The notes beneath the pieces are model-generated. The model saw only the letters and a program-made list of their open reading frames with translations, did not search any database and was not told where the DNA came from. Below are positions 1 through 64,000 of a stretch of DNA of 64,000 bases, piece by piece. Origin of the DNA: a virus (taxonomy: Duplodnaviria > Heunggongvirae > Uroviricota > Caudoviricetes); IMG/VR virus record IMGVR_UViG_3300045988_158233, one strand, 5' to 3'. The number at the start of each line of letters is the position of its first letter. Positions within the stretch are counted from its first letter, which is position 1. Position numbers and translations under genes: made by a program.

Positions 1-1
1 A

Positions 2-2902
2 GCCAGTTCGGCGGCGTCATCGGCATCATCTGCGTCTGCTTCAAAAGATGAGGCGACCAGACAGGCGTCAGCAGCGAAGGGCAGCGCCACGACGGCATCC
101 ACGAAAGCAACAGAGGCGGCAGGCAGTGCGACGGCAGCATCTCAGAGCAAAACTGCTGCTGAATCCGCTGCGACCCGTGCGGAAGCTGCTGCTGATCGTG
201 CTGAAGAGATTGCCGGTGCAGTTGCGATGGAAGACGCAAGCCTTACAACTAAAGGTGTTGTGAAACTTAGCAGTGCTGTCGATAGCACCAGTGAATCGCT
301 GGCCGCAACGCCAAAAGCAGTTAAGGCCGCATATGATAATGCTGAAAAAAGACTACAGAAGGATCAGAATGGTGCTGATATCCCAGACAAGGGCCGCTTC
401 CTGAGTAACATTAATGTTTACAGCAAAGGTGAAGTGGATAAGAAAAAGGGGATGCGAAAATACACTTTCTCTGCTCCTGCAAATGCAGTAAGCGGTAAGT
501 GGTATCCTGTAGTCTTTCGCCGAACTGGTGGTGGCACAGATGAATTAGCCTCACGAGTGGTTATCACCACTTATTCCTCAGCTGGCGGATACGCTATGAA
601 TAATTGTGAGTTTAATGGTTTTGTTATGCCGGGCGGTTGGTCTGATCGCGGTTCATATGCTGTTGGTTTTTTCTCAATATATTCAACCGTTGAACGATCT
701 ATACACTCGATTATCGCAAGCGTGAAAGATGATGATTTGTGTAGTGTATTTTACGTTGAGACAAGAGCATTCCCTATCCAGATTTTTGCTGAGGAAGGAT
801 TAAATGTGATTGTTCCAACGGCTGATTATGCAGTTGGTCAAACCACTTATAAGTGGGGGGCCACTGATCCTTTATCAGAAAGTACGAATGCACAGATAAT
901 TTTGGACTTTAAAAATGGACGAGGTTATTACTGTTCACATCCATTTATTTCAAGTCTTTCAGGAAATGCTGCTACAGCAACGAAATTACAGACGGCAAGA
1001 TCTATCGGTGGAGTTGGTTTCGACGGTTCTGCCAATATTAATCTTCCAGGTGTAAACACTACGGGTAATCAGAACACCACTGGTAATGCCGCAACTGCTA
1101 CAAAACTACAGACGGCAAGAACTATCGGCGGCGTGAGCTTTGATGGTACTGCAAATATTAATTTGCCAGGTGTTAATACGACTGGTAATCAGAATACAAC
1201 AGGTAATGCGGCTACTGCTACGAAGTTGCAGACTGCGCGTACTATTAATGGGGTGTCGTTTGACGGTTCGGCAAATATTTCCTTGTCACCAGCAAATATA
1301 GGTTGCCCAGCATCTCCTACTGGTTGGTTAACTACAGGAAGTAATGGCGGAGCAATAACAACAGCCCAGTTAGTGACGTTATTGCAAAATAATGGAGCCT
1401 TTAACACAAAGGCATGGATTGCTCGATGTGCGTGGGCCTATGCCAATAGCGCAACCATACCAAATAGTGAAACTGGTTGTGGCGTTATTCCATTGGCAGG
1501 AGCTGTTATAGAAGTATTTAATAACGGTAGTAGTTCAAATAATTATACGATCCGCATAACAACGGCCACAACGACAAGTGTTTCCGGTGCTCTCACTAAT
1601 GCGGAGTTTATCTATGTATTTAATGGCACAGATTATTCTCCAGGATGGCGAAGAGTATATAACACGAAAAACAAACCAACAGCCTCTGATGTCGGTGCAT
1701 TACCTCTTACCGGTGGTACATTATCTGGAGGTTTGACATCTTCTGGCGAGATCATTTCAAAATATGCAAATGGTTTCCGCATTGCTTACGGTAGCTTTGG
1801 GTTCTTTATCCGTAATGATGGATCGAACACATATTTCATGCTAACAGCATCAGGAGACACATTAGGTTCATGGAACGGTTTGCGACCTATTACAATTAAT
1901 AATACCAGCGGTGCTGTATCAATTGGTAATGGACTAAATGTGACTGGTGGCGTAAATGGTAGTTTGAACGGTAATGCTTCAACAGCTACGAAGTTGCAAA
2001 CAGCGAGAAACATCAATGGTGTTAAGTTTGATGGCTCAGGCGATATCAACATTAATACATTGGTATCTCGTGGCCGAGTTACGGCGTTAAGCGGTTCTAC
2101 TCAAGGTACTGCTGGCATTCAAATGTACGAGGCGTACAACAATAGCTACCCGACCACGTATGGCAACGTATTGCACATGAAAGGTGCGAGTGCTGCTGGT
2201 GAGGGCGAGTTGCTTATTGGCTGGAGTGGTACGAGCGGTGCACATGCGCCGGTTTTCATTCGCTCCAGAAGAGATACCACTGATGCGGCATGGTCAGCGT
2301 GGGCGCAGGTATATACCGCTAAGGATTCAATCCCTGGTGTGAATACAACCGGTAATCAGAATACTACTGGTAATGCCGCAACAGCCACAAAATTGCAGAC
2401 AGCAAGGAAAATTGCTGGTGTGGCGTTTGATGGCTCTGCCGATATAACTTTGACTGCGGCTAACCTTAATGCTTACACGAAAACAGAGGTAACAAACCTT
2501 CTAAGTTCCTATGTGAAGAGCAGTGCTCTTCCAAGCATGACTGTGCGAACTTCCTCTGTTTCAGGTGGGGATATGGGCATGAGCTTGTCCGCATTCATTA
2601 GCCACCTAAAATCAAATGGGGCGTTTAGCAAAAGTTATTGGATTGGCTTTGGCGATGCTATGGGATTCAATGCTGGCAGTATCAACAATATAACGGGATT
2701 TGGTGCTGTAGAATTAGCAGAATCTATAATCGAAGTTTTTAATCTACCTAACGGTGATTATACAATTCGTTTAACAACGTCACATAAAGCTGACTACGGT
2801 GGAGTTACAAACGCAATCCTCGTTTATCACTACCGTAGTAATAGAAGTCCGTCAGGTCAATGGCTGAAATTTGCAGGTACTGTTGGGGCAACAAGTAACT
2901 GA
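2..2902 (+). CDS. Tail fibre protein, 5'-partial (frame open from the window edge)
   Basis: Track ORF 227..2902 stays open in the same frame back to position 2 with an Ala/Ser/Thr-rich region; at least five copies of a ~30-aa repeat GNAATATKLQTAR-I-GV-FDG-ANINLPGVNTTGNQNTT typical of phage tail-fibre repeats; Gly/Ser/Thr/Asn-rich composition. Confidence 0.8.
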   Translation, partial: ASSAASSASSASASKDEATRQASAAKGSATTASTKATEAAGSATAASQSKTAAESAATRAEAAADRAEEIAGAVAMEDASLTTKGVVKLSSAVDSTSESLAATPKAVKAAYDNAEKRLQKDQNGADIPDKGRFLSNINVYSKGEVDKKKGMRKYTFSAPANAVSGKWYPVVFRRTGGGTDELASRVVITTYSSAGGYAMNNCEFNGFVMPGGWSDRGSYAVGFFSIYSTVERSIHSIIASVKDDDLCSVFYVETRAFPIQIFAEEGLNVIVPTADYAVGQTTYKWGATDPLSESTNAQIILDFKNGRGYYCSHPFISSLSGNAATATKLQTARSIGGVGFDGSANINLPGVNTTGNQNTTGNAATATKLQTARTIGGVSFDGTANINLPGVNTTGNQNTTGNAATATKLQTARTINGVSFDGSANISLSPANIGCPASPTGWLTTGSNGGAITTAQLVTLLQNNGAFNTKAWIARCAWAYANSATIPNSETGCGVIPLAGAVIEVFNNGSSSNNYTIRITTATTTSVSGALTNAEFIYVFNGTDYSPGWRRVYNTKNKPTASDVGALPLTGGTLSGGLTSSGEIISKYANGFRIAYGSFGFFIRNDGSNTYFMLTASGDTLGSWNGLRPITINNTSGAVSIGNGLNVTGGVNGSLNGNASTATKLQTARNINGVKFDGSGDININTLVSRGRVTALSGSTQGTAGIQMYEAYNNSYPTTYGNVLHMKGASAAGEGELLIGWSGTSGAHAPVFIRSRRDTTDAAWSAWAQVYTAKDSIPGVNTTGNQNTTGNAATATKLQTARKIAGVAFDGSADITLTAANLNAYTKTEVTNLLSSYVKSSALPSMTVRTSSVSGGDMGMSLSAFISHLKSNGAFSKSYWIGFGDAMGFNAGSINNITGFGAVELAESIIEVFNLPNGDYTIRLTTSHKADYGGVTNAILVYHYRSNRSPSGQWLKFAGTVGATSN

Positions 2903-3092
2903 TTTAGACATTATTTATATGGCTGTGAGGTTTAAAATGCGATCTCACAGCCGCAATCATAGGGATATATTAGTGAGTTACTAGATACGAATTTGAACAG
3001 CCGTTAAACGGCATATGCATAGATAGGTAAGTATATACCTATAATTGAAAGGAGAAGTGTGATATAAATCCGCCATCCCGATTTGACTTTTC

Positions 3093-3428
3093 ATGGAGGA
3101 AAATATGTCGAACGAGATGGCGGGCGTTACAACAGAGCAAGTTGAGCGTATTGCCGCGATCGTTGCTCGGGAGGTTGTTGGTAAATTAGGTAAAGAGCTA
3201 CGTGAAGAAATTGGCCAGGAGGTCAATGATCAGCTGAAAACCTACTTTGGTGATATGACCCCGGCGCAACATAGTATTCAACACTCCAATCTGGACAAAC
3301 TCCTTAACCGGTTAGATTCCATCTCCAGTGGGTTCTTTGGCGGCATTGTTTCTAAAATAACGTCGTTCATTATTACTGCACTGCTTTTGGGGTTAGCCGC
3401 GTATGGCGTAAAAAATGGACTGCAATAA
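3093..3428 (+). CDS. Small membrane protein with one C-terminal TM helix; possible holin (by position only)
   Basis: 111-aa ORF; C-terminal hydrophobic segment ITSFIITALLLGLAAYGV; directly precedes and overlaps the next gene ahead of the spanin pair. Confidence 0.3.
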   Translation: MEENMSNEMAGVTTEQVERIAAIVAREVVGKLGKELREEIGQEVNDQLKTYFGDMTPAQHSIQHSNLDKLLNRLDSISSGFFGGIVSKITSFIITALLLGLAAYGVKNGLQ

Positions 3429-4134
3429 CAGGAGATCAAGGATGAAGACTCCGAGAGGCATTCGTAATAATAACCCCGGTAATCTTGATAAAGGATCACC
3501 GTGGCAAGGTCTGGTTGCGAATCCAGACGAACCGCGCTTTTGCACGTTTAAAGACCCTGTTTGGGGGATTCGTGCGCTGGCGGTGACTCTAATTACCTAC
3601 CACGACAAACGTCGCGCAAAAGACGGCTCAAGTATCGATACCATTCGTGAAGTTATTGAACGTTGGGCACCGCCGAATGAAAACAATACTGACGCCTACA
3701 TTAATGAGGTGTCTAAAGCCGTTGGTGTAACCGCAGACATGATCATCGATCTGCATGATTACGACATCCTTCGACCTTTGGTTGAGGCAATCATTCGCCA
3801 TGAGAATGGGCGAGGTCCGCTAAAAACGCTGAACACCTGGTATGCGGCAGAAGTTATTGAGGAAGGTCTGCGTCGAGCTGGCGTCGTTAAGCCGGTGAAA
3901 ACCGTGAAGGCTGTTCCTGTAACTAAAGAAACCGCAGGCGCAACTGTCACAGCAGGTATTGGTCTGGCGCAGCTGGCCGATGTTATGCAGCAGGTTTCCG
4001 CTGCTATGGATAAAGCACAAGGTCATATCTCTAGCGGGGATACAGTACGCATCATCTTCGGTATTGCCACTATTGTTGTGGCAGGATTCATTGCCTGGTC
4101 GCAGGTAAGAAAACACCAGAAAGGGATGGTCTAA
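3415..4134 (+). CDS. Conserved phage protein in endolysin position (fold not recognised), C-terminal TM anchor
   Basis: 239-aa ORF with GIRNNNPGNL motif near the N-terminus and hydrophobic C-terminus IIFGIATIVVAGFIAWSQV; lies between the putative holin and the spanins. Confidence 0.35.
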   Translation: MDCNNRRSRMKTPRGIRNNNPGNLDKGSPWQGLVANPDEPRFCTFKDPVWGIRALAVTLITYHDKRRAKDGSSIDTIREVIERWAPPNENNTDAYINEVSKAVGVTADMIIDLHDYDILRPLVEAIIRHENGRGPLKTLNTWYAAEVIEEGLRRAGVVKPVKTVKAVPVTKETAGATVTAGIGLAQLADVMQQVSAAMDKAQGHISSGDTVRIIFGIATIVVAGFIAWSQVRKHQKGMV

Positions 4135-4135
4135 T

Positions 4136-4387
4136 ATGCTAGGCAGCCTGATGACAAAGCTAAAAGTTGCTTTGATTACGCTGGCTGCCGTTCTTTTCGT
4201 TCTTGTCGGCGCTTACACGATGGGCGGAAATGCGGCGCGACGAGCAATGGAAGAGAAGGCAAAACAGGAAGACAGAAAACGACTTCAAAGCACAGTGGAT
4301 GTCAAAAATGAAACGGTTAATGAAGTGCGGCAAAAAGATGCCTCTGGTGTTCATCGCGAGCTGTTTGATAAATGGGTGCGTGATTAA
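4136..4387 (+). CDS. Putative i-spanin (Rz-like)
   Basis: 83-aa ORF; N-terminal TM helix VALITLAAVLFVLVGAY followed by a charged, helical periplasmic region; the o-spanin candidate overlaps it in another frame. Confidence 0.5.
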   Translation: MLGSLMTKLKVALITLAAVLFVLVGAYTMGGNAARRAMEEKAKQEDRKRLQSTVDVKNETVNEVRQKDASGVHRELFDKWVRD

Positions 4388-4535
4388 GACGCAGGCTCCA
4401 GGCGTGCTATTCTGCGATGCTGCAAATCCTATCTATGTGAGTAGAGAGGATTTTATGACTGAGGAAACGGAGCGACAGTTGCTTATCCACAATACGATAG
4501 GTGAAAGGCTGTGTGAGTGGGGGCACCTGAACTGA
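4308..4535 (+). CDS. Putative o-spanin (Rz1-like outer-membrane lipoprotein), overlapping the i-spanin in a different frame
   Basis: Internal Met of track ORF 4203..4535 gives MKRLMKCGKKMPLVFIASC-LINGC: lipoprotein signal with lipobox-like IASC; starts inside the i-spanin ORF and extends past its stop. The exact start (4308, 4320 or 4338) is uncertain. Confidence 0.5.
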   Translation: MKRLMKCGKKMPLVFIASCLINGCVIKTQAPGVLFCDAANPIYVSREDFMTEETERQLLIHNTIGERLCEWGHLN

Positions 4536-4759
4536 GTCGATGATTGATGAGTGGTCTCAGTTTACCTTTTATCCTAAAGATGGCATCTTCACTCATATAC
4601 ACGCCTGTTCACTCAAGCTCATGTTGAATCATTTAGTAATTTGATGTAGATTTATTAGGCATCCACGTAAGTGGACACATACAGGCTACGCATCCTCGTA
4701 GCCTTCAACCCCGAGAGGGGTGCCGCAATGACACTTGTGTTAACGGCTAAGGTGGACAC

Positions 4760-5143
4760 ATGCTGAACGAGAAACGTTCTATACAAACTATTCGCGATTG
4801 CACGAGTATTATCGAGACTCATGTGCTGAATCAGCACAAGCTTGAAGTACGTAAGCTCAATAATGACGCTATTGAACCGGAAGACTCACGCTTCATCGTT
4901 ACCTTCAAAGACGATGTTGAGCGCGCTGGTGCAAGCGTGAAGCCATTAGCTGAAGCAATTTACCTGAATGGTCGTGTTCGTTTTGTAGTCAAGCCAGCTA
5001 AACAGTACCCTGAGCTGTCTCGTTTTATCGAGGCTTTTTCGGAGGTTATTGAACATTCTATTCGCCGCTTCTTACGCAATCATGGTAGCATTGTCAGCAC
5101 GGTTAAGGCTGATGATTCTGCTACAAAATGGCTCCTACACTAG
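4760..5143 (+). CDS. Hypothetical protein
   Basis: 127-aa ORF in the track, co-oriented with the backbone. Confidence 0.4.
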   Translation: MLNEKRSIQTIRDCTSIIETHVLNQHKLEVRKLNNDAIEPEDSRFIVTFKDDVERAGASVKPLAEAIYLNGRVRFVVKPAKQYPELSRFIEAFSEVIEHSIRRFLRNHGSIVSTVKADDSATKWLLH

Positions 5144-5880
5144 ATAGCGCATATTCAAAAGATCTAAGCGAGTTTCCTCATAAAGGGGAGACTCGTGTTG
5201 TTCGTTTTGGCTTTCTTATCAATGAAGCCTCCCTCTATAAAATCTCAGAAATTGAAATCATTGAACCAGAAGATGACATTTGCCTGTATGTCTCTATGGA
5301 ACGTGTAGGTGCGCGCGACCAAGGCGACCTGAGCGAATTCATCTTAGATCGAGCGGATGAAGATGCCCCTGAAGAAGAGATTATCAAAGAGGTGCTCCAG
5401 TCCGGGCTTCTGGACGAAAACAAAAATACGATCGCTGGTAGGATAGCTCTGCGTGAATATAGTTTTGTTGAAGACGGTAATGAGATCGAATGTTACCAGG
5501 TAGCCGGTGTCGAAACTGTCAGAGAGCGTCGTCAGCGAGGATTGTGTCACCGTACCTATCTCTTTCTTCTTCATTGGTATGAGCATTTAGTCTGCGACGA
5601 TACACAAACCATTCCTGGTGCTAAGATCTGGGCAGGGCCTCTCATGCGAACCGGCGATGTGCGTATATACAATGCCAAAACAGAAACGTTCGAGGATGTG
5701 TTAGGTGAGTACGGGATGGGGAAAGAAACCGGATTTTTGCCGTGGAACAGAGGATTGTTGCTTGATGCAGAGTTAAGCTCTTGGCTCCCAAACAAAGTGC
5801 AAGTTAACGTTCAGAAATTTATCGTACTTATCATCTCCCGCAAAACAAGAACTCCAGTAGGTTTATACCTAAAAGATTAA
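5128..5880 (+). CDS. Hypothetical protein
   Basis: 250-aa ORF, acidic; followed by a hairpin terminator. Confidence 0.4.
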   Translation: MAPTLDSAYSKDLSEFPHKGETRVVRFGFLINEASLYKISEIEIIEPEDDICLYVSMERVGARDQGDLSEFILDRADEDAPEEEIIKEVLQSGLLDENKNTIAGRIALREYSFVEDGNEIECYQVAGVETVRERRQRGLCHRTYLFLLHWYEHLVCDDTQTIPGAKIWAGPLMRTGDVRIYNAKTETFEDVLGEYGMGKETGFLPWNRGLLLDAELSSWLPNKVQVNVQKFIVLIISRKTRTPVGLYLKD

Positions 5881-5885
5881 AAATC

Positions 5886-5908
5886 AGGCGACTTTGGTCG
5901 CCTTTTTG
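5886..5908 (+). terminator. Rho-independent terminator
   Basis: aggcgac-tttg-gtcgcct hairpin followed by a T-run. Confidence 0.6.
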
Positions 5909-6055
5909 TTAACAGCCATTGATTCTCGCCTAAAAATTCTAAGGCAGCACCTACCATTTAACCTTTACACCACAGCCGTAGGCATTTAGGCTATATCACA
6001 TATAAGAAAACAAGTTGTTTCAGACGATAATTATATACGCAAAGGGAACTCTCCA

Positions 6056-6724
6056 ATGACCAAGATCTTTGTGGTTGGCGGCACAAAGGGCGGGCCTGGC
6101 AAATCCACCGTTGCCCAGCAAATTGCCGTTTGCCTGAAAGTCAAAAAGAAGAAGAAGGTTTATATCACCGATATAGATATTCAGCGCACGACAACGAGCT
6201 GGTGTGAAGACCGTCGACAGAACGAAGATCTTGAGCTGATTCCTTTTGCATACGTTCAAGATGACATCATTAAGCACCTAAAATCGCTTCAGGGTAGAGC
6301 TGAGTATGTAGTGGTAGATGCTGGTGGCTTTGACTCCGAAATTCAGCGACAAGCGATGCTGATGGCCGACGTTATCATTATCCCGCTGCGTCCTAAGCGT
6401 CGTGATTTGAAATCTTTACGTGACATCGATCCTATTATCGACAATGTTCGCAATGTAAACGACAAAGTGAAAGTCCGCGCGGTCATGAACCAATGCCCGG
6501 CTTTGCCATCACAAGTGTCTCGCATTCTAGCGGCTAAAGAGATTGTCGAGACGTTTGGCATCGAGTCTGCGCCAGTCAATCTATATAACCGCAACGTCTA
6601 TGATGATGCGGAAGAGTCTGGTCGTTCTATCTTTGAAATGACCGGTAGCGAGCGCGACAAAAAGGCGGAAGCCGAGTTTGAAGAATTTGTAGATTATCTG
6701 TTGAGTCTGGAGGAAGAAGAATAA
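6056..6724 (+). CDS. parA: ParA-family partition ATPase
   Basis: Deviant Walker A VVGGTKGGPGKST at the N-terminus; ~220 aa, the size of small ParA proteins; followed immediately by a small DNA-binding partner. Confidence 0.8.
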   Translation: MTKIFVVGGTKGGPGKSTVAQQIAVCLKVKKKKKVYITDIDIQRTTTSWCEDRRQNEDLELIPFAYVQDDIIKHLKSLQGRAEYVVVDAGGFDSEIQRQAMLMADVIIIPLRPKRRDLKSLRDIDPIIDNVRNVNDKVKVRAVMNQCPALPSQVSRILAAKEIVETFGIESAPVNLYNRNVYDDAEESGRSIFEMTGSERDKKAEAEFEEFVDYLLSLEEEE

Positions 6725-7083
6725 TGTCCATGAAAATGGGTGACCTAGCAAAGCGCAAAGAGCCTGATGCACCGGCTAAGAACACAACTCCTTTGCGCCA
6801 ACCAATCAGACCACAGGGACGCCCGACTCGTGGCAAAGAGAAAATTAAAAGCCGCACGATGTCACTGGAAGACGAATACTTCGAACTGCTGGAGATGATG
6901 AAGTTCATCCCTCGCTTCGAGAAGTTCACCCGTTCTGACGTGATTCGCGCAGCCATTTTCCATCTGGCAGAGAAGTCACCGCAGGAAATCGAGGACATCG
7001 TGAAACTTAACGAGGCGATCACTGCTGCCGATGTCACGATGCGTACCGATGAAATTAAACGCGAGTTAATGAAGAAAGGTTGA
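6724..7083 (+). CDS. Small partition partner protein (ParG/ParB-like, probable ribbon-helix-helix)
   Basis: 119-aa ORF start-overlapping the parA stop (ATGA); basic N-terminal tail then SLEDEYFELLEMM...RSDVIRAAIFHLAE, resembling RHH/CopG-type folds. Confidence 0.5.
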   Translation: MSMKMGDLAKRKEPDAPAKNTTPLRQPIRPQGRPTRGKEKIKSRTMSLEDEYFELLEMMKFIPRFEKFTRSDVIRAAIFHLAEKSPQEIEDIVKLNEAITAADVTMRTDEIKRELMKKG

Positions 7084-7093
7084 TATAAATCTC

Positions 7094-7122
7094 TAAGGCT
7101 GGTCTGCATTGGACAGCCTTAG
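7094..7122. terminator. Hairpin between convergent genes (probable bidirectional terminator)
   Basis: aaggctg...cagcctt inverted repeat between the + gene ending 7083 and the - gene ending 7144. Confidence 0.45.
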
Positions 7123-7143
7123 AAATATTTCGTTCTATGAAAG

Positions 7144-8217
7144 CTATTCGTAGTTAAGCTCACCGAACAGACTGAACATCAAGTCACCATCCAAAATTTC
7201 AAAGGGCAACTCGACATACTCATCCTTATGTCTCGGAATTGCGTTGCCGTCGTTAGGGGCATTCTTGGTATAACCTTTTACATGTTTACCGTTTTCTTTT
7301 GTATACGGCAGCACGACAATTCGACCGTGATTTTTTGAAATGATAGTTCCTTCTTTCCAGAGCGTATTGCCTCTTGAGGTGGTTTCGCTTTCGCTAGCAA
7401 CTTTAACACTCCAACCTACCTGATTTTTGTCCTCAAACCAGAAAACAAAGTTGCCAACAACCAGTACCTTTTGCCCATTCCTGAGAGCTTCATCCAGCAT
7501 TCTTTTTACGCTGGCGAGTTGCAGTAACCGGTTAGCACGCGGCAGAAGCATTGAGCGAATAGTCGCTTTTGTTTTTCCCCAATGTGCAGCGCCTGATAAA
7601 CCAAAACCTCTGGCTATGCGTTCTTGGTAGCAGATCTTCGCTGTCTTAGCTTTGTTGTTATATGAACATTCCCAAGTGTTAGGAGCAACGAGTTGAAGTG
7701 AAACTTGGAATTTGGGAAGAAAAACAAAATGTAAGTAAGGCATCTCGCTTAGCACGTCAAAAAGGGGTTGACGCAAAGTTTCGTAATCTGGGTTAATTAT
7801 TAACTCATTTAATGTCACTCGCGGATCGTTGGCGTGTGCCTTAATTGCTTCGTTGAGCATTATATGCTCTTCATCCATGAGACGTGATTTGGCTTTGAGT
7901 GCTTTGTCAACTTTCAAACGCAATGACTTCTTTTGAAACATAGATAGAGGAAGTTTTTCAATGTCAAAGCTCACGTTTTTATTCAGCTCTAATGCCGCTT
8001 TTCTTGCTTCAGGATAGTTATCGTAGTCGTCATCAAAAGCGTGGTTTGGCATACCACGATCAACATATCGCCGATACCAAGCAAGGGTTCCATCATTACG
8101 GAGTTTCAGACAGAACATCGACCATTTATTCCGTTCATATTTAGGCTGAGGCCAAAAAGCCAGTTCGGGAAGGCCATATCCTGGAAGTCTATTCATGCGC
8201 ATGGTGACAATATCCAC
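7144..8217 (-). CDS. Hypothetical protein (oppositely oriented moron-like gene)
   Basis: 357-aa ORF on the minus strand, convergent with the partition operon; no motif recognised. Confidence 0.5.
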   Translation of the reverse strand: MDIVTMRMNRLPGYGLPELAFWPQPKYERNKWSMFCLKLRNDGTLAWYRRYVDRGMPNHAFDDDYDNYPEARKAALELNKNVSFDIEKLPLSMFQKKSLRLKVDKALKAKSRLMDEEHIMLNEAIKAHANDPRVTLNELIINPDYETLRQPLFDVLSEMPYLHFVFLPKFQVSLQLVAPNTWECSYNNKAKTAKICYQERIARGFGLSGAAHWGKTKATIRSMLLPRANRLLQLASVKRMLDEALRNGQKVLVVGNFVFWFEDKNQVGWSVKVASESETTSRGNTLWKEGTIISKNHGRIVVLPYTKENGKHVKGYTKNAPNDGNAIPRHKDEYVELPFEILDGDLMFSLFGELNYE

Positions 8218-8320
8218 GAGGCTAAAACACTGATTCTAACATGATCTCCCTTGATAAATCTGTCAATGACATAGCATCTGGGGTTGGAGTCAAATTATGT
8301 TGTTCTTGGTATCCATTAGG

Positions 8321-8376
8321 AGCCTGTTTCTGTATATAAATAATAAGTAACTTATTAAATATATACGGAAGCAGGT
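8321..8376 (+). other. Long conserved hairpin (copy 1 of a family with 53698..53731 and 55461..55519)
   Basis: agcctgtttctgtatata ... tatacggaagcaggt: ~14-16-bp stem with two G-U pairs and an AT-rich loop, followed by T-run. Confidence 0.5.
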
Positions 8377-8482
8377 CTTTTAAAAGACACCACCAGACCA
8401 ACTCCCTTCCGTTTTCACTTCCAAAAACTGACACCAGTCGCTATCATCCGCTCATTGTGATAAGTAAGTAACTACCTACCAG

Positions 8483-9232
8483 GTGAGCCACATGAGCCAA
8501 ATCTTTTTCGATACCATCGACAACGACCAGTACGACTTCATGACAGAGTGGAATACCGCTGTTATGGACAAGTGGGTCGCTGAAAACATTGGTTTGTCGC
8601 GCTGTAAAGACGAGGCTGAACTCTTCGAGACGAAGTGGTTTGATTACCGCGACATGCATCCTCTGATGGCCACCTGTCTATTTACGGAGGCATACAAACG
8701 TCAGTACTCAAATATCATGCTGACGCACGGTCGCGAACACTTTGAAACAGCTCCGTTCACCACCGGGTTAAAACGCCTGCCTTATCAGGAGTTGTCGACT
8801 GCCAATAAAACGTCGCTATGGAAAGCACGCCAGTTTGCTGACCGCTATTGCTGCTCATACGACTACTTTATCTCCACCGTTCTTTCCGCAGCTGCACGAC
8901 GACTGTGGGACAAGCTGCCGCGTCCGCAGCATTTGTGGCAGCCAGAACTGATTGAGATATTTGAAGATAAATTAGCCAGACGCGCAACAACCCGTCTGGA
9001 TGACTCTCTGGTTAGCTTTAAGCATATGGGAGACATGCAGTTCAACCCGATTCAGGAAAGCTATTTTGAGTGGATTCTGGAGCGTTTACGCGCCATCCCC
9101 CGCAGCAAGCGCATACGCGCAATTTTCTCCGCTATCTGGCTAATGGAAATCGTTCCAGAGCGCCTTATTTCCGCCCACTTTCCAGAAGAACTGGAAGAAG
9201 CACGGCGGTTTATTGATCCCCTATCTAATTAA
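8483..9232 (+). CDS. Hypothetical protein (first gene of the replication block)
   Basis: 249-aa ORF immediately upstream of the helicase; no motif recognised. Confidence 0.4.
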   Translation: MSHMSQIFFDTIDNDQYDFMTEWNTAVMDKWVAENIGLSRCKDEAELFETKWFDYRDMHPLMATCLFTEAYKRQYSNIMLTHGREHFETAPFTTGLKRLPYQELSTANKTSLWKARQFADRYCCSYDYFISTVLSAAARRLWDKLPRPQHLWQPELIEIFEDKLARRATTRLDDSLVSFKHMGDMQFNPIQESYFEWILERLRAIPRSKRIRAIFSAIWLMEIVPERLISAHFPEELEEARRFIDPLSN

Positions 9233-9243
9233 CTAATACTAGA

Positions 9244-9256
9244 AAACAATTTGTTT
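9244..9256. promoter_or_regulatory. AAACAA-T-TTGTTT palindromic site (family member)
   Basis: Perfect 6-1-6 palindrome ~26 nt upstream of the helicase start; the same motif recurs upstream of at least five other genes. Confidence 0.5.
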
Positions 9257-9275
9257 AAAAAACAAAGGAAAGCAC

Positions 9276-10616
9276 ATGACCGAACTTTGCCATACAGGAC
9301 GCGGGCTGTCCGAAGAGTTTGATGAAGATTTCCAGAACAGACTGACGGCATATTTTTGTCGTGATCACGAGTTTCTTACTCGTGCGGGAGATCTGGTTGT
9401 GCCTAGCCAATTTGCCAATGCGGCCAATGCCATATTGGTTAATATGGTTTCGGGCTATTACCGTATGTACAAGAGCGCGCCCTCTTCATCTGCAATTCTG
9501 GATATGCTTAAGCGTGCGAAACGCGATAAGACTATCCGTGAGGAACTATTCGCCGATGTTGTTGCTGCGTTTAAGCGCATCCTTGCAGAAAAATTGTCCG
9601 ATACCTCGTACATGGTTGACCAGGTATCAACCTTCGCAAAAAGCGTAGCGTTTGATGATGCTCTGATTAAGGCTGCTGAACTGAAAGAGAAAGGCGACTT
9701 TCAGGGGGCGATGGCAATCATGGCCAAGGTTCAGCAGATTGGATCGAACGAAGCGACCGGAATCTATGACTACTACACCTCCGCAAGTGAGCGATTGAAA
9801 GCGCGTGAATATGAGGCTTCAGAGGAGTATGTGCCAAACAGCATTACAACTGGACTCCCTCTGCTCGATAGGTTGTTGTACCAAAAAGGCTGGGCGAAGC
9901 GTGAAATGGTGCTCTTCATGGGGTTCGCTAAATCCGGTAAATCGACCGCAATGGGTGAGTTTTCCATAAACGCAACGCTTGCTGGCTACAATGTTCTGTA
10001 TCTCTCGCTGGAGGTTCACACCACCATTTTATCCGACCGTTTTGATGCAAGATTGTCGGAGACAGAAATGTCCAAGCTAGTGGAACGGCGCGATGAGGTT
10101 CATCGTAAGTTGGCAGAGTTGGGAGCCACGAAGGGGATTGGTAGTTTGTGGGTGGTTGAGCGTCCGTCAGGAAGTATGTCACCGGCAGATCTGGACCGTA
10201 TGCTTAACAGCATGAAAGCCAACGGCATGGTGCCTGACATGGTTGTTGTCGACTACGCAGATTTGATGCGTGCCAGTTATGACCTTCGTGATGATCGCGC
10301 CAACATTCGTAGTATCTACACCGATTTACGTGCTCTTTATGACAAACATAACGTTGCTGGAATCACGGCATCGCAGACAAACCGTGAAGGTGGCGCGTCA
10401 GAAGTTGCCACAATGATGCACGCCGCCGACAACATCGAAAAAGTACGTATTGCTGACCTGGTAATAACGATCAACAAAACCGAAGAAGAAGAAGCGAAAG
10501 GAGAGGCTCGTCTCTACTTTGCTGGTTCACGTAACCAGCAGGGAGGGATCAGCATTCGCGTTAAACAAAACCTCGAACAAATGCGCTTCATTGAGCGAAT
10601 CTTAGACGTTACCTAA
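9276..10616 (+). CDS. DnaB-like replicative helicase (RecA-fold ATPase domain)
   Basis: 446 aa; Walker A GFAKSGKSTAMGEF in the C-terminal half, Walker B-like VVVDYADLM; conserved AAAGGAA-N-CACATG start context. Confidence 0.7.
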   Translation: MTELCHTGRGLSEEFDEDFQNRLTAYFCRDHEFLTRAGDLVVPSQFANAANAILVNMVSGYYRMYKSAPSSSAILDMLKRAKRDKTIREELFADVVAAFKRILAEKLSDTSYMVDQVSTFAKSVAFDDALIKAAELKEKGDFQGAMAIMAKVQQIGSNEATGIYDYYTSASERLKAREYEASEEYVPNSITTGLPLLDRLLYQKGWAKREMVLFMGFAKSGKSTAMGEFSINATLAGYNVLYLSLEVHTTILSDRFDARLSETEMSKLVERRDEVHRKLAELGATKGIGSLWVVERPSGSMSPADLDRMLNSMKANGMVPDMVVVDYADLMRASYDLRDDRANIRSIYTDLRALYDKHNVAGITASQTNREGGASEVATMMHAADNIEKVRIADLVITINKTEEEEAKGEARLYFAGSRNQQGGISIRVKQNLEQMRFIERILDVT

Positions 10617-10698
10617 AAAATAAGCGTGGAGAACACCTCCACGCTTGATTCATTGGTGAAACAACTTTTCTTTTGCCAAACCACAAAAGAAAAACACA

Positions 10699-11879
10699 TG
10701 AGCCTTTATGTTATATCAACATTTAGGTTGGTCACAATATTGCCTGTTAAAAGTGGAATTATCGTGAGCGAGCTGAAAGAGCTAATTACCGAATTAGATT
10801 TTGAACAATGGTTGGACACTGAAGGTATCGTTTATCGACGTGGAGGCGTGAGTGCTCGCGGTCGTGAAGTGAATATCAAGGAGTGTCCGGTATGCGGCAG
10901 CTCCAACTGGAAGGTATATTTCAATCTGACCAGTGGCGTCGGCAAATGCTTCGCTGGTGATCATCCCGAAGAGATTCAGTTCAATAAGCTGGTCTTCCTC
11001 AAGCACTACAGCGGTAAATCACGACGACAGTTCGAGGAATATGTGCAGAACGCTCTTCTTTCCCAGGGGTGGGCACCAAAGAAAGAAGAGATAGTGCTTA
11101 CAAGCACAGTCGAGTTAGAGGGACCACTTGCACTCCCTCGTCATTACGAACTTCCTATAGATGGCCGTCTTCCAGACTATCTGGTTGAACGAAACATATC
11201 GCCTGAAATGGCAAAGTATTTTGACCTACGATACTGCGTCGAAGGCAAGCACGCTTATGTAGATCCGTATACAGATCAGGTAAAAGGACAGATATTCGAT
11301 ATGCGAGTACTGATACCGGTTTACGATCTGGATGGGGTAATGAAGACATTTCAGGGACGAGACATTACCGGTACAGCAGACCGCCGCTACCTCTTTCCTA
11401 TGCAGCTTCCAGCTTCAGGTAAGTTTCTCTACAACGGCCATAATGCAGTTGGCAAACAGACTGTAGTTGTCTGTGAGGGGGCGTTCGATGTTATGGGAGT
11501 TAAACGAGCTATTTTTGACGAAGAAACATTACGTGATTACGTGGAACCAATAGGAACGTTCGGGATGCATCTATCTGGCAACACCACTCAGGATGCAGAA
11601 GATCAGCTGGGCGCGTTCCTGACGCTCAAGGCGCGTGGATTACGTAATGTGATCATGATGTGGGATAGTGAAAAGCAAGCTATACGCAACACTATGGCCG
11701 CAGCCAGGCGACTCACAAGTATTGGTCTTAATGTCAAAGTTGCGTGTTTGGGCGAGGAAGGACTCGACCCCGGCGATGCGACACCGGGGCAGATTATCAA
11801 AGCCTACTATTGCGCAAAACCTTATTCACGACAGCTTGAACTCTTAAGCAAGGTGAAAGGCATTGCAGCACTAGTTTGA
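10699..11879 (+). CDS. DNA primase (zinc-ribbon + TOPRIM)
   Basis: Zinc-finger CPVCGSSNWKVYFNLTSGVGKCFAG and TOPRIM-like VVCEGAFDVMGV. Start placed at the ATG preceded by AAAAGAAAAACACATG rather than the longer track ORF start 10626. Confidence 0.65.
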
Positions 11880-13016
11880 ACCAGTATTAGTCACATACAC
11901 ATTGACCGAAAATGATTTAACTTCTGTATTGAAGTTGTCAGTCATTACCGCGAGGTAGGCATTCTTGGTATCTCTGAATTGCTTCAGGATGATTTGAACG
12001 TTATCGGTGCAAACAAACGAGGTAGCCAGATTGCCTCCTTTCTCTGAAAAATCCTTCAGGAAGGTGCAGTCAACTTTGCCATCATTAGCGGTGAAGGTAG
12101 CATCATCACCCTGCCAGGTAAATGTAGCGTTAACGCCCTTATCAATGGATTTAGCAATAAGTCGCTGGGTGGCGGATTTTGTTTTGGCTTTGGAAGCCGG
12201 CGCTCGATATTTGCCGCTTTCTTTCAGTTCTGCAATGTAATCGCAGCCTCTTTTTTCTCCTTTATCGCAAGCAGTCTGATAAAGGTCGGCTGCTTTTTTA
12301 TAGTCCTTTTTTACACCTTCCCCATTCTCATACATAATGCCAAGATTGGTTATGGCGTCGGCGTTTCCAAGTTCCGCTGCCTTTTTATACCACTTAACTG
12401 CTTCTGCATCATTGCGTTTAACGCCTAACCCATCATCGTATAGTATTCCTAATCCTATCATAGCTTCTGAACTGCCTTGGTCTGCCGCCTTTTTGTAATA
12501 AGTAAAAGCCTTTTTATAATTCTTTTTAACGCCTTTACCATATTGGTAATACGCCCCAAGAACTGAAGTTGCTTTAACATACCCGGCATCAGAGGCTAGT
12601 TTGAAGTATTTAATGGCGAGTGCATGATCTACTTTACCAAGCATCCCCTTTTGATAAATAGCACCAAGATTGTTGTAGGCTCTACCTTCACGAGCATCCC
12701 CCGCAAGTTTGTAGTACTCAACAGCTTTATTTAGGTCTTTATCTACACCCTCGCCAAATGTGTACATAACTCCAAGTGCATAATATGCTACTTTATCTCC
12801 CTTTTCTGCAGCTAGATCAATCCACTTCTTGGCCTCAACTACATCCTTATCAAAACCATTGACACCATCAAAATAATTTGTACCTAACTCACTTTGTGCT
12901 GCGGTATCCCCTGCGGTAGCGGCTTCTATCAGCGTTTGTTTATTGTCTGCGTTAACGAATCCAGAGTTAAAAAGCAAAGTTAATGCCAGCAACGATGAAG
13001 ATTTTATGTATTTCAT
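11871..13016 (-). CDS. Secreted Sel1-repeat (TPR-like) protein
   Basis: Signal peptide MKYIKSSSLLALTLLFNSGFVNA, then about eight ~36-aa repeats of the form A-x-YY-LG-MY-x-GEGV-KD-x-KA-x-x-WYKKAA; C-terminal ~100 aa non-repetitive. Start trimmed to the Met at the signal peptide. Confidence 0.75.
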   Translation of the reverse strand: MKYIKSSSLLALTLLFNSGFVNADNKQTLIEAATAGDTAAQSELGTNYFDGVNGFDKDVVEAKKWIDLAAEKGDKVAYYALGVMYTFGEGVDKDLNKAVEYYKLAGDAREGRAYNNLGAIYQKGMLGKVDHALAIKYFKLASDAGYVKATSVLGAYYQYGKGVKKNYKKAFTYYKKAADQGSSEAMIGLGILYDDGLGVKRNDAEAVKWYKKAAELGNADAITNLGIMYENGEGVKKDYKKAADLYQTACDKGEKRGCDYIAELKESGKYRAPASKAKTKSATQRLIAKSIDKGVNATFTWQGDDATFTANDGKVDCTFLKDFSEKGGNLATSFVCTDNVQIILKQFRDTKNAYLAVMTDNFNTEVKSFSVNVYVTNTGSN

Positions 13017-13249
13017 GTTTTTTTTTCTGTTGATATAGGATGAACAGTTTAGACGCGGCAAGCGTCAAGTGTGCGAAAAAGGGTACTTAAATTTAGTTAA
13101 TATGTCAGCTTTGTTGATTTAGTTTATGGTCGGTAAAGTTACTGGGAAACTAATAACCATAAGAAATAGTACGCCATTTAATTATTGTGGCACTGCTCGT
13201 GTTTTGATTAACTAATACCTGCGATAAATATAAATAAAGGGAAGCCAAC

Positions 13250-13663
13250 ATGAGCAAAAATAAGCTGATTTTAACAGGAGCTTTATTGTCTTTGTTTGCT
13301 TTAGTGGGGTGTAAGCCTACAGACGAGAAGGCTATTGCTCTGGGCCAACAAGCAATTGCGGATGATATGAAAGATCCCACGTCGGTGATGTTTAGGAAAG
13401 ATAAGTTTGTCAGGACTGATCATGACGATGGGAGTGTGACAGGCTTTGTGTGCGGAGAATTGAACGCCAAAAATGGCTTTGGTGCATACGTGGGCTATCA
13501 CTCATATGTTGTTGAACTCGAAATGAAACCAAAGGGCATGTTTTCGAAAGGGGTGGTATACAAAATCCTATCGAAGTCGTTGGCACCTAATGATCCTCAT
13601 GACTTACAGCGTTATAAGCAGGTCTACAGAAAGATGTGCAACAGTGAGGCTGTAGCTCATTAA
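13250..13663 (+). CDS. Lipoprotein, function unknown
   Basis: MSKNKLILTGALLSLFALVGC: signal peptide with lipobox LVGC; 137 aa; divergent from the Sel1 gene. Confidence 0.6.
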   Translation: MSKNKLILTGALLSLFALVGCKPTDEKAIALGQQAIADDMKDPTSVMFRKDKFVRTDHDDGSVTGFVCGELNAKNGFGAYVGYHSYVVELEMKPKGMFSKGVVYKILSKSLAPNDPHDLQRYKQVYRKMCNSEAVAH

Positions 13664-13670
13664 TGGTGAA

Positions 13671-13696
13671 TGCCGGGCAGACTATAAGCCCGGCAT
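13671..13696 (+). terminator. Hairpin after the lipoprotein gene
   Basis: tgccgggc-agactataa-gcccggca inverted repeat. Confidence 0.45.
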
Positions 13697-13788
13697 CTTC
13701 GTATAGGGAACTATTGCGCCTAAAATGATAAGTAGATACATACTTAGTTTTTTGTAAGAATACTTTCATCTGTTAGCTAGGAGTTGGT

Positions 13789-14565
13789 ATGAAAGACGAA
13801 ATTCAGAAATTGGCCTGTGACATCATTGATAAAACAGGTTTAGAAATCAGCGAGGGCAGTCGACTAGACATCATTGGAAAGGCCGTCAATACAGCAATGA
13901 ATCATATCGCTGCTCGTATGGACGAGATCCCGCTACCAGGGTTGCCTTATCTGAAAGTTGAGTTACACGTATGGGGCGAACCTTCTTGTGCACGGCGTTC
14001 TGCATTAGTTGTTTTTATTAGCAAAGAAAACCCGCTCAGTCTTAAAGTGCAGGTTGGAGCATGGCTTGATGGCAGAGTGATCTACACAAATACCGTTTTT
14101 TGTCTTTCAAACGACGAAACTATTGAAGCGGCCATTCAAGAAGCAGTTCTAGCAATGCGCAGCAGCGGTTTGATGAAGAATAACTACGAAGAGTACTTGC
14201 GTTCGATAAGTGGTGAAAAGACATTATCTCTGAAAGCAGATTTCGTTACCCCGAAAAATCTGTTGGAAGTTTTGATTAATAAAGGGGCTAATAGTGCCGT
14301 AAATGTAATCAGAGAGAGTGAATACGCGTCTCTTTGGGATATGTGCAAAAGCCAGTTGGATCTTGTGCATATCGTTGTTGATGCGGGGAAGGCTTGTGAT
14401 GGCGTAATGGCGGAATTTGCTGGGAAGATGGTCAGGATTGCTAACGAATTACCGATGATTAAGCAAGAGGCTAAATCATACGCCACCAATCATGTCACAG
14501 AGCTTCTTGCCCCTTATCGCTTAGAAAGCGATCAGCGCAAGATGATTAGCTGGGGAAGTTGGTAA
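13789..14565 (+). CDS. Hypothetical protein
   Basis: 258-aa ORF. Confidence 0.45.
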   Translation: MKDEIQKLACDIIDKTGLEISEGSRLDIIGKAVNTAMNHIAARMDEIPLPGLPYLKVELHVWGEPSCARRSALVVFISKENPLSLKVQVGAWLDGRVIYTNTVFCLSNDETIEAAIQEAVLAMRSSGLMKNNYEEYLRSISGEKTLSLKADFVTPKNLLEVLINKGANSAVNVIRESEYASLWDMCKSQLDLVHIVVDAGKACDGVMAEFAGKMVRIANELPMIKQEAKSYATNHVTELLAPYRLESDQRKMISWGSW

Positions 14566-14632
14566 GCTCTCTGTGTGTCGTTTTTTACGCAAATAATGAT
14601 AGGTAAGCACAAGATTATTTCTGGCGGTAATT

Positions 14633-15103
14633 GTGAAAGCTGATTTGTCAAAAATCCCTTCTATTTCAGGAAATAACGGTTATTCACTTCGTTGTGAGGA
14701 AGTAAAGATAAACGGTGAGTCGGCATATTGCAGCTATTCCGTTTGCCAGCACACCATTCTTGCCTTCAAAGAAAACCGTCTTCCTCGAACTTCTTTCCAG
14801 TCGTGCGCAACCGCTATTAAAGCAGGCAAATGCAAGGCGTTAAAAATGATGGTTGAAGAGATTCGTAAAGGAGAATCTCTGTATTTCGAAGATATGACCG
14901 CACTCATTAAGGAGGTTGAAGAACGGAATAAACAAGCCAGAACTATAAAACGAAAACGTGACAGTGTAACGATTAGTAGCATGGTTAAGAAGAGCGCCAC
15001 ATCACAAACAGCGATCACTGACGTGTATGCGGCGTTGCTTGAAGAAACAACAAAAGAAACACATGAGCAAATCGATCAACATATGGAGGCAAAACAACAA
15101 TGA
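14633..15103 (+). CDS. Hypothetical protein
   Basis: 156-aa ORF; stop overlaps the ligase start. Confidence 0.4.
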   Translation: MKADLSKIPSISGNNGYSLRCEEVKINGESAYCSYSVCQHTILAFKENRLPRTSFQSCATAIKAGKCKALKMMVEEIRKGESLYFEDMTALIKEVEERNKQARTIKRKRDSVTISSMVKKSATSQTAITDVYAALLEETTKETHEQIDQHMEAKQQ

Positions 15104-16422
15104 AAAAGTTGATCGCACTTAAGCATAAGCTGGACGAAATGAAAGCTATGGGAACCAATGCAAAAAAAGAGGCATTGGCCAACATGGATGACTTTGAACA
15201 AAGCATGGTTTCATTGATGCTCAACCCTTTCATCCGTTTTGGGGTAAAGAAATACAAAGTGGCAGAGCCGCTTAGTGAGTCCGTCCCAAGTGACGAAAAA
15301 GCCATTGATGTACTGAATAAGCTGGCCTCTCGCGAGCTGACGGGGAACGCAGCAATAGCAGCTGTTGAGTCTATCGTGGCGTCAATGTGCGCCGATGGGC
15401 AGGACGTGTTCCGTCGTTTCCTCTTAAAAGACCCGAAAGCAGGTGTTGGGATTAGCCTATGCAACAAGGTTTTTGAAAATCCCATTCCGAAATTCGAGGT
15501 GCAGCTGGCGTCACCGTATAAAGAAAAAGGCGACAAATACCCCTTCAAGCCAAATCCTAAAGCAAAATGGCCGATGATTGGCAGTCTTAAGCTCGATGGT
15601 TTGCGAGTAATTTGCGAGGTTATTGTTGACGAGGAAGAGGTTAACTTCCTTTCTCGTACTGGTAATCCAATCACGTCTCTCGATCACCTAAAGCCAGCAA
15701 TGCTCGAATTAGGCAAACTTTCAGGCCACAAACACATCTTCTTCGATGGTGAAGGAACAGCCGGTTCATTTAACCAGTCTGTATCTGCATTGCGCAAAAA
15801 GAACGTGCAGGCAATTGGCGCTATTTATCATGTTTTCGACTTCTTCCTACCGGAATGGCGGGCACAGGCTAAATCCAAAGAGTATGCAAAGACAGGTATG
15901 AAGCTGAAAGAGCGCCTGGCTATGCTGGTGGCGTTGTTTAAAAACGATCGCAGTGAAGGCTACGCACAAGACATTCACCTGCATCCGTTCTATATCATCC
16001 ATAGCCACGAAGATTTCATCGAACGCTTCATGAAACGCCTAGACGATAACGAAGAAGGGGAGATGGGCAAAGATCCGAACTCTGTTTACGAGTTTAAACG
16101 TACCCGCAGCTGGTGGAAGTTAAAAGACGAAGATTCAGAAGATGGTGAAATTATCGACTTTGAGCCGGGCGACCCGGACTCTGGTTTTGCCAACACGCTT
16201 GGAAAAATTGTTATTCGCCTTGAAAACGGTGTGATTGTTCGTGCGAGCGGCATTAAGCATAAATATCTGGACGAGATCTGGAACAACAAAGAGAAGTACC
16301 GTGGTCGTATTGTCGAGGTTCATTGTCACGAGAAAACGCCGGATGGCAGCTTACGCCACCCACGACTGAAATGGCCGCGTTGCTTACGCGATACAGAAGA
16401 TCGAATCGGAGATAAAGAATGA
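15100..16422 (+). CDS. ATP-dependent DNA ligase
   Basis: 440 aa; adenylation motif I KxDG in IGSLKLDGLRV. Confidence 0.75.
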   Translation: MKKLIALKHKLDEMKAMGTNAKKEALANMDDFEQSMVSLMLNPFIRFGVKKYKVAEPLSESVPSDEKAIDVLNKLASRELTGNAAIAAVESIVASMCADGQDVFRRFLLKDPKAGVGISLCNKVFENPIPKFEVQLASPYKEKGDKYPFKPNPKAKWPMIGSLKLDGLRVICEVIVDEEEVNFLSRTGNPITSLDHLKPAMLELGKLSGHKHIFFDGEGTAGSFNQSVSALRKKNVQAIGAIYHVFDFFLPEWRAQAKSKEYAKTGMKLKERLAMLVALFKNDRSEGYAQDIHLHPFYIIHSHEDFIERFMKRLDDNEEGEMGKDPNSVYEFKRTRSWWKLKDEDSEDGEIIDFEPGDPDSGFANTLGKIVIRLENGVIVRASGIKHKYLDEIWNNKEKYRGRIVEVHCHEKTPDGSLRHPRLKWPRCLRDTEDRIGDKE

Positions 16423-16581
16423 TGCTCGGCTGGATGATTGCATTTTTAGCAGTTGGTTTTTTCATAGGTATTGTGGTGATGTCCAGTTGCATCAATGACT
16501 ACATTAAAAGCGGTGTTATAGAAAGACGCGGTCGTATTTATCGCATTGTAGAAATAACCAACACCCAGAAGGAGATTAAGG

Positions 16582-16797
16582 ATGATCGTATTAAGTAAAC
16601 GGGAGAAGGAAACGCTTCATGAAATCAGTAAGTGGCCGGAGTTCCCTGAGTACTGGAAGCCTAAAACGCGAGCTAAGTTAGAGCGTTTAGGGTTGGTTGC
16701 AAACGTTTCTGAAACGTGGTGTTCGGCCAACTACCAGTTAACTGATAAAGGGAAAGTATTGCTACAGCAATTAGTAGAATCAGGAGTGTTAAAATGA
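16582..16797 (+). CDS. Hypothetical small protein
   Basis: 71-aa ORF. Confidence 0.3.
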   Translation: MIVLSKREKETLHEISKWPEFPEYWKPKTRAKLERLGLVANVSETWCSANYQLTDKGKVLLQQLVESGVLK

Positions 16798-16942
16798 TTC
16801 CATACATCTCATTAGCTTTTATGGGTGGCTTCCTTATCGGCTTCGGCATCTGTCGTGATTTAATTAAGCAGGAACTTAAAACCAAAACACTGTGCATCGG
16901 AAAGCGTGTGTATCGGGTAGTTCATGAAACAAAGGTGAAAAA

Positions 16943-17233
16943 ATGAGCAATTTAACTTCTTGGGAATGGTGGTTGGCCACCTATTTCTTAGCGGCCGGAG
17001 TCGCATTCGCCTTTTACGTAGGTCAGTTAGTCGTAAAACTGTTGCTGATTAAATTTGCTAGTCATAAACGTATCGATGATGGTCTGTGGCGTCTTGGCAC
17101 CCTGGTGGAAACTCGCTACGGGCAACTTAAGGAGAACGAAACCATTACTATCCAGGCGAAACGATTCACTGCCACCATCACAAGAACACCTAGTCGTAGA
17201 GTGGCCTTGATCAAAAAAGTCACAACCGAATAA
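16943..17233 (+). CDS. Hypothetical small membrane protein
   Basis: 96-aa ORF with N-terminal hydrophobic segment WWLATYFLAAGVAFAFYVGQLVV. Confidence 0.3.
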   Translation: MSNLTSWEWWLATYFLAAGVAFAFYVGQLVVKLLLIKFASHKRIDDGLWRLGTLVETRYGQLKENETITIQAKRFTATITRTPSRRVALIKKVTTE

Positions 17234-18008
17234 AAACATCACGATAAGTATTTACTTACTTATCTTTTATGTATAAGATGACTTTGTTTTCGTTGAGACG
17301 CGACTGTTTGAACTTAAATACAAGTGCAAACGAAGAAGTCTATCTGGCAGTAGCCTAATAAGCCAAACACCAGCGAGGTCAGTTTCCAGCCTCGTTACCG
17401 AAATGGGACACACTGAGCGAGTGTGATTGCAGAACGCAGGAGGGAACATTCATGTTCCCTCCGATGAAGTAACAGAATGGGCGGTTGGTATATTTTCAAC
17501 TCCATATGACTCCCGGATTCTTAGCCACTGACCGCCCATCCTGTTACGTCATTTTGTTCAATTATGTCGTTTATACTGGGTTAAAAAGCGGCGACGTAGC
17601 CCGGCTGGTATGGTTAGCCAGCACACAACGTTGAGGCCATTACATTTTTATCAATTCTAAGGTTCTATTCACAGAGATACCGGCGAGCGTTGATATGTAA
17701 CATGTTGGGCAAACATTCAATCGGAGTAGTGGCCTCAACGTTGTGAAGACAGGATTGTTGTGTAGGTTTAACCACTGTTGCCATTGGTGCCTGTTTTCAC
17801 AACAAATGATTCCATACATCACATTGTATAAATTACAAAGTAGGTGCTGTCCTCAAAAACATCATCTACTTAAAGATTTTGCCTACTATTGAGCGAAGTC
17901 GAAAGCGTCTGGCACTAACGAAAAGTGCAAGTAGCGGTGCGTTTCCTGGCAGAAACTAAACCGTCGCGATTGGCACTGTTGAGTAATAAATACTGGCAGT
18001 GTCGAATT

Positions 18009-18083
18009 GATGGTGTAGCTCAGCGGTAGAGCAGTTGGCTGTTAACCAACTGGTCGGTGGTTCGAATCCACCCACCATCGCCA
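18009..18083 (+). tRNA. tRNA-Asn (anticodon GTT)
   Basis: Manual fold: acceptor gatggtg/caccatc, T-arm ggtgg-ttcgaat-ccacc, anticodon loop ctGTTaa, 3' CCA encoded. Confidence 0.75.
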
Positions 18084-18088
18084 ATTTA

Positions 18089-18175
18089 GGAGAGTTAGTC
18101 CGTAGAGGTAGCGGGGTAGACTGTAAATCTACTGTCATTGCGACTCGGGTGGTTCGACTCCATCACTCCCCACCA
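18089..18175 (+). tRNA. tRNA-Tyr (anticodon GTA), class II with long variable arm
   Basis: Manual fold: anticodon stem gtaga/tctac with loop ctGTAaa, long variable arm, T-loop ttcgact, 3' CCA; one A-C mismatch in the acceptor stem. Confidence 0.65.
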
Positions 18176-18179
18176 AATT

Positions 18180-18255
18180 GCCGGTTTAGCTCAGTTGGTA
18201 GAGCGCCTGCCTTGTAAGCAGGATGTCAGCGGTTCGAGTCCGTTAACCGGCACCA
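18180..18255 (+). tRNA. tRNA-Thr (anticodon TGT)
   Basis: Manual fold: acceptor gccggtt/aaccggc, anticodon stem cctgc/gcagg with loop ctTGTaa, T-loop ttcgagt, 3' CCA. Confidence 0.75.
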
Positions 18256-18479
18256 ATACAACGATAAGATCATTACGGTTAATCGTCGTTCATGTGCACA
18301 ATGACTGGTCGAAAGGTAGTGATCTTACCGTTGTGGTGGATTCGCAGACTGATGCGATAGCTTTCTTGGATGTTAGGGAAATGCGGCCGCAAATCTTCCC
18401 TTTCGCGAGCGGTGATCGTCCGTAGTCCTAATTGGCTGCACCGTATGCCGGAGATTCAGTACCGGCTATCACAACGGCC

Positions 18480-18566
18480 GGAGAGTAGGGAGCATGGTGC
18501 TCAAGCGGTCTTGAAAACCGTCCCATTGCGCAAGCGATGATGGTTCGATTCCATTACTCTCCGCCA
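18480..18566 (+). tRNA. tRNA-Ser (anticodon TGA), class II with long variable arm
   Basis: Manual fold: acceptor ggagagt/actctcc perfect, anticodon loop ctTGAaa, long variable arm, T-loop ttcgatt, 3' CCA. Confidence 0.7.
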
Positions 18567-18722
18567 GACACAGCGTTGAGCGGTTTGGCCTTTTAATCAA
18601 CTCGATTAAGACTCCGCTAACATAAACCAGACCGCTCAACGCTGTGATAGACAATTACGGCAGACGTTCTTAACCATAGCTTGCTAACATCCTAGCAACA
18701 CTTTTTTTTCAGCGCAAAATTC

Positions 18723-18744
18723 AAAGGGGCTTCGGCCCCTTTTT
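18723..18744. terminator. Bidirectional rho-independent terminator
   Basis: aaaggggc-ttcg-gcccctttt, flanked by A-run on one side and T-run on the other; separates the tRNA cluster from the convergent minus-strand gene. Confidence 0.7.
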
Positions 18745-18751
18745 GGCTGGG

Positions 18752-19972
18752 TTAATTAAAACCGAATGAATTAAGTTCTGCTTTGAATTTATCGACCATT
18801 TTTTCAACTTCGTTTACAATTGCGTGAATCTCTTCGTCTTTTCTCGGATTAGAATTGAGGTCAAAATATGCCTTATATAAGGCATATTTTGACAAGCTTC
18901 CTTCAATATTTTCAGAGAAAATATTGGTACGACCATCAGTTAATAAGATATCAGCAGATCGGGAATTTAAATTATATTTATAGTAAATCTTTATTAGTCT
19001 GCTTATCTCTTTTTCATTCTTGATTACCCTCTGTCTTTTACCAGCAATATTAAGACTCCAGCCTACATAACTAGTCAGATCGGAATTAAACTTACACACT
19101 TCCGCATCAGCTTTTTCCATATTTAGATTAATATTATTTCTCATGTGTAGCGGTAATTCGTTGAATTTTTGCTGTAAATGCTGTTTGCAGGGATTGTTGT
19201 AAGACCACAGAATTGCGAACGTAGCTCTTTGCATCCGGGTATTCAGATCGATGTTAAAGTTCTCACGATCACGAATCATTTCATCTACATAAAACTCTAC
19301 AGCTTTTCGGTATTCTTTGTTAAAGATCTCGGTAACATACATTTCTAAATAATGGACTTTCGAGATTGCCTCATCAAAAAAAAGCTCACTCTCAAAGAAG
19401 TTGTATTTATTTAAGAGATTAGAAAGTCTACTTAAGTCATAGGTTTTATTATTTTCAATATTAAGACCAAAAATGGCAATTAACAGACTTACTTTATGAT
19501 TAATACTGCTACGTAATTGAGCTATATAAATTCTCTTTTCATCTTCTGCTGATGACAGTAGATAAAACTCTTTATCTAAATAATTTAAAATTAGAATTAT
19601 GTGATTTACATATTTAATGTAAATAGGTTGTTTTGTTACATAATAATAAATGCTTTTGATGGAATTAATGCTCAATTTCGTATTAAACTCTTTGTCATTC
19701 AACAAAGTGTTATTTACGTCCTCAAGTAATTTATCATGTTGCTCTAGTAATATTCCGTACCATTCCTTAAAAGAGGCTTTTTTCATTTCAAGAAGTGAAT
19801 CTGCCGTTAATTGTGTTGCCTTCATTGCAGCTTTTGCACTATTTCTTGCCTCATAAGCAGCCCAAGCAGTAACAAAAGTAGCAAGTGAACCTATAGCCTC
19901 TTTGTATTCTTTAGCCACATCCCAAAAAATAATAGTTATTACACACAATATGAGAATTAATATTAAAGGCAT
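18752..19972 (-). CDS. Hypothetical membrane-anchored protein (AT-rich moron; candidate exclusion/abortive-infection-type function)
   Basis: 406-aa minus-strand ORF; N-terminal TM helix PLILILILCVITIIFW then a K/E/N/I/Y-rich helical domain; very AT-rich codon usage compared with neighbours (by eye). Confidence 0.6.
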   Translation of the reverse strand: MPLILILILCVITIIFWDVAKEYKEAIGSLATFVTAWAAYEARNSAKAAMKATQLTADSLLEMKKASFKEWYGILLEQHDKLLEDVNNTLLNDKEFNTKLSINSIKSIYYYVTKQPIYIKYVNHIILILNYLDKEFYLLSSAEDEKRIYIAQLRSSINHKVSLLIAIFGLNIENNKTYDLSRLSNLLNKYNFFESELFFDEAISKVHYLEMYVTEIFNKEYRKAVEFYVDEMIRDRENFNIDLNTRMQRATFAILWSYNNPCKQHLQQKFNELPLHMRNNINLNMEKADAEVCKFNSDLTSYVGWSLNIAGKRQRVIKNEKEISRLIKIYYKYNLNSRSADILLTDGRTNIFSENIEGSLSKYALYKAYFDLNSNPRKDEEIHAIVNEVEKMVDKFKAELNSFGFN

Positions 19973-20178
19973 GTTATCTATATCGTTAGTTAATTTTGAA
20001 CATAAATGATACTTAGTCCACCGCTAAATTTCATCAAATTTGATAATTTTCTTGACGATCATGTCTCAAAATTATTTATACTTGGCATATTTGAGATATA
20101 TAATAATAGGTAATAACACACCTATCACATTTAAGCATCAACAAGATAAATTACGGACCCAGACCAGAAAGGAAACTA

Positions 20179-20427
20179 ATGAGAAATATACTTATCTACG
20201 GACGAGATAACTGCTCATACTGCAAACGTGCGGTCGAGCTGGCGAAGAAACTAAAGGGACATGGCTACGGTGATTATGAGTACATCGACATCACCACTGC
20301 CGGTATCGATAAGGAAAAACTTAGCGAAATTGTTGGTAAACCGGTAGAGACTATCCCCCAGGTGCTGATCGATGGCCAGCCGATTGGCGGATACACAGAA
20401 CTGGCTGCATACGTCAGCACCCTCTGA
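20179..20427 (+). CDS. Glutaredoxin / NrdH-like thioredoxin-fold protein
   Basis: 82 aa; CxxC active site in RDNCSYCKRAVEL near the N-terminus. Confidence 0.7.
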   Translation: MRNILIYGRDNCSYCKRAVELAKKLKGHGYGDYEYIDITTAGIDKEKLSEIVGKPVETIPQVLIDGQPIGGYTELAAYVSTL

Positions 20428-20432
20428 TTTTA

Positions 20433-20455
20433 ACGGCTCACAGGAGCCGTTTTTT
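20433..20455 (+). terminator. Rho-independent terminator
   Basis: acggctc-acag-gagccgt hairpin followed by tttttt. Confidence 0.65.
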
Positions 20456-20638
20456 ATTCCCACCAAACTCACACCTGTTTCCATTAAAATTCAAAAAACA
20501 ACGCCTGAATGATTCCATACCTACTATGTATGGAATCATTGCTGAAAATGAGTTACTTTTACTCTTGATCCTATAAGAATCTATGCCTAATATACTGTTT
20601 ACTTATACAGTGCATCGGCGTAACTCGGTGATTGTCAT

Positions 20639-21742
20639 ATGAAAAATAGCTTTGACAGAGCACGCGCTGCGGAGAACACCTCAAAAGAGGCGATAGAGTA
20701 TCTCGAAAGAGCATCTCAAATGCAGGCCGTTATGATCTCCCAGGTCAGCAATGACATGAGATTCTCGGACGCATTCATGTTATTCACTCGCTTATCTCTG
20801 CTGATAACCAGACGTCGGCCAGAGATCGCTGTTCATTGTATTTTGATACATGTTTTGCCGCACATTGCCGATGTAAAAGTAAGTGACATTAATAGGTTCA
20901 TGGTGAACCAACTGGTCAACCCACTAATACTGGATGGCAAAATTGTTATGGGCCGCCGCGTTTTCTCTCTGATGAAGCAGTTCCTTAGCTGGTGCGCCTT
21001 CCAGGGGATGATAGACGTGTCACCGTTAAACGATATGTCACTTAACAAAGTTGCCGGTGGCGCAAAGCCCACACCTCGCGAGCGGAAGCTGACCGACGCA
21101 GAGGTATGGGTGTTCTGGAATATATGGGACTACTTCAATGTGTGTGCTGGTACAAAATGGGCGGCCAGGCTGTGTCTTGTATCAGCAAGACGACCTGACG
21201 AAGTACTGCGGGCTAAAAAAAGTGAGTTCAATCTTAAGCGTGGGGTTTGGAATCAAGGCAAGAGGAACAAATCTGCCCGTGAGCATTCTCTGCCTTTAAG
21301 CTCATTAATGCGCACTTGTATTGAAGAGTTGTTCGAATATGGTAAAGACAGCCAGTGGCTCGTGCCTTCGAATAAAAAAATCGGGAAAGACCTTCCTATG
21401 TCTAAAGTGGCAATAGCCCAGGCATTACGTCGTATTCTGGAACGACCAGAACTGATGGAGCTTGAGCCATTTACACCCCGAGATTTGCGCCGTACTGCGC
21501 GTAGTTACTTCCCAGCATTAGGCATAAGCCAGGAGGTATCACGTAAAATCATGAACCACAGTCTTGAGGGGATAGATCGGGTCTACGACCGGCACGATTA
21601 TATGGACGAGATGCGAGACGCCTTAGAAAGTTTCTCGACGTACATCGCATCAATCGTAGAGCAACCGGATTTAGACGAAATTGACCACAAATTTAAGGGA
21701 GATCGTCTATCAACAGAGCTTATTCGTGTAAATTTTTCATAG
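20639..21742 (+). CDS. int: Tyrosine recombinase / phage integrase
   Basis: 367 aa; catalytic-domain residues in order: R in ARRPDEVLR, H-x-x-R in HSL...RRTARSY, and Y in RVYDRH. Confidence 0.75.
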   Translation: MKNSFDRARAAENTSKEAIEYLERASQMQAVMISQVSNDMRFSDAFMLFTRLSLLITRRRPEIAVHCILIHVLPHIADVKVSDINRFMVNQLVNPLILDGKIVMGRRVFSLMKQFLSWCAFQGMIDVSPLNDMSLNKVAGGAKPTPRERKLTDAEVWVFWNIWDYFNVCAGTKWAARLCLVSARRPDEVLRAKKSEFNLKRGVWNQGKRNKSAREHSLPLSSLMRTCIEELFEYGKDSQWLVPSNKKIGKDLPMSKVAIAQALRRILERPELMELEPFTPRDLRRTARSYFPALGISQEVSRKIMNHSLEGIDRVYDRHDYMDEMRDALESFSTYIASIVEQPDLDEIDHKFKGDRLSTELIRVNFS

Positions 21743-22123
21743 AGACTTTATGGCCTCAACAACCTTTTGTGATGCGCCTTTCTCTTTACCGAATCGCTCG
21801 TTATATGCAGCAAGAACCTGTTTTTCGTCCTCGTTAAGAGGAGCAGTGCCTTCTTTGTATAAAAATGCTGCGAGTTCGGGTTGGCGTTCTTCCAGCACCA
21901 TCATCATAAGACGACTTGGCTCAATACCCAGTGCCAGCGCCAGCGGACGAACCTTATCGATAGGCAAAGGAATTTTGCCGCTTTTAATTAAAGAAAGGTT
22001 GTTGGCGTTTTTATACCCAATTGTTTTGGCTATCTGGGCCTGGCTCATAGGTGAGGATTCAATCAACCCTGCGATAAAAGCAGCGTAGCGACTTTCTATA
22101 AATTCAATCTTGTTATCAGACAT
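21737..22123 (-). CDS. HTH (XRE-family) transcriptional regulator, repressor-like
   Basis: 128-aa minus-strand ORF with helix-turn-helix signature MSQAQIAKTIGYKNANNLSLIKSGK; divergent from a small + strand ORF across an AT-rich intergenic region. Confidence 0.6.
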   Translation of the reverse strand: MSDNKIEFIESRYAAFIAGLIESSPMSQAQIAKTIGYKNANNLSLIKSGKIPLPIDKVRPLALALGIEPSRLMMMVLEERQPELAAFLYKEGTAPLNEDEKQVLAAYNERFGKEKGASQKVVEAIKSL

Positions 22124-22374
22124 GGTTACAACCTTTGCGCGTTCAATTCTCTCTGGTAAGTGCTTACCGATATTACATCAAAGGTTAGGGTTGTAAAGCT
22201 ATTATCATTTTTTTCGATAGGCACTTAAAAGACCGGTTAAAGGCCATTGCACGGAGAAAAATTAGCCCAAAACAGGTAAGAAAATCAACTTGCATATGAT
22301 ATGTATGTATTCAGTATTGATACAAATTTTAGTAGTATTCCTTACCATAGTATAAGTTAGAATGGATTGATTGA

Positions 22375-22587
22375 ATGAACACCACTATTTCCAGCCTAAT
22401 CGCTCTTGAGATCGGACACGTACAGAAATTAGCTGATGAGTGTGTAGCTGACATCCTCACCGATCTACCGAATGAGCAGATTCAGGTTGGTGTGAATGAC
22501 ACAACTGGATTTATATTCGAACTTAACAACAAACGCTTCACGCTTCTCAATACCGGCTCCGGGTCTTTAGCCGTCAGAATCTGTTAA
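22375..22587 (+). CDS. Hypothetical small protein, divergent from the repressor (Cro-like position)
   Basis: 70-aa ORF. Confidence 0.3.
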   Translation: MNTTISSLIALEIGHVQKLADECVADILTDLPNEQIQVGVNDTTGFIFELNNKRFTLLNTGSGSLAVRIC

Positions 22588-22685
22588 CCCCTCTTCTCCC
22601 TGCGCGAATGGCTTAGTTCCCTGTTCGCGCAGTGCTACATTAAACACACTAGTAAATAATTTGTTTTCATAACAAAGGATTAGCC

Positions 22686-24794
22686 ATGTCTAAAAAACGT
22701 TCCATCAAAGAGGTTCAGGACTTCCGTGACAGTGTAAAACGAGTAGTCGCTCTCCTTTCAGGTAAAAACATCCCTGTTGCAGAACGAGGGGACGACGCTT
22801 ATGTACGCTATAACGATGATGGAGAGCCAATTCTCGTAAACATCCCATCAATCCCGGATAACGCAACACCGGCATTGATGAATGCTGTGCGCGGATTTCT
22901 CGATCATGAGGTTGCTCACATTTTGTTTACCGATATTCGTGTGTCCAACAAAATGAGAGAAAAAGGACGCGTTCCTTCCTGGTCGCTATGGAATGCCTTA
23001 GAAGACGTGTTCATCGAGCGAAAAATGGGTCAGGTCTTTAACGGAACAAGACGTAATCTGATGGCAACTCAGCGCCTTATAATCGAAAAAGTCTTTAAAC
23101 CAAAGGCTTCAGAGGCTATTGCTTATTGTGGCAAAGATCAGCGCGCGCTTTTTCTAAACTTCTTTCTCTGTCCGGTTGTAAGAGCCTGGGATGGCCAAGC
23201 ACCGTTCGTAGATTTCATGGATGAATATTGGCCTGTCATTGAGAAACCAATTTCATTATTAAAAGAACATGGTATCGATGTGGCCGTGCGTAACATGTCT
23301 TGCACCGAGGATTGTGTAAAGGTGGCTGCGACCATAGCTAAGATCCTCAAAGACACTGAAAGTGAAAGCAAAGGTAAGGAGTCAGCTCCGGGAAAAACTT
23401 CCGATCCTTCAGACGCTGACCAGACGGATGCCTCTGGAGAAAACAATGAAGACAACGAAGATCATGAGACACCCTCAGCGTTAGATAACCACAAATCTAT
23501 CAAATCAGAATCACAGAGTAAGCACAAACATGATAATAACGACAGTGATGATTCAGATAATTCTGAATCATCAGAAACAATATTCGATGATACAGAAAAT
23601 GATAAAGAGGTATCAGATTCTGATGCTTCTGATAACGCGGTGTCAGAATCATTTACCGCTGACCACGAAAAAAGAAAAACGACAGAAGACGGCTCTTCAG
23701 ATATTCCAACTCCGTCAAAAATGAGTCTGGAAGAGGCTTTAGAGGAGCTGGATAGCATAGAAGATGAAGTCGGAGGCATGACAGAAGATGCTCTATCCGA
23801 AACGATTAAAAGCGAGTTAACAGAAAGCTCGAAAAGCGAATACAGGCCATACAATCGCTCATACGACTTCATCGGCTCGATTGATCAGGCAGAAGCCCAT
23901 ATCAAACGGCTTATTAAAACATTCTCCGATATTGATTTAGGAGGATATCCAATCAGCCGCTATCGCATCGTTCCTGAAGGCAACCAGCTCTTCGACAAAT
24001 ATATTGAAAAGCATCTTTCGTCAGGTGTTTCGTCGACGCTGGCAAAAGACCTGGAGCGAGCAATAGCAAGCAGAAACAGAGTTCAGTTTATACCGGGCCA
24101 GCGTCGGGGGCGCATTCATGGTTCTAGTATCTACAGATTAGCAATGAATGATGATCGCGTGTTTCGTAAAAAAGAAGAATCTAAAGCCGTTAACGCCTGT
24201 GTTCAACAAGTGATTGATTTATCAGGTTCAATGAGTGGTATAACGATACAATTGGCTCTTGCAAGTGCATATACCATCGCCGATGCCCTTGATCGAATAA
24301 ATGTTCCCAACATTATCACCGGCTTCACTACATTTGGTAGTCATATGGCGGCAGGAGAACTTAAGGCTGTCAAGTATGAGTTCTCTCGCTTTGAATCTTT
24401 AATGCTACCTATCATCAAAAATTGGAATGAAAAGGTAAATTCTCGCGAAGTTCGCTCACGTATGGGGTGCGTAGGCTACACATTCCCACTTCTTAATAAC
24501 GTGGATGGTGAAAGCATAGCCAGCCTTGCATCGTTATTTTCCGGTCGCATGGAGGACAGGAAGATCATGCTTGTTCTGAGTGATGGCGCGCCGTGGGCTG
24601 TTGGGAGAGGTTTTGACGCTCATTTGCGTTCGGTTGCGAAGCAAATTGAAACGCAGACTGACATTGATTTGATGGCAATTGGCATCATGACTGACGCACC
24701 GGAGAGATTTTACTCAAATCATGCCCTGGTAACGAGCGTTGATAGTCTTGGTTCATCTGTAGTTACTGAACTATCTCGTATCATTTTAAAGTGA
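22686..24794 (+). CDS. CobT-like protein with C-terminal vWA domain and long acidic Ser/Asp/Glu-rich linker
   Basis: 702 aa; MIDAS motif VIDLSGSMSG in the C-terminal domain; ~120-aa low-complexity acidic region mid-protein. Confidence 0.65.
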   Translation: MSKKRSIKEVQDFRDSVKRVVALLSGKNIPVAERGDDAYVRYNDDGEPILVNIPSIPDNATPALMNAVRGFLDHEVAHILFTDIRVSNKMREKGRVPSWSLWNALEDVFIERKMGQVFNGTRRNLMATQRLIIEKVFKPKASEAIAYCGKDQRALFLNFFLCPVVRAWDGQAPFVDFMDEYWPVIEKPISLLKEHGIDVAVRNMSCTEDCVKVAATIAKILKDTESESKGKESAPGKTSDPSDADQTDASGENNEDNEDHETPSALDNHKSIKSESQSKHKHDNNDSDDSDNSESSETIFDDTENDKEVSDSDASDNAVSESFTADHEKRKTTEDGSSDIPTPSKMSLEEALEELDSIEDEVGGMTEDALSETIKSELTESSKSEYRPYNRSYDFIGSIDQAEAHIKRLIKTFSDIDLGGYPISRYRIVPEGNQLFDKYIEKHLSSGVSSTLAKDLERAIASRNRVQFIPGQRRGRIHGSSIYRLAMNDDRVFRKKEESKAVNACVQQVIDLSGSMSGITIQLALASAYTIADALDRINVPNIITGFTTFGSHMAAGELKAVKYEFSRFESLMLPIIKNWNEKVNSREVRSRMGCVGYTFPLLNNVDGESIASLASLFSGRMEDRKIMLVLSDGAPWAVGRGFDAHLRSVAKQIETQTDIDLMAIGIMTDAPERFYSNHALVTSVDSLGSSVVTELSRIILK

Positions 24795-24889
24795 ACAAAA
24801 CAGCCTTAACGATAAGTAACCACTTACGATAGATAATGATATATTTATATAAGAAGTTGAACGCTCATTAGAAAACAAAGGAAAAACGC

Positions 24890-26125
24890 ATGACTACTAC
24901 TGCACTGCAAAATGAAAAAAATCCTTCTGATTACCTTGTTTGCAAGTGGTGCGGAAAATCATTTCACTATTTTAAGTCCCATGTAGCCAATGGTAATTGC
25001 GAGGGCATTCCTGAGTCAGTAAAAGATGCCGATCCTGACACCGTACTGAAAATGTACACAACACAGTTTCCAGATGAGCCAACGCTATCGAAAAAGGCAC
25101 TTGATGCAATTCAAGCTAAACGTGCCGAGCAAAAAAGCGAAATGGCCAAATCATCTGGCGTGACCAGTAGCCCAGGCTACACAGGCACAGTTGAGTACAA
25201 GACAGATCTGGTCGCAGCTCACGAACTGCTAAATGTAACGGTGAAAGAACTCGGAACAAAACGTGGGACGCCGCTCATGGTTAGCGTCAACGTCAATACG
25301 CCGTTTCCAGAGTTCGTTCCAGAAGTGAAGAAGGGATACGTATATGGCGACTTCGAACTGATCAAAGACATTTTCATGATGCTTGAACTTGGCATACCTG
25401 GCTATTTGTGGGGTCATGCAGGAACAGGCAAATCTTCATTGCCTACACAACTATGTGCTTTGCTCAATCGTCCGTTAATCCGTGCCCAACATACAGCATC
25501 AATGGAAGAGGCTCATGTTACGGGACAAATTCTGGCGCGTGATGGCTCTACGTATTTCGAGCCTGGCTTGCTTGCGCTCGCAATGAAGCATGGCTGGGTT
25601 TACCTCGCGGATGAATACGACTTTGCGTTTCCACAGATTCTTGGCGTGTATCAGCCAGTGCTGGAAGGTGAAGCGTTGGTCATCAAAGAGGCGACTCCAG
25701 AATGGCGTCGCATTACTCCGCATGAACGGTTTGCTTTCATTGGCACTGGCAACACGAACGGATCTGGTGATGAAACCGGCTTGTACCAGGGTACAAACAT
25801 CCAGAACGCCGCGAACTTTTCGCGTTTTGGCATCGTTTCGAATGTGAAATACATGAGCAAAGAGGCAGAGATCAACATGTTGATAAATGCCGGTATCGTG
25901 GATGAATACGCAGAAAAGATGGTTAAGTTTGCCGGTATCGTTCGCGATGGATACGAAGAACACCTTATCAGTCAGCCAATTGGCCCTCGTGAACTTTTGT
26001 TGTCGGCCAAGATTGGAATGATGCGAGGCGACTTTGTGACAGGTATTGAGCGTTCTTTCATTAACAAACTCCCTTCAGCTTCTGCACAAGCGGCTCGTGA
26101 AGTTGTTCAAAAAATATTTGGTTGA
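24890..26125 (+). CDS. CobS/MoxR-like AAA+ ATPase
   Basis: 411 aa; Walker A GHAGTGKSSLPTQL, Walker B-like VYLADEYDF; paired with the vWA protein as in MoxR-vWA couples. Confidence 0.65.
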   Translation: MTTTALQNEKNPSDYLVCKWCGKSFHYFKSHVANGNCEGIPESVKDADPDTVLKMYTTQFPDEPTLSKKALDAIQAKRAEQKSEMAKSSGVTSSPGYTGTVEYKTDLVAAHELLNVTVKELGTKRGTPLMVSVNVNTPFPEFVPEVKKGYVYGDFELIKDIFMMLELGIPGYLWGHAGTGKSSLPTQLCALLNRPLIRAQHTASMEEAHVTGQILARDGSTYFEPGLLALAMKHGWVYLADEYDFAFPQILGVYQPVLEGEALVIKEATPEWRRITPHERFAFIGTGNTNGSGDETGLYQGTNIQNAANFSRFGIVSNVKYMSKEAEINMLINAGIVDEYAEKMVKFAGIVRDGYEEHLISQPIGPRELLLSAKIGMMRGDFVTGIERSFINKLPSASAQAAREVVQKIFG

Positions 26126-26331
26126 TCGTGCGTAAAGGATGTTTCGGCTCTCTTATCGCTGCTTCTGAAACTGGTAAGGCTTGTCTGGTGTGTCCAGACA
26201 AGCCCGATTGTCACCAATCAGCAAAAGAAGTTGCGATTTCGATGCATGGGAAGTTCGTAGGCTTCCCCAATGACAAAATCAAAAAAACCAGAAAGGTAAA
26301 AACACATGAAGGCACTGATGGTTCGAACTGA
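26122..26331 (+). CDS. Hypothetical small Cys-rich protein
   Basis: 69-aa ORF with CLVCPDKPDCH; overlaps both neighbours, so it may not be real. Confidence 0.2.
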   Translation: MIVRKGCFGSLIAASETGKACLVCPDKPDCHQSAKEVAISMHGKFVGFPNDKIKKTRKVKTHEGTDGSN

Positions 26332-29300
26332 CTTCTCACTTGGGGAGTCGGCTCTAAAAGCAGAAAACGCGGTGAAGATTGCCAGAGAAGCTGGCTACAC
26401 CGCTGTAATTTCAGCAGATAGCATGAATATTGCGAGCGTTATTCCACTACAACGTGCCGCTGGTGACGACATGGCGGTTATTTGTGGTGTGAAACTAAAC
26501 ATTGTTGATGATCCCACATACGAGCACCGGGCTAAACTTGCTAAAGAATCTATGAGATGTATGGAATCATTAGAGCGGGGACGTAACTACTCGTTTACCG
26601 CTCTAATTAAAAATGAGCAAGGATATCGCGACATCTGCGAACTAATGACGGTGGCCAACACACGAGAACAGTTCTACTTTGTACCGCGTCTCTCGCTCGA
26701 ACAGTTGGTTTCTACATATGCCAAAGGCAACATCATCCTGCTCACTTCCGACATCGGTAGCGTGTTCCAACGCAACGATTTTGCAAAAATCATAAGCTCA
26801 CTGATTACAGCGGGCGGGAAAGACAACTTCTATAGCGTGGTTTATCCGCACCCTACCCCATTCTACGACCAGATTAACGTCCGAGCGATGAAAGTAGCCA
26901 GCGCACTGAAAATAGAGCCAGTAGCGTTCTATCCCGCTTATTACGAATCGATCGACGATGCAGACATTAAAGACATTGCGCACATGGTTACGAACAACAT
27001 AAAAATCGACCAGCCGCATCGTCTGCGTATCCCCCACCAGCGAGATAACGCCGTCAATGGTCGCCGCCATCTCCTTGAGGCGCTTAAAGCCTTCTCCGTT
27101 CGCATGGATGTGCCGGTAACAGCTGCAATGGCCTCAACAACGCAGGACTCCATTATCGAAGCCTGTACATGGCGCTGGCATGAATTGCCACCAGCACTGC
27201 CCAAGATGGCAGACGACGAGCCTGCAACGCTGATGAAACTGGCTGTTGCAGGGCTGCGCAAACGTCTTACCACAAAAGAGTTTGGCTACACACCACCGGC
27301 TTCTGAGAACAGGGTTTATGTTGAGCGACTTAAGTACGAAATGGACACGCTTACTCGCCTGGGATTTTGTGGTTACTTCCTGATGGTACGCGATCTGATG
27401 AATCACAGCCGTGAAACTGGCATTCCTGTCGGGCCTGGTCGTGGTTCCTCCGCTGGCTCTTTGGTGGCATGGTGCATAGGCATAACCAACGTCGACCCTA
27501 TCCGTCACGGTCTTCTGTTTGAACGTTTCATCAACCCTGAGCGTCTCGACTTGCCAGATGCGGATTTGGACTTCAGCCAGGCACGTCGCCATGAGGTGAT
27601 CGAGTATCTGAATGAACGATACGGCGAAGATTACGTTGCGGGTATTCCGAACTTCACATATCTGGGCGCAGCCTCTGCACTACGTGACACCGCTCGTATT
27701 TATGGTGTGGAGTCCGCAGATATGGCGGTATCAAAAGAACTGAAGAACGTCGAGGATGATAGCCTTCCATTGGAAGAGCTGCGCGAACAACTGGCAAGTC
27801 TCGACAAATACGCGACAAAATATCCTGATGCATTCAATGCAGCCTGCAAGTTACAAAGCCTTATGCGTGGCTTTGGTAGACATGCGGCAGGGATGATCGT
27901 AGCAGGTGTTCCTCTGACAGAACGTACACCGGTTGAGCGCCGTGGTGACGCGCGTTGTATCGCATTTGACAAGCGTTACTGCGAGGCTATGGGCCTAATT
28001 AAGCTGGACGTACTTGGCCTAGCAACTCTCGATTTGCTTGATAGTGCAAAACGCTACATTAAAGAGAACACAGGTGAAGATATCAATCTTGATGCCATTT
28101 CTCTTGAAGATCGCAAGGTGCTGGATGGTTTTGCTGCTGGGTACACTCAAGGTGTTTTCCAGCTTGAATCAGGCCCAATGCGCAAGCTGCTTAAAGATTT
28201 AGGTGGTGGAATTGAGCCAATGAGCTTTAAAACGGTCGTCGCTACGACTGCGCTCTTCCGGCCGGGGCCAATTCAGTCAGGCATGTTGGATGACTATGTT
28301 TCTGTCGCCAAAGGCTTTATGACGCCGGAATCATTACACCCCGTTCTTGATGAACTTACCGCGGAAACAAATGGCGTGATTCTCTATCAGGAACAGACGA
28401 TGAACGCGACTCGATTGCTTGCCGGCTTCACAATGGCTGAAGCTGACGCTGTGCGTTCCGCAATCGGTAAGAAGAACATGGAAAAAATGAAGAGCATGGG
28501 CGAGAAGTTCATCGTTCAGGCTCAAGCTGGCTGGATAGACGTTGAGCTGGAAGATGGCACTACACAGCGCATTCACCGTGCGGAACATTTTAAATGCGAA
28601 GACGGAACTCTGAAAACTGTCGAAGAGGCACTTGAGCACGGCGCAAAACTACCTATAAACGCAGTACGCGTTACAGCGTCACATCCAGGGCTATCAGAGA
28701 TGAAAGCGAAGGAGATCTGGACCGCATTCGAAAAAAATGGTGCCTACCAGTTCAACAAATCACACTCTGTTGCTTACTCCTTGATCAGTTATCAATCTAT
28801 GTGGTTGAAAACTCATTATCCCGCAGAGTTTTTCGCTGCTGCTCTCACTATTCTTGGCGAAGATAAACACCAGGGGCTGGTTAAAGATGCGCTGACCTAT
28901 GGTATTCGCGTATTGCCACCAGACGTTAACGTGTCATCCAACCGAATCGAGATCCGCACGCTTGAAGATGGCAGCCAGGTGCTGTATGCGCCCTTCTCTG
29001 CTGTGAAGGGGTGTTCTGAGAATGGCTGCCAAGCCATCATGAGAGCGCGAGAAAAAGTTGGCGGCAAATTCGAGTCACTGGCGCAATTCGAAGAAGCTGT
29101 CGAGAAACGTGCCTGTAATAGTCGAGTGCGCGAATCGCTGCAAAAAGTAGGGGCGTTTGCATCCATCGAGCCAGGTAGTCTGCCAGCAACTGATCCAGAG
29201 CGCCTACGCGACCAGGCTGAATTGATGGGAAACCTTGTCATAGACGCAGTTAAAGCCTCACGTCCGTTTGAGATGAACTCCAAACGTTCGGCTGAGATTA

Positions 29301-29824
29301 ACGTGCTCATGACACGGATGGCGGCTGAAATGGGCTTAGGTGATGAACTAATCCGCCCCAGCATTGGTATTAAGCCGAAAATCATGATCATTCTGGACAA
29401 TGCGAACGGCAATGATGCTCGAACCGGTTACTTTATGGAGAACGGATACGACGATTTTAAGGCCAAGCTATTGACGGCTGGAGATTTACGCATGGGCGAT
29501 CTGTATGTCACAGGCGTTTGCAAAAAGGTGAAAGACAAAGAAAAGGACTACACCAAAGACGAGATCGGCCAGTTCACCGACTTTATGCGTGAAGAGATCA
29601 ATCTGGTACGTCCGACCTATGTGCTGACGTGTGGCAGCCGGGCGACGTCGCTCTTCAACAACAAGATCAAACCATCCGACCTGGTTGGACGCAAAGAGTA
29701 TCTGCCGGAGCTAGATGTGACTGTTTTCTACGGATTTAACCCGAATATTTTGTACTTTCGCCCAGAGGAAGGCGAAAAGCTGGAAGCAATTCTTGCAGAG
29801 GTAGCGGAGACTATTAGCAAATGA
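26306..29824 (+). CDS. dnaE: DNA polymerase III alpha-subunit-like (DnaE family) replicative polymerase
   Basis: 1172 aa; PHP-like N-terminus; conserved Pol III alpha core [52 protein letters not shown]; C-terminal ~150 aa of different character. Confidence 0.85.
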   Translation: [1172 protein letters not shown]

Positions 29825-29972
29825 ACAAAGAGAACACCATGAAGGTGGCCAGAGAGAAAAGAGTTTATGGAAGTAAACAAGATTGGCGATGTAAGACAGT
29901 ACAGGCTGAAGTGCCAAACCAGAGTCTCGCTATCCAACATTCTTGGTAAGAAGGTCGCTTAATATAATAAAC

Positions 29973-29997
29973 AGGCCCGTTATATAACGGGCCTTTT
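29973..29997. terminator. Bidirectional terminator between convergent genes
   Basis: aggcccgtta-tata-acgggcct hairpin with T-run. Confidence 0.65.
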
Positions 29998-29999
29998 AG

Positions 30000-30980
30000 T
30001 TAACAAATTCTATTATTAACTAGTATAGTATGGAGTTTATTATTTATAGGGGAATACGGATCGAAATCACTCATCATGACACTATTTGATTCGCACGCCT
30101 GTTCAAAGGCATACATAATTATAGGCATATAGCGCTCATGACATTTTTTAAGTGATTTAACTTCCTCTGATAGATACTCTAGTCGATTGTTACCTCTAAT
30201 AGCCAATTCCACCTCATCATATGAGTACAACAAATCGTTTAAATCACAGAAAAAATTAAAATTTGGTAGTCCATGTTTTAAATCCCCGTCCACAATTGTT
30301 TCTTCAAAGAATTCCCCTAATGCAGTAATGTTTCTCTCAATACCTTCGCATCGTTCAATGATCTTCAGATCTTCACTAGATAGCCATAATCTAAGCCATT
30401 TCTCTCTATCCCTTGGAGATTTCAGATATTGGTCTTCGTTAAATGTTACTGATGTACTTCCTGAGTTATTGTAATCCGCTGTACTTGATAACGATGCGAT
30501 GGTTTGTTTGTCTAAATGCCGCCAGTAAATATCTGGCTCTTCATGCTTATTATCTTCGTTTAGACAAATTAAAACGATCACTATAGGGAAATCGCATTCC
30601 CCCCAATACTTTAAATTTTTATAGGGGATCTGTACTCCTAGACTACTACTCATTGTGCGTGAGGTGGTTTTTACCTGAACGCCAATAAACATACCGGTAG
30701 AAAGTTCATTTTCATAGATTTCAACCTGTGCATCCAACCCCATATCAATATCCAGCAGTCGACAAGGCCATTTGAAATAACGGGAAATCCAATAAGCAAA
30801 TAAGTACTCACCAGCGTGTCCTTCTGCACTGGTCTTCGGATATGTCATGCCTTCAGTTTTATTTTTTTCTGCTGCTGACCTCGCAGACTTAACTTTTGGG
30901 GGTGGGGACAGTTCTTTAGTCGGCACAGGCTTTTCTGCTTTTGCTTGATTGTTAGCTTTATTCATTGATTTTATTCTCAC
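30000..30980 (-). CDS. Hypothetical protein with N-terminal PD-(D/E)xK-like nuclease motif (AT-rich moron)
   Basis: 326-aa minus-strand ORF; GEYLFAYWISRYFKWPCRLLDIDMGLDAQVEIYEN...GMFIGVQVKTT has acidic residues followed by a strand ending QVK, as in restriction-endonuclease-fold nucleases; Lys-rich N-terminal tail; AT-rich by eye. Confidence 0.55.
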   Translation of the reverse strand: MRIKSMNKANNQAKAEKPVPTKELSPPPKVKSARSAAEKNKTEGMTYPKTSAEGHAGEYLFAYWISRYFKWPCRLLDIDMGLDAQVEIYENELSTGMFIGVQVKTTSRTMSSSLGVQIPYKNLKYWGECDFPIVIVLICLNEDNKHEEPDIYWRHLDKQTIASLSSTADYNNSGSTSVTFNEDQYLKSPRDREKWLRLWLSSEDLKIIERCEGIERNITALGEFFEETIVDGDLKHGLPNFNFFCDLNDLLYSYDEVELAIRGNNRLEYLSEEVKSLKKCHERYMPIIMYAFEQACESNSVMMSDFDPYSPINNKLHTILVNNRIC

Positions 30981-31093
30981 TTTGTTCTGTTCGCTTTATG
31001 CCCTGATTCTGCCCTTTAGCTCCCATACTGTCTACCGCTAATCATAGCAGTAAAGCTCTTTTTATTTGATATAATCAAATACACAAAATTAAG

Positions 31094-31540
31094 TTGGAAC
31101 CTATCAAAATGAGTGCAGATATCTACGAAAAAATAATGTCCGATCTTGAATTCGACCGCGACAATCTGGAGGAAGTCTGGCGTCAGCAACCGCGCTTGTT
31201 GATGGAGTATGGCTCAAAACTCGCTCATGCAGAAAGAAGTGTCGCAGAGGCAAAACTTAACCTTGAAGCTGTTGAAGCAAAGCTATACGACACAGAGCGT
31301 AAGAACTTGAGTATGAACGGCATTAAGTTCAACGAGTCTGTACTGGACGCTAAGGTTAAAACAAACCCACAGTATCTATCTAAACGTCAGAAGTTGGATG
31401 ACGCACGGCACATAGCAGACATATACAAACATGCTGTCGCCGCCTTTTCGCATCGCCGAGACATGATCGTTCAGGCGTCAAAGATGGCCATCGTTGAATT
31501 AGAGCGATTAGGCTCTGAACGCTTTATTACTCCCCGTTAA
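31094..31540 (+). CDS. Hypothetical protein
   Basis: 148-aa ORF, helical/charged. Confidence 0.4.
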   Translation: MEPIKMSADIYEKIMSDLEFDRDNLEEVWRQQPRLLMEYGSKLAHAERSVAEAKLNLEAVEAKLYDTERKNLSMNGIKFNESVLDAKVKTNPQYLSKRQKLDDARHIADIYKHAVAAFSHRRDMIVQASKMAIVELERLGSERFITPR

Positions 31541-31657
31541 TTTTTGATAGATAATAAGTAAGTACTGATCTATCATTTAACAGCTCGAAAGAGCCACGAA
31601 TGAACGAAAGCCCAACGCGCATAGCGCCATCGGCCAAATCACAACAAGGAGAAACAC

Positions 31658-32686
31658 ATGTCTAAGACATTACTTGATTTGCTTAACAAAACTCGTGAAG
31701 ACATTGCCGCCAAACGTGGTAACAACGTTGATCTGACTCGCTTAAAAGACGGCGTTAACTATATCCGCATCTTCCCGAATAAAGACGACCCAAACGGTAA
31801 GTTCTTCCAGACTTTCGGTATGCACTACGTTAAGTATCAGAACGAGGAAGGTAAAGAAGCAACCAACGCTTATATTTGTGAGCAACATACTCACGGTCGC
31901 GCTTGTCAGCTATGCGAAATGGTGATGGAAGGTCGCGCTCGTCACAAGGGTAACAAAGCAATGGAAGAACGCATCGGTCAAATGCGTGCCACTCCTCGCT
32001 ACCTGGTCAACGGCATTCTTTCTGCTCGTGAGGATTTCGCAGATGCTGAGAAATGCCAGTTAATCGAGCTGCCGTCTACTGTATTCGATGATATCTGCAA
32101 AGCAATCACCGAAGACATCGCTGATGATATCGGCAATCCACTGAGCAAAGAGGAAGGCTACGCATTCCTGATTAAACGTACTGGCTCTGGTCGCGATACC
32201 AAATATGACGTCTCGCCTAAGCGTAAAGTCTACAAAGGCGATATCGAAGATAAATTCTGGAACACCCAGCATGATCTGATCGCATACGCAAATCAGGCTG
32301 ATGAAACTCGTCTTCTGTCGACAGTTCGCACTATGGGTCGTCTGATTGGCATCGCTGCACCAACTGCCGCAGCATCTGCACCAGCAATTTCCTCAACCGC
32401 GAAAACATCGGCTGCGGCACTACCTGGATTTGGCTCTGTCACTGGTCATACAGAAGGAGCGACGGCTGTAGCAACCGCGCACACACCGGCTTCTGAACCA
32501 ACCAGTCTGGTTGATGAAGAAATCCTCCGTGCCGTTGAAACTGAATTTAAACCAGAGGCAAGTTCCGCTGCCGTTGCCGTATCAGTCAAAGAGTCTGAAG
32601 CAGTCGCAGCGACATCTGTAGCAACCGCATCTGCGACGGAAGATGAAGGTCTGGATGACCTACTGAGAGAGCTGGACTCTCTGTAA
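31658..32686 (+). CDS. Putative single-stranded DNA-binding protein (T4 gp32-like architecture)
   Basis: 342 aa; His/Cys cluster CEQHTHGRACQLC, Ala/Ser/Thr-rich flexible linker, acidic C-terminal tail EDEGLDDLLRELDSL; sits in the replication/recombination block. Confidence 0.4.
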   Translation: MSKTLLDLLNKTREDIAAKRGNNVDLTRLKDGVNYIRIFPNKDDPNGKFFQTFGMHYVKYQNEEGKEATNAYICEQHTHGRACQLCEMVMEGRARHKGNKAMEERIGQMRATPRYLVNGILSAREDFADAEKCQLIELPSTVFDDICKAITEDIADDIGNPLSKEEGYAFLIKRTGSGRDTKYDVSPKRKVYKGDIEDKFWNTQHDLIAYANQADETRLLSTVRTMGRLIGIAAPTAAASAPAISSTAKTSAAALPGFGSVTGHTEGATAVATAHTPASEPTSLVDEEILRAVETEFKPEASSAAVAVSVKESEAVAATSVATASATEDEGLDDLLRELDSL

Positions 32687-32702
32687 TCCCATTACGTGAC
32701 CA

Positions 32703-32731
32703 GTAAGGCGTCTACGGACGCCTTACTTTTT
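32703..32731 (+). terminator. Rho-independent terminator
   Basis: gtaaggcgtc-tacg-gacgccttac hairpin then ttttt. Confidence 0.65.
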
Positions 32732-32746
32732 GGAAGGAATGTACCG

Positions 32747-33691
32747 GTGAATTATCTCTTCGTAGATGGCAATAGCCTGGGTTATTACCACCAACAATCT
32801 GACAAATTGCACAACGGCGAAATGGAAGTACAGGCTGCTTTCGGCTTTGTTAAGAACGTCCGTCGTTATGCCTCCATCCTCCATGCCCGACCTATGATTC
32901 TTTGGGATGGATTTAGTGACAAGCGTCGCGACTTTTACCCGGACTACAAAGCAAATCGCGACGACGATCCTGATATGAAAAAGATGAAGGAAGGCTTTGC
33001 TATCCAGAAGCCATACATCCTCAAAATGATGACCGCGCTTGGAGTTACCCAACTCATTGCAAAAGATGCAGAAGCGGATGATCTGGCCGGGCTGCTGGTA
33101 TCCCGCATGGCACCGCAGCCAACCGTTGAACACATCTATCTGTTAACAGGCGATAGCGACTGGCTTCAGTTAGTTCGTGAAAACGTAAGCTGGGTAAGCC
33201 TGCGTGAAGACGCCAAAAACAAGCAGGTTAATTTTGAGCAATTTGCGGAGCTGACAGGATTCGCCACGCCTCGCGCATTTTTGGAAGCAAAAGCATTACA
33301 AGGCGATAACTCGGACAACATTAGCGGTGTTGGTGGCATTGGTGCTGGCGGTGCGAAAGAGCTGCTGCATGAATGGGGAAGTGTCGCAACGATGGTACGC
33401 GGCATCAACGACGGCTCAATCGTGGTTAATAAAGGGCGTCATAAGACCGCCTTCAACAAACTAGCGAAGAATGCCTTCAACGAGAAAACAGGCTGTCGAA
33501 TGCTCGAAGCGTTCAAGAGAAACATCACGCTAATGAACCTGATTGAGACGAAGTTTCCGCCTACCGAAATCGAAACAATCAAAGGCAATCGTGACGTGAA
33601 AGCATTCGAGCAACTGTGCTACGAGCTGAATTTCCGTTCGTTCCTTGAAGACCTTGAAGTGTTTGTTCTTCCATTCGAAAGGTATTGCTAA
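32747..33691 (+). CDS. 5'-3' exonuclease / flap endonuclease
   Basis: N-terminal VNYLFVDGNSLGYY and acidic metal-binding cluster LIAKDAEADDLAG, typical of FEN/5'-exonuclease family; start placed at GTG after the terminator (track ORF starts 32696). Confidence 0.65.
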   Translation: MNYLFVDGNSLGYYHQQSDKLHNGEMEVQAAFGFVKNVRRYASILHARPMILWDGFSDKRRDFYPDYKANRDDDPDMKKMKEGFAIQKPYILKMMTALGVTQLIAKDAEADDLAGLLVSRMAPQPTVEHIYLLTGDSDWLQLVRENVSWVSLREDAKNKQVNFEQFAELTGFATPRAFLEAKALQGDNSDNISGVGGIGAGGAKELLHEWGSVATMVRGINDGSIVVNKGRHKTAFNKLAKNAFNEKTGCRMLEAFKRNITLMNLIETKFPPTEIETIKGNRDVKAFEQLCYELNFRSFLEDLEVFVLPFERYC

Positions 33692-33957
33692 TGCTTAAAT
33701 CGATTATCAATGGCGCTACAACCACCCCTGCCCAACTGGCAAAAGAGATTGTCTTTTATCACGGTGAGTACGCTGTCATCGCACTGCCGTCAATTCTAGG
33801 CGCTGCCGGAATGAAAGCGACAGATCGCGAGTTTGGATTAGTCAGCGAGCAGGTCGTAAAAATCCTCGCTCGTGTATCCAGACTCCTTAACCACGATGCG
33901 ATTGTATTCGATGAATCCGCCGCTTTAAAACGAATCAACGAAACAAAAGGAGCCTGA
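33685..33957 (+). CDS. Hypothetical small protein
   Basis: 90-aa ORF. Confidence 0.35.
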   Translation: MLMLKSIINGATTTPAQLAKEIVFYHGEYAVIALPSILGAAGMKATDREFGLVSEQVVKILARVSRLLNHDAIVFDESAALKRINETKGA

Positions 33958-33959
33958 TC

Positions 33960-35033
33960 ATGGCAAAAGGAAAATCCGCACTGGCACTTGCTCTGAAAAA
34001 GAAAATCGGTAGCAACGACGAAATTCAGAAAGTAACTCATTGGATTGATACAGGCTTTCCACCGTTAAACAAAGCTATTTCTGGTCGTTACGATGGCGGC
34101 TTCCCATGTGGTCGTATCGTCGAAGTATTCGGTCCTCCAAGTGCAGGGAAAACGTTCCTTGCAACAGCAGCGATGATCTCCGCTCAAAAACAAGATGGTC
34201 TGGCGGTATTCCTCGATCATGAAAACAGTTTTGACGTTGGCCTGGCTGTAGCCAATGGCCTGAACGCAGATGAGGATGACGGTCAGTGGGTATACAAGCA
34301 GCCAGATACCTTCGAAGACTCTGTAGAGTTGATCGGCACAATACTTAAATTGGTTCGTGATGAAGAGCTTATCCCCGAATCAGCACCTATCTGTATCGTG
34401 GCTGACTCTCTTGCGTCTATGGTTCCGAACTCCAAAGCTGAGAAGTTCGAAAAGATGGCTGAAGGCACTGCCAAAGACAAAGATCAGCTAAACATGAACG
34501 ACAATACGGCACTGGCTCGTGCGACGAGTGCGAACTTCCCTACTCTGGCTTTGTGGGCACGCAAATACAACGCCTGCATCATCTTCTTGAATCAGGTTCG
34601 CACAAAAATCGGTGTAATGTTTGGCGACCCTACTACGTCGCCAGGTGGAGATTCACCGAAGTTCTACGCTTCTGTACGTATCCGTCTTGGTGCATCGGTG
34701 ATGAAGGATGGTAAAGAGAAGATCGGCCAGGACGTAGGCGCAGAATGCATCAAAAACAAAGTTGCACCACCGTATGGCAAATGCACCTGGAAATTCTACT
34801 TCGATCCTACTCGTGGCCTCGACGTTATCGAATCGCTCGTCGAGTACATGCTGGAAGAAGGATACCTGCCAAAGAACGCCAGCGGGCGAGTTGAAATTGG
34901 TGACAAGAAATACACCAAATCGCAGATCGTCGAGATGTATCGGGAGAAGCCACTGGCTGAAATCATTGCGGCTTTGCAGGCAATCGACGACCGAAGAGCA
35001 AAAGACAACCCCACCGAGTCAGTAGAAGAGTAA
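33960..35033 (+). CDS. RecA-family recombinase (UvsX/Sak4-like)
   Basis: 357 aa; GRIVEVFGPPSAGKTFLATA matches the RecA Walker A context. Confidence 0.7.
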   Translation: MAKGKSALALALKKKIGSNDEIQKVTHWIDTGFPPLNKAISGRYDGGFPCGRIVEVFGPPSAGKTFLATAAMISAQKQDGLAVFLDHENSFDVGLAVANGLNADEDDGQWVYKQPDTFEDSVELIGTILKLVRDEELIPESAPICIVADSLASMVPNSKAEKFEKMAEGTAKDKDQLNMNDNTALARATSANFPTLALWARKYNACIIFLNQVRTKIGVMFGDPTTSPGGDSPKFYASVRIRLGASVMKDGKEKIGQDVGAECIKNKVAPPYGKCTWKFYFDPTRGLDVIESLVEYMLEEGYLPKNASGRVEIGDKKYTKSQIVEMYREKPLAEIIAALQAIDDRRAKDNPTESVEE

Positions 35034-35037
35034 ACAC

Positions 35038-35063
35038 AAGGCGTCCACAGGACGCCTTTTTTA
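35038..35063 (+). terminator. Rho-independent terminator
   Basis: aaggcgtcc-acag-gacgcctt hairpin then tttttt. Confidence 0.65.
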
Positions 35064-35125
35064 TCTCTTGAAAATATATAAGTACTTACTTATTATTTTC
35101 GCATAACAACCACATAGGAAAACAC

Positions 35126-35326
35126 ATGATCAAAATCTATCTATTGGCAGTAGCCACAGGCCTTTCAGTGGCTCTCATCTACGGTTTACTGGTTCCGTCG
35201 CTGATTTCTACCAAGAGTGATTTAGCCGTCATGTTTGGAGTTATCGTTGGTTTTGGTGCTCCTGTAATCGGTCTTATTGCTGGTCGTAAGTTTATCAACT
35301 CATTAATCAAAGCAAAGGGGAAATAA
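35126..35326 (+). CDS. Small two-TM membrane protein (NfeD-like partner position)
   Basis: 66 aa, two hydrophobic segments; immediately upstream of the SPFH gene. Confidence 0.4.
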   Translation: MIKIYLLAVATGLSVALIYGLLVPSLISTKSDLAVMFGVIVGFGAPVIGLIAGRKFINSLIKAKGK

Positions 35327-35329
35327 GTA

Positions 35330-36160
35330 ATGAAGAAAGGTTTACTTGCAGTTGCTCTGGCGGCTATTTGCACAATGGGTCTTACTGGCTGCGATCGCGT
35401 GGAGCCTGGATACGTTGGCATCAAAGTAAACAAATTAGGTGAAGACAAAGGGATTGGTGAAGTGGTTGGCGTTGGTCGCCAATGGACAGGTCTTAACACC
35501 GAACTTTACGTATTCCCGACCTTCAAACAAATGAAGACCTACGACGAGCCGTTCACATTCCAGATGAGTGACGGTACTGCTATTGGTCACAAAATTGGCG
35601 TTGCGTATCTGGTTAATCGTGACAAGGTAACGACGGTGTTCCAGACCTATCGCAAAGGCGTAGACGATATCACCGAATCAGATCTGCGTCAGAAAATTGC
35701 CGACTCTCTAAACCGTTTGGCCAGCCGTATGACCACTGACTCATTTATCGACGGTGGTAAGGCACAATTGCTGGACAACGCACTGAAAGATATTCAGAAA
35801 GAGATGTCTCCGGTTGGTATTGAGGTACTGAGCCTGTCATGGGTTGGAAAGCCTGATTACCCAAAAACTGTCATTGAATCTATTAACGCCAAAGTAACGG
35901 CTAACCAGCGTACTCTGCAACGTCAGCAGGAAGTTGAACAACGTAAAGCTGAGGCGAATATGCTACGTGAACAGGCTAATGGTGAAGCTGATGCTATCCG
36001 TGCTCGTGCGCAAGCAGAAGCAGACGCCATTCGTCTGCGCGGTGAAGCTCTGCGTCAAAACCCGAACGTTATGGAACTGGAAGCCATCAATAAATGGAAT
36101 GGCCAGTTACCGCAGTACATGACTCAAGGGGCTAACACTCCTTTCATTACAGTGAAATAA
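35330..36160 (+). CDS. SPFH/band-7 (stomatin/prohibitin-like) lipoprotein
   Basis: Lipoprotein signal MKKGLLAVALAAICTMGLTGC; SPFH-like core starting VEPGYVGIKV; C-terminal charged coiled-coil with repeated EADAIR. Confidence 0.55.
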   Translation: MKKGLLAVALAAICTMGLTGCDRVEPGYVGIKVNKLGEDKGIGEVVGVGRQWTGLNTELYVFPTFKQMKTYDEPFTFQMSDGTAIGHKIGVAYLVNRDKVTTVFQTYRKGVDDITESDLRQKIADSLNRLASRMTTDSFIDGGKAQLLDNALKDIQKEMSPVGIEVLSLSWVGKPDYPKTVIESINAKVTANQRTLQRQQEVEQRKAEANMLREQANGEADAIRARAQAEADAIRLRGEALRQNPNVMELEAINKWNGQLPQYMTQGANTPFITVK

Positions 36161-36176
36161 CTCCCCTAAAAAGTTC

Positions 36177-36203
36177 AGGCGTCCAGTTGGACGCCTTTTT
36201 TAT
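36177..36203 (+). terminator. Rho-independent terminator
   Basis: aggcgtcc-agttg-gacgcct hairpin then tttttt. Confidence 0.65.
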
Positions 36204-36222
36204 CGCAATTATCTTATTAAGA

Positions 36223-36235
36223 AAACAATTTGTTT
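36223..36235. promoter_or_regulatory. AAACAA-T-TTGTTT palindromic site (family member)
   Basis: Perfect 6-1-6 palindrome 23 nt upstream of the ATG at 36252. Confidence 0.5.
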
Positions 36236-36251
36236 AAAAGGATAAGAAAAC

Positions 36252-36677
36252 ATGGCAGCTATTAAGAAACTCTACGATGCCGCAAACGTGGCTCTGGATG
36301 TTATTGATGATGAAGTAGCAAAAGGCTTTCCTGAACCTGATTGGGCGCATCAGCTACGAAACGCTATCGCAGAAATGACCCCACCAGATCCAACCCCCGA
36401 CGAGACAGACTGGCAGCGATTCATCCGTATGTACGCTCAGGAAATAGGTCCAACGCCAACGGCAGAGCAGGCAATGCTGCTGAAATACTTCAAAGAGGCG
36501 GGAGAGGATTTACCAATTGATGACTCAGCATATTGGTTCCACTGCGCATGGCGTAAGTATGACGTGATATTCACACAAGGCATGGGAAGCAAAGATATGG
36601 TTGTGTGGCATCTACTCCATATAGACACAGCCGTTGACAGAGTTATTGAACAGTTTTTCCCTAAACAAGAAGATTGA
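36252..36677 (+). CDS. Hypothetical protein
   Basis: 141-aa ORF. Confidence 0.4.
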   Translation: MAAIKKLYDAANVALDVIDDEVAKGFPEPDWAHQLRNAIAEMTPPDPTPDETDWQRFIRMYAQEIGPTPTAEQAMLLKYFKEAGEDLPIDDSAYWFHCAWRKYDVIFTQGMGSKDMVVWHLLHIDTAVDRVIEQFFPKQED

Positions 36678-36732
36678 TCGCCTATTCATAACTAACAAAA
36701 TAAGTAAACACTAACCACAAAAGGAAAAACAC

Positions 36733-37008
36733 ATGAGAGTTTTAGTTCGAATCGTTACCAGCACTGTCTATGACGTGTTTCCGCTTTTTATGGTCAAAGC
36801 CGATGGCCTTAACGACGAAGAAACTGACGCGCTGATCCAGCGTATTCTCGTTGAATATACAGGTCATGACGCTGATTCAGTGATGGTTGATGATGATGGT
36901 GTTTGTTGGCATAACGGCAACTGTTGGTACGTAGAAGAGACTCAACAAATCAGTGATGAAGATGCCGCACATCTTGAGCGTATTTTAAGCATCAGCACTT
37001 TTGAGTGA
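36733..37008 (+). CDS. Hypothetical protein
   Basis: 91-aa acidic ORF with the conserved AAAAGGAAAAACACATG start context. Confidence 0.4.
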   Translation: MRVLVRIVTSTVYDVFPLFMVKADGLNDEETDALIQRILVEYTGHDADSVMVDDDGVCWHNGNCWYVEETQQISDEDAAHLERILSISTFE

Positions 37009-37223
37009 GTTTACAGTAAAATTTATATAAGTTAGTATCTACCTATCATGAAGATTTTTATTGAATACTTGTTACTCATCGTTTCAATAGCTTTTGCCAT
37101 CGACTGCATTTTCACCGGTGTCATTCGTAAAGTCTTTTCCCCGGTGAACGACGTAGTCATAAACGCTTTGGCTATCGTGCTCGTATTTAATTCAGCATTT
37201 GATGTAATCAAAGAGGTGGCAGC

Positions 37224-37559
37224 ATGAAGGCCATCCCATTCGCGCTGTTGTTCCTTTCTTCGATCGTTGTGGCCGACACCACTGTTTATCAGTGTGAAAT
37301 GTCTGTAGCCGACGTTAAGAATGGCGCTCTTACCGACGTCATAAAAGCACCATATGGCGCGATGGTCGTAGACAGCGGCGACCAGTTCTATGTTGTGCGA
37401 GACGATCGAGTATTGTCATCCCCATATCTCACAAACCGTAATGGCAAATTAACCGGCGTCGGAGAAGACCACTTCGTATACAACAAATACAAGGGCTTCT
37501 ATGGCGTTCACGCTTCTCAGCAAAGCTACCTTTTCGATGACTGCAAGGAGGTTGGATAA
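37224..37559 (+). CDS. Secreted protein, function unknown
   Basis: Signal peptide MKAIPFALLFLSSIVVA; 111 aa. Confidence 0.45.
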   Translation: MKAIPFALLFLSSIVVADTTVYQCEMSVADVKNGALTDVIKAPYGAMVVDSGDQFYVVRDDRVLSSPYLTNRNGKLTGVGEDHFVYNKYKGFYGVHASQQSYLFDDCKEVG

Positions 37560-37771
37560 TGGCATTAACACTGGCAGGTCTGGAAATCGAGAAAACAAGC
37601 GGATACTGGCGTGCTAAGGGTTTCAAGCAGCCTGGCATTCTTGAGCGTCTGGAACGTGAAGATGGGTATATCGTCCACCAGCGGCGTGAATGGCGTATGT
37701 ACGATCCAGAAACAGGAAAACTGACTACAAAAGCCGGAACACTTTGGGGTCTGTTGAAGAAAATACACTAA
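37559..37771 (+). CDS. Hypothetical small protein
   Basis: 70-aa ORF, start-overlapping the previous stop. Confidence 0.35.
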   Translation: MALTLAGLEIEKTSGYWRAKGFKQPGILERLEREDGYIVHQRREWRMYDPETGKLTTKAGTLWGLLKKIH

Positions 37772-37817
37772 ATGCAAACTGACTGCGGCACGTTCCGCAG
37801 TCATATTTCATAGTCGT

Positions 37818-38351
37818 CACCGCTGACAGCATACACAATCAACTGCCGCTGATAGCATATCGAGAGTCTATCTCACCGCTCACAGCATACTTTACTCGAT
37901 TTTTTACCGCTGACAGCATACTTAAGACATTGCATGAATAATGTGTACCGGTATGGGTATAACCAGAACAAAATTACCGCTGGCAGCATACGAAGGTCTG
38001 ATATATGCCATTAATTACCGCTGATAGCATATCCAAACAAAAATTCCTCAATAAAACACCGCTGACAGCATACGTTCTATCAGGGAGCAGCAGGCAATAA
38101 ATACCTTTCACTACAAGTAATCAGCGCAATGGGAATAGAATGTTAGTGAGCGCAAACCTATATGGAATGCACTCTTCGAGGTTAGTAACCACTGGGGAGG
38201 TATAAAAGAGCATTGAGTGGTGATAGATGATTTACCGCTCACAGCATACGTTTATCTCACTATACCGCTGGTAGCATATCTTTAACCGTTCACAGCATAC
38301 TTTTCAGAAAAATAGCCGCTGATAGCATACATTTCACCGCTGACAGCATAT
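37818..38351. repeat. Iteron array downstream of repA (about 12 copies of a 17-bp repeat, consensus yACCGCTGAyAGCATAy)
   Basis: Copies at about 37818, 37844, 37874, 37905, 37975, 38026, 38057, 38233, 38263, 38284, 38314, 38335; irregular spacing; all in the same orientation. Confidence 0.8.
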
Positions 38352-39445
38352 CAAAGCAGTTTGAGACTATTGGAAAGGATCTCAATCATCTTGATATTTT
38401 CAGGCGTCAAATTCTGCGAAAGTTCAGTTATCTTGTTGATAATGTTCTGTTTAGCATCAATTTCCCCGGCTTTCTCATCTGGTTTTTTGGGTTCGATGTC
38501 TTCAGGTTTTGGCGGTGCGACTTTAAGTTTTGGATTGCGGCTGTGAATCTGGATATAGATCGACCGCCCTCGCTTAATCTCGCTGTATTCGAGATAGCCC
38601 AAATCTTGGAGAGCTTTTAAGCCGTTACGTATAGTCTGATTCTGCGAGCTTACATTCCTGCTACTCAAATTGAGTCGCGCACGCAATCGAGCAAGCGATA
38701 CCGGCGCAGGCTTGGTTGGAAGACTTTCGATGAAGGTGTACAGAGCCTGTGCTGTTTCTTTGCGTGGTAGCTTATTGATAACCTTTAACTGCAAAAGAAC
38801 CTTATGGTCAAAGCGATATAGTTCGGCCAGCTTCGGTTCTGCATAGAACACCACCGTATCTTTCTGCTCGTTGTAGTCCACGCTATTGATGAGGTGCACC
38901 ATCAGAAGCGAGATCTTGTTAGAGCCGTCGACGTTCTTTTCTTCATACGTTCTCTGGAAAGACAGAGTTGTACGCATGATCTTCAAAAGACTGTTTGTAA
39001 GCCGGTCGCGGAGTGTTTTGCGGATCTGTGACGATGGATAGCCACAAAACTTCGCAAATTTCGTGATGCTTAACTCGACACGACCGTTAGGTTCGCCGTA
39101 TTCTGCCAGCGAACGCACAACGCCCACCCACGTTTTGAAATCATGATCCATGTCGAGACGAGGACCGGTTATCTTGATATCGGAATAGCCTTCAGAACGG
39201 GCTACTTCGAGCTGAACAAGCTCCTTTGAAGCATCGATCTCATTTGGCTTGTTACGCTTGCTGTATTTTGTCCCCTTGAGCGTGGGCACGAACAATCCCA
39301 GCCGCATCAACGCAATTGGTTGGACTGTATTGTTGCTATTAGGGACAAGTTCCCCTGTGTACAATTCAAGGGAACCTTCTTCAAAGTTGTCGAGATTATC
39401 TTCTACTTCTTTGTTATTTTTACCTTTTTTATTTTTTGTGGACAT
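38351..39445 (-). CDS. repA: Iteron-type plasmid replication initiator (RepA-like)
   Basis: Minus-strand ORF flanked on both sides by iteron arrays; start trimmed to the Met (MSTKNKKGK...) that does not overlap the upstream iterons; basic N-terminus, ~365 aa. Confidence 0.65.
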   Translation of the reverse strand: MSTKNKKGKNNKEVEDNLDNFEEGSLELYTGELVPNSNNTVQPIALMRLGLFVPTLKGTKYSKRNKPNEIDASKELVQLEVARSEGYSDIKITGPRLDMDHDFKTWVGVVRSLAEYGEPNGRVELSITKFAKFCGYPSSQIRKTLRDRLTNSLLKIMRTTLSFQRTYEEKNVDGSNKISLLMVHLINSVDYNEQKDTVVFYAEPKLAELYRFDHKVLLQLKVINKLPRKETAQALYTFIESLPTKPAPVSLARLRARLNLSSRNVSSQNQTIRNGLKALQDLGYLEYSEIKRGRSIYIQIHSRNPKLKVAPPKPEDIEPKKPDEKAGEIDAKQNIINKITELSQNLTPENIKMIEILSNSLKLL

Positions 39446-39464
39446 GTGGACACCTTTGTCATTC

Positions 39465-39567
39465 AACCGCTGACAGCATACTTGATTTGCCGCTGACAGA
39501 ATACCAAAAACAGTTGGCAGCATACGGTGAACCGCTGACAGACTATCAATTACCGCTGACAGCATAC
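39465..39567. repeat. Iteron array upstream of repA (about 5 copies; probable origin/autoregulatory region)
   Basis: Copies of the same repeat at about 39465, 39488, 39515 (partial), 39529, 39551. Confidence 0.75.
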
Positions 39568-39766
39568 ATGAACATGGCTTCAGACCAGTCGTGGCGCGGC
39601 TTACAGCGATCGGGGATCTTATTTGATCTATACAAGGATCTATCTATGGATCTCTTTATTGGGATCTATCCTGTGGATATGTGAATAATTAAAACAGGCA
39701 TTTACTACCTTCGGCGCACCTGGTGGGTTATCGTTGCCTCGGCTAACAATCACAGAAAAATGACAT

Positions 39767-40411
39767 ATGGATCTAAAACGCACGCGCTGGGTTCGTCGTC
39801 TTGAAGACGGCTCCTACACTATCGAATCAAATTCCAACCTGAATAAGCAGAAGTTGCTTTGTGACATCTGCGGTATAGCGGCGAAGTGCCCGATCTACGA
39901 AACCAGAATTAAACTTGATAAGGCTGGTGTGAATTTTCATTTAAACAGTTGCATCAGGTACGTTCCATTACTCGCATTTCGTAAACCGATCATCGGATTG
40001 GATGCTCCCTACTTCAACACACTCCGTTCAGGTGTGACGTGGCGAGATCGTTTATCACCAGACAAGCTGATTTGCCTCGTATCCGCAGACACAGGGAAAA
40101 TCATCCGTTTTGGGAAAGTAGACAAGGTTTACTCAGGCCCAGTAGACGAAATGTTGCGGAAACACAGCCGGTTTAATCATCTCTGTATGGGTGGTGAGAA
40201 AATCGAGAAGGTAGAAGAAGTGATCCGCAAATCCTACGGACACTTTCTGACCAAAGATAGCCTGCTCACCGCAATCTACATCAGACATGTAAAACGTGAG
40301 TTCGACCTCGAATACCACAGCGAAGAAGAGCTTAACCTTGTTGACCCACGTCCAAAAGCTGGCGTCATAAGCATAAACGCAGCGCGTAAAAAGCCCACTG
40401 ACGCGCTGTAA
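39767..40411 (+). CDS. Hypothetical protein
   Basis: 214-aa ORF. Confidence 0.45.
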   Translation: MDLKRTRWVRRLEDGSYTIESNSNLNKQKLLCDICGIAAKCPIYETRIKLDKAGVNFHLNSCIRYVPLLAFRKPIIGLDAPYFNTLRSGVTWRDRLSPDKLICLVSADTGKIIRFGKVDKVYSGPVDEMLRKHSRFNHLCMGGEKIEKVEEVIRKSYGHFLTKDSLLTAIYIRHVKREFDLEYHSEEELNLVDPRPKAGVISINAARKKPTDAL

Positions 40412-40665
40412 CCCTCCAGATCGTATATTGGCGTAGATAGAATCTACGCCCCCTCAAAATAGCTCTCATAGCGTTCTACAGTGATCCTGTCTTATTTTTA
40501 GTCATACAGACAAGCAAAGTTGCGCCACGATAAATAGGTATATACTTACTTATAAATTTTGTATATTAAGGCGCTCGTTTCATTCCTAACATACCGTTAT
40601 GCATAGTTGTTTACCTCCTCATTGCTCTTAGAATTTGTATCAAAATAACCACAAAGGAAAAATAC

Positions 40666-41751
40666 ATGACTTTGCCATACGGCGTCATTTCTGACTGCCA
40701 CTACCACAAATGGGATGCGTTCTCCACGACGAACGCTGAGGGGCTTAACTCCAGACTTGAAATACAGTTGGAAGCAACGAAAGAAGCAGCCATCGCCATG
40801 AAGAAGGCCGGTTGTAAGTACATGTTGGTTGCCGGTGATACATTTCACGTCCGAGGAACTGTGTCCCCTTCTGTTTTGCATTACGTAACTGAAACGTACA
40901 AGTGGATTATCAACGAGCTTGATCTGACAGTAGTAATGCTGGCCGGTAATCACGATCTTGAAACCAACGATTCAGTATATAGCGCCAACGCAGCAGCATC
41001 GCTGAGTTCTATCGGCGTGGTAATCGTATGTGGCAAGCGCCCACACTCAATAAAAATTGGTGATGTGACTGTCCACCTGATTAGCTGGCGTAACAATCAT
41101 GCGGAACTTATCAGCGATCTGAAAGCATTACGTAAGAGCGTAGAAGGTGATAATCATGACGTTGTTATCCATACATCCATTAACAAAGCCATTCCAACAA
41201 TGCCTGACGTCGGTATCGATGCGCAGGAGTTAAAGGATATCGGCTTTCGTCTCGTGCTTAGTGGGCATTACCACAACCACAAAGAGGTCATTCCTGGAGT
41301 TATCAGTGTCGGTGCACTGACTCATCAAAATTGGGGAGATGTTGGATCTCTGGCTGGCTACATGATCGTAAACCCGGACGGCAGTTTCAGTCACTACGAA
41401 ACCAGTGCGCCTAAATTCATTAACCTGGAAGATGATGTTGCTGATGACCAAATTCGCGGCAACTACGTGCGTTTCCGCGCCGTAATTGAGAACGATGAAG
41501 AAGGCATTAAGTACCAGAACATCCTCAAAACAATGGGTGCAAAAGGTGTCGTGTGCAACTTCATCCGTAAGTCATCAATGATGGAAGGGACAGCCAGCAC
41601 AACTGAAACCAGCAAAATCGATAGCCTAGGAGAGTCGGTATCTGCTTATTGCAAGATTGTCCACGATACTGACGGCGGATTTGATCTGAGCAAATTGGAT
41701 ATTTTGTGTCAGGAAATCCTCACCGAAGCGGAGAGTTCGGAGGCTGTGTGA
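40666..41751 (+). CDS. sbcD: SbcD/Mre11-family nuclease
   Basis: Calcineurin-like phosphoesterase motifs: GVISDCHYH, LVAGDTFH, AGNHD, GHYH; directly upstream of a Rad50/SbcC-like ATPase. Confidence 0.75.
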   Translation: MTLPYGVISDCHYHKWDAFSTTNAEGLNSRLEIQLEATKEAAIAMKKAGCKYMLVAGDTFHVRGTVSPSVLHYVTETYKWIINELDLTVVMLAGNHDLETNDSVYSANAAASLSSIGVVIVCGKRPHSIKIGDVTVHLISWRNNHAELISDLKALRKSVEGDNHDVVIHTSINKAIPTMPDVGIDAQELKDIGFRLVLSGHYHNHKEVIPGVISVGALTHQNWGDVGSLAGYMIVNPDGSFSHYETSAPKFINLEDDVADDQIRGNYVRFRAVIENDEEGIKYQNILKTMGAKGVVCNFIRKSSMMEGTASTTETSKIDSLGESVSAYCKIVHDTDGGFDLSKLDILCQEILTEAESSEAV

Positions 41752-41980
41752 AGCAAAGTCGTTATGGGAGCTTTCGAGACTTTGCCATCACGATGAAAAG
41801 ACTTGAACGAGGCCAGACGGTGATGTTTCACAAGCCCTACCCGCCACAAGGAAATCCCGTAGCGTTTTATCTTGGAAGGTTAACAAGAAAAGGCGTATTG
41901 AGGCGCAGATCCTTCCCGGCGCATACGGAGTTCAGATTGAAAGAAGGCCAAAAGCTAACACACGGTATCAGAGGTGTTAT

Positions 41981-43897
41981 ATGAAGTTTTTAAAGCTCCA
42001 GGTTGAGAATTTTATGGCTATCGCCAGCGCGGAGGTCGAGTTAGATCAGCGTGGTTTAGTGCTCATTCAGGGTGTTAATAGTGATGATAGTTCCGCATCA
42101 AGTAATGGCTCTGGAAAGTCAACTCTAATGAATAGCCTGATGTGGTGTCTTTATGGCGAAACAGCTCATGGTGTGAAGGGTGACGATGTGTTGTCTACCG
42201 ACCATGAAAAGAACTGTCGTGTTGCAGTAACCATCGAGGATGAAGGCAAGAGATACGCAATCATTCGTCACCGTAAACACAAAGAGTTCAAAAATCGTCT
42301 TATCGTTCGTGGTGAAGATGGCGATATGACGAAAGGCAAAGATGCGCTGACGCAGGAGTTCGTCGAGCGTCTGATCGGTGCATCTAAAGAGGTTTTCATG
42401 GCTTCCATCTATGCGAGCCAAGAAGCTATGCCAGATTTACCTGGAATGTCCGACAAAAACCTCAAAACCATCGTAGAAGAAGCCGCTGGCGTTGACAGAC
42501 TGACACGCGCCTACGCTATTGCTCGTGAGCGAGCTAATGCAGCTGCCGCACGTATGGATGTGGTTAAAACCAAATTGGAGTCGACAATCTCGACCATTGA
42601 GGCAACACAGTCAGAAATTGAGTCAGCGAAAGCCTCCTCTGAATCATGGGAGCAAGAGCGTTCTAAACGTTATGACGATGCCCTGGCTGGGCTGGCCAGT
42701 GCCGAAGTTGAGTTAACGGAAGTTGAACTTGAGATCCGCACTCTTCCCGAACAGATACGTGATACCGAGAAGGCAATCGAAAGTGAGCGCAAAAAGTTAG
42801 CCTCAAAAGAAGAACATGACGCCAAGTTGCTCAAAGTTCGTGGTGCGATAACTGATATTCGGGCAAGCATCAAAGCTACAGAAAATAGTCAGGCTGATGC
42901 AATGAACCGCGCGCGTAATTTTAAGACCAAAGCAGAAGAGGTTGGTACTAAAGTGGGATCACCATGCCCTACTTGTGGCAAAGCCTACTGCGAAGAAGAT
43001 CTATCAACGGTGAAGGAGAATTTCATTGAACAAGCACGTCAGGAAATTGGTCAGGCGAAGACACTTGCAGAGGCAATGGCTAAACACAAAACGAATCTTG
43101 AGAAAGCGTTAAGCATTGAGTCTGCCCTTGTTAAAACGACACCTGATGTAACGGCTATCATTGCCCGGATTGAAGAGCTTACGAAACAACTCTCATCTTT
43201 GCGTCATCGTGAGAAGGAGGTTGTTGCTATTGAGTCTCTTGTGACTCGTGCTCGTACTGAGGTCGATCGTATATCAAAAGAGATTAATCCGTTTATTGCT
43301 CTTATCGCCAGACACGAAGATAACTTGGTATCCAGTAAGTCTACCTTCAAGTCCTTAAAAGATGAGTTGAAGGCTATTCAGGAACAAACGTTGCTATTGG
43401 AAAAAGCTCGTCAGGTCTACTCTCCTGCCGGGGTGCGTTCTCATATTTTGACGTCTGTTACGCCTTTCCTGAATACACGCACTGCCGAGTATCTCAATAC
43501 GTTGTCTGACGGGAATATTACTGCTGAGTGGTCGACGATGGATGTCACTAAAAAAGGTGAGTATCGCGACAAATTCAACATTAGTGTGCAGAAGAAAGGT
43601 TCAAGTAAGTCGTTCCAGACCCTCTCTGGTGGTGAGAAGCGGAAGGTTCGCATTGCGTGTTCTTTGGCATTGCAGGATCTGGTTAGTAACCGGGCGAGTA
43701 AAAACATCGATTTGTTTATCGGCGACGAAATTGACGATGCACTCGATACAGCCGGTCTTGAACGCCTCATGGGTATTCTGGAGTCCAAAGCTCGCGAGCG
43801 AGGTACTGTGCTGATTATCTCCCATAAAGAGATGAAGTCATGGTTCCGGGAAACTATTACGCTGGAAGTTAAAGAGGGGCGCAGCTATGTCGTTTAA
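41981..43897 (+). CDS. sbcC: SbcC/Rad50-family ATPase
   Basis: Walker A GSGKSTLMNSL at the N-terminus, long central coiled coil with CPTCGK zinc-hook-like motif, ABC signature LSGGEKRK and Walker B FIGDEIDDALD at the C-terminus. Confidence 0.8.
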   Translation: MKFLKLQVENFMAIASAEVELDQRGLVLIQGVNSDDSSASSNGSGKSTLMNSLMWCLYGETAHGVKGDDVLSTDHEKNCRVAVTIEDEGKRYAIIRHRKHKEFKNRLIVRGEDGDMTKGKDALTQEFVERLIGASKEVFMASIYASQEAMPDLPGMSDKNLKTIVEEAAGVDRLTRAYAIARERANAAAARMDVVKTKLESTISTIEATQSEIESAKASSESWEQERSKRYDDALAGLASAEVELTEVELEIRTLPEQIRDTEKAIESERKKLASKEEHDAKLLKVRGAITDIRASIKATENSQADAMNRARNFKTKAEEVGTKVGSPCPTCGKAYCEEDLSTVKENFIEQARQEIGQAKTLAEAMAKHKTNLEKALSIESALVKTTPDVTAIIARIEELTKQLSSLRHREKEVVAIESLVTRARTEVDRISKEINPFIALIARHEDNLVSSKSTFKSLKDELKAIQEQTLLLEKARQVYSPAGVRSHILTSVTPFLNTRTAEYLNTLSDGNITAEWSTMDVTKKGEYRDKFNISVQKKGSSKSFQTLSGGEKRKVRIACSLALQDLVSNRASKNIDLFIGDEIDDALDTAGLERLMGILESKARERGTVLIISHKEMKSWFRETITLEVKEGRSYVV

Positions 43898-44630
43898 ATT
43901 AAGCCGCTCGCAGTTTTTGCAGGTATTTGCAGTGATGCAGTCGATAAAACTGATCAATGGGCATACTTCCAATGGTGCGGCTCCACGTATTCTGTGGGGC
44001 AGCAACAATATTGACGGAGTACAATTCGCCGCGTTGCTTGGTCTAATATCCGAGACGCCATTGATGCAAAGTTTGAAATCACTACCACCTGGATGTATTG
44101 CGCCGATCCTGATTAATCCTTTTGTTGAGGGGGGATATCTTCCCAACGTCGGGCCTGGGTTTATTGCATCCCATGAAACTGAAGATCTTAACATTAATAG
44201 CGAAGGGTTCTTTGGGGGAATGGGTGCGCATCACTGTATGGCTTTCACGAACCTTATTCGACTTGCCAATAAGCGGGTGGATAGTTTGGCATCGCCAGGT
44301 GATGCTTTTACTGGTTTCCTTATCCAAAGGAGGGATAAAAAGTACAGTGCGGACAAACTACAGTTTGTTGGTAAGTATGGAGAAATGGTAGAAATCGAAC
44401 TTCAGCTCCCTCATGTTTTAGCAAACGATAGTGCAGACAGTCGGAGGCTGTTGGGCATCATGCGTCATTTCATAGCAAGTGGTGTTAAACATGCCGCAGA
44501 TAAACGTGTCACGCAGGAAAATGAGTATTCAGACTTTGCAAACTATCCCCAACCAACGTTGCAAACGGCAATAGTAGCCAATTCGTTGGAGGCGAGATTA
44601 TTGGAAAACCCTATATGGGGAACATGGTAA
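43887..44630 (+). CDS. Hypothetical protein
   Basis: 247-aa ORF. Confidence 0.45.
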   Translation: MSFKLSRSQFLQVFAVMQSIKLINGHTSNGAAPRILWGSNNIDGVQFAALLGLISETPLMQSLKSLPPGCIAPILINPFVEGGYLPNVGPGFIASHETEDLNINSEGFFGGMGAHHCMAFTNLIRLANKRVDSLASPGDAFTGFLIQRRDKKYSADKLQFVGKYGEMVEIELQLPHVLANDSADSRRLLGIMRHFIASGVKHAADKRVTQENEYSDFANYPQPTLQTAIVANSLEARLLENPIWGTW

Positions 44631-44639
44631 GGAGACTAT

Positions 44640-45209
44640 ATGAGTAAAAAAATCAGCGTAGTTGGTGTTGATCCCTCAATGAGCAACTTTGGGCTTGCTG
44701 TGGGCACTTTAGACCTTGAGACGGACGAACTTGAGATTCACGGCCTTACTCTTGTTGAGACTAAAGCGGGGAGTAACAAAAAGACCGTTCGTGTGAACAG
44801 TGACGATCTGCGCCGAGCCAGTGAAATATGGCGTGTTGCGAAGCCAATCATTGATAAGGCAAATATGGTTTTTTGTGAGCTACCGGTTGGGAGCCAAAAC
44901 TCTCGTTCGCAGACGTCTTACGGTATTTGTATCGGTGTACTTGCGTGTGTGGATAAGCCATTGATCCAGGTTACTCCAAACGAAATCAAGCATTTTGTCG
45001 GCAATAAACTTACTACATCGAAAGAAGAGATTATCCAGTGGGCTACGAAAAAACACCCTAAAGCACCGTGGCTGCGTCGTAAGCAATCTGGACAGGATGT
45101 TCTCGTGAACAAAAACGAACATTTGGCTGATGCGGTGGCTGCCATCCATACCGGTATGCAAACAGATCAGTTCCGCCAGGTGCGCGATGTTCTTAAGTCT
45201 CTCATTTGA
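44640..45209 (+). CDS. Putative RuvC-like Holliday-junction resolvase
   Basis: 189 aa; N-terminal VVGVDPSMSNFGLAV resembles the first catalytic-Asp strand of RuvC/RNase H-fold resolvases; lies after SbcCD. Confidence 0.4.
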   Translation: MSKKISVVGVDPSMSNFGLAVGTLDLETDELEIHGLTLVETKAGSNKKTVRVNSDDLRRASEIWRVAKPIIDKANMVFCELPVGSQNSRSQTSYGICIGVLACVDKPLIQVTPNEIKHFVGNKLTTSKEEIIQWATKKHPKAPWLRRKQSGQDVLVNKNEHLADAVAAIHTGMQTDQFRQVRDVLKSLI

Positions 45210-45282
45210 TTTCATTGATAGGTAAGTGCTTATCTATTAACATGAGCCACTATATTTAGTGGCCCTCTTTATTTGGTGATAC

Positions 45283-47642
45283 ATGATAAGCATCGTAAAA
45301 CGTAACGGCCAAACAGAGCCGTTATCCGAAGAAAAATACAACCGCGTCGTAATGTATGGCGTAGAAGGCATTCGTGGTGTAAGCGCATCCGCTGTAGCAA
45401 TGGGAGCTGCGGCCAGCATTTTTGATGGGATTACCACCAGCCAGTTGCATGAGGCTTTGGTTAAATCTGCCGCTGATTTGATCTCACCAGAAGCACCAAA
45501 TTACTCACAGGTGGCTGCCCGCCTGAACATTTTTAAAATCCGCAAAGATGCCTTCGGTCGTTACGACTATCCGAACTTCTACCAACACATTGTCAAGAAC
45601 GTTAACAAGGGCGTTTATGACAAGGATTTGCTGACACATTATTCGTTTGAAGAGATCGAAGAACTCGGCAATTACATTAAGCCGAAACGTGACGATCTTT
45701 TTGGCTATGCAGCTACGGTGCAGTTGCAAAGCAAATACCTCGTTCAAAACCGTGTTACTGGTGAGATTCATGAGGGGCCGCAACATATCTATATGCTGGT
45801 AGGCATGTGTCTGTTCCAGAATTGGGAAGACGACTGCGCTGGCAAAACACGTATGGAGATGGTCAAAGGTTTCTATGACGTTACAAGTACGTTCAAACTG
45901 TCTCTGCCCACACCAATCATGGCCGGCGTCCGTACTCCAACCCGTCAGTTCTCCAGTTGTGTGCTGATTGAGTCTGGCGATAGTCTGAAAGGGATTAGTG
46001 CAGCTTCAGCCGCAATTATCGACTACGTTTCACGTCGTGCTGGAATTGGTATTGGTTTTGGCCGTATCCGTGCGCTGGGCAGCGAGATCCGCAATGGTGA
46101 AGCCACCCATACTGGAGTTATTCCATTCCTGAAGCATTTCCAGACGGCTGTTAAATCTTGTTCGCAAGGTGGTGTTCGTGGTGGCGCAGCAACAGCGTTT
46201 TACCCGATCTGGCATCTTGAAGTTGAAAGTCTGCTGGTGGTGAAAAATAACCGTGGTATTGATGAAAACCGCGTTCGCCATCTTGATTACGGCGTCATGA
46301 GTAACCGTCTAATGTACCGTCGACTCGTCAGAAGCGAGAACATCACTCTGTTCAGCCCGCATGATGTGCCTGATATGTACGAAGCCTTCTTCACAGACCA
46401 GGAGCTGTTTGAAAAGCTGTACCATAAATACGAAGCCGATGATTCAATTCGCAAGAAGTCAGTACCTGCCATTGAGCTGTTCTCATCTCTGATGCAGGAA
46501 CGAGCGTCCACGGGCCGAATTTATATTGCGAACGTCGATCATATTAATGAGCATGGCGCTTTCATTCCTGCTCTTGCACCTGTTCGCCAGTCAAACCTGT
46601 GTATGGAGATCACCCTACCCACCCGTCCACTGGCATTTACCGACGACCCGAACGGTGAGATCGCGCTATGCACTTTATCCGCTTTTAACCTCGGAGCCAT
46701 CCGTTCACTGGAGTCTCTTAAAGAGGTGGCGTTCTATGCCGTTGCTGCACTGGATTCGTTACTGGATTATCAAGACTATCCGATGGAGGCAGGCCGAGTT
46801 GCCCGCCACTCAAAGTTGCTTATCCGATGGAGGCAGCCGAAGTGCCTGCCAAAGCTCGTCGTAGCTTGGGAATTGGTGTAACCAACTTTGCTTATTACCT
46901 GGCAAAGAATGGCGTTCGTTATTCTGATACCGCTGGCAATAAACTGGTGCATGAAACGTTCGAAGCTATCCAGTATTACCTTCTTGATGCCAGCTGCCGA
47001 CTTGCTGAAGCAAAAGGTGAGTGTGACTGGTTTGAGCAGACCAAATACGCAATTGGTCAGTTGCCGATCGACCATTACCGTTCTTCATTAGACGAAAGTG
47101 GCGAAACCAACTTTGAGTTAAAGATGCCGTGGGAAGAACTGCGTGAACGTATTGCAAAATACGGCCTTCGCAACTCCACTCTGACGGCACAAATGCCATG
47201 CGAGACTTCCAGCCAGATCACTAATTCCACCAACGGCATCGAACCGCCTCGTGGCCCGGTGTCAGTGAAATCTTCTAAGGACGGCATCGTCAAGATGGTC
47301 GTGCCTGAGTTTGAAAAACTGAAGGAACAGTATGAATACCTGTGGGATATGCCGGACAACCGCGGCTATCTGACAAAGGTGGCGATCATCCAGAAGTTCT
47401 TTGACCAGGCTATTTCGGCCAATACCAACTATGACCCTTCTCGCTTTGAAGGCGATAAAGTCCCAATGATGACGCTACTGTCAGATTTGCTTCTCGCCTA
47501 CAAGATGGGAGTTAAAACGCTTTACTACCACAACACCAGAGATGGTGCAGGAAAGCGTGATGACGACGAACCGCAGAATCCACTGGCGCAAGCTGTAGCC
47601 GTCGAGCCAGAAGATGAGTGCGACGGAGCCTGCAAAATCTGA
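45283..47642 (+). pseudogene. nrdA: Ribonucleotide reductase class Ia large subunit (nrdA), interrupted by a 44-bp imperfect tandem duplication causing a frameshift
   Basis: Track ORFs 45283..46881 and 46827..47642 together match NrdA end to end (ATP-cone N-terminus, PTRQFSSCVLIE, C-terminal CDGACKI). The frame break falls exactly at a duplicated 44-bp unit (copy A 46777..46820, copy B 46821..46864); reading only copy B gives the expected DYQDYPMEAAEVPAKARRSLGIGV. Confidence 0.8.
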
Positions 47643-47704
47643 CATATGGTGGGGGATATCCCCACCTTCTCTTTGATTTGTAAGCCTTGTTTAAACACAT
47701 AAGA

Positions 47705-47717
47705 TAACAACTTGTTT
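47705..47717. promoter_or_regulatory. AACAA-C-TTGTTT palindromic site (family member, left arm imperfect)
   Basis: Upstream of nrdB. Confidence 0.4.
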
Positions 47718-47748
47718 AAACGCACCAAAAAAGAAAAAGGAAAAACAC

Positions 47749-48891
47749 ATGTCATATTCAACGTTCCGTTTGGGTGCTAATGATGCAACCAAAGAGCCTA
47801 TGTTCCTCGGACAATCTGTCAACGTGGCACGTTACGATCAGCAAAAATACCGTGATTTTGAAAAGTTGATTGAACGTCAATTGTCTTTCTTCTGGCGGCC
47901 GGAAGAAGTTGATATTTCGAGCGATCGTATCGACTTCAACACGAAGCTGCGGGACCACGAACGTCACATTTTTCTGAGCAATCTCCGTTATCAAACGTTA
48001 CTCGATTCAGTTCAGGGACGTAGTCCAAATGCAACGCTGCTGCCGCTTATCTCTATTCCTGAACTGGAAACGTGGGTTGAAACGTGGTCTTTCTCTGAGA
48101 CTATCCATAGCCGCAGCTACACCCACATTATTCGTGGCATGGTGGACGATCCGAGCATTGTTTTTGACGGTATTGTTACGGATGAAGAAATCATCAACCG
48201 AGCGATCAGTATCTCTGCTGAATATGACAGGCTTTATGGGATGACCTGCGAGCGCCAGTCGTTAGGTGAGAAGGAGTTTGAACGTCTGTACGTAAATGAA
48301 TATGGCTGGGAGCCATACCCTTTGCACCGTCAGCTTTTCCGCACGTTGGTGTCCATTAATGCGCTTGAGGCGATCCGTTTCTATGTAAGTTTTGCATGTA
48401 CGTTTGCCTTTGGCGAACGGAAGTTGCTTGAGGGTAACACCAAAATTATGCGCTTTATTGCCCGTGATGAAGCTCTGCATTGCGAAGGAACTGAACGCAT
48501 GATCCGCTTCATGCGTACCGGTCGCGAAGGTTTATTGTGGAAAGAGATTGCTGCTGATGAAGAAAACGTCATTTACGACACCATGAAATCAGTCGCCGAA
48601 CAAGAAATGAACTGGGCAGACTATCTCTTCAAAGACGGTTCGATGATTGGTTTAAACGCGGATATTCTCAAAACCTATGTAAAATACCGCACCAATCTGG
48701 CTATGAATCGTCTTGGCCTGAAGGCTTTATTTCCAGAGGTTACCACCGATCCGCTGGTCTGGATGAACAAGTGGTTGTTAACCGACACACTGCAAATTGC
48801 ACCACAAGAGGCAGAGCAAAGCACATATCTGGTAGGTCAGATCGATTCTACCGTGGATAAGGCTTCTCTAAGCCAGTTTGCTGACCTGTAA
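47749..48891 (+). CDS. nrdB: Ribonucleotide reductase class Ia small subunit
   Basis: 380 aa, alignable by eye to enterobacterial NrdB along its length ([18 protein letters not shown]..., [35 protein letters not shown]). Confidence 0.9.
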
Positions 48892-48968
48892 ACCGATACA
48901 AAGCATTATGTGGCCTGGCAACGCTGGGCCACAATGGATCACAAGAATTAAGAAGGAACAAAACTAGC

Positions 48969-49838
48969 ATGAACTTTACCAAACTGACTGACCACCTGAA
49001 ACTTGCCACCGATCGACTCATTGGATTTAAGCCAGAACCATATGAGTTGCATGAAGGTCATGGTGTAGCTACTGAAAGTATTTACAAGATGGTCGATCAG
49101 TTTCATGAACTCTTCCAGCATCCGAGACGCGTTATGCCGACACCAGAGCTGCTTCGTCTCCGTGCAAGCCTGATTCATGAAGAAGCTGTAGTGGAAGGTA
49201 TTCCAGCCGCAATGAATGGGGATATTGAGCAACTGCTGGATGCAATGGCCGACTTTTTATACGTTGGTGTTGGTACGATGGTCGCCATCAAAGGTGGTAT
49301 TTCTACCGGCATGACCTATTACACGCAGGAACAGAGCATTGATCGCTTTATGCAGACAATTTTTGTGCCCGGTAACACTGTTTTCGATGATATGGCAATG
49401 CCATTTCAGGAAGCTCGTGAGGCGTCATGTATGCTCGAAGAGCTGGCAGATAAACTTGAGAACAAGACTGTTAAGGATTCTGAGCTGATTCAGGAACTGC
49501 GCCGTGTCATGAACAAAATCTATGTGGCGTGCATGATGACCTATCGACTGGCTGATTTCCTCGGTATCAATGTAGTCGAGCTGGTTGGCGAAATTCATCG
49601 GTCTAACATGACAAAATTATGGCCTGCTGATGTCGAGGAACGTCGCCAGGCTGTGGCCAACTGCAAATACGACTCTTCAGACCTGGGATTTCGCCATGCT
49701 GATGGTACCGATAAGATGATCGGTTTTCGAATTTCCGATGGAAAGATTCTGAAGTCTCCAACCTATAGTGATGTCGATTTATCCTCCTTTGTTGAGCAAG
49801 CTAAAGCCTCAGCAATGTACGGAATGATCAAAAAATAA
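48969..49838 (+). CDS. Hypothetical protein within the nucleotide-metabolism block
   Basis: 289-aa ORF; followed by hairpin terminator 49907..49931. Confidence 0.45.
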   Translation: MNFTKLTDHLKLATDRLIGFKPEPYELHEGHGVATESIYKMVDQFHELFQHPRRVMPTPELLRLRASLIHEEAVVEGIPAAMNGDIEQLLDAMADFLYVGVGTMVAIKGGISTGMTYYTQEQSIDRFMQTIFVPGNTVFDDMAMPFQEAREASCMLEELADKLENKTVKDSELIQELRRVMNKIYVACMMTYRLADFLGINVVELVGEIHRSNMTKLWPADVEERRQAVANCKYDSSDLGFRHADGTDKMIGFRISDGKILKSPTYSDVDLSSFVEQAKASAMYGMIKK

Positions 49839-49906
49839 TTGTAGGTAGTTATCTATCTATGTATATTGTGTTAGCGCGTTAAATTCCTGAAACAACTATT
49901 CGTTTT

Positions 49907-49931
49907 GGTGGCCTATGGCCACCATTTTTTT
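49907..49931 (+). terminator. Rho-independent terminator
   Basis: ggtggcc-tat-ggccacc hairpin followed by a T-run. Confidence 0.6.
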
Positions 49932-49981
49932 ATCTATCTGGCCTTGTTCCCTCAATAAATGTAAACTCACGTAATGAATAA

Positions 49982-51112
49982 GTGGTTACTTATCTTTGTG
50001 AGGTTTTTGTGTCACTCCTTTTGAATCGTGAGCATACGAACGGTCAGGTAACAAACGCATCGTATGCAAAAGTTATTGAGACGGTGCTTAAAAGCGGCGT
50101 GCAGGCTGATGATCGCACAGGCACTGGTACTTTAAGCACCTGCTACGTTCCCTCTTACTACATGCTTACTGGTGGGACTGTGCCGCTTATTTCTGGAAAG
50201 GCGGTAAATCTTAAGCCACTGCTTGTCGAACTTGAGTGGTATCTGAAAGGCACGGGCAACATCCAATTTCTCAAGGATAACGGCGTTAAGATTTGGGATG
50301 CATGGGCCGATGAGAATGGCGATTTGGGGCCAGTTTACGGTAAGCAGTGGCGTCGATGGGAAGATACCCGCATCGTGAGCCATAGTGAATATCTGAGCAA
50401 GATCGCTACTTTCCGTGAACGCGGGTACAAAGTCGAGGGATACCTAGGTATCAGTGAAGATCGCGTAGTGCTGTCCCGTGAAATCGATCAGCTACAGCGT
50501 ATTGTCGATACACTGCGCACGAACCCTACCGATCGTCGCATCATGCTTAACGCATGGAACGTAGGCGAGCTTGAGGATATGAAACTGCCACCTTGCCACT
50601 TTGTCTTCTCTTTGTGGAGTCGTGAGCTTGATTTTGAAACCCGTTTAACGATGGCAACTGACATTGGTCTTCAACACAGTCGCCTCGGTTACGAGTCTAT
50701 CTACACCAAGATGCTATACGATCTGGAGATGGACGGCAGTGTTACTGAAGCTGAACTGGATGAACTTGGAATCCCCAAACGCATCCTCAACTCCTGCCTC
50801 GTACAGCGTAGCGTAGACACTTTTGTTGGTATGCCATTCAATATTGCTGGCTATGGCATTCTCACTCATTTTCTCGCGAAGATTACGGGTCACATGGCCG
50901 GTGCATTTGTGCATTTTGGCTTTGACGTGCATTTGTACAATAACCACATGGAAAGTGTGCGTGAGCTAATGCAACGACAGGCTCCAGAGCATTCAGATCC
51001 GGTCGTTATATTCCCTAATGAATGGTCTGAGCTGGATGATTTCAAATGGGACGAGATTCTTATTCTTGGCTATGCCCCTCTACCGTGGATCAAGGTTCCA
51101 GTGGCGGTGTGA
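49982..51112 (+). CDS. thyA: Thymidylate synthase (ThyA family) with an internal ~50-aa insertion
   Basis: DRTGTGTLS, WADENGDLGPVYGKQWR, active-site LPPCH, and C-terminal HLYNNH; GTG/alternative start, exact start uncertain. Confidence 0.85.
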   Translation: MVTYLCEVFVSLLLNREHTNGQVTNASYAKVIETVLKSGVQADDRTGTGTLSTCYVPSYYMLTGGTVPLISGKAVNLKPLLVELEWYLKGTGNIQFLKDNGVKIWDAWADENGDLGPVYGKQWRRWEDTRIVSHSEYLSKIATFRERGYKVEGYLGISEDRVVLSREIDQLQRIVDTLRTNPTDRRIMLNAWNVGELEDMKLPPCHFVFSLWSRELDFETRLTMATDIGLQHSRLGYESIYTKMLYDLEMDGSVTEAELDELGIPKRILNSCLVQRSVDTFVGMPFNIAGYGILTHFLAKITGHMAGAFVHFGFDVHLYNNHMESVRELMQRQAPEHSDPVVIFPNEWSELDDFKWDEILILGYAPLPWIKVPVAV

Positions 51113-51114
51113 TA

Positions 51115-51527
51115 TGGCAAGAGGTATGTATGTCTTATGCGAAATTGAAGGTGTGCTGGCAAATACCAGCCATCGTAAATCTGTATCTGACTCGGATGCA
51201 GGCCAATTCATTGCCGGTGATGAACTCATTTTCCCCACCAGCCGTATGTTGCGTGGTTTTGCTCGCTCAGGGGCTGAAGTGGTGCTTATCAGTAGCCGCT
51301 CTGAAACTCTTGAAGCGCCCACTAAACGATGGCTGAAAGATTTTGGTGTTGATTACGACTGGCTTCATCTCGTACCGAATAGCACTAGTTATGAGAAGCA
51401 TATTAAGCGCACATTAGCGGAGCATAAAGGCGATCTGCTTATCGCTGCGCTGGTGCACGATCCTCGACTCCGTGCCGCTTTAGCTGACTCTCATCATAGA
51501 CCGGTCATCTATGAGGTGAGCAAATGA
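51115..51527 (+). CDS. Hypothetical protein
   Basis: Internal ATG of track ORF 51018..51527, chosen because it begins just after the thyA stop; no motif recognised. Confidence 0.3.
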
Positions 51528-52000
51528 AGATGATAGCTGCTGTTGGCCGTAACTATGAGATCGGCATAGCGAACGAACTGCCCTGGCGTTGTTCTACCGA
51601 TCTGAAGCTATTTAAGAGACTCACCAAAAACGCCACTGTCGTTATGGGGCGTAAAACGATGGAAAGTCTCAAACGCCCTCTTCCAGAGCGTCATAACCTC
51701 GTTTTGACGCGCTCTCATGGCTTTGTACCAAATGGATTCTACCCTGCTGGTGTGGATGATGTGTTGCGATTACCAGAGCCTGTGTGGGTGATTGGCGGGA
51801 AACAAATTTACTCGCTATTCATGCCGCATGTTGAAGAGATTTGGCTCTCCCACATCGACGTTGATGTGCCAAACGCCGATGCATTCTTCCCGGCAAGCAT
51901 GATGCGTAATTTAGGCTTTGTGCCTGTTGAAACAGCTTATACCCAACGAGCCAGCGAGGAAGAGCCTGGCTTTTCGCAGATCGTATACAGAAGGTCGTAA
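51524..52000 (+). CDS. folA: Dihydrofolate reductase
   Basis: 158 aa; N-terminal MIAAVGRNYEIGIANELPW and VVMGRKTMESLKRPLPERHNLVLTRS match the DHFR fold signature. Confidence 0.8.
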   Translation: MKMIAAVGRNYEIGIANELPWRCSTDLKLFKRLTKNATVVMGRKTMESLKRPLPERHNLVLTRSHGFVPNGFYPAGVDDVLRLPEPVWVIGGKQIYSLFMPHVEEIWLSHIDVDVPNADAFFPASMMRNLGFVPVETAYTQRASEEEPGFSQIVYRRS

Positions 52001-52644
52001 TGGATTACCGGATTGGGATCACTGGTGCTCAGGGCAGTGGGAAAACAACCCTGGCTAAATATATCGACAAACATTACGGAATCCCTTACGTGGATGCTGG
52101 TGTCGGAAGTTTGATGAGCCGCCTCGGTGTTCGAGTAGGTGAGTCTATGCCTCTATATGAGCGGCTTCAGATTCAAATGGAAATAGCAAAGCATATAGAG
52201 CTACTTACACGTGGTGTTGAAGGCTTTGTTATCGATCGCACACCTGCTGATGTTATGGCCTACACGTTGGATTTGGTCGGCCATACAAATGAAGATCGGT
52301 GTATTGAGTTAGCCCTCGATATCGAAAAGTTTTGCCACAAAACTGCTATTTCAAACTTTAACGCCATTGCTGGCCTACGCCCGGGGGTCTCTCTCTCAGA
52401 GCGAGATTACTTGCGGTCACAACGAGCATCATTAGACCGTCTGTATGTCGCTCGTATTGATGCGTTGATGTGCGGGGAACTGACAAAAATTCACCTGCAT
52501 CCGCAAAGGGGAGATCTGCAAACCTTCGTCGTTTCCAACCGGTATCGCACAGTTGAAGCAAGAGCCAGATCAGTAATGAGAATGCTCGATAACGCGGTAG
52601 AAAAGATAGAAAACCGCTTCTGTGGCCGAGTTACCGTTCATTAG
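52000..52644 (+). CDS. P-loop nucleotide/nucleoside kinase-like protein
   Basis: Walker A IGITGAQGSGKTTLAKY at the N-terminus; 214 aa; location in the nucleotide-metabolism block. Confidence 0.5.
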   Translation: MDYRIGITGAQGSGKTTLAKYIDKHYGIPYVDAGVGSLMSRLGVRVGESMPLYERLQIQMEIAKHIELLTRGVEGFVIDRTPADVMAYTLDLVGHTNEDRCIELALDIEKFCHKTAISNFNAIAGLRPGVSLSERDYLRSQRASLDRLYVARIDALMCGELTKIHLHPQRGDLQTFVVSNRYRTVEARARSVMRMLDNAVEKIENRFCGRVTVH

Positions 52645-52705
52645 AAATTGTTCGCCTCTTCGACATTGCGACAATAAAACTCTCAAAATGGGTTAAGGAT
52701 AAAAA

Positions 52706-53125
52706 ATGTTTAGTGAACTGTTGCTTGAAGATGAACTGGATCGGAAAACAACAGAGGCTTTGATTCGTGTAGCGGACGAACATTCCCGGTCGCTTATGAG
52801 CGATCGAGAGGCTCGTCTGGCTATTCGTGCCATATTCGAAACTGTGCAGGGGCTTGTTGGCGCACAAGTAGGTGAAGCCATTAACATCGCCATGTCTCAG
52901 TTCAGTGAAGGCAGTATAAAGCCTCTGTTTCCTATGCATTTGATGCTGGCTGGTGGCACGGTGCTTTACGTCTCTGTTTGTCTGGATAGCAACCAAATCA
53001 ACATTCTCAACACGGCGTCAGGTAAGTGGAAAGATCCGGTTGTCTGTGAAACCAGTGAAGAAACTTTGAAAAAAGCGGCTCAATTTGTACGTAGCGCACT
53101 ACTTAAGGGCGCTAAGAAGTTGTAA
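52706..53125 (+). CDS. Hypothetical protein
   Basis: 139-aa ORF. Confidence 0.4.
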   Translation: MFSELLLEDELDRKTTEALIRVADEHSRSLMSDREARLAIRAIFETVQGLVGAQVGEAINIAMSQFSEGSIKPLFPMHLMLAGGTVLYVSVCLDSNQINILNTASGKWKDPVVCETSEETLKKAAQFVRSALLKGAKKL

Positions 53126-53131
53126 GGAGTT

Positions 53132-53692
53132 TTGATGACAACGATTGTTGCAGGCATCGATATCGAGTCTACGGGGCTGGATTTCCTTTCTGGTCATAAA
53201 ATTATTGAAATCGCAATTACCCGCTATGAACTGGAGACACAGAGACATATTGATAGTCTGGAGATGCGTTTTAACCCTCGCAGGAACATAGATCCGAAAG
53301 CTCAAGCCGTTCATGGCATTTCATTAGAACAGCTGGCAGCTGAACCTTTGTTGTCAAATCATGCCAGCGAAATTGGCGCTTATATGGAGGCATGTAGTGC
53401 GTGGGTTGCTCATAACGGCGAAGCGTTTGATATACCATTTATTAGACACGAGTTTTCAGGGTATGGAGTAAGACTGCCAGACGTTCCCGTTATAGATACT
53501 ATGTTATCGGGATTGTGGGCCACAGAAGACGGCAAACGTCCTCGCCTTGAAGAATTGGCCTTCTCTCTTGGCTTTATATACGATCATACCAAAGCACATA
53601 GTGCCTTATATGACACAAACTTAATGATGCAATGCTTCTTTAAGGCACGTAATAAATACGGATTTTTTAAATTACCCTCTGAAATTGTGTAA
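53132..53692 (+). CDS. DnaQ-like 3'-5' exonuclease (DEDDh)
   Basis: Exo I AGIDIESTGLD, Exo II HNGEAFDIPFI, Exo III HSALYDTN. Confidence 0.7.
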   Translation: MMTTIVAGIDIESTGLDFLSGHKIIEIAITRYELETQRHIDSLEMRFNPRRNIDPKAQAVHGISLEQLAAEPLLSNHASEIGAYMEACSAWVAHNGEAFDIPFIRHEFSGYGVRLPDVPVIDTMLSGLWATEDGKRPRLEELAFSLGFIYDHTKAHSALYDTNLMMQCFFKARNKYGFFKLPSEIV

Positions 53693-53697
53693 AACAA

Positions 53698-53736
53698 AAG
53701 CCTGCTTTAAAGATAGTTTGAAGCAGGCTTTCTTTT
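53698..53736 (+). terminator. Rho-independent terminator (member of the agcctgctt...aagcaggct hairpin family)
   Basis: aaagcctgcttt-aaagatagttt-gaagcaggcttt followed by T-rich run. Confidence 0.6.
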
Positions 53737-53852
53737 AAAGAACAGTCGCCTTTCAATCATTTCCTGCCTGTATTTAATACTTTTCCGCCTGATAGGTTTA
53801 GTCAAAATGTAGCCATCGAAACGCAAATGCAACTAAACAGAAGGAGACTTAC

Positions 53853-54662
53853 ATGAGTTCGGTTGAAAATGTAATGACAAATGATGATCTGGATGAGCTG
53901 ACAGCCATGTTGCAATCACTTGATGAACCAGTAAAAAAAGCTGCACAGGTTGAAAATACTGATGATATTGACGATCTGCTTCTCGGCCTCGATGCTGGCG
54001 TAGCCATGAGTTCTGATGATGTTGCCGAAGAACTGTTCAATGAAGAAAAAGTAGGTGATTTCAGCTCCGCTTTAAATGAGTTGGAATTAGCTCATGAGCC
54101 TATAAACGTAATTAACGCTGAAAGTGTTGAAGCTGCCGTAAACGAGCCAGAACAATTGGGATTTATTGAGGTTGAAGAGTGTGTTGAGGTTAATGAAGAA
54201 TTAAAAGTTCAACAGTCAAATGATAGCAATACAAATAAAAAAGCTCGTACTGCAAGAGGTCCTCGTTTTACTTTAAGTGATAAAGATGATTCGTTTTTCA
54301 ATAAAGCAGGCTTAGAAAAAGATATTTTCTTAGACGCTTACGATAACGCGCCTGTCAAAGCAAAGGATAAGATATTAAACCTTCTTAATTGGTTTAGCGG
54401 AGGTCCAGATATTAGTGTTTACACGGTAATTTCCATGAGACACCTTCTCACAGAAAAGAAGGCTACAAGTAATAGTATTAAGATTGCTTTAATGAGCAAT
54501 CCAGAAAAACCGTATCCGCTTAACACTGCGTCAACTCAGGCTGGGCAAATGATGGCTGTATTTCCAGCTACAGGAATTGCCGTTAGAGACGGTGGAAATC
54601 TAACATTGAACGAAGAATCACCGATCGTTAAGAAGTTTGTCGCGGAGTACACTATTGGATGA
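53853..54662 (+). CDS. Hypothetical acidic protein
   Basis: 269-aa ORF, strongly acidic N-terminal half. Confidence 0.4.
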   Translation: MSSVENVMTNDDLDELTAMLQSLDEPVKKAAQVENTDDIDDLLLGLDAGVAMSSDDVAEELFNEEKVGDFSSALNELELAHEPINVINAESVEAAVNEPEQLGFIEVEECVEVNEELKVQQSNDSNTNKKARTARGPRFTLSDKDDSFFNKAGLEKDIFLDAYDNAPVKAKDKILNLLNWFSGGPDISVYTVISMRHLLTEKKATSNSIKIALMSNPEKPYPLNTASTQAGQMMAVFPATGIAVRDGGNLTLNEESPIVKKFVAEYTIG

Positions 54663-54833
54663 CGTTCCCCTACTGAAAATAAAGCCCATAGAGAGCTTTA
54701 TAGTGCTGGGTAAGCCAATCACATACCCAGCACCACAAAAACGCGCCAGAGAGCTTCTCGTTTGCATTTCTGGCGCGTTTTATTTGATTGCCATACATAA
54801 AATCAAATGCAAAAATAGGTAATCACTTACCTA

Positions 54834-55439
54834 TTGAGAAAGAAGATGATTGCAGCCGAAAAAATCAAAAAGCGAAAGCGCGACAACTCTCTTCGTGACC
54901 TCTGGAGAACACCTGACTGGCTGTTTAATGCCATTCAACGTTATCTGGGAGTGACATTTGATGTTGACGTTGCCTGCAATAAGGACAATGCAAAGCTGCC
55001 TATTTTCATAGGCGTTGAGCGCGATGCTTTGAAATCTGAATGGGGGCAGCCAGGTACAATTGCCTTCCTCAATCCACCCTACTCCAAAATCTCCCCCTGG
55101 ATTGATGCGGCTATACGTGAGCAGGCTCGCGGAGTTACAACAGTGATGCTAATTCCTCAATCCCTCGATACAAAGTGGTATGAGCGTGCAACAGAGTGTG
55201 CGAATGAGACGATTATTCTGTCTGGTGGCCGCGTAGCGTTTGTCGAGCCTGACGTCAATCTGGGTCAGGTAGAAGTAAACATCAACCCCGGTGGCAGTAT
55301 GCTCGTTGTTTTTCGCGGATTCTGTCAGGACGCTGGGCACTCTATAAGCAAGATCCCTTTGGACGTCATGAAAAGTCTGGGAGGGTATGATCCTGCGAAT
55401 GTGATCAGGAAAAAAAGACCATCAAAGAAGGCTGCTTAG
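54834..55439 (+). CDS. Phage-type DNA N6-adenine methyltransferase (Dam-like)
   Basis: 201 aa; catalytic NPPY in IAFLNPPYSKISPW; overall size and layout of small phage Dam enzymes. Confidence 0.6.
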   Translation: MRKKMIAAEKIKKRKRDNSLRDLWRTPDWLFNAIQRYLGVTFDVDVACNKDNAKLPIFIGVERDALKSEWGQPGTIAFLNPPYSKISPWIDAAIREQARGVTTVMLIPQSLDTKWYERATECANETIILSGGRVAFVEPDVNLGQVEVNINPGGSMLVVFRGFCQDAGHSISKIPLDVMKSLGGYDPANVIRKKRPSKKAA

Positions 55440-55460
55440 TTTGCTCTGGCGTCTGTAATT

Positions 55461-55519
55461 AGCCTGCTTCTGTATATATAAATAACTACATATTAATTAT
55501 TAATATACGGAAGCAGGCT
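55461..55519 (+). other. Long conserved hairpin (copy 2 of the family seen at 8321..8376)
   Basis: agcctgcttctgtatata ... atatacggaagcaggct: 16-bp stem with one G-U pair, ~27-nt AT-rich loop, followed by gtttt. Confidence 0.55.
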
Positions 55520-55601
55520 GTTTTGTATCAGAGACTCCCAGACCTGAACATCACTACAGAATCCACTAGAACCCCTTCCCAGACGCTTTAAAATCGATTT
55601 T

Positions 55602-55856
55602 ATGAACCACTTTAAGGAAACCAACATGTCATACCCGACTAATGTCGTTGCGCTCGTAGAGAGCGATTTTCTGGCCCAGGCTCGTGAAATGATGAAAGAT
55701 CGTGAGCAGGCCTTCAACTTGTACGAATGGGCAATTAAGTGCTTGCATCTTGGCGAGCATCGCGAACTTGTTGAACAGCTTTTAGGTGAGTTGATCAATG
55801 AGGTGTTTGCCTTGAATGTTCAACTACATGGTAGAGAAAATAATCAATCACAATGA
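55602..55856 (+). CDS. Hypothetical small protein
   Basis: 84-aa ORF. Confidence 0.35.
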   Translation: MNHFKETNMSYPTNVVALVESDFLAQAREMMKDREQAFNLYEWAIKCLHLGEHRELVEQLLGELINEVFALNVQLHGRENNQSQ

Positions 55857-56438
55857 TAGATAAGTACAAACTATTCATAAAGTGAATTGTAAGTGCTAAG
55901 ATCTGATAGTTTCCAGTCGTAGACTGGAGGCTCGATCTGATGGGTGGGGGTAAGCGTCACTGGCGTCAGGTTTAAAAAAGCTCACTACCAGCGTAGAACC
56001 GGTGCCGTTTAGGTGTCGGGGAAGGGGGAACCAAAGTGAGCAGAGACAAGGGTCACTTTATGATTGTCGAGTCTGGGGTGTTTCGAGAGGTTGAATCCAG
56101 TACTCCCCTTCATAAAGTGTGGGAAGATCTCGGTTCTGGGGTGCTGTCATCCATAACTTCCCAAGTCTAAGCTGGCAGTAGACTTAGACCATAGCTTTTC
56201 AGGTTATGAAACGACCAGGTTGGTGAGGAATTTTATACTCACCTCCCTGGGAGAGTATTACCTGAAAAGACAACCTCTCACTTCGTTCGAGGTGAACTTC
56301 ACTCACTTCGTTCGTTCAGTTCAGGTTTATAAAAACCTGTTCTGGGAAGTAATTTGTTTATTTTAATAATTATTAACACGCACGCGTGTGCGCACGCGCG
56401 AGGAAAAAATCGGCGCGGCGCTTGATTCAGGAGTTTAT

Positions 56439-57032
56439 ATGACGACGAAGACACCAGCCCGATCGCAAGCAAAAACTCGCAAAAAAGACAAAAACAAAAA
56501 TTCTCCCCGCACCAATCCCACAACGCCTGTCGTAGAGTTCAACCCCCAGCTTAAAACCGTGAAAATCTTTAGTGATGGCTCTTGCCTCAAAAATCCGGGT
56601 GGCCCGGGCGGTTACGGTATCGTTCTCCAGTATCGTGGTGAGGAACGCGAGTTCTCAGATGGTTTTCATAGCACCACCAATAACCGCATGGAGATGATGG
56701 GGGCACTTATCGGGCTGGAGCGTTTGAAATATCCATGCAACGTTATTTTGTACTCTGATAGCCAGTATCTGAAAAACGGCATGACACAGTGGATGAAATG
56801 GTGGAAACGTAATGGATGGATGACTTCTGATAAAAAACCGGTAAAGAATGTTGATCTGTGGAAACGTCTGGATGAGGCCGCAAGTCGACATAATGTTCGC
56901 TGGAAGTGGGTTAAAGGTCACGCCGGGCATCGTGAAAATGAAATATGTGATCGACTCGCGAAGATCGCAGCTTTTTCCGCAGCCGATACGCCTCACAAGA
57001 AAGACATTGGTTTTATTTACAACAAGTGGTAA
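56439..57032 (+). CDS. Ribonuclease H (RNase HI family)
   Basis: [65 protein letters not shown]; start placed at ATG with RBS caggag (track ORF begins 56388). Confidence 0.8.
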
Positions 57033-57177
57033 GTAAGTGTTTACCTATCATATTAAATCATGTATCTTATCGGCGTCAGGATGACAATGTGTCGGTAAGA
57101 CACAGTTCCAGGATGGAACGAGAAAGGCGGCTGGCGATCGCCAGCCGCAACTCTTTCTGACACTGGATGGAGTCCAC

Positions 57178-57672
57178 ATGGCACGTCAAACCTATTTCAC
57201 TTCTGCAACTAAACGTCCTCGTTCACTACGTCAAATTTTGGCCGAATTATTTAGCGGTCGTGTTCTGTCACGTCTTGATGAACTGGAGACTACCGTTCGG
57301 TTGCTGAATGAACGTTTAGATAAGCAAGCGTCAGTTGTTGCGAACGTGGGGGCGATTGTTACCTCTGGTTCTTCACACCAAGCGAAAAATGCACGGCCTT
57401 TAGTGAAGGAGAAAAACAACAAGGACAGTTCGAATGGAAAATTTTCAAAGAAAGAGGCTGAAACCAATGGCCTACGTTCTCATTATAGTTTCACTGGCGA
57501 CGGTAGCCGTTCCAGCCGGTCAGAGCCTTTTGATGCCGGATTCATCCATCACCACACCTCCGTCGACGACAATTACCACCACTCCAGTAGAGCGTCCTGT
57601 CACTCTGGATGGGATGACGGTGGATGCGATACCTCAAGTTCATCCAGTTACTCAGGATCATGTTGTGACTAA
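57178..57672 (+). CDS. Hypothetical Ser-rich protein
   Basis: 164-aa ORF, low-complexity C-terminal half. Confidence 0.3.
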   Translation: MARQTYFTSATKRPRSLRQILAELFSGRVLSRLDELETTVRLLNERLDKQASVVANVGAIVTSGSSHQAKNARPLVKEKNNKDSSNGKFSKKEAETNGLRSHYSFTGDGSRSSRSEPFDAGFIHHHTSVDDNYHHSSRASCHSGWDDGGCDTSSSSSYSGSCCD

Positions 57673-57681
57673 GGTGGTTGT

Positions 57682-57870
57682 ATGAACTGGCTTTCAAATC
57701 ACTTTGGGAAAATTTGGCTGGCAATTCTGGCTCTCATGGCCGCCGGTTGGGTATCCAACATTATAAAACTCGTTTGCTCAGGTGATCTCCAGTTTCAGGC
57801 TGGCATGACCTTGGCTCGTGTAGTTGGGATTTTTATTTTTCCAGTCGGTTCGGTACTTGGTTATTTCTGA
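57682..57870 (+). CDS. Hypothetical small membrane protein
   Basis: 62 aa with two hydrophobic segments. Confidence 0.3.
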   Translation: MNWLSNHFGKIWLAILALMAAGWVSNIIKLVCSGDLQFQAGMTLARVVGIFIFPVGSVLGYF

Positions 57871-57926
57871 CGGTTGTTAGTGCATATGCATTGACCGTCT
57901 TTGCGTAAGCAATTTATGTAACCAGA

Positions 57927-57939
57927 AAACAATTTGTTT
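57927..57939. promoter_or_regulatory. AAACAA-T-TTGTTT palindromic site (family member)
   Basis: Perfect 6-1-6 palindrome upstream of the ATG at 57964. Confidence 0.5.
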
Positions 57940-57963
57940 TGACAAATAGCAAAAGGAAAACAC

Positions 57964-58389
57964 ATGTTAGGTTTCTTCAAAAAGAAAACTCGTAAAGCTG
58001 TTATCGAAGTCAAAAAAATGGAGAACCGTGATGCGGTTGAAGCCACCGTGTGGGGCGGGTACATGATCTCCTATGCCAACGGTACATGCGATGCAAAAGA
58101 AATTTCCATTCTTGAGAAAACAATTGCAGCTCTGCCTGCATTTTCTCCTTTTGCTGGTGAGATTGCCCAGATGAGCGCCAATATCCGCGCTCAATACGAA
58201 GCCTCACCGCGCCGTGCTAATGCCCAGGCTTTACGTGAGCTGGCGGATGTGGCCGGGACTGATGATGCAGTAGATGTACTGTGTCTGTGCCTTGATATTG
58301 CCGACCAGGACGGCATTGATGAACCAGAAGAGCAGGCGCTGAAAAAGATCGCCCAGGCGCTTCAGTTGTCACTGGATGCTTATCTCTAA
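57964..58389 (+). CDS. Hypothetical protein, possibly TerB-like
   Basis: 141 aa; helical, with acidic motif LCLCLDIADQDGIDEPEEQALKKIAQAL reminiscent of TerB-type domains (weak, from memory). Confidence 0.35.
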   Translation: MLGFFKKKTRKAVIEVKKMENRDAVEATVWGGYMISYANGTCDAKEISILEKTIAALPAFSPFAGEIAQMSANIRAQYEASPRRANAQALRELADVAGTDDAVDVLCLCLDIADQDGIDEPEEQALKKIAQALQLSLDAYL

Positions 58390-58655
58390 TGCTTGAGAGA
58401 TTCCGGCTTGTGACCGTCATTGCTCTTCTGGTGATGGCGGTGTTGGTGGATTTTACGGGAAAGATGATGTCTGTCATTTCTGATGGCGTCCTCATTGGTC
58501 TGGCGATCTACTTCGCTTATCCGCTAGTCCGTAAAGCAACGTGTTAATGACAAGGGCCAAATGGCCCTTGTGTTTCGTTGACCGAAATAGAGAGTTTGCA
58601 CCTTTACGTTTAGCTTGCTCCCCTTTTATGCCACATCACAATAAAGCCAATAAGA

Positions 58656-58668
58656 AAACAACTTGTTT
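58656..58668. promoter_or_regulatory. AAACAA-C-TTGTTT palindromic site (family member)
   Basis: Upstream of the ATG at 58687. Confidence 0.45.
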
Positions 58669-58686
58669 AAGCATTAGGAAAAACAC

Positions 58687-59256
58687 ATGTGCAAGAAATG
58701 CAAAGCGATAGCTGATGAACAAAACGCCTTATTCGAAGAAATGGATGCTAATGAACTGGTCAAAATGTTAGCCATTCTTCGAGGAATAGAAGACGTTTCC
58801 ATATTTGAGAGAGTGGTTACAGCACTTAATTTTGAGTCCACCTTTGAAGAGCCAACTCAGGTTGTAGCTTTAGCACATCATTTCGGTGTTCATTATCTTG
58901 CTGAAAAAGAGCGCGCTGATAAGTTGCAGGCGACTTTGGATATGGTGAGCGAGACTCAACGAACTGATGACACTAACAAGAGTGAGGCGATTATTGCCAG
59001 CAAAGATCGTGAAATTGCTGGGCTTAAATCCTCTCTAACGATGTTGATGTCTGCGTTCAATCTTATGTCTTCTCAGGCGGGTTATAAAATGCCATCACTA
59101 AACAGCGATGATCCGATGGCCGTTCGTCAGCTTTTGGGAGCAATGGCCGACCAACTCGACGACACAAAGAGTCGCCTTGAAGACATGATGCGTGAGTTAA
59201 GCCATCGACATAACCTCGCAACACAACCACACAAAGTCTTTCAAAGCTCTAATTGA
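58687..59256 (+). CDS. Hypothetical protein
   Basis: 189-aa ORF, helical. Confidence 0.4.
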   Translation: MCKKCKAIADEQNALFEEMDANELVKMLAILRGIEDVSIFERVVTALNFESTFEEPTQVVALAHHFGVHYLAEKERADKLQATLDMVSETQRTDDTNKSEAIIASKDREIAGLKSSLTMLMSAFNLMSSQAGYKMPSLNSDDPMAVRQLLGAMADQLDDTKSRLEDMMRELSHRHNLATQPHKVFQSSN

Positions 59257-59310
59257 TCTGATATGGCCGCATGATCGGCCATATTGTGTTGATAAAAACA
59301 AGGGTGAAAA

Positions 59311-59592
59311 ATGGCATACGGTACAGGGATTTACAACAATAAAGGAATTAACGTTACTGGCTTCCTTACACCTATTTTTTTTCTTGATCGATTTACGGCG
59401 TCATCAGGCTCTAAGACGTACTCTAATCCGCCACCGGGTAAATCACTACATGCCGTGTGGTCATTAATGCCTCTTAACAACGACAACTACATCAATTTAC
59501 CTGTTCCAAATGTTACTATTAATGGAAATACGGTTAGTTGGTCAAATTTATATACGGGGCTTGGTTCTTACATATACACATACTGGGGATAA
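59311..59592 (+). CDS. Hypothetical protein (AT-rich pair, gene 1)
   Basis: 93-aa ORF; Asn/Gly/Thr/Tyr-rich. Confidence 0.35.
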   Translation: MAYGTGIYNNKGINVTGFLTPIFFLDRFTASSGSKTYSNPPPGKSLHAVWSLMPLNNDNYINLPVPNVTINGNTVSWSNLYTGLGSYIYTYWG

Positions 59593-59594
59593 TT

Positions 59595-60209
59595 ATGTTC
59601 GGGATGTCAATTACTCAATCAGATGGAAGTTTGTGGATGAGTCCAGAATTTACTCCGCAAAATCTGATTAATAAAGGGACAATGTCTACATCTAAAGGTT
59701 CTGTTTTTCAAACATCAATCCCATCAAACAAATCATGTTTTTTTTTCATAAAAAGCAGTAATAAGGCGAACATGATGTTTATTCATGAGCATAGTAACGG
59801 ATACAATGCTCTCAGATTGCATCAGGTAAATGGTAGCCCCGGAACAATAACAGTTTATGCTTTTTCTGATATGGTGTTACCACATTCTGGCTATGGCATT
59901 GCCATGTATAACAGCGCAGGCGCAATGGTGTATCACGGTGAGATGATGCCCCTTGATGCGAAACTTATCACTATTTCTGACCCTCAATTTACAATAGATA
60001 TGGGGTATCCATGTGCGGTAATGCCTGCTATGGTTGGAGTATATAACTATAGACGAACCGATTACGACAGACCTGTCTATGTAACAATGACAGGTGCAAC
60101 TGGAAACCAAGTATATAACGGTCAATGGTATTCCGGTAATGTCACATGGGATATTAAGAAGATTTATACAAACAAAATTCTGGTGATAAATACCTCCAAG
60201 TATGATTAG
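59595..60209 (+). CDS. Hypothetical protein (AT-rich pair, gene 2)
   Basis: Internal ATG of track ORF 59538..60209, 2 nt after the previous stop; Tyr/Asn/Gly-rich beta-type composition. Confidence 0.35.
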   Translation: MFGMSITQSDGSLWMSPEFTPQNLINKGTMSTSKGSVFQTSIPSNKSCFFFIKSSNKANMMFIHEHSNGYNALRLHQVNGSPGTITVYAFSDMVLPHSGYGIAMYNSAGAMVYHGEMMPLDAKLITISDPQFTIDMGYPCAVMPAMVGVYNYRRTDYDRPVYVTMTGATGNQVYNGQWYSGNVTWDIKKIYTNKILVINTSKYD

Positions 60210-60312
60210 CCAATGCCTTTATTTGAAGGATTGCCTGTTTATTTCTATTTAGTACCTTTTCATTTTTGAAATAATTGCACCATTAAACAAATCACTTCTT
60301 AATGGTGCAATT

Positions 60313-61998
60313 ATGAATACAGCCCTTTCCATCATCGACGATGCCAACTCAAACACTGCTATCGACTATCGGCAGGAAATGAACGTCATCCACGAAATTG
60401 TGGCCGAGTGCGAGAAAGAGATCGCCTTCATGTATCAGGTTCACGACTTCGTTTATGGCGACGAACGCCACAACATGATTAATCGCCTGCTGAGACTAAA
60501 CCATCGACCAGATGAAGATCGCTCGCGTTTAAATCGAGGTTGGTTGGATAAAGTCGATCTGGAATGGGTGAAACAGAATATTTGGGCCGAGTACTGGAGG
60601 AAGGTCACGGACATGACTAACGTTTTGCTGATCATGCCAGCTTCCCGTCGAGATGAGTGGCGCGAGCAGTTTATAGAGGGCAAACAGGAAGTCATCAAAA
60701 CTGACAGAACCGGCTACCAGATGAAGGTTAAAGAGTTCGTTGGTGTACCGGAGTTCAAAGCAGAAACGGTCATACCCACGATGCTTAATTTGCTGAATGA
60801 CAGGCACAAATATCTCTCTGAGCGCGTGTATGGCTTGTTTAAGGCGCTGAGTCCTGCGCACAAGACAAATAAGACAAACGGTTTCAGCGAGCGTCTGATA
60901 ATCGCTGACTGCATTTCTGATTTCTGGCGGGACAGCGTTAGCGTGAACTATCGCAAAGAGGACTACATCGACGATCTGCGTGTCTTGCTTCATTTCTTCG
61001 CGCACAAAGAATTTATTACCATCAACCGCACTGCTGAGGTGCTATCAGCTGCGTATCGGGCAAACGACTGCCAGACCGGTGACTGGATGAACGTCGATGG
61101 AAATCTGATGCGCGTGAAGATGTTCAAGAACGGCAACGTTCACTTTGAAATACATCCTGACGTGGCCTGGAAGTTGAATGAGGTGCTGGCTTACAGTATG
61201 CCTGCTGCAATTCCCGCGCCATGCCGAACTGCGCCAAAAACACGGGCACCAAAGCAGTTCGGGTTAATCCAGAAGACGATCTCCGTGCCGGTTCGCACTG
61301 CGCTTCGTGACGGGCGATTTAGCAAAGACAAAGGCGTATGGTACTTCTCTGATTCAGCTCTCCAGAAGTCGCAGGTGGAAGAGCTTGAGCGCACACTGAG
61401 CTTCATTGGCGGCGTGCAGGAGAAAAAGCACTGGCAGTTCCCGTATGAGATCGGCCATACGCTAAATACGATTGTGGCTACCGGTTTAATACCGGATACA
61501 AAATCACACCAGTTCTACCCTACCCCACGCTTGATTGCTGAGTACGTTGCCAGAGCCACTGAATTGAAGCCTGGTGAGAAGTTGTTGGAGCCTCAAGCCG
61601 GACGTGGGGATCTTCTGGCCTATATTAACGCCGATCTGGAAGATGTTACCTGCATAGAAATCGCACCTCTCTTCGCTGATATCCTGCGTGGAAAAGGGTA
61701 TACGAACACGATTTGCTGCGACTTCATAAAGTGGTCTGAGGACAACGCAGGTTATCAGTTCGACAAAATCGTTATGAACCCGCCGTACTCGCTTGGTCGT
61801 CATAGAGAGCACACGCTGGCTGCGCTGGGGCATCTGAAAGTCGGCGGGCGTCTTGTAGCAGTATTGCCGGGCACTGCGCCAATACTGGACTGGATGACGA
61901 TGGATAATTACGTTTATGCCAGAGGGAAGTCGTTTACCAACGAGTTTGAAGACACAGGGATCACAGTCAGCGTATACGTTTTCAAACGCGTTAAATGA
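60313..61998 (+). CDS. Two-domain protein: unknown N-terminal domain (~370 aa) fused to a C-terminal N6-adenine DNA methyltransferase domain
   Basis: C-terminal AdoMet-binding motif LLEPQAGRGDL followed ~70 aa later by catalytic NPPY (VMNPPYSLG); N-terminal two-thirds unrecognised. Confidence 0.55.
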   Translation: MNTALSIIDDANSNTAIDYRQEMNVIHEIVAECEKEIAFMYQVHDFVYGDERHNMINRLLRLNHRPDEDRSRLNRGWLDKVDLEWVKQNIWAEYWRKVTDMTNVLLIMPASRRDEWREQFIEGKQEVIKTDRTGYQMKVKEFVGVPEFKAETVIPTMLNLLNDRHKYLSERVYGLFKALSPAHKTNKTNGFSERLIIADCISDFWRDSVSVNYRKEDYIDDLRVLLHFFAHKEFITINRTAEVLSAAYRANDCQTGDWMNVDGNLMRVKMFKNGNVHFEIHPDVAWKLNEVLAYSMPAAIPAPCRTAPKTRAPKQFGLIQKTISVPVRTALRDGRFSKDKGVWYFSDSALQKSQVEELERTLSFIGGVQEKKHWQFPYEIGHTLNTIVATGLIPDTKSHQFYPTPRLIAEYVARATELKPGEKLLEPQAGRGDLLAYINADLEDVTCIEIAPLFADILRGKGYTNTICCDFIKWSEDNAGYQFDKIVMNPPYSLGRHREHTLAALGHLKVGGRLVAVLPGTAPILDWMTMDNYVYARGKSFTNEFEDTGITVSVYVFKRVK

Positions 61999-62059
61999 TA
62001 GGTAAATACTTACTTAATTTGTGTAAGAATGTAATAACTAAACGATAAGAGAAAAACAC

Positions 62060-62764
62060 ATGAACAACCTCCAGTTAGAGCATTTTAACGTCACAGGCCA
62101 TTCTGATTTTCCTTTCAAGTTTACATTGAAAGGTTATGCAGAGGATGCGGTAGGCCAGATCATTATTGATAAAGGCATCGTTAAGTTTGAGGGGGATTTT
62201 GATGAATCCGCGAAAACATTCATAGACTTCGTTGCCAAACGTTGGAGCGAGCAATGGAAAGACCTGGAAAAGCGCGCTAATGAGTTTGATCGGTTCATGG
62301 ATGCAATGGATACAGCAAAAGAGGCTCTTGCTGCCGGGACTCCGTTAGATCTGGAGTCACTTTTCAACGGCGAAGTGGCCTCTGCGATGTTCGCCACCAT
62401 GTTCGCGGGTGAGTTCGTCCGCAGCGGTGCCAAAAACTACCTTGAGCTGGATTACAACGTCCCTGCAATTGGCGATTTCGTCGTTACCATCCAACGCAAA
62501 GAAGGTAAGACGCCAGGTGAACGCGTCGCAGAGCTTGAGGCCGTTGTGGATCAGCGTAACGGAGAGTGTGACCGTTTGATCAACGAGCTTCATGCACTTC
62601 GGGAAGAAAGAATATGCGCGGGTAGTAATACACGTAATGCAGCGGATATCTACTTCCAGTTAGTTGAGGAATGCCAGATTCCACCAGGTGGCTCTCTTGT
62701 CGATTACGTCAGACATTTAATGGCGGAAGTTAACTCCAGCCATAAAGATGGTGAGGTGCGCTGA
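62060..62764 (+). CDS. Hypothetical protein
   Basis: 234-aa ORF with conserved AGAAAAACACATG start context. Confidence 0.4.
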   Translation: MNNLQLEHFNVTGHSDFPFKFTLKGYAEDAVGQIIIDKGIVKFEGDFDESAKTFIDFVAKRWSEQWKDLEKRANEFDRFMDAMDTAKEALAAGTPLDLESLFNGEVASAMFATMFAGEFVRSGAKNYLELDYNVPAIGDFVVTIQRKEGKTPGERVAELEAVVDQRNGECDRLINELHALREERICAGSNTRNAADIYFQLVEECQIPPGGSLVDYVRHLMAEVNSSHKDGEVR

Positions 62765-63144
62765 TGTTTGGCATTGATGCACAGCGTATAGCCGCTTTTG
62801 CAAAAAGTCCTCTTGATAATCCCTTGTCTCGTAGTGAGCAAATGGCGCTGGCAAGGCTTTTTCTTCACATTCAAAAACAGGCAGACGTTTTCAATAACAT
62901 GCCTGATCAACCTATTCTGGATGGTCACATCCAGATGGTCATTAACAGTCATGAGAAAGGCTGGGCTGCAATCGTCCCCTGCACAATTACATACAAGTTG
63001 GCGAAAGAGGTTCAAGAGTTTCGAAAAGCCAGTGTCGAATCGGAGTCTACCAAAGCCGCAATAAACACTCTTATTCGCATGGGGTTCACATGGACCGGTG
63101 GAGCCTACTGGCAAGCACCTCAACCCATTTTATCCGGCAATTAG
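62764..63144 (+). CDS. Hypothetical protein
   Basis: 126-aa ORF, start overlapping previous stop. Confidence 0.35.
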   Translation: MFGIDAQRIAAFAKSPLDNPLSRSEQMALARLFLHIQKQADVFNNMPDQPILDGHIQMVINSHEKGWAAIVPCTITYKLAKEVQEFRKASVESESTKAAINTLIRMGFTWTGGAYWQAPQPILSGN

Positions 63145-63282
63145 GCGCTACAAATCCTTCTGCATGAATAAATAAAGGCCATAACTTATGTCCTTAAATA
63201 AATTGTTTTCTACCTTTTCTTATTTGTGAAAATAAACCAGCACTTGGTAGTGCTTATGTAACAGCAAAGAAGAGAAAAACAC

Positions 63283-63738
63283 ATGAGTAACAAAATCGAA
63301 AATCCCGTAGTTCTCATTCACAAGCGCGAGAACCACGACTCCTATGCGGTGGCGATCACCAATGGGAGTCACGATTTTTACGATGGCCTGCTAATGGCCT
63401 CAGTGTCGCCTGATGAGGCAGACAACTCTTTTGCCGTCTTCGCTATGGTTGGTTACTACATGGCTGCCGAAATTGAGAAGTTGCGGGCGCAGAGAGACGC
63501 ATTAGCGGCGGAGAATGCAGCCCTGAAAGAATCTGAGCGAGCATTCGATGCGATGTGTGCCGAGGAACACGGAGATAATTGGGTTAGCGAATTAACGGAG
63601 ACTCCAGCAACCGATGCTTTTCTGGCTGAAGTACGTGCGCAGGGCGTGGAGATGTTTGCTGAGTGCGCATACACACTTGAACATCATGATCACGCAGTAG
63701 CTTTTGCCGCTGAGCTTCGTACAGGAGCTAAACAGTGA
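63283..63738 (+). CDS. Hypothetical protein
   Basis: 151-aa ORF with conserved AGAAAAACACATG start context. Confidence 0.4.
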   Translation: MSNKIENPVVLIHKRENHDSYAVAITNGSHDFYDGLLMASVSPDEADNSFAVFAMVGYYMAAEIEKLRAQRDALAAENAALKESERAFDAMCAEEHGDNWVSELTETPATDAFLAEVRAQGVEMFAECAYTLEHHDHAVAFAAELRTGAKQ

Positions 63739-64000
63739 ATGAGATTTACTACCTGACGTTACGTGAACGTTATTCACCAAAACCAGCGCCTAAATGCTCT
63801 GTTTGTGGCGAGGAAATGTCAATACAGCGCATATCTGGAGCACATGTTGTTTATGCCTGTTCCGGTGAGGGTGATGACGGATATTTTAAGATAGGGCGTA
63901 CTTTTGCAGACGAACATTATGAAAAATCACGCGTAACAGTAGTTGATGATAGTGATCCCGATGTGATTGCACTGCTGGACGAACTGGATAAAAGACAGCA

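Follow-up and report, generated by a model that had tools for sequence, protein, structure and literature searches.

In the solved cobaltochelatase complex, the 'shaft' of the adaptor CobT enters the pore of the CobS ring, the N-terminal domain of CobT is M48C-like, and some 90 residues of CobT (~90) form a disordered linker (Zhou et al. 2026, bioRxiv 10.64898/2026.07.21.739949). Among phages, group 2.2 jumbo phages encode a MoxR-class ATPase together with a vWA protein carrying an N-terminal metallopeptidase (Iyer, Anantharaman, Krishnan, Burroughs, Aravind 2021, PMC7824862), and phage vWA-MoxR pairs equipped with a peptidase domain have thus been known since 2021. Cyanophage cobT is often annotated as a peptidase (PMC8651126); in the papers on viral cobS/cobT, this label is regarded as mistaken and the genes are taken to boost B12 (PMC1079782, PMC8651126). 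Such a pair routinely receives the annotation 'cobalamin/porphyrin biosynthesis', and virome studies list it as a vitamin-B12 auxiliary metabolic gene (AMG). In our literature searches, no paper was found that reports an experimental function for any phage member, and a query joining pHCM2, pMT1, cobT, cobS and dnaE gave no match.

The window, i.e. the whole stretch of 64,000 nucleotides that was analysed, belongs to an SSU5-like E. coli phage-plasmid and shows 99.4% identity to phage Cyrano/pLF82 over the queried stretch. An earlier note, made from the sequence alone, had described a vWA (CobT-like) and AAA+ (CobS-like) pair in it, and both ORFs were found where it had placed them: a CobT-like adaptor protein (22686-24794, +, 702 aa; phrog_1576) and, after a gap of 95 nt, a CobS-like AAA+ ATPase (24890-26125, +, 411 aa; phrog_249). 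The pairing itself is confirmed far beyond chance by Pfam and by matches to PDB 9ujv and 9uka. The phrog profiles cover both proteins over their full length (phrog_1576, aa 5-702, E 1.4e-300; phrog_249, aa 11-410, E 2e-106). The ATPase combines an AAA_5 domain, intact Walker A and B motifs and an adjoining vWA-MIDAS gene, which places it in the MoxR class. The gene pair is widespread, with matches in 465 plasmid records, of which most come from Escherichia, Enterobacter, Yersinia and Salmonella. Databases label both proteins as vitamin-B12 (cobalt chelatase) components; judged from their sequences, they look like an ATP-driven motor and an adaptor with an intact zinc-protease motif instead.

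The Pfam matches and the alignment with 9uka_G reveal the CobT architecture in the 702-aa protein, composed of CobT_N, acidic linker, shaft and vWA with MIDAS. Pfam CobT matches aa 9-294 (E 7.9e-28) and CobT_C, the vWA family, aa 492-701 (E 1.3e-82). The N-domain (aa 1-221; 22686..23348, +) is predicted to have a zincin-like fold with helix 1, a three-stranded sheet and then helices. It is followed by a presumably disordered linker rich in Ser, Asp and Glu (aa 222-385; 23349..23840, +), delimited by composition and family statistics. The acidic low-complexity region had been noticed before and estimated at ~120 aa; it is present, but its length is 163 aa, with 51 D/E, 44 S/T and a net charge of -37. 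Since the linkers of 91 homologues span 108-273 aa, with a median D/E content of 37% and a median net charge of -53, the acidic linker is, at the sequence level, a family trait inherited from the CobT architecture and not special to the window protein. The shaft-equivalent segment (aa 468-497, FIPGQRRGRIHGSSIYRLAMNDDRVFRKKE; 24087..24176, +) aligns with residues ~373-414 of 9uka_G; in the homologue alignment, its G475 is invariant and G471, L482 and F493 are nearly so. The vWA domain (aa 492-702; 24159..24791, +), defined by CobT_C, by the PDB 9uka_G and 21vt_A alignments and by invariant columns, contains a complete MIDAS. The string DLSGSMSG (aa 511-518), already recognised in the earlier note, provides D511-x-S513-x-S515 (nt 24216-24230, +), and the remaining positions, N605 (NNVDGES) and D633 (LSDGAP), also align with the MIDAS of solved CobT.

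The most conserved part of this adaptor is located in its N-domain. Conservation marks out HEVAH (aa 74-78; 22905..22919, +), a zincin HExxH motif preceded by the invariant D73, and EDVFIE (aa 106-111; 23001..23018, +) in the next long helix, a candidate source of the third zinc ligand. In 91 diverse homologues with ~30% overall identity, residues D73, H74, E75, H78, E106, D107 and E111 do not vary, and this holds for the catalytic-base Glu (E75) as well as for the metal ligands. A search with the N-domain matched 1138 representatives of clusters at 50% identity (E<=1e-3), whose members are mostly metagenomic sequences, and HExxH is present in 148 of 150 cluster representatives. Furthermore, the HExxH region is matched (E 5.7e-8) by phrog_459, a family with the label 'peptidase'. 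In an AF2 model (pLDDT 92.5), HEVAH lies on a predicted helix (62-81) after a three-stranded sheet (strands 31-53), that is, on an active-site helix following a small β-sheet, as in M48-like gluzincins; E106 and E111 both fall in the predicted helix 97-117, and either could be a zinc ligand. True CobT differs at this site: solved CobT reads D-S-M-A-L-R where the window protein has D-H-E-V-A-H, HExxH occurs in none of 120 canonical CobT sequences, and the window protein does not conform to their degenerate zincin site ([SA]-[MILF]-A-[LM]-[RK] after RGxxD). The canonical CobT alignment came from a profile search and from a query with a P. denitrificans CobT fragment, for which only the resulting PDB sequence counts as evidence. 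A phmmer search of the PDB with the N-domain as a single sequence yielded nothing but spurious HLA and SOD matches, and Foldseek with the N-domain model found nothing significant in a PDB copy that ends in April 2026 and may lack CobT entries. Both His ligands are lost in the Nickievirus phages (DSEI[SA]K) and in Stenotrophomonas phage BUCTxx99 (DREVST). These two lytic lineages still keep the gene pair and its place before DnaE, and the conserved core function therefore cannot strictly depend on zinc-dependent proteolysis.

The 411-aa ATPase matches Pfam AAA_5 above the cut-off (E 2.1e-15). Solved CobS (PDB 9ujv_A) is matched at E 1.8e-25 only over aa 141-411, the homologous AAA+ module (25310..26122, +), which contains the Walker A motif GHAGTGKS (aa 175-182; nt 25412-25435, +) and the Walker B motif YLADEYD (aa 238-244; nt 25601-25621, +). 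K181, D241 and E242 are invariant in 33 homologues. The phage-specific N-terminal extension (aa 1-~100; nt 24890-25189, +) includes a putative Ros/MucR-type zinc-finger motif, C18-x2-C21-x9-H31-x5-C37 (24941..25000, +), whose fourth ligand is a Cys at x5, compared with the C-x2-C-x9-H-x3/4-H of Ros/MucR (Pfam PF05443). In Rhizobium phages, the second Cys of the finger is lost. The finger on the ATPase and the zincin motif on the adaptor are two features absent from the earlier note.

Directly upstream of the CobT-like gene lies a 70-aa ORF (22375..22587, +; phrog_2627, E 8.8e-41); relatives hold an ORF of 61-77 aa at this position, with no significant similarity among them. Downstream of the pair, a 69-aa Cys-rich ORF (26122..26331, +; phrog_6337, E 2e-45) overlaps both neighbours, at the stop codon of the CobS-like gene and at the start of DnaE. 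This ORF corresponds to the N-terminal part of a ~180-aa protein that precedes DnaE in relatives (BLASTP: 189-aa protein of L002, E 1.3e-8; 180-aa protein of nickie, E 1.4e-4). The conserved downstream neighbour is DNA polymerase III alpha, DnaE (26306..29824, +; DNA_pol3_alpha E 1.3e-73, with further DnaE domains). Behind it, a bidirectional terminator-like hairpin (29973..29994), picked up by the pattern scan only, is the first + strand terminator-like site downstream of 22375, which, with the two overlaps of the 69-aa ORF, fits an operon. Overall, the promoter/terminator scan performed no better than on shuffled sequence, this hairpin being its sole notable site, and the repeats in the intergenic region 22100-22700 were short and unconvincing. 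A divergent XRE-type HTH repressor-like gene (21737..22123, -; Pfam HTH_19 E 7.8e-4) is probably outside the machine; CYRAN_45, its homologue in Cyrano, bears the annotation of a putative repressor and is lysogeny-expressed.

The gene order CobT-CobS-(Cys-rich ORF)-DnaE is conserved among phages of Gamma- and Alphaproteobacteria with genomes of ~105-120 kb, the synteny with DnaE being seen in phages of E. coli, Salmonella, Klebsiella, Ectothiorhodospira, Rhizobium, Pseudomonas and Stenotrophomonas. This agrees with the previous remark that such pairs recur beside replication genes: in the DnaE-containing relatives examined, the pair sits among helicase, primase, ligase, DnaE, SSB and RecA genes and not in the structural module. 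On the other hand, it occurs away from DnaE in Roseobacter phage CRP-810, so the link to replication may reflect expression timing and not mechanism. The pair is not included among the Cyrano genes listed as lysogeny-expressed, and its position is unchanged in relatives in which neither an integrase nor a repressor gene adjoins it; a role in plasmid stability, one of the phenotypes raised in the earlier note, is consequently not favoured. The latter observation also led us to reject an ImmA-like protease cutting the adjacent HTH repressor. A metallochaperone for the PHP domain of DnaE was likewise rejected, since the DnaE N-terminus (MKALMVRTDFSLGES), on a reading of its sequence, carries no HxH metal motif.

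Domain architecture, motif conservation, synteny and the failure of both proteins to join the chelatase families are direct observations, and the following model was built on them. The pair would be a phage paralogue of the CobS/CobT motor-adaptor module and not a cobalt chelatase. By homology with solved CobSTN, the CobS-like protein would form an ATP-driven hexameric ring gripping the adaptor shaft at aa ~468-497, and the adaptor would hold a client other than CobN between its N-domain and its vWA-MIDAS domain, the place of CobN in the chelatase. Since the phage N-domain, unlike true CobT, keeps the complete zincin signature (D-HExxH...ED...E), this client would be remodelled and probably cleaved as well, and the pair would then act as a zinc metalloprotease of two components, coupled to ATP and directed by the MIDAS. 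The Ros/MucR-type finger may tether the ring to DNA. Because the pair is co-oriented with DnaE in the replication block and apparently not lysogeny-expressed, its activity most likely falls in the early lytic phase and concerns a protein that could be tied to phage DNA replication or host takeover. We give about an even chance (roughly 0.5) to the reading that a CobST-type shaft-in-pore motor and adaptor remodels, and probably cleaves, a non-CobN client in lytic replication. A more elaborate, DNA-tethered version appears unlikely, if worth stating: six Ros/MucR-type fingers would hold the ring on phage or host DNA, the ring would pull the shaft, the MIDAS would capture an acidic client residue and the zincin would cut the DNA-bound client, so that proteins of the host nucleoid, defence or replisome would make way for the phage DnaE replisome; the cobalt and magnesium chelatase adaptors, CobT and its relatives, would then have such a protease as their ancestor, and many metagenomic calls of viral B12 AMGs would be wrong.

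Several other explanations have to be weighed against cleavage of a client. A non-proteolytic MoxR-vWA chaperone, in which the work of ring and adaptor is limited to assembling or remodelling a complex (such as the phage replisome with DnaE and epsilon, or a metal-cofactor site) and HExxH is a structural or metal-handling site, is a tentative alternative that we find somewhat unlikely. Many MoxR/vWA pairs are assembly or metal-insertion factors, with CobST, NorQD and CbbQ among the PDB matches, canonical CobT functions with a degenerate zincin domain, and the two lineages devoid of both His retain the pair and its synteny. However, the near-universal HExxH and the invariance of E75, both His and the downstream E/D/E speak against it, the general-base Glu not being usually preserved at a purely structural site. 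The chaperone-like remodelling guessed at in the earlier note is incomplete: the invariant HExxH, which it had missed, sets the phage family apart from true CobT, and with it a protease role is no less likely than pure chaperoning. A counter-defence or host-takeover function, whereby a DNA-tethered zincin destroys a host DNA-bound protein (a nucleoid silencer, a restriction or defence nuclease, or replisome parts), would resemble the metalloprotease domain of ArdC, or the Spartan/Wss1 protease working with Cdc48. It is a more specific version of the main explanation and does not exclude it; we regard it as quite improbable, as neither protein gave a credible PADLOC defence-system match (single hit DrmE, E 1.4e-3) or belongs to a known anti-defence family.

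The remaining two alternatives take up roles proposed for related viral genes. A virion-assembly chaperone with a processing protease was put forward for the comparable jumbo-phage MoxR ATPase and metallopeptidase-vWA protein (Iyer et al. 2021, PMC7824862) and has been shown for the MoxR/vWA pair of Acidianus two-tailed virus; it is hard to reconcile with a location among replication genes, here and in all DnaE-containing relatives examined, and we hold it for improbable. Genuine auxiliary metabolism, in which viral CobS and CobT join host CobN and raise cobalamin synthesis, has in its favour the sequence homology to both subunits and the hypothesis stated for cyanophages and archaeal viruses (PMC1079782, PMC8651126). 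However, both proteins fall far under the equivalog cut-offs (CobT NCBIfam TIGR01651, 72.6 bits vs 759.05, with the match confined to aa 442-697; CobS NCBIfam TIGR01650, 84.8 bits vs 558.55). The window holds no CobN-sized ORF, DnaE being its only ORF of >900 aa, and the annotation of Cyrano, covered over ~86 kb (positions 22751-108379), lists neither CobN nor a B12-dependent enzyme there, the ribonucleotide reductase (RNR) being the B12-independent class I NrdAB. Some hosts of related phages (Pseudomonas, Rhizobium) do use the aerobic CobN pathway, but E. coli is devoid of this pathway and of de novo B12 synthesis, and the Salmonella route is anaerobic and needs no CobNST. B12 production in E. 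coli required heterologous cobN, cobS and cobT (PMC6249242). True CobT and CobS have neither the conserved HExxH nor the zinc finger; this difference and the position inside the replication block likewise argue against metabolic genes, and we consider this reading highly improbable. Judged by these profile scores, neither protein is a true cobaltochelatase subunit, and the previous opinion that cobalt chelation is unlikely holds.

If the pair is truly an AAA+/vWA machine with an active zincin domain, the B12 metabolic inferences drawn from it need revision, phage replication biology would gain a new type of ATP-coupled protease or remodeller, and the chelatase adaptor CobT would originate as a degenerate zincin. 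Since the CobSTN structures solved in 2026 provide a template, the idea is directly testable in Cyrano/pLF82 or SSU5.

Compared with the aerobic cobaltochelatase CobS/CobT (PDB 9ujv, 9uka; Zhou et al. 2026), the phage pair has the same AAA+ CobS-type ring protein and adaptor, with MIDAS and shaft region aligning, and the same adaptor layout of M48-like N-domain, disordered acidic linker, shaft segment and vWA-MIDAS. It differs by HExxH where CobT reads SMALR, by the lack of a detected CobN partner, by the additional ~100-aa zinc-finger extension of the ATPase and by its location in a replication block. The finger itself, unlike the Cys2His2 finger of Ros/MucR (PDB 2jsp; PF05443), is fused to an AAA+ ATPase, and its DNA binding is putative. 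The architecture of the pair is that described for the jumbo-phage MoxR-vWA pair (ASV44728, ASV44729; PMC7824862), whereas that report concerns T4-like jumbo phages, proposes virion assembly and draws no link to CobS/CobT, DnaE synteny, phage-plasmids or a zinc finger. The viral 'cobS/cobT' AMGs of cyanophages, pelagiphages and haloarchaeal viruses (PMC1079782, PMC8651126) are annotated alike and are probably members of one broad family with the present pair. In contrast to the AMG view, the peptidase motif is here the best-conserved feature and the host is not known to have a CobN. FtsH is an AAA+ protein fused to an M41 zincin, and the DNA-associated Spartan/Wss1 works with Cdc48/p97. By analogy, the phage pair may share with them the coupling of an AAA+ unfoldase to an HExxH zinc protease; the sequence relation is limited to the AAA+ and zincin superfamilies, and here the two activities would reside in two proteins joined by a shaft-in-pore/MIDAS adaptor.

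Both open reading frames of the vWA/AAA+ pair proposed in the earlier note were found, at 22686-24794 (+, CobT-like, 702 aa) and 24890-26125 (+, CobS-like, 411 aa). The CobT-like protein matches Pfam CobT at aa 9-294 (E 7.9e-28) and indeed ends in a vWA domain (Pfam CobT_C/vWA, aa 492-701, E 1.3e-82). Its MIDAS, noted earlier from the DLSGSMSG motif, is complete (D511-L-S513-G-S515, N605 and D633) and aligns with D422, S424, S426, N518 and D546 of the solved CobT. The acidic low-complexity region in the middle of the protein is also present, but it spans 163 aa (aa 222-385) instead of the ~120 aa first estimated, with 51 D/E, 44 S/T and a net charge of -37. This linker is not peculiar to the window protein: the equivalent segment measures 108-273 aa in 91 homologues, with a median D/E content of 37%, and canonical CobT has a disordered linker of ~90 residues (Zhou et al. 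2026 bioRxiv 10.64898/2026.07.21.739949). In the shaft-equivalent region (aa ~468-497), G475 is invariant and G471, L482 and F493 are nearly so.

The N-domain of the CobT-like protein carries a conserved zincin motif. When aa 1-230 were used as query in an exhaustive HMMER search (E<=1e-3), 1138 cluster representatives were returned, and HExxH is present in 148 of the best 150 of them. Alignment of 91 full-length homologues (~30% identity) places D73, H74, E75, H78, E106, D107 and E111 among the invariant columns. In the AlphaFold2 model of aa 1-228 (pLDDT 92.5, pTM 0.88), helix 1 is followed by a three-stranded sheet, the HExxH helix and a long helix on which E106, D107 and E111 lie; the same topology, termed M48C-like, is found in canonical CobT_N (Zhou et al. 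2026). From RG through NL, the phage N-domain and the solved CobT align without gaps, the former reading RGFLDHEVAHILFTD...WNALEDVFIERKMG and the latter RGLGDSMALRQARHN...FDAVEQARVEAIGA. HExxH was found in 0/120 canonical CobT N-domains, all but two of which carry [SA]-[MILF]-A-[LM]-[RK] after RGxxD, and hhalign pairs phage DHEVAH with CobT DSMALR. Since HExxH is kept in the phage family and replaced in CobT, canonical CobT is a degenerate zincin. The phage family retains the full putative zincin catalytic signature, including the general-base Glu. Both His ligands are lost in the Nickievirus phages (DSEISK, DSEIAK) and in Stenotrophomonas phage BUCTxx99 (DREVST), which nevertheless retain the pair in its usual place; zinc proteolysis therefore cannot be a strict requirement of the core conserved function.

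The CobS-like protein is an AAA+ ATPase of the MoxR/CobS type, as the earlier note had it (AAA_5, E 2.1e-15). The solved CobS (9ujv) aligns with its aa 141-411 at E 1.8e-25, and both Walker motifs, A and B, are intact and invariant. Homologues of ~45% identity span 96-97% of the protein, so the ~100-aa extension at its N-terminus belongs to the family as a whole. Within this extension C18 never varies, and conservation reaches at least 90% at C21, H26 and H31, though the second Cys is lost in Rhizobium phages. The pattern C-x2-C-x9-H-x4/5-[HC], with Ros/MucR spacing, occurs in 28/33 CobS-like sequences, and Pfam ROS_MUCR matches 14/33 (best E 7.7e-5), the window protein not among them. DNA binding by this putative zinc finger is a reasonable but unproven proposal.

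Escherichia phage Cyrano (phage-plasmid pLF82 of E. coli LF82) shares 99.4% identity with the 4.1-kb stretch around the pair, and Salmonella phage SSU5 75% across the 3' 60% of that stretch. The same stretch is matched by 465 plasmid records, most of them non-mobilizable plasmids of Escherichia, Enterobacter, Yersinia, Salmonella and Citrobacter. These matches identify the window as an SSU5-like phage-plasmid. As a functional siphovirus, Cyrano has a copy number of ~5.5 per cell, and ciprofloxacin induces it 39-fold (PMC9928086).

A window-specific low-GC (0.38) insert at 18086-20489, not present in Cyrano, contains ORF 18752-19972 (-), whose 406-aa product has no match in Pfam or PADLOC. This ORF adjoins a tRNA cluster (18009-18566; Asn, Tyr, Thr, Ser) with one tRNA (Tyr) more than Cyrano. 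Two more segments without a Cyrano match, 11839-13727 and 37772-39578, each hold an ORF of ~400 aa (11871-13061 (-) and 38351-39565 (-)). Since the latter segment sits at the position of the Cyrano RepA gene, the replication initiators of the window and Cyrano may differ. The class I RNR alpha gene (nrdA, 45283-47642) is broken into overlapping ORFs 45283-46881 and 46827-47642 and has a ~43-nt tandem duplication relative to the intact Cyrano gene; the split is either a frameshift/pseudogene or an assembly artefact.

It is commonly proposed that viral CobST takes over the host CobN and raises B12 (PMC1079782, PMC8651126). For this element, the proposal is inapplicable. The proteins score 72.6 bits against the NCBIfam equivalog CobT model (cut-off 759) and 84.8 bits against that of CobS (cut-off 558.55), and DnaE is the sole window protein >900 aa. 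The Cyrano annotation, checked over positions 22751-108379, lists class I RNR (NrdAB), ThyX, DHFR and a Pol III epsilon-like exonuclease, and neither CobN nor a B12-dependent enzyme. For aerobic cobalt insertion in E. coli, heterologous cobN, cobS and cobT had to be supplied (PMC6249242). Cobalt chelation was already thought unlikely; the scores, the missing CobN and the replication-block setting agree with this, and the host and element context excludes it. In the public Cyrano record, the CobT-like and CobS-like genes CYRAN_47 and CYRAN_48 (L001 20387-23826) are named 'dimethylbenzimidazole phosphoribosyltransferase' and 'cobalamin synthetase'; these labels come from Salmonella enzymes that are also called CobT and CobS but are unrelated.

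Recurrence of the pair beside replication genes, also noted earlier, is borne out by synteny with DnaE in Ectothiorhodospira, Rhizobium, Pseudomonas and Stenotrophomonas relatives. An Ectothiorhodospira contig and ~96-kb uncultured phages, with ~45% identical CobS-like proteins, show the order integrase, HTH(-), small ORF, CobT-like, CobS-like, sigma70_r2 protein, ~180-aa protein, DnaE, gp32-like SSB, 5'-3' exonuclease, RecA and metallophosphoesterase. Rhizobium phages RHEph10 and X66, the Pseudomonas Nickievirus phages and BUCTxx99 share the order ligase (or helicase-primase), CobT-like, CobS-like, 1-3 small genes and DnaE. The lysogeny genes adjoining the window pair have thus been inserted into a replication block that is conserved. 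In Roseobacter phage CRP-810 the order is CobS-CobT, HExxH is retained and no DnaE lies nearby. In the window, the CobS-like stop codon and the start of DnaE both fall within a 69-aa ORF (26122-26331), which corresponds to the Cys-rich N-terminal portion of the ~180-aa protein. The first + strand terminator-like site of the block is the hairpin 29973-29994, with none earlier. The genes listed as expressed in LF82 lysogens include the putative repressor CYRAN_45 and not CYRAN_47 or CYRAN_48 (PMC9928086), which fits lytic-phase expression of the pair.

The sigma70_r2-like gene lies between the CobS-like gene and DnaE in many relatives (L002 11254-11877, L003 11182-11856, L008 9819-10454); in the window it is missing, and only the 69-aa remnant of the next gene is left. 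DnaE of these phages carries a C-terminal uracil-DNA-glycosylase-like domain (Pfam UDG; L002 12440-15808, L003 12387-15809, L008 11219 onward), for which Pfam gave no flag in the window DnaE at E<=0.01. Directly 3' of DnaE, a low-GC insert (29812-31129) contains ORF 30000-30980 (-), encoding a DUF4365 protein (E 2.3e-16) for which PADLOC also gives a match to an Argonaute-associated REase-type model (E 2.2e-10). Since Cyrano has a HicAB toxin-antitoxin pair at this spot, the site resembles a variable hotspot for defence or addiction genes. The window RecA (33960-35033) has 357 aa versus a Cyrano gene of 2340 nt, and RecA of a relative has a weak Pfam intein match; the window RecA therefore appears intein-free.

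In CobSTN, the CobS ring holds the CobT shaft (Q373-D414), CobT_N contacts the small domain of CobS, and CobN fits in between CobT_N and the CobT_C face that bears the MIDAS (Zhou et al. 2026). By homology, with the shaft-equivalent segment and the MIDAS conserved in the phage protein, we infer that the phage pair would share these motor-adaptor mechanics and apply them to a client other than CobN, positioned to face the intact zincin active site. On this reading the pair would remodel its client in an ATP-coupled manner and probably cut it as well, most likely acting early in lytic growth together with the replication genes. A literature search found no experimental function for any phage member of the pair.

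The gene family itself is already known, the CobT-like protein as phrog_1576 ('cobaltochelatase CobT-related protein' at NCBI) and the CobS-like one as phrog_249. For a jumbo-phage MoxR-vWA pair with an N-terminal metallopeptidase domain, a role in virion assembly was proposed (Iyer et al. 2021; PMC7824862). What is new here is the contrast with the newly solved CobT at the level of single residues, the putative zinc finger carried by the CobS-like ATPase, the deep synteny of the pair with DnaE, and a host and element setting that excludes chelation.

Follow-up and report, generated by a model that had tools for sequence, protein, structure and literature searches.

Positions 35,126 to 36,160 of the window, as the whole 64,000-nt stretch of DNA analysed here is called, were read as an accessory cassette of two genes, or conditional 'moron', carried by an SSU5/pHCM2-type phage-plasmid, in which a lipid-anchored SPFH (Band-7) protein may form a periplasmic cage over a small two-helix membrane protein. 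The probability of this reading as a whole was put at about 0.5. The architecture of the two proteins and the accessory nature of the cassette are held with considerable confidence. Everything that a preliminary description, made from the DNA letters, had recorded in the region is present, far beyond chance, including both open reading frames on the plus strand, the two hydrophobic segments of the small product and the lipobox of the large one (Table 1).

Table 1. Position and character of the features of the two-gene cassette and its borders
Feature	Position	Strand	Details
RecA-like gene, upstream	33960..35033		its intrinsic terminator is the left repeat copy
Left terminator direct repeat	35038..35065	+	AAGGCGTCC-ACA-GGACGCC-TTTTTTATC; hairpin 35038..35058
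Candidate promoter, sigma-70-like	35068..35096	+	TTGAAA-17-TATTAT; 10/12 matches, best of the 6-kb region
10-bp palindrome in promoter spacer	35079..35088		TAAGTACTTA; may be an operator
Shine-Dalgarno sequence ahead of small gene	35116..35119		AGGA
Small partner gene	35126..35326	+	66 aa; ORF scan; PHROG 1130
SPFH/Band-7 lipoprotein gene	35330..36160	+	276 aa; PHROG 200
Predicted signal peptide of SPFH protein	residues 1-20		MKK n-region and hydrophobic core
Lipobox LTGC, Cys21	35390..35392	+	Asp22 at +2
SPFH domain of 276-aa protein	residues 23-209		
Predicted coiled-coil helix of 276-aa protein	residues 179-243		AlphaFold2
Conserved C-terminal motif of 276-aa protein			NPNVMELEAINKWNGQLP..PF; family alignment
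Right terminator direct repeat	36177..36204	+	AGGCGTCC-AGTT-GGACGCC-TTTTTTATC; hairpin 36177..36196; terminates the cassette

The 276-aa product matched the Pfam Band_7/SPFH model (PF01145) over its SPFH domain with E=2.6e-30 (106.2 bits against a cut-off of 23.6) and PHROG 200 with 3e-108, and a weak Pfam match to the Flotillin coiled coil was found at residues 208-266. The AlphaFold2 monomer model (pLDDT 76), built on a comparatively shallow alignment, contained the SPFH alpha/beta fold followed by a single long helix of the coiled-coil type. Its C-terminal 30 residues were disordered, as would be expected if they form a cap whose folding requires the oligomer. When the predicted fold was used in a Foldseek search, HflK, HflC, PHB1/2, erlin, stomatin, flotillin and QmcA were returned at E=1e-14 to 1e-7 and a probability of 1.00. 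Both the SPFH core and the C-terminal coiled coil proposed in the preliminary description were upheld by these matches and by the model.

The N terminus of the same protein, MKKGLLAVALAAICTMGLTGC, comprises an n-region, a hydrophobic core and, within the first ~40 residues, a lipobox of the form [LVI][ASTVI][GAS]C. The lipobox cysteine is invariant across the family alignments, in which the C-terminal motif is also conserved. The larger product was shown in this way to combine predicted export and lipid modification with all the architectural elements of the cage-forming SPFH proteins. Cys21 is followed by Asp here and in 80 of 80 close relatives, Asp at +2 being the inner-membrane retention signal in Enterobacteriaceae. 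Since Asp at this position keeps a lipoprotein on the inner membrane of E. coli (the Lol-avoidance rule), the phage protein is probably retained there. In distant family members the +2 residue is mostly Ser, Thr or Glu, and Asp occurs only in the enterobacterial temperate group.

The SPFH gene starts 3 nt past the TAA stop of the 66-aa reading frame and shares its frame. The 66-aa product matched PHROG 1130 (E=2e-25) and gave no match in Pfam or NCBIfam. Its hydrophobic segments, at about residues 1-29 and 31-54, precede a basic C-tail of 14 aa, and an N-in/C-in topology was predicted, the orientation being fixed by natural fusions. The loop motif, YGLLVPSLISTKSD (residues 19-32), corresponds to the family motif G-h-h-h-P-x-L-I-S-A-x-S/D, and the wider family signature consists of Gly-4, Pro0, Ser+4, Val+11 and Gly+14 with an acidic loop and a basic tail. 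Searches with the small protein by tblastn and word-based methods recovered SSU5-type copies only, owing to its fast divergence, and the partners were collected by gene context instead; a further homology search with the family profile added little diversity. A 2-TM reading frame adjoins the SPFH gene in 79 of 80 close loci and in 77 of 114 unique diverse loci (other small ORFs there, 4 %), and in 18 of these 114 the membrane partner was not detected by a crude hydrophobicity test. The spacing between the stop and start codons of the pair varies across loci from overlaps (-4, -8 or -1 nt) to a 3-nt gap. In approximately 18 of 150 cluster representatives (~12 %) the two proteins are fused in the order 2-TM domain, linker, lipobox signal peptide and SPFH domain; the one fusion protein that was modelled (pLDDT 82) has helices at residues 6-31, 36-57 and 60-74. 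The small protein was shown by these comparisons to be a conserved partner of the SPFH gene, translationally coupled to it and in some phages fused to its product.

The preliminary description had likened the pair to operons of a small membrane partner and an SPFH protein. The pairing itself stood, but the partner is not NfeD, the classical one in bacteria: the 66-aa protein consists of two TM helices and the 14-aa tail, is too short for an OB-fold and matches no Pfam family, and the identity as an NfeD-SPFH operon was rejected. The QmcA-YbbJ and PH1510-PH1511 operons do resemble the phage pair in joining a small membrane protein to an SPFH protein, sometimes in one chain, and QmcA-YbbJ was deposited as a complex (entry 8z5g) with QmcA in 26 chains. 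However, SPFH proteins of the QmcA type face the cytoplasm, whereas the phage protein is predicted to be exported.

The sequence GGCGTCC-N3/4-GGACGCC occurs twice in the 64 kb, where 0 copies are expected, and the two copies flank the pair. They form the terminators claimed for both sides in the preliminary description, each hairpin being followed by TTTTTTATC. The promoter-like site is kept in SSU5 and Cyrano, in which the DNA around it is only ~80 % identical, and the palindrome in its spacer is present in 7 copies in the window versus 1.5 expected. The genes nearest to the pair encode the RecA-like protein, an exonuclease and a DUF7238 protein (Pfam). A foreign base composition was sought for the pair and gave no signal, its GC content of 0.42-0.48 enclosing the window mean of 0.453.

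An exact empty site was found in the near-identical E. coli plasmid CP056788.1. It contains one terminator copy, in which the loop of the left copy is followed by sequence from downstream of the right copy. Relatives without the pair likewise have exactly one terminator copy, located after recA. It was shown by these sites that the pair can be lost through recombination between the flanking terminator repeats.

Among relatives of the element, 180 of 189 Escherichia records keep the pair, as do relatives from Enterobacter, Yersinia and Salmonella; Y. pestis pMT1 and SSU5-like plasmids of Salmonella carry it in intact form. Records from Klebsiella and Cronobacter mostly gave a recA-only match at the DNA level (242 versus 3 in Klebsiella), and the pair was absent from the sampled Klebsiella plasmid. 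One Enterobacter plasmid relative carries other cargo in its place; the alternative cargo of relatives gave no match in PADLOC. The family is carried by ~5 % of complete E. coli genomes. In total it comprises 195 clusters at 50 % identity and is present in more than 400 phage records, many of them of strictly virulent phages. PHROG 1130 and PHROG 200 were found as a pair in N4-like phages (homologues of gp19/gp20), PVP-SE1 (Vequintavirinae), Vi01-like, P2-like, lambdoid/Stx and SSU5-like phages and others. In other phages its neighbours are genes for replication and recombination rather than for structure or lysis, and in virulent phages the module is placed among the early/middle replication genes. 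The pair is a widespread phage module that is accessory in SSU5-type elements. The earlier view of a recurring bacterial module was correct as to recurrence but not as to a specifically bacterial or phage-plasmid nature, given the more than 400 phage records. The comparison of presence and absence in related elements that it had suggested revealed an accessory pair with an empty site, and not a universally conserved virion or assembly component.

[quoted passage not shown] In RNA-seq, CYRAN_56/57 were at the detection floor in LB and reached log2 values of ~7.3-7.7 in macrophages at 6 h, whereas the flanking RecA and CYRAN_58 genes stayed near log2 4 (PMC9928086, S1 Table). The pair was up by ~3-5 log2 units in macrophages relative to LB, the small gene rising from the detection floor. 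Phage production is reported to be blocked in intracellular Cyrano lysogens. Since other Cyrano genes rise too, the induction may reflect partial derepression of the prophage.

The claim of an independent transcription unit agrees with the promoter-like site and the two terminators, with this uncoupling from the flanking genes in Cyrano and with the presence or absence of the pair in relatives. The cassette resembles a moron in having its own promoter-like site and terminator, in its insertion between backbone genes, in its absence from close relatives and in its independent expression in Cyrano. It differs in that its base composition is not foreign, in that it belongs to the ordinary early/middle genes of virulent phages, and in its silence in standard LB culture. 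Given its silence in Cyrano lysogens grown in LB, it cannot be called a classical moron with constitutive expression.

It is proposed that cleavage by signal peptidase II would leave the SPFH protein lipidated at Cys21 and held on the periplasmic face of the inner membrane, where it would oligomerise via its coiled coil into an HflK/C- or prohibitin-like ring or cage. The cage would lie over the small protein, whose sole periplasm-exposed part would be the conserved P-x-L-I-S-x-S/D loop, and together the two would fence off a patch of the inner membrane. The balance is about even for this mechanism. The early/middle replication-gene setting in virulent phages and the induction of the Cyrano pair in macrophages make the host envelope the most likely site of action of the module, in infection or under stress. 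As to the outcome, protection or insulation of the inner membrane is suggested tentatively: the membrane might be kept energised and intact, incoming phage DNA might be excluded, or both. Against a pairing at the inner membrane stands the Ser, Thr or Glu at +2 in most distant members, which in E. coli would direct the lipoprotein to the outer membrane and so separate it from a partner in the inner membrane. A Pasteurella prophage protein that may be related has been reported in outer-membrane vesicles. In the literature searched, phage SPFH lipoproteins were the subject of speculation but of no functional study, and a 2026 paper calls the role 'unclear'.

The phage protein shares with HflK and HflC the predicted periplasm-facing position on the inner membrane and the succession of SPFH domain, long coiled-coil helix and C-terminal tail. 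In contrast to them it has ~17-19 % identity, a lipid in place of the N-terminal TM anchor, a single SPFH gene and a 66-aa 2-TM partner, and it is phage-borne. The family profile aligned along almost the full length to PHB1 (residues 16-234, E=1.8e-6), which was the longest of its profile alignments, and QmcA and HflK scored similarly. The SPFH4 'p-prohibitins' were predicted to face the periplasm, have no NfeD partner and are described as unstudied (Hinderhofer et al. 2009, PMC2636767). Relatives of the phage protein are annotated SPFH_prohibitin; the likeness to SPFH4 was judged by its description, which mentions neither a lipobox anchor nor a dedicated small partner.

These comparisons bear on the possibility, already proposed by other authors, that the phage SPFH ring mimics HflK/C by capturing the inner-membrane protease FtsH of the host, or another membrane protease, or by modulating its activity, so that membrane-protein turnover and, in temperate phages, the lysis-lysogeny decision would be altered. 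HflK was the nearest solved sequence (E=0.007; profile 6e-6) and the top fold match, its predicted periplasm-facing topology is that of HflK/C and of the prohibitins, which cage AAA proteases, and FtsH is universal, which would fit the broad host range. However, the protein fell far short of the NCBIfam equivalog cut-offs (30.2 versus 134.4 bits for HflC, TIGR01932, and 18.7 versus 159.4 for HflK, TIGR01933), it has a lipobox signal peptide in place of a TM anchor, and a lone SPFH gene replaces the heterodimer pair of the HflK/HflC type; membership in HflK/C was rejected on these grounds. The dedicated partner suggests that the small protein, and not FtsH, is the client. Strictly virulent phages often carry the module, so control of lysogeny cannot be its general role, and we do not think that the pair is a regulator of lysogeny. 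A protease-directed mimic was considered unlikely.

Superinfection exclusion, in which the pair would block genome entry of later phages at the inner membrane in the manner of T4 Imm/Sp or of Ltp-type lipoproteins, was also judged improbable. The pair is predicted to be envelope-located, is expressed early/middle, and is accessory and sporadically distributed; allelic mosaicism is seen in the small gene next to an identical SPFH gene. In Moo19 (gp29) and the Vi01-like phage SH19 the pair adjoins an annotated superinfection-exclusion gene. In a scan of 109 upstream neighbours, however, GP17 appeared once, in the Moo19 sequence that had been added deliberately, and a general link to superinfection-exclusion genes was rejected. 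T4 Imm and Sp, T5 Llp and TP-J34 Ltp are early small envelope proteins, Imm being a 2-TM inner-membrane protein and others membrane-anchored periplasmic proteins or lipoproteins. None of them is an SPFH protein, and no homology with known exclusion proteins in sequence or fold was found. PADLOC-DB gave no match at E<=0.1 for the pair and the three downstream ORFs, and an identity as a known anti-phage defence system was rejected. The silence of the pair in LB-grown Cyrano lysogens also argues against this role, since exclusion would be expected to operate there.

A lysis-timing or permeability module, with a holin-, antiholin- or viroporin-like small protein restrained or organised by the SPFH scaffold, is rather doubtful. 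The small protein has the layout of a class-II holin (~66 aa, two TM helices, N-in/C-in, charged C-tail), and eukaryotic stomatins regulate ion channels. Yet in the loci examined the pair lies among replication genes and not beside endolysin or spanin genes, and in Cyrano its expression was recorded in intracellular lysogens, whose phage production is reported to be blocked. With no lysis cassette and no holin match in PHROG or Pfam, nor a spanin family match, an identity as a holin or spanin lysis gene was rejected.

Lysogenic conversion, with the product acting as a stress-induced lipoprotein that makes the host more tolerant of envelope stress or as a TLR2-active surface or vesicle lipoprotein in animal infection, was given little weight since it cannot account for the module in virulent phages and since other Cyrano genes also rise in macrophages, despite the induction of the Cyrano pair, its conservation in Y. 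pestis pMT1 and the SSU5-like Salmonella plasmids, and the 'HflK/C-like' protein of a P. multocida prophage, needed for virulence, located in outer-membrane vesicles and signalling via TLR1/2 (PM0222 is the possible relative). In E. coli, HflKC is reported to contribute to tolerance of aminoglycosides and oxidative stress (PMC10434171).

In its most far-reaching form, which remains speculative, the proposed cage with its partner would represent a class of phage membrane organelle not described before, in which an SPFH cage, anchored by lipid in the periplasm, would enclose a dedicated viroporin-like 2-TM protein and control the permeability of, or access to, the host inner membrane, re-wired in SSU5-type phage-plasmids as a stress-inducible lysogenic-conversion cassette. 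If so, it would be used by N4-like, Vequintavirinae, Vi01-like, P2-like, lambdoid, SSU5-like and other phages and would serve for blocking the DNA of competing phages, for shielding from membrane-targeting abortive-infection effectors or for lysis timing. SPFH cages (HflK/C, prohibitin, stomatin, flotillin, erlin) are understood structurally, their bacterial roles less so. Phages supply a minimal, self-contained SPFH system of one lipid-anchored SPFH protein and one 66-aa partner, sometimes in one chain, so that the action of such a cage on the membrane, and the reason why many phages carry one, become testable. Convenient material is offered by the N4-like phages of the BASEL collection, by the natural plasmids with the cassette and with the empty site, the latter being pRHBSTW-00180_3, and by the conserved loop motif. 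Should the pair exclude phages or raise tolerance to envelope stress in macrophages, this would bear on phage therapy and on the fitness of clinical Enterobacteriaceae that harbour such phage-plasmids.

A virion component was rejected because the protein has a signal peptide, its gene neighbours are not structural and the pair is distributed as an accessory. For the homologue in the Vi01-like phage Sajous1, only 3 peptide retrievals have been reported, under 'miscellaneous functions'.

From its nucleotide identities and gene content the window is classified as an SSU5/pHCM2-type phage-plasmid, since in the region of the studied cassette (a gene for a small protein with two transmembrane (TM) segments, followed by an SPFH lipoprotein gene) identity is 99.9 % with many non-mobilizable E. 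coli plasmids of ~110 kb, 94–99 % with the Escherichia phages CMS-2020a, PhiR41_1 and Cyrano, and 79 % with Salmonella phage SSU5, and the neighbouring genes encode a 5'-3' exonuclease, a RecA/UvsX-like recombinase, DUF7238 and a Rep3-type initiator. Directly upstream of the initiator gene lie eleven iteron-like direct repeats (core ACCGCTGACAGCATAC), probably the plasmid replication origin.

Features of the cassette and its surroundings (positions in the window unless another record is named)
Feature	Position	Strand	Remarks
RecA/UvsX-like recombinase gene	33960..35033		357 aa
Left terminator-like hairpin	35038..35058
Sigma-70-like site TTGAAA-17-TATTAT	35068..35096		best of 6-kb region; between left terminator and small ORF
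Palindrome TAAGTACTTA, 10 bp	35079..35088		within cassette promoter spacer
Small membrane ORF	35126..35326	+	66 aa, two hydrophobic segments
Junction of the two ORFs	35324..35332		TAA GTA alone between them
SPFH lipoprotein ORF	35330..36160	+	276 aa
Downstream interval	36161..36251		without NinX/DUF2591 gene
Right terminator-like hairpin	36177..36196
Iteron-like repeats	37814..38352
Rep3-type initiator gene	38351..39565	minus
Other TAAGTACTTA copies	17245, 22157, 30801, 31559, 45223, 62003
NinX/DUF2591 gene, SSU5	5261..5778
NinX/DUF2591 gene, Y. pestis CO92 pMT1	3403..3910
Unrelated gene, Enterobacter ludwigii plasmid	4626..5384	minus	252 aa
Unannotated 2-TM ORF, phiP27 (NC_003356)	2316..2504		62 aa

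The preliminary description of the pair was real and correct: both ORFs, sharing one reading frame, lie where it had placed them, with terminator-like hairpins on either side. The lipobox LTGC it had read in the larger product belongs to a textbook predicted lipoprotein signal peptide (MKKGLLAVALAAICTMGLTGC-DR, Cys21, Asp at +2), and the SPFH-like core was confirmed by Pfam (Band_7/SPFH, residues 23-209, E=2.6e-30; weak Flotillin coiled-coil match, residues 208-266) and by Foldseek. PHROGs assigned the large protein to PHROG 200 'lipoprotein' (3e-108) and the small one to PHROG 1130 'membrane protein' (2e-25). The AlphaFold2 monomer of the large protein (pLDDT 76) comprised a beta-rich N-terminal part, then helices including a long one (179-243), and a disordered C-terminus of 30 residues. 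Its matches in the PDB were the cage-forming SPFH proteins HflK (1.5e-14), PHB2/PHB1, HflC, erlin1/2, stomatin, flotillin, QmcA and major vault protein. The protein is exported, with a lipobox and a cage-type architecture.

A single-sequence search detected HflK only (E=0.007), and the family profile found QmcA, prohibitins and HflK/C at 1e-7 to 1e-5, its alignment with PHB1 being near full-length. The shortfall of about 100 bits or more from the cut-offs of the HflC and HflK equivalog models rules out a true HflK or HflC. The protein represents a distinct SPFH subfamily. The full-library search, clustered at 50 % identity, gave 195 clusters up to E<=1e-30, rising to 902 when the limit was E<=1e-10; the lipobox Cys is invariant and the C-terminal motif NPxVMELEAINKWNGxLP..PF strongly conserved in the family alignment. 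The nearest system 'in spirit' is the periplasm-oriented, unstudied 'prokaryotic prohibitins' (SPFH4; Hinderhofer et al. 2009, PMC2636767).

The lipoprotein was found by tblastn in 413 phage records. The carriers include temperate phages (phiP27, Stx2a phages, P2-like P88), N4-like phages (Moo19, Jura, AlfredRasser, KpCHEMY26), PVP-SE1 (Vequintavirinae per its record), phiEa104 (Ounavirinae), Pseudomonas phage TL (Bruynoghevirus), an autographivirus of Desulfovibrio, phiCbK and Lak megaphages. Judged from these genomes, the recurring module is one of phages, neither specifically bacterial, as claimed earlier, nor a phage-plasmid peculiarity.

The 2-TM partner is dedicated, co-translated and sometimes fused. 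An ORF of 62-73 aa lies directly 5' of the SPFH gene, often overlapping it, in P88, SSU5, Moo19 (where the two genes are annotated as N4 gp19 and gp20 homologues), Vibrio CKB-S1 and ProddE; in PVP-SE1 it sits one gene further upstream. An abutting ORF of <=120 aa with two TM segments was present in 79/80 close loci, the sole exception having just 210 nt upstream of the match. In a wider set of 114 unique, diverse loci from environmental phages, an ORF with two or more TM segments abutted the SPFH gene in 77, against a background of 4 % for other small ORFs there; the remainder had a one-TM ORF (9), a 2-TM ORF within 450 nt (10) or neither (18). The partner gene missing from the reference record of phiP27 is the unannotated ORF (MRLYFTIVILLAIIACIYGLLVPFLISMKDT...), which shares 4 nt with the beginning of lipoprotein gene L05 and is found again in related prophage contigs.

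About 18 of the best 150 cluster representatives (14 by script; P0198, P0200, P0214 and P0238 by inspection) were fused single ORFs of 320-390 aa, in the order 2-TM domain with P-x-L-I-S motif, basic linker, signal peptide with lipobox Cys, SPFH; such fusions explain ~80 extra N-terminal positions in the PHROG 200 profile. They offer Rosetta-stone evidence suggesting that partner and SPFH protein work together. In one modelled fusion (pLDDT 82) helices 6-31, 36-57 and 60-74 precede the SPFH domain, and if a fused chain is processed at the lipobox, its two mature products would equal those of the separate genes. Read-through of the stop between the two ORFs of the window would restore this layout.

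The partner signature is G(-4)-h-h-h-P(0)-x-L-[IVF]-S-[AS]-x-[SD]-[DTS]-x-x-V(+11)-x-x-G(+14). Since the mean net charge is -0.74 in the acidic loop and +1.58 in the basic C-tail, the positive-inside rule predicts an N-in/C-in topology with the conserved loop in the periplasm; the fused layout also implies that the C-terminus of the small protein must be cytoplasmic. Its database alleles are recombinants of two types, with residues 19-35 (YGLLVPSLIS.KSD.AV) near-invariant among the alleles shown, the sole difference being G20C in Cyrano-type alleles. Between the window and Cyrano a sharp mosaic boundary falls where the two genes meet: the SPFH gene matches at 831/831 nt, whereas identity is 79.6 % (73 % aa) in the small ORF, 80.4 % in the promoter region and 79.9 % at the recA 3' end.

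The cassette is accessory and separately transcribed. The sequence GGCGTCC-N3/4-GGACGCC, each time followed by TTTTTTATC, occurs twice in the 64-kb window (0 expected), both copies flanking the cassette. Two copies were found in 23/26 SSU5-type loci with the pair (first scan; the other three had the right copy only, by exact match), likewise in SSU5 and Cyrano, and one copy in 2/2 checked plasmids without it; lambdoid and P2-like contexts had none. In E. coli plasmid CP056788.1 recA leads directly to DUF7238 through the window's left flank, the left-copy hairpin (loop ACA), TTTTTTATC and the window's right flank, which is exactly the product expected of recombination between the two repeats.

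DNA-level megablast, which diverged copies can escape, gave the following records for pair and recA-containing queries, respectively: Escherichia 180 and 189, Enterobacter 89 and 90, Yersinia 62 and 63, Salmonella 45 and 45, Citrobacter 21 and 22, Klebsiella 3 and 242; Cronobacter had 9 for recA and was not listed for the pair. The pair was missing from the one Klebsiella plasmid inspected and intact in pMT1. This pattern and the empty site show the pair to be accessory across related elements, hence not a universal structural component. A copy was present in 283/5,426 complete E. coli genomes (match to at least 80 % of the cassette in 195), at 198 plasmid and 101 chromosomal places, the chromosomal matches shown being ~76 % identical. 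The region downstream of recA is a variable cargo slot: the E. ludwigii plasmid carries an unrelated gene there, and SSU5 and pMT1 have an extra NinX/DUF2591 gene between the SPFH and DUF7238 genes.

The independent transcription claimed in the preliminary description was borne out by the terminators, the promoter-like site and expression in Cyrano, a phage-plasmid of LF82 (log2(fpkm+5), S1 Table, PMC9928086). From LB overnight to 6 h in macrophages the small protein gene (CYRAN_56) rose from 2.32/2.32 (floor) to 7.61/7.70 and the SPFH gene (CYRAN_57) from 4.3/3.0 to 7.25/7.42, versus 3.56/3.12 to 4.06/4.05 for RecA (CYRAN_55) and 2.69/2.32 to 4.20/3.94 for CYRAN_58. The pair forms its own transcription unit, whose expression in the lysogen is conditional, as seen in this relative with a promoter region 80 % identical to the window's. 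The -35, spacer and -10 are kept in SSU5 and Cyrano in DNA only ~80 % identical. The palindrome TAAGTACTTA has 7 copies with <=1 mismatch in the window (1.5 expected); those at 31559, 45223 and 62003 again lie between a TTGATA-like -35 and a TAT-rich -10, and it may mark an operator or promoter type that recurs across the phage-plasmid.

The pair belongs among SPFH membrane scaffolds, as a variant of that system type. The lipoprotein would be held at the inner membrane via Asp+2, would assemble as a ring or cage and would contact the partner's periplasmic loop, the pair acting on the host envelope. An envelope-insulating or -protecting role is favoured over lysogeny control, for which other authors have speculated on an HflC-like effect, given how commonly strictly virulent phages carry the module. 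The main internal difficulty for the inner-membrane mechanism is that Asp at +2 occurs only in the enterobacterial temperate clade, with mostly Ser, Thr or Glu elsewhere; either localisation is host-dependent or retention relies on something else, possibly the partner itself.

Modulation of FtsH by the pair is a rival to the envelope role, as is lysogenic conversion. A Pasteurella multocida prophage 'HflK/C-like' protein, possibly a relative, is a virulence factor found in outer-membrane vesicles; its TLR1/2 signalling would fit a triacylated lipoprotein. The pair's neighbours in other phages are heterogeneous, mostly genes of DNA replication, recombination or nucleotide metabolism (Gp2.5-like SSB, sliding clamp, RusA, sigma factor, HNH endonucleases, DNA polymerase, exonuclease), a position that suggests expression in the early or middle phase of lytic growth. 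Superinfection exclusion, also a rival, could be suggested from neighbours in Moo19 (gp29) and SH19, but this link failed to generalise. Control of lysis timing is another rival; no lysis genes, nor structural ones, were among the neighbours in the other phages examined.

No functional study of a phage SPFH lipoprotein was found in the searched literature, and according to a 2026 paper about an N4-like phage, why a phage has such a protein 'remains unclear'. Databases already list the gene as 'SPFH domain-containing protein'; the present analysis adds the conserved family of partners with its fused members, a cassette bounded by repeats and its natural empty site, the spread of the pair across phages and its conditional expression. 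An intein presence/absence polymorphism adjoins the cassette: the recA-like gene is intein-free in the window, and is 2,340 nt long with an annotated intein/LAGLIDADG homing endonuclease in Cyrano, CP056788.1 and many related plasmids.

Follow-up and report, generated by a model that had tools for sequence, protein, structure and literature searches.

The segment from 37780 to 39690 of the window (the whole 64 kb stretch of DNA that was analysed) is, on sequence comparison, very probably the replicon that maintains an SSU5-like phage-plasmid of E. coli as a plasmid prophage, a replicon of the type IncFIB(H89-PhagePlasmid) and of the family that holds both P1 oriR-repA-incA and RepFIB. The replicon is an ordinary example of a well-known kind, a textbook iteron replicon that raises no new biological question, and its kinship to the P1 and IncFIB replicons, as judged from the alignments described below, is homology beyond analogy. 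Over 37760-38420 the window is 97.9% identical to pECOH89 (NC_023916.1) with an identical set of 17 iterons, which places it in IncFIB(H89-PhagePlasmid). The near-identical plasmid pEc_K1G_A is typed to the same group by PlasmidFinder (PMC13463583) and, judged from the repeat positions printed in that report, its rep region is the same as the one here. The first-pass annotation had suggested that the element can be maintained as a plasmid; this is borne out by a phage isolate, PhiR41_1, with 99% identity to the element and by more than 120 circular plasmids of approximately 100-115 kb with 97-99.8% identity.

Iteron arrays around repA

The repeat is 16-17 bp long and reads (G/A)TATGCTGTCAGCGG(T/C) on the repA strand. 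A search of the whole 64 kb with the core CCGCTGACAGCATA (plus strand), allowing up to three mismatches, gave 24 matches against 4.6 +/- 2.1 expected, a number reached by none of 100 shuffles. Seventeen of these, all on the plus strand, fall inside the two intervals that the first-pass annotation had marked, confirming its count of 12 copies downstream (37818-38351) and five copies upstream (39465-39567) of repA in a single orientation. The cores start at 37820, 37846, 37876, 37907, 37977, 38018, 38059, 38235, 38265, 38286, 38316 and 38337 in the downstream array, and at 39467, 39490, 39511, 39532 and 39553 in the upstream array. All array copies have two mismatches or fewer except the one at 39511, which has three. 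The seven matches beyond the arrays have three mismatches each, which is chance level, and above that level no further iteron copy was found outside the arrays in the 64-kb window. Across the 17 copies, the information profile has 16 conserved positions, in agreement with the 17-mer originally described. An inverted iteron-like site within repA (39099-39112, three mismatches) was judged to be a chance match.

The upstream copies are spaced at 23, 21, 21 and 21 bp, about two helical turns, whereas the downstream spacing is uneven (26, 30, 31, 70, 41, 41, 176, 30, 21, 30 and 21 bp). The final downstream iteron terminates at 38350, one base short of the repA stop codon (38351-38353). The count of 12 plus five is constant over about 120 plasmids, pECOH89 included. 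Among nine sequences of the lineage, variable sites make up 2.9% of the iteron cores and 2.4% of the origin module, compared with 6.3% of the inter-iteron spacers and 7.1% of repA third codon positions; the constraint on the cores is only marginal in this sample (Fisher p 0.06 vs spacers plus gap, 0.03 vs third codon positions). The gap of about 160 bp that divides the downstream array was considered as a functional element and rejected, being unconserved among Klebsiella relatives and variable at the neutral rate in the lineage (6.9% of sites in the nine sequences). A scan of the gap found no DnaA box, and an Rfam scan of 37400-40000 (E <= 1), which includes both the gap and the leader, gave no match and no sign of a regulatory RNA.

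Table 1. Features of the replicon and the partition locus, in window coordinates.
Feature	Coordinates	Strand	Remarks
Hairpin resembling a bidirectional terminator	37780..37803		Outer edge of the replicon cassette
Distal sub-array, 7 iterons	37818..38074	-	Irregularly spaced (26-70 bp); belongs to the proposed incA-like copy-control/incompatibility locus
Unique stretch, ~160 bp, between the downstream sub-arrays	38075..38232		Examined for conservation, variation, Rfam matches and DnaA boxes
repA-proximal sub-array, 5 iterons	38233..38351	-	Spacing 30, 21, 30, 21 bp; adjoins the repA stop
repA, 364-aa initiator	38351..39445	-	Rep3_N (WH1) domain; 43.5% identity to P1 RepA, ~50% to RepFIB RepA
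Shine-Dalgarno AAGGTG	39451..39456	-	Lies 5 nt ahead of the start ATG (39445); the Klebsiella lineage has both conserved
Five origin-proximal iterons	39465..39567	-	21-23-bp phasing; incC equivalent; proposed site of RepA-driven opening and autorepression
GC-rich spacer, 40 bp (GCCGCGCCACGACTGG...)	39568..39607		Matches the P1 oriR spacer in sequence and length (P1: 39 bp)
Six GATC (Dam) sites in 59 bp	39608..39666	-	AGATCC-type heptamer repeats in a lower-GC stretch; homologous to the five P1 oriR Dam sites
Two tandem DnaA boxes, TTATTCACA and ATATCCACA	39672..39688	-	Each 8/9 vs consensus; placed as at the outer edge of P1 oriR
Small Walker-type ParA-like ATPase, 222 aa	6056..6724	+	31 kb from the replicon; not of P1 type

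Initiator gene and origin module

The repA ORF has two candidate starts, at 39565 (404 aa) and 39445 (364 aa). RefSeq/PGAP annotates the 404-aa form as RepB, which buries the five upstream iterons in the CDS. This form is an artefact whose first 40 codons are translated iterons; the start at 39445, which had been thought the likelier of the two from the outset, is supported by the conserved Shine-Dalgarno sequence, the pattern of polymorphism and the N-terminal lengths of the family. RepA matches P1/P7 RepA with 43.5% identity (tblastn, E 2e-64) and, with about 50% identity, the RepFIB RepA that is found in at least 5000 plasmids; the family alignment is conserved along its whole length. Pfam Rep3_N scores 37.5 bits (cut-off 22.4), and NCBIfam gave no match to RepA. 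Searched against PDB sequences, neither RepA itself nor a seven-sequence profile gave any match, RepE, pi and pPS10 included, so membership at the level of the fold is based on Pfam and P1 homology. A sigma-70 consensus scan of 39446-39570 found no minus-strand repA promoter. A weak candidate (7/12; TTGGTA-N18-AAGTAT, 39507-39478) lies at the position of the P1 promoter, which is itself weak. With no consensus promoter in the upstream iterons, autoregulation through them is something that we infer.

The first-pass annotation had drawn the replicon as 37818-39567. Both arrays stand as placed, but the origin does not end there and continues to about 39690 through the GC-rich spacer, the GATC cluster and the DnaA boxes. 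The GATC cluster is the densest in the window and is proposed, by analogy, to be the region of DNA unwinding and SeqA sequestration. The window from 39699 to 39585 aligns with P1 oriR (blastn) with 77% identity over 118 bp (E 2e-16); in the P1 alignment the origin module is 66% identical and the iteron block 41%. The comparison originally made with P1 thus extends base by base through oriR beyond the upstream iterons, in addition to RepA. The same DnaA/GATC module is found in Klebsiella, SSU5, Cronobacter and classical IncFIB replicons. Since the upstream module is colinear with and similar to P1 oriR, the origin is most likely the upstream block, and the 12 downstream iterons would by analogy be an incA-like copy-control and incompatibility locus. 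In FIB replicons, upstream iterons associate with the origin and the downstream block by itself causes displacement (PMC11983097). A division of roles along the lines first suggested, with the upstream array for origin and autoregulation and the downstream array for copy control, agrees with both the annotated P1 map and this FIB dissection.

A mechanism can be outlined from the P1 annotation (AF234172), the FIB work (PMC11983097) and textbook models of iteron plasmids. RepA monomers would bind the five upstream iterons and, together with host DnaA, open the neighbouring GATC-rich stretch, on which the host replisome would be loaded. Dam methylation and SeqA sequestration at the GATC cluster would restrict re-initiation, and RepA bound to the upstream iterons would repress the repA promoter. 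The role of the 12 downstream iterons would not be that of an origin; they would titrate RepA and, in cis or trans, would pair with those at the origin ('handcuffing'), and titration and handcuffing together would keep the copy number low and set incompatibility.

A parA pair had also been reported at 6056-7083. The first ORF (6056-6724) does encode a ParA, but the second (6724-7083, 119 aa) has no recognisable ParB or centromere-binding domain and no Pfam match. P1-type (type Ia) partition does not apply, the ParA having 222 aa vs about 398 aa for P1 parA (1197 bp) and lying 31 kb from repA. Around parA (5700-7300), a scan for repeats of centromere type turned up an inverted repeat resembling a terminator and otherwise only short matches in two copies, no more than chance would give.

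Alternative readings and cassette exchange

For pEc_K1G_A, the downstream repeats have been proposed as oriV, with the upstream sequence taken as the 5' part of a 404-aa repB; four distal 21-bp repeats were named 'iteron-type oriV' and repB was annotated with 1215 bp (PMC13463583). RefSeq/PGAP too gives the 404-aa form, and an origin downstream of rep does occur in some iteron plasmids. We nevertheless consider this placement improbable. The same report lists eight downstream repeats out of 12 and omits all five upstream ones, which the over-long CDS conceals (PMC13463583). The downstream region is unevenly spaced and lacks a DnaA box (<=1 mismatch), a GATC cluster and an AT-rich stretch, whereas the upstream block has all three, is regularly phased and aligns with the mapped P1 oriR. 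The downstream iterons of dissected FIB replicons are control elements and not the origin (PMC11983097). In addition PhiR41_1, a deposited complete phage genome (host E. coli K-12 MG1655), is without three of the four 'oriV' repeats.

It is very unlikely that the upstream repeats are translated, as a 404-aa initiator or as long and short isoforms with an N-terminal MLSAV-like heptad domain. Alternative initiator isoforms do exist in other iteron plasmids, e.g. R6K pi; here, neither the E. coli nor the Klebsiella lineage has a stop codon in the 40-codon extension, and every iteron contains an in-frame ATG. An open frame is, however, expected by chance (P(open) ~0.8) because 21-bp units of seven codons with a fixed core leave about one possible stop codon per unit. 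Four of the five polymorphisms in 39446-39565 are on codon positions 1/2, against three of 29 in the body of repA (Fisher p 0.003), and P1, SSU5, Cronobacter and FIB relatives have no residues that align to the extension. The short start has the conserved Shine-Dalgarno sequence and ATG and, by analogy with P1, transcription would start within the array, downstream of the long ATG. We give equally little credence to the repeats being recombination (att) or centromere (parS) sites and not initiator-binding iterons. Direct-repeat arrays may be centromeres in type Ib ParA systems, and the record of Klebsiella phage pJN2-26 gives the names attL and attR to two copies of the repeat that flank repA. 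Those 'att' sites are, however, two of 13 iteron copies in that record, the ParA gene of the element is 31 kb distant from the arrays, and circular plasmid maintenance is seen in more than 120 records. The arrays surround a Rep3-family initiator in the layout of P1, whose record annotates the binding of RepA to iterons. Furthermore, in phage Cyrano the arrays have been swapped along with repA, which implies that iteron and initiator specificity are coupled.

The limits of the replicon can be taken from Cyrano, whose flanks are 96-98.6% identical to the window on both sides, the 98.6% side ending at 37788, and which carries an SSU5-type RepA and SSU5-type iterons between 37788 and approximately 39580. 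This replacement of the RepA/iteron cassette within near-identical flanks delimits the replicon unit; it is an exchange of cassettes, not gradual divergence. PhiR41_1 differs by an 87-bp deletion that removes the three outermost distal iterons. It is conceivable, though we regard it as unlikely, that RepA and both arrays (37788 to ~39580) form an exchangeable incompatibility cassette, and also that the unusual all-direct split array sets copy number tunably. If they were such a cassette, swaps would occur through recombination in the conserved DnaA/GATC module and at the terminator hairpin, and near-identical phage-plasmids such as this one and Cyrano could change Inc specificity and co-reside. 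If the array were tunable, iteron-iteron deletions such as the 87-bp deletion of PhiR41_1 would act as copy-up variants, selectable in lytic propagation or by gene-dosage selection.

Clinical Enterobacteriaceae commonly harbour SSU5-like phage-plasmids, some of which bear resistance genes (for example CTX-M-15 on pECOH89). To our knowledge, the SSU5-like replicon has served for typing and has so far not been dissected. Placing the origin upstream matters for the design of mini-replicons, for plasmid-curing cassettes and for the prediction of incompatibility; if FIB replicons are a guide, the effective curing block should be the downstream array. The analysis also corrects a systematic start-codon error in RefSeq (the 404-aa CDS hiding five iterons) and the assignment of oriV to the downstream array in the literature (PMC13463583).

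Comparison with known replicons

With P1 (oriR/incC-repA-incA; IncY) the element shares a homologous initiator (43.5% identity), the state of a plasmid prophage and an identical order of elements: two DnaA boxes, GATC heptamers, a GC-rich spacer of about 40 bp, five iterons, repA and a second array at its stop. The DnaA/GATC/spacer module is 77% identical over 118 bp, the incC iterons of P1 are spaced at 22, 21, 21 and 21 bp (23, 21, 21 and 21 bp in the element), and the last incA iteron adjoins the repA stop as does the proximal sub-array here. The iterons themselves are practically unrelated (ATGTGTGCTGGAGGG in P1, TATGCTGTCAGCGG in the element), so a different incompatibility is predicted. 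The P1-sequence iterons that mark IncY (GATGTGTGCTGGAGGGAAA) are absent here; Cronobacter phage JK004, unlike the element, has P1-type iterons. P1 incA consists of nine iterons, three direct and six inverted, whereas the element has 12, all direct and split five plus seven by 160 bp; as the downstream array thus differs from incA in number, orientation and division, its quantitative behaviour may differ. P1 has five GATC sites and the element six, and the element is without strong DnaA boxes between the iterons and repA. Its RepA has an additional C-terminal tail of about 55 aa that is absent from P1 RepA, its par locus is neither adjacent nor of the P1 ParAB type, and its phage backbone is SSU5-like.

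The RepFIB replicons (P307, F, pO157) have the closest initiators outside phage-plasmids (about 50% identity), and the C-terminal tail motif of RepA is shared with them. They too place rep between origin-linked upstream iterons and downstream control iterons, and FIB loci have an upstream DnaA box and five GATC sites. Incompatibility and handcuffing by the RepFIB downstream block have been shown by experiment (PMC11983097). The FIB iterons are ATAAGCTGTAG-like, and the downstream ones are inverted with respect to the upstream ones, whereas all those of the element are direct. FIB rep starts at CTG (PMC11983097) and repA of the element at ATG with a good Shine-Dalgarno sequence; FIB is carried on conjugative F-like plasmids, the element being a phage-plasmid.

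SSU5 and Cyrano belong to the same phage-plasmid supergroup and share the architecture, the DnaA/GATC module and the genomic slot, between a 70-aa 'Cra-like' ORF and a 214-aa ASCH-like ORF. Their RepA is just 48% identical to that of the element, their iterons are CCACTGTAGAGAGT and occur in both orientations downstream of repA, and two copies of the origin module lie upstream of the gene. The mini-F ori2/RepE/incC replicon (RepFIA) consists of DnaA boxes, an AT-rich region, origin iterons, rep and downstream control iterons that act by handcuffing. The element shares this general logic of layout; the PDB searches gave no similarity to a RepE chain, and the relation is one of Rep3 family assignment alone. 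As the specificity of its iterons and RepA is unlike that of P1 and of SSU5/Cyrano, compatibility of the element with these replicons is to be expected.

Iterons and the repA gene

The 2.3 kb around the replicon were inspected directly, and a repeat finder returned one dominant family of 15 copies. The 14-bp core CCGCTGACAGCATA, allowing three or fewer mismatches, matches 24 times in the 64-kb window, where 4.6 ± 2.1 matches would be expected; 0 of 100 shuffles reached that count. Two arrays on either side of the minus-strand initiator gene repA account for 17 of these matches, all on the + strand; the remaining seven are scattered, with three mismatches each. Copy numbers, positions and the single orientation are exactly as the first-pass annotation had them. 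The iteron has 16 conserved positions, with the repA-sense consensus (G/A)TATGCTGTCAGCGG(T/C). Upstream copies are phased at 23, 21, 21 and 21 bp. Downstream the spacing is irregular: a repA-proximal group of five iterons 21 or 30 bp apart is parted by ~160 bp of unique sequence from a distal group of seven, 26-70 bp apart. An inverted iteron-like sequence lies inside the repA coding region (TCGCTGGCAGAATA, 39099-39112, minus strand, three mismatches) and was also called as a 15-nt inverted repeat partnered with the iteron at 37978. Three-mismatch matches such as this one are no more frequent than chance predicts.

Coordinates of the iteron arrays and origin modules
Feature	Sequence	Coordinates	Strand	Description
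Downstream iteron array	window	37818-38351	core on +	12 copies
Upstream iteron array	window	39465-39567	core on +	5 copies
GC-rich spacer	window	39568-39607		40 bp; outward from upstream iterons, away from repA
GATC cluster	window	39608-39666		six GATC in 59 bp, within AGATCC-type heptamers
Two tandem DnaA boxes	window	39672-39688	repA-sense	each 8/9 matches
Duplicated origin module	SSU5	780-1000, 1155-1400		two copies
Duplicated origin module	Cyrano	about 2770-3000, 3150-3400		two copies

The ORF between the arrays can begin at either of two starts, for a product of 404 or 364 aa. In the longer form, the initial 40 codons (39446-39565, minus strand) are the upstream iterons themselves, each 21-bp unit supplying seven codons (MLSAVID, SLSAVHR, MLPTVFG, ILSAANQ). 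An open frame here is expected by chance, since the fixed core allows about one stop-capable codon per unit, and the frame is open in Klebsiella as well. The shorter start at 39445, already preferred in the first-pass annotation, is supported by a Shine-Dalgarno AAGGTG 5 nt upstream of its ATG (both kept in Klebsiella) and by the N-termini of relatives, none of which has residues aligned to the 40-aa extension in a seven-sequence RepA alignment. It is also supported by polymorphism among nine members of the lineage, in which 39446-39565 has five polymorphic sites, four of them at first or second codon positions, compared with three such sites out of 29 in the repA body (Fisher p = 0.003), and by depositors: the 1095-bp CDS is annotated in phage PhiR41_1 and an E. 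albertii plasmid, and several plasmid records start precisely at the short ATG. The 40 N-terminal residues of the RefSeq/PGAP proteins WP_001717293.1 and WP_001348683.1 ('RepB family', 404 aa) are translated iterons, and the record of Klebsiella phage pJN2-26 over-extends RepA in the same way. That record (MZ779062) also carries 20-bp features either side of repA, 'attR' (1378-1397) and 'attL' (2648-2667); both are iterons, two of its 13 copies, and the att annotation almost certainly arose as an artefact when software called the prophage boundaries. Across the window's repA start codon lies a tandem TGTCCACA-TGTCCACA (39437-39452, minus strand; GGTGTCCACATGTCCACAAAA), each unit DnaA-box-like with two mismatches; P1 and Cronobacter phage JK004 have better DnaA boxes between iterons and repA, and the motif could represent a second DnaA site, weak or vestigial.

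For the 364-aa RepA, Pfam Rep3_N (the WH1 domain found in iteron initiators) scores above its curated cut-off, and PHROG 775 matches at E = 5e-133. Identity is 43.5% to RepA of phages P1 and P7 (278 residues, E = 2e-64), 45-48% to RepA of SSU5, Cyrano and JK004, ~50% to RepFIB initiators (matches occur in at least 5000 enterobacterial plasmids) and ~85% to Klebsiella SSU5-like phage-plasmids; PDB chains gave no match by sequence search, profile included. Conservation in the seven-sequence alignment spans about residue 30 to about residue 310. The C-terminal tail of ~55 aa (residues about 310-364, window 38354-38520), with its leucine-rich end LTPENIKMIEILSNSLKLL, follows a pattern in common with RepFIB and SSU5 initiators, whereas P1 and Cronobacter RepA are without it. 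PHROG 775 and several RefSeq phage records name P1-type RepA 'replication helicase', which is a misnomer; the protein is a winged-helix origin-binding initiator.

Placement of the origin

The replicon interval of the first-pass annotation took in both arrays and repA, and the spacer, GATC cluster and DnaA boxes fall outside it. The GATC cluster is the densest of the whole window, whose mean is 4.3 GATC per kb. The P1 oriR (AF234172) has the same order: tandem DnaA boxes, five Dam sites, a 39-bp spacer and five iterons. In P1 these incC iterons bind RepA and contain the repA promoter, repA follows, and nine incA iterons begin at its stop codon. Side by side the two origins are visibly alike (TTATTCACATATCCACAGGATAGATCCC...GATCGCTGTAAGCCGCGCCACGACTGG in the window, TTATCCACATTATCCACTGGATAGATCC...GATCGTTGCAGGCCGCGCCACGTCTGG in P1), with 77% identity over 118 bp (local blastn, E = 2e-16). 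By multiple alignment the DnaA/GATC/spacer module is 66% identical to P1 and the iteron block 41%; the module also lies ahead of the iterons in Klebsiella, SSU5 and Cronobacter relatives and in classical IncFIB replicons. Since the module resembles that of P1 and is present across relatives, the earlier description 'P1-style' holds in the sense of homology. Family members have all kept the host-factor part of the origin, and iterons and RepA, the part specific to the initiator, have diverged. In SSU5 and Cyrano two tandem copies of the entire origin module, from DnaA box and GATC repeats through spacer to iterons, precede repA, and GATC sites are partly degenerated in the repA-proximal copy. 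The window has a single copy.

The one description found of exactly this replicon, a paper on the near-identical plasmid pEc_K1G_A (PMC13463583), applies the name 'oriV' to the four distal repeats of the downstream side, reports eight repeats on that side and none upstream, and calls the plasmid unrelated to P1 and P7. Its repeats convert to cores at 37820-37907, 37977-38059 and 38337; its list omits the four copies at 38235-38316 and the five upstream ones, the latter because they fall within the 1215-bp CDS used there. Our placement of the origin conflicts with this 'oriV'. The downstream arrays contain no DnaA box, GATC cluster or AT-rich stretch, and the upstream block, judged by sequence, holds everything found in an origin of P1 or of FIB (the RepFIB replicons of IncF plasmids). 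In FIB replicons the origin goes with the upstream iterons, and the downstream block by itself displaces a resident replicon, which was read as handcuffing (PMC11983097). Given the upstream features, the bare downstream arrays and the FIB precedent, we assign 39465-39690 as the probable origin and 37818-38351 as a putative incA-like locus for copy control and incompatibility.

Variation and exchange of the replicon

The window is part of an SSU5-like phage-plasmid. In the replicon region it shares 99% identity with PhiR41_1 (a complete genome deposition, host MG1655); elsewhere identity is 97.6-98.6% to phages CMS-2020a, Cyrano and PhiR41_1 and ~78% to SSU5. Around the replicon a near-identical plasmid is annotated with tail fibre, DnaB-like helicase, ligase, DnaE, RecA and exonuclease; SSU5-supergroup phage-plasmids type mostly as IncFIB (PMC7969092; bioRxiv 10.1101/2025.09.12.675607). 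The parA pair proposed at first pass stands in part: 6056-6724 encodes a small Walker-type ParA, and the 119-aa ORF 6724-7083, which overlaps its stop codon, is without a Pfam domain and matches solely PHROG 5111 (function not known). A search around the ParA ORF found no centromere-like repeats; PMC13463583 describes a parA-like gene, then a 'parD2-like antitoxin', with parB elsewhere.

Full-length matches to 37760-38420 occur in ~120 plasmids (97-99.8% identity), among them pECOH89, the reference for IncFIB(H89-PhagePlasmid). Variable sites make up 2.9% of iteron cores and 2.4% of the origin host-factor module, against 6.3% of inter-iteron spacers, 6.9% of the 160-bp gap and 7.1% of repA third codon positions; for repA first and second codon positions the figure is 0.3-0.5%. 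The lower variability of the cores is in the expected direction but is a trend only, of marginal significance (p = 0.03-0.06). The 160-bp gap is taken as filler, since it is not conserved in Klebsiella and has no Rfam match. Every complete lineage sequence counted has 12 + 5 iterons except PhiR41_1, in which a clean 87-bp deletion (window 37819-37905) between two identical iteron copies takes the three outermost downstream iterons and leaves nine, a loss that could raise copy number if P1 incA is a guide.

Aligned with the window, Cyrano (OV696614) shows 96.5% identity between 42460 and 39579 and 98.6% between 37788 and 35500, with identity decaying across the origin module. Between these flanks (Cyrano 2883-4965, window 37788-39580) its RepA is of the SSU5 type (48% identity), the iterons on either side of repA are SSU5-type as well, and no window-type iteron is present. 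These RepA and iterons contradict the remark in PMC13463583 that Cyrano is without repB-oriV. With the flanks alike and the content different, downstream iterons, repA and upstream iterons behave as one exchangeable cassette, and this replicon (incompatibility) cassette appears to have been swapped between near-identical phage backbones. Such single-cassette behaviour is expected if iterons and initiator form a matched specificity pair.

Proposed mechanism and relation to known replicons

The anatomy, homology, conservation and cassette boundaries of the replicon were observed directly; onto them, P1 and FIB biology would place the following cycle. RepA monomers would sit on the five phased upstream iterons and, with DnaA at the tandem boxes, open the GATC-rich stretch, re-initiation being timed by Dam methylation and SeqA sequestration. 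Iteron-bound RepA would repress repA; a promoter scan located no repA promoter with confidence. The 12 downstream iterons would titrate RepA and handcuff the origin, in cis or in trans, which would set low copy number and incompatibility specificity. Because its iteron differs from theirs, the replicon is predicted to be compatible with P1, SSU5/Cyrano and FIB replicons.

The kind of replicon is already known, its type is present in typing databases and well populated, and nothing here would surprise a plasmid biologist. What is added is the origin upstream of repA as a homologue of P1 oriR, the start-codon correction, the full iteron inventory and the evidence for a cassette swap.

Follow-up and report, generated by a model that had tools for sequence, protein, structure and literature searches.

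The split nrdA gene of Aeromonas phage Aeh1, a class Ia ribonucleotide reductase (RNR) gene, was reportedly described by Friedrich in 2007. The nrdA-a / mobE / nrdA-b arrangement of this phage (Crona 2010, PMC3045599) shares with the locus reported here a class Ia nrdA laid out as two ORFs beside an intact nrdB. The Aeh1 arrangement is unlike the present one in that a homing endonuclease gene lies between the pieces, the split falls between the equivalents of C439 and C462, and both pieces carry dedicated tails, in an enzyme whose activity has been demonstrated (PMC3045599). The tails that NrdA-a and NrdA-b carry are essential for assembly (PMC3045599). Gene 60 of phage T4 offers a comparison of another kind. 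There, too, matching codons flank a brief interruption of comparable length (50 nt) that is not decoded, but the gap studied here has no stop codon after the take-off codon, no hairpin and no conservation.

The sequencing process itself provides a further described system. GGC motifs or inverted repeats have been found to trigger lagging-strand dephasing in Illumina sequencing, which hinders de novo assembly (Nakamura et al. 2011, PMC3141275), and the miscalls produced by dephasing equal the preceding base in 49-64% of cases (PMC3141275). The present locus resembles this sequence-specific error in its direction-specific miscalls just past GGC, in a bias toward the preceding base and in an assembly break at the spot. 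It differs from the published system in that the putative error is read here from assembled sequence alone. The intact nrdA genes of Escherichia phage Cyrano, of the pLF82-type plasmids and of the E. coli DG341-1 plasmid, finally, represent the same gene among the same neighbours at 99.3-99.97% DNA identity. What separates the intact nrdA of these SSU5-like phage-plasmids from the locus described below is 44 extra bases, present in the latter only.

The nrdA locus

The whole stretch of DNA that was analyzed, hereafter the window, comprises 64,000 nt of IMG/VR record IMGVR_UViG_3300045988_158233. The window belongs to the SSU5-like phage-plasmids and comes from E. coli. Across nrdA, Escherichia phage Cyrano and CMS-2020a share 99.3% identity with it, and the genes around nrdA occur in the order SbcC-like ATPase, RuvC-like protein, nrdA, nrdB, MazG-like protein and thymidylate synthase. 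The complete plasmid unnamed2 of E. coli DG341-1 (NZ_JBVDMJ010000004.1; 108,475 bp) can be aligned with the whole 64-kb window at 99.97% identity, with 18 SNPs and a sole indel, which is the 44-nt insert. The features of the locus are the following.

45283..46776, + strand: nrdA codons 1-498, with the ATP-cone, the all-alpha domain and the first half of the barrel (Pfam; 2r1r alignment, E=0; collinear with the nrdA of relatives)
46777..46792, + strand: first 16-nt core, TATCCGATGGAGGCAG, codons Y-P-M-E-A; the last clean left-hand bases, including a GGC
46793..46820, + strand: garbled 28 nt, GCCGAGTTGCCCGCCACTCAAAGTTGCT, in which the true downstream sequence, CCGAAGTGCCTGCCA..., is copied with a lag; unique in the window
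46821..46836, + strand: second 16-nt core; start of the clean right-hand sequence, at the same boundary as in contig L006 (see below)
46821..47642, + strand: nrdA codons 499-771 and the stop codon, with the barrel's second half, the counterparts of Y730/Y731 and the C-terminal CDGAC cysteines (Pfam; 2r1r; restored ORF)
47749..48891, + strand: nrdB, intact, 380 aa (Pfam PF00268; annotated as nrdB in relatives)

As written, the window contains no single unbroken NrdA frame, since the 44-nt insert shifts it. ORF 1 (45283..46881, 532 aa) ends in ...DYQDYPMEAGRVARHSKLLIRWRQPKCLPKLVVAWELV before its stop codon, the final 34 residues being out of frame, and ORF 2 (46827..47642, 271 aa) starts at a native Met and reads MEAAEVPAKARRSLGIGV... 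up to a terminal CDGACKI. The products of both ORFs are already present in protein collections. In Pfam searches ORF 1 displays PF03477, PF00317 and positions 1-275 of the 523-position PF02867 profile, and ORF 2 displays positions 274-523 of the same profile, contiguous with the part found in ORF 1. Upon deletion of 46777-46820 a single ORF of 2316 nt and 771 aa is obtained, whose product differs from the NrdA of Cyrano by one amino acid and shows no second lesion. The restored protein aligns with E. coli R1 (2r1r) over residues 4-770 (E=0), and the motifs SSCVLIE, SNLCMEI, ALCTLSAFN, LYYHNT and CDGAC all find their counterparts in this alignment. The residues corresponding to C225, N437, C439, E441 and C462 of the E. 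coli enzyme are encoded in the 45283..46776 segment. With its domains and catalytic residues present, the restored gene encodes the large subunit of a class Ia ribonucleotide reductase. An earlier note on this DNA had interpreted the two ORFs as the parts of one class Ia NrdA, a view borne out by the contiguous PF02867 halves and by the 2r1r alignment. Its further claims, that omission of 44 nt brings the frame back and that the adjacent nrdB is intact, agree with the 771-aa ORF and with the 380-aa PF00268 protein described above. What that note observed in the letters themselves was upheld throughout.

The 44 extra bases

The sequence across the junction reads, in order, ...TATCAAGAC TATCCGATGGAGGCAG GCCGAGTTGCCCGCCACTCAAAGTTGCT TATCCGATGGAGGCAG CCGAAGTGCC..., the 16-nt core being repeated at an offset of 44 nt with 28 nt between its two copies. 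In a repeat search the two copies came out as a 23-nt pair of 87% identity at a spacing of 44. Tandem Repeats Finder made no call of the core pair, including with its minimum score lowered to 30. The remainder of copy A (46793-46820) bears a weak likeness to the 28 nt that follow copy B. When the spacer is compared to the post-copy-B sequence with a 1-nt offset, 15 of 27 positions match (shuffles 7.1 +/- 2.3, P about 0.001). These matches are unevenly distributed, 12 falling in the first 15 positions and 3 in the last 12, which is the random level.

When the nrdA genes of Cyrano, PhiR41_1 and SSU5 are aligned with that of the window, the latter shows 44 nt cleanly inserted. The earlier note had named it a 44-bp imperfect tandem duplication. 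As a description this stands insofar as the core does occur twice, 44 nt apart, but as a statement of origin it is misleading, the filler having the appearance of dephased read tails. The two copies of a genuine tandem duplication are identical at birth and diverge at the pace of their flanks, a pattern that is absent here, where 16/16 identity in the core gives way to the 15/27 mentioned above. A duplication that diverged in place was considered and rejected as impossible, with 13 of 28 positions changed as compared to 18 SNPs in the 64-kb flanks relative to the sister plasmid. The note had also posed gene inactivation and assembly or sequencing error as alternatives. This was rightly put, and the evidence presented below favours error.

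The comparison with the orthologous nrdA of related elements was carried out, and no relative carries the insert, which is missing from all of the about 390 related records examined. The nrdA genes of Cyrano, PhiR41_1 and SSU5 are unbroken at 2316 nt, and four close phage records measure 2516-2517 nt across the region that occupies 2561 nt in the window. A 361-nt probe was matched in two pieces by all of 200 E. coli RefSeq and 172 PLSDB plasmids, none of them at an identity of at least 99%. Among the matches listed, 60 for each plasmid collection, the span is 317 nt instead of 361. Three metagenome contigs that display the same local SNP allele, one of which is 99.8-99.9% identical to the window, are devoid of the insert. 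In ten more contigs, retrieved through the neighbouring SbcC-like protein, nrdA is undivided, its product measuring 771 aa in nine of them and being called at 748 aa in the remaining one. An exact search of the viral, genome and metagenome collections for the 26-nt core of the spacer returned no match, and hence neither a donor sequence nor a second carrier.

A second assembly of the same strain

The exact look-up of the 271-aa product led to JGI metagenome contig Ga0169822_100181 (JGI sample 3300014921; 61,144 nt), designated L006. Along 3.8 kb (window 46818-50642) this contig shows 100.000% identity with the window, where other relatives display 98-99%, and it is consequently attributed to the same strain. 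L006 terminates at the junction, 38 nt upstream of the ATG at 46827. Its terminal 32 nt, CTGCACGTGTTCCGTTACGGTATTACCAAGCT, have no similarity to copy A of the window. They were compared without gaps to the true upstream sequence, CTGCACTGGATTCGTTACTGGATTATCAAGAC, and match it at 23 of 32 positions (shuffles 8.1 +/- 2.5; none of 20,000 as good). The tip and the true sequence are equal in length and differ by substitutions only. It is precisely at the TATCCG boundary that the two assemblies of one strain conflict, each of them carrying there a damaged version of the neighbouring wild-type sequence. Should L006 and the source of the window be independent samples, such a common break point would call for a systematic cause. 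A cluster table points to a different JGI/ENA contig, 69,517 nt long and bearing the products of both ORFs, as the source of the window. The sum 46,820 + 61,144 comes near the genome size and had suggested that two contigs were simply concatenated, an idea set aside because the source contig seems to measure 69.5 kb. Exact-protein look-ups with the 532-aa ORF, the SbcC-like protein and the tail fibre, aimed at this source contig and at the left-hand contig of sample 3300014921, yielded other isolates only, and nrdA was undivided in all of these that cover it.

Both garbled tips end in GCT beside TATCCG, where the true sequence is GAC. A shared GCT is what a lag process on the minus strand predicts, A, then G, then C being called after ...GGATA. 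The possibility that the L006 tip is the end of a mobile element was ruled out by an exact search for its 32 nt, which had no match in the window, the viral contigs or the genome contigs.

The far end of the L006 contig was computed to lie about 0.6 kb ahead of the start of the window. Two of the 18 differences from the DG341-1 plasmid are located at positions 1 and 13, within window 1-13, in a GGC-rich part of the tail-fibre gene. On account of these two observations, the start of the window may also lie at or near a contig end.

Two Logan contigs, ERR14060887_15079 (L007, 1-1446) and SRR35744841_68931 (L008, 1-1413), start at window positions 46825 and 46827. They are independent, derive from short reads and begin 4 and 6 nt inside the 16-nt core. 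Illumina assemblies could accordingly be prone to break at this site time and again, and the coincidence may equally reflect ascertainment bias. Both contigs were left out as evidence because an exact look-up of the 271-aa product finds only contigs that start at the ATG.

Lag signature of the garbled stretches

Each garbled stretch was read outward from the core, and every wrong base was compared to the previous and to the next true base. In the L006 tip, read leftwards, 7 of the 9 mismatches (78%) equal the preceding true base and one equals the next. Calls that are either in phase or lagging by one explain 30 of its 32 bases, as opposed to 14.8 +/- 2.8 in shuffles. In the window spacer, read rightwards, the preceding true base accounts for 11 of 20 mismatches (55%) and the next one for 2. 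In-phase or lag-by-one calls explain 19 of its 28 bases (shuffles 13.1 +/- 2.5), a modest result at P = 0.016. GGC is found upstream in both read directions, once inside the core on the plus strand and three times within 30 nt on the minus strand. Judged by this signature, the garbled stretches would be instances of the known Illumina sequence-specific dephasing error. Long-read noise was the idea initially entertained. It was dropped in view of the substitution-only, equal-length, lag-by-one character of the L006 tip, to which sequencing by synthesis is the better fit.

Origin of the insert

The 44 extra bases are very probably a sequencing and assembly artefact, in which error-laden contig tips would have been joined untrimmed. 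The real molecule most likely carries an intact 771-aa nrdA, as part of an ordinary nrdAB operon in an E. coli phage-plasmid of a common kind. The process may be summarized as follows. The source would be a metagenome which, we infer, was sequenced at low coverage on the Illumina platform, and whose reads at this site would lose phase after GGC on both strands. Rightward reads would be clean through ...GGAGGCAG and lagged beyond it, and leftward reads would be clean through TATCCG... and lagged in the same manner thereafter. The clean bases held in common would amount to 16, too few for a k-mer assembler, and two dead ends bearing garbled read tails would result. One assembly, Ga0169822_100181, would simply have halted at its dead end. 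In the assembly of the window, the untrimmed left tip would have been connected to the right-hand sequence, a step that we infer and that would have doubled the core, left 28 garbled bases between the copies and created an apparent frameshift.

Several elements of this account are directly observed, namely the unique insert, the twin contig with a different garbled tip, the lag by one in both stretches and the otherwise perfect gene. The lag signal of the spacer, modest at P about 0.016 and giving way to essentially random sequence in the last 12 nt, counts against an artefact. So does the remainder of the window, which is very clean and indicates that the assembler was not sloppy in general. 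Thousands of other Illumina assemblies traverse the site untroubled. The motif alone is therefore insufficient, and the account further requires that coverage was low or the run poor.

The alternative that the insertion is a real mutation was weighed against this background. A recent private insertion of 44 bp, composed of a 16-bp microhomology duplication and 28 bp of filler, would shift the frame and inactivate the plasmid nrdA while the host nrdAB covered the supply of deoxynucleotides. An accessory plasmid nrdA is dispensable in the plasmid state when the host has its own RNR. The sequence does stand in a deposited contig with both ORF products on record, its 16-nt direct repeat is of the microhomology type found at replication-slippage and template-switch junctions, and gene loss or disruption elsewhere is seen in some relatives. 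This mutation is nevertheless unlikely, considering that none of the about 390 relatives carries the insert, the 99.97% identical one included, that the gene shows no second lesion, and that the twin contig left of TATCCG differs from the window and lies closer to the wild type. The filler, moreover, is neither random nor foreign and corresponds to the adjacent sequence copied with a lag of one base, which to our knowledge is the product of no known mutational process. A recombination junction with a diverged nrdA of another replicon, through a cointegrate or a patch, would turn the tail of copy A and the L006 tip into foreign alleles. The left tip does resemble downstream sequence and the L006 tip upstream sequence, which is how the two junctions would be ordered if one crossover had taken place inside the 16-nt core. 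The changes, however, affect mainly codon positions 1 and 2 and abolish the invariant LLDYQDYP and KARRSLGIG, the L006 tip being translated as ARVPLRYYQAYPM and the window tip being out of frame, whereas real homologues such as that of SSU5 differ at synonymous sites. Neither garbled stretch has an exact match in any collection searched, and recombination of this kind is regarded as very improbable. An IS, a MITE or an intron with a 16-bp target duplication was also considered and rejected: the tips are not mutual inverted repeats, each shows significant similarity to the nrdA sequence next to it, 28 nt are too short for an intron, and Rfam gave no match.

Other readings accept the insert and preserve the function of the gene. 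In a genes-in-pieces RNR of the Aeh1 type, the 532-aa and 271-aa products would assemble with each other, the 34-aa out-of-frame tail serving as an interaction peptide. The Aeh1 NrdA-a/NrdA-b pair sets a precedent, and here ORF 2 possesses a native Met and the whole C-terminal half, both halves being otherwise intact. Such an arrangement remains hard to believe: 28 nt lie between the pieces in place of an endonuclease gene or any other element, the ATG at 46827 is preceded by AAAGTTGCTTATCCG and is devoid of a Shine-Dalgarno sequence, the split falls after residue 498 (about 497 in E. coli), past the C462 equivalent, and the arrangement occurs in no relative. A real insert and a freshly split nrdA whose halves, each otherwise perfect, still assembled into an active reductase would be a highly improbable combination. 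If true, it would constitute a second, endonuclease-free class Ia RNR in pieces, with a position of the barrel split different from that of Aeh1. A programmed bypass would recover full-length NrdA by another route, the ribosome leaving from a take-off codon in the first core copy and landing on the same codon in the second one across the 44-nt gap. The 16-nt repeat would supply the matched codons, and GGAGG occurs just 5' of the potential landing codon. Against this, a stop directly after the take-off codon is missing (reading in frame, one is reached 29 codons on, at 46879), the predicted fold is no more stable than those of shuffles (z = -0.68), Rfam returned no family match, and the gap is conserved in no relative examined. 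The chance of such a bypass is accordingly considered minute.

An artefact, the reading favoured here, bears on the use of the record. Taken at face value, the latter would lead to the annotation of an nrdA pseudogene or of two partial RNR proteins, and it could be cited as an example of gene decay or of a split RNR in phage-plasmids. A simple test for the artefact is to ask, reading outward from a short clean core, whether the erroneous bases repeat the true base before them. This preceding-base test is applicable to other imperfect micro-duplications in metagenome contigs.

Other variation in the phage-plasmid

A number of further differences among the related elements were recorded. For the recA-like gene of NZ_CP027358.1 (L004, 10695-13034) the annotation gives a CDS of 2340 nt named 'LAGLIDADG family homing endonuclease'. 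This CDS contains about 1.26 kb extra as compared to the window (33960-35033) and to the DG341-1 plasmid, which both have a plain 1074-nt recombinase RecA, and the alignment pieces of NZ_CP027358.1 and the window break at about 34150. The difference looks like the presence/absence polymorphism of an intein in the phage-plasmid RecA. Window positions 29816-31118 form a 1.3-kb segment with a minus-strand gene of the DUF4365 domain (30000-30965 in DG341-1 coordinates, L031). The segment is shared with the DG341-1 plasmid and replaced by about 143 nt in NZ_CP027358.1, and thus constitutes a variable island of small size, located between dnaE and the gene after it.

The 22-kb stretch of CP059946.1 (L005, taken whole) is annotated without nrdA, the RuvC-like gene or rnhA, and displays many indels of 1-2 nt relative to the window. 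This suggests that the missing genes reflect assembly errors of the homopolymer type rather than gene loss. A dihydrofolate reductase gene is located beside thymidylate synthase at about 51300-51800 of the window (L032, 6378-6854), and its RefSeq name in the DG341-1 plasmid is 'trimethoprim-resistant dihydrofolate reductase DfrA51'. The rnhA gene (window 56388-57032) is flagged 'frameshifted' by RefSeq in DG341-1. In the window a poly-A run at 56403-56409, the length of which varies among relatives, lies upstream of a well-placed ATG (56440) with AGGAG ahead of it. Given this position of the run, the RNase HI ORF is probably intact, and the flag would reflect the expectation of a longer N-terminus.
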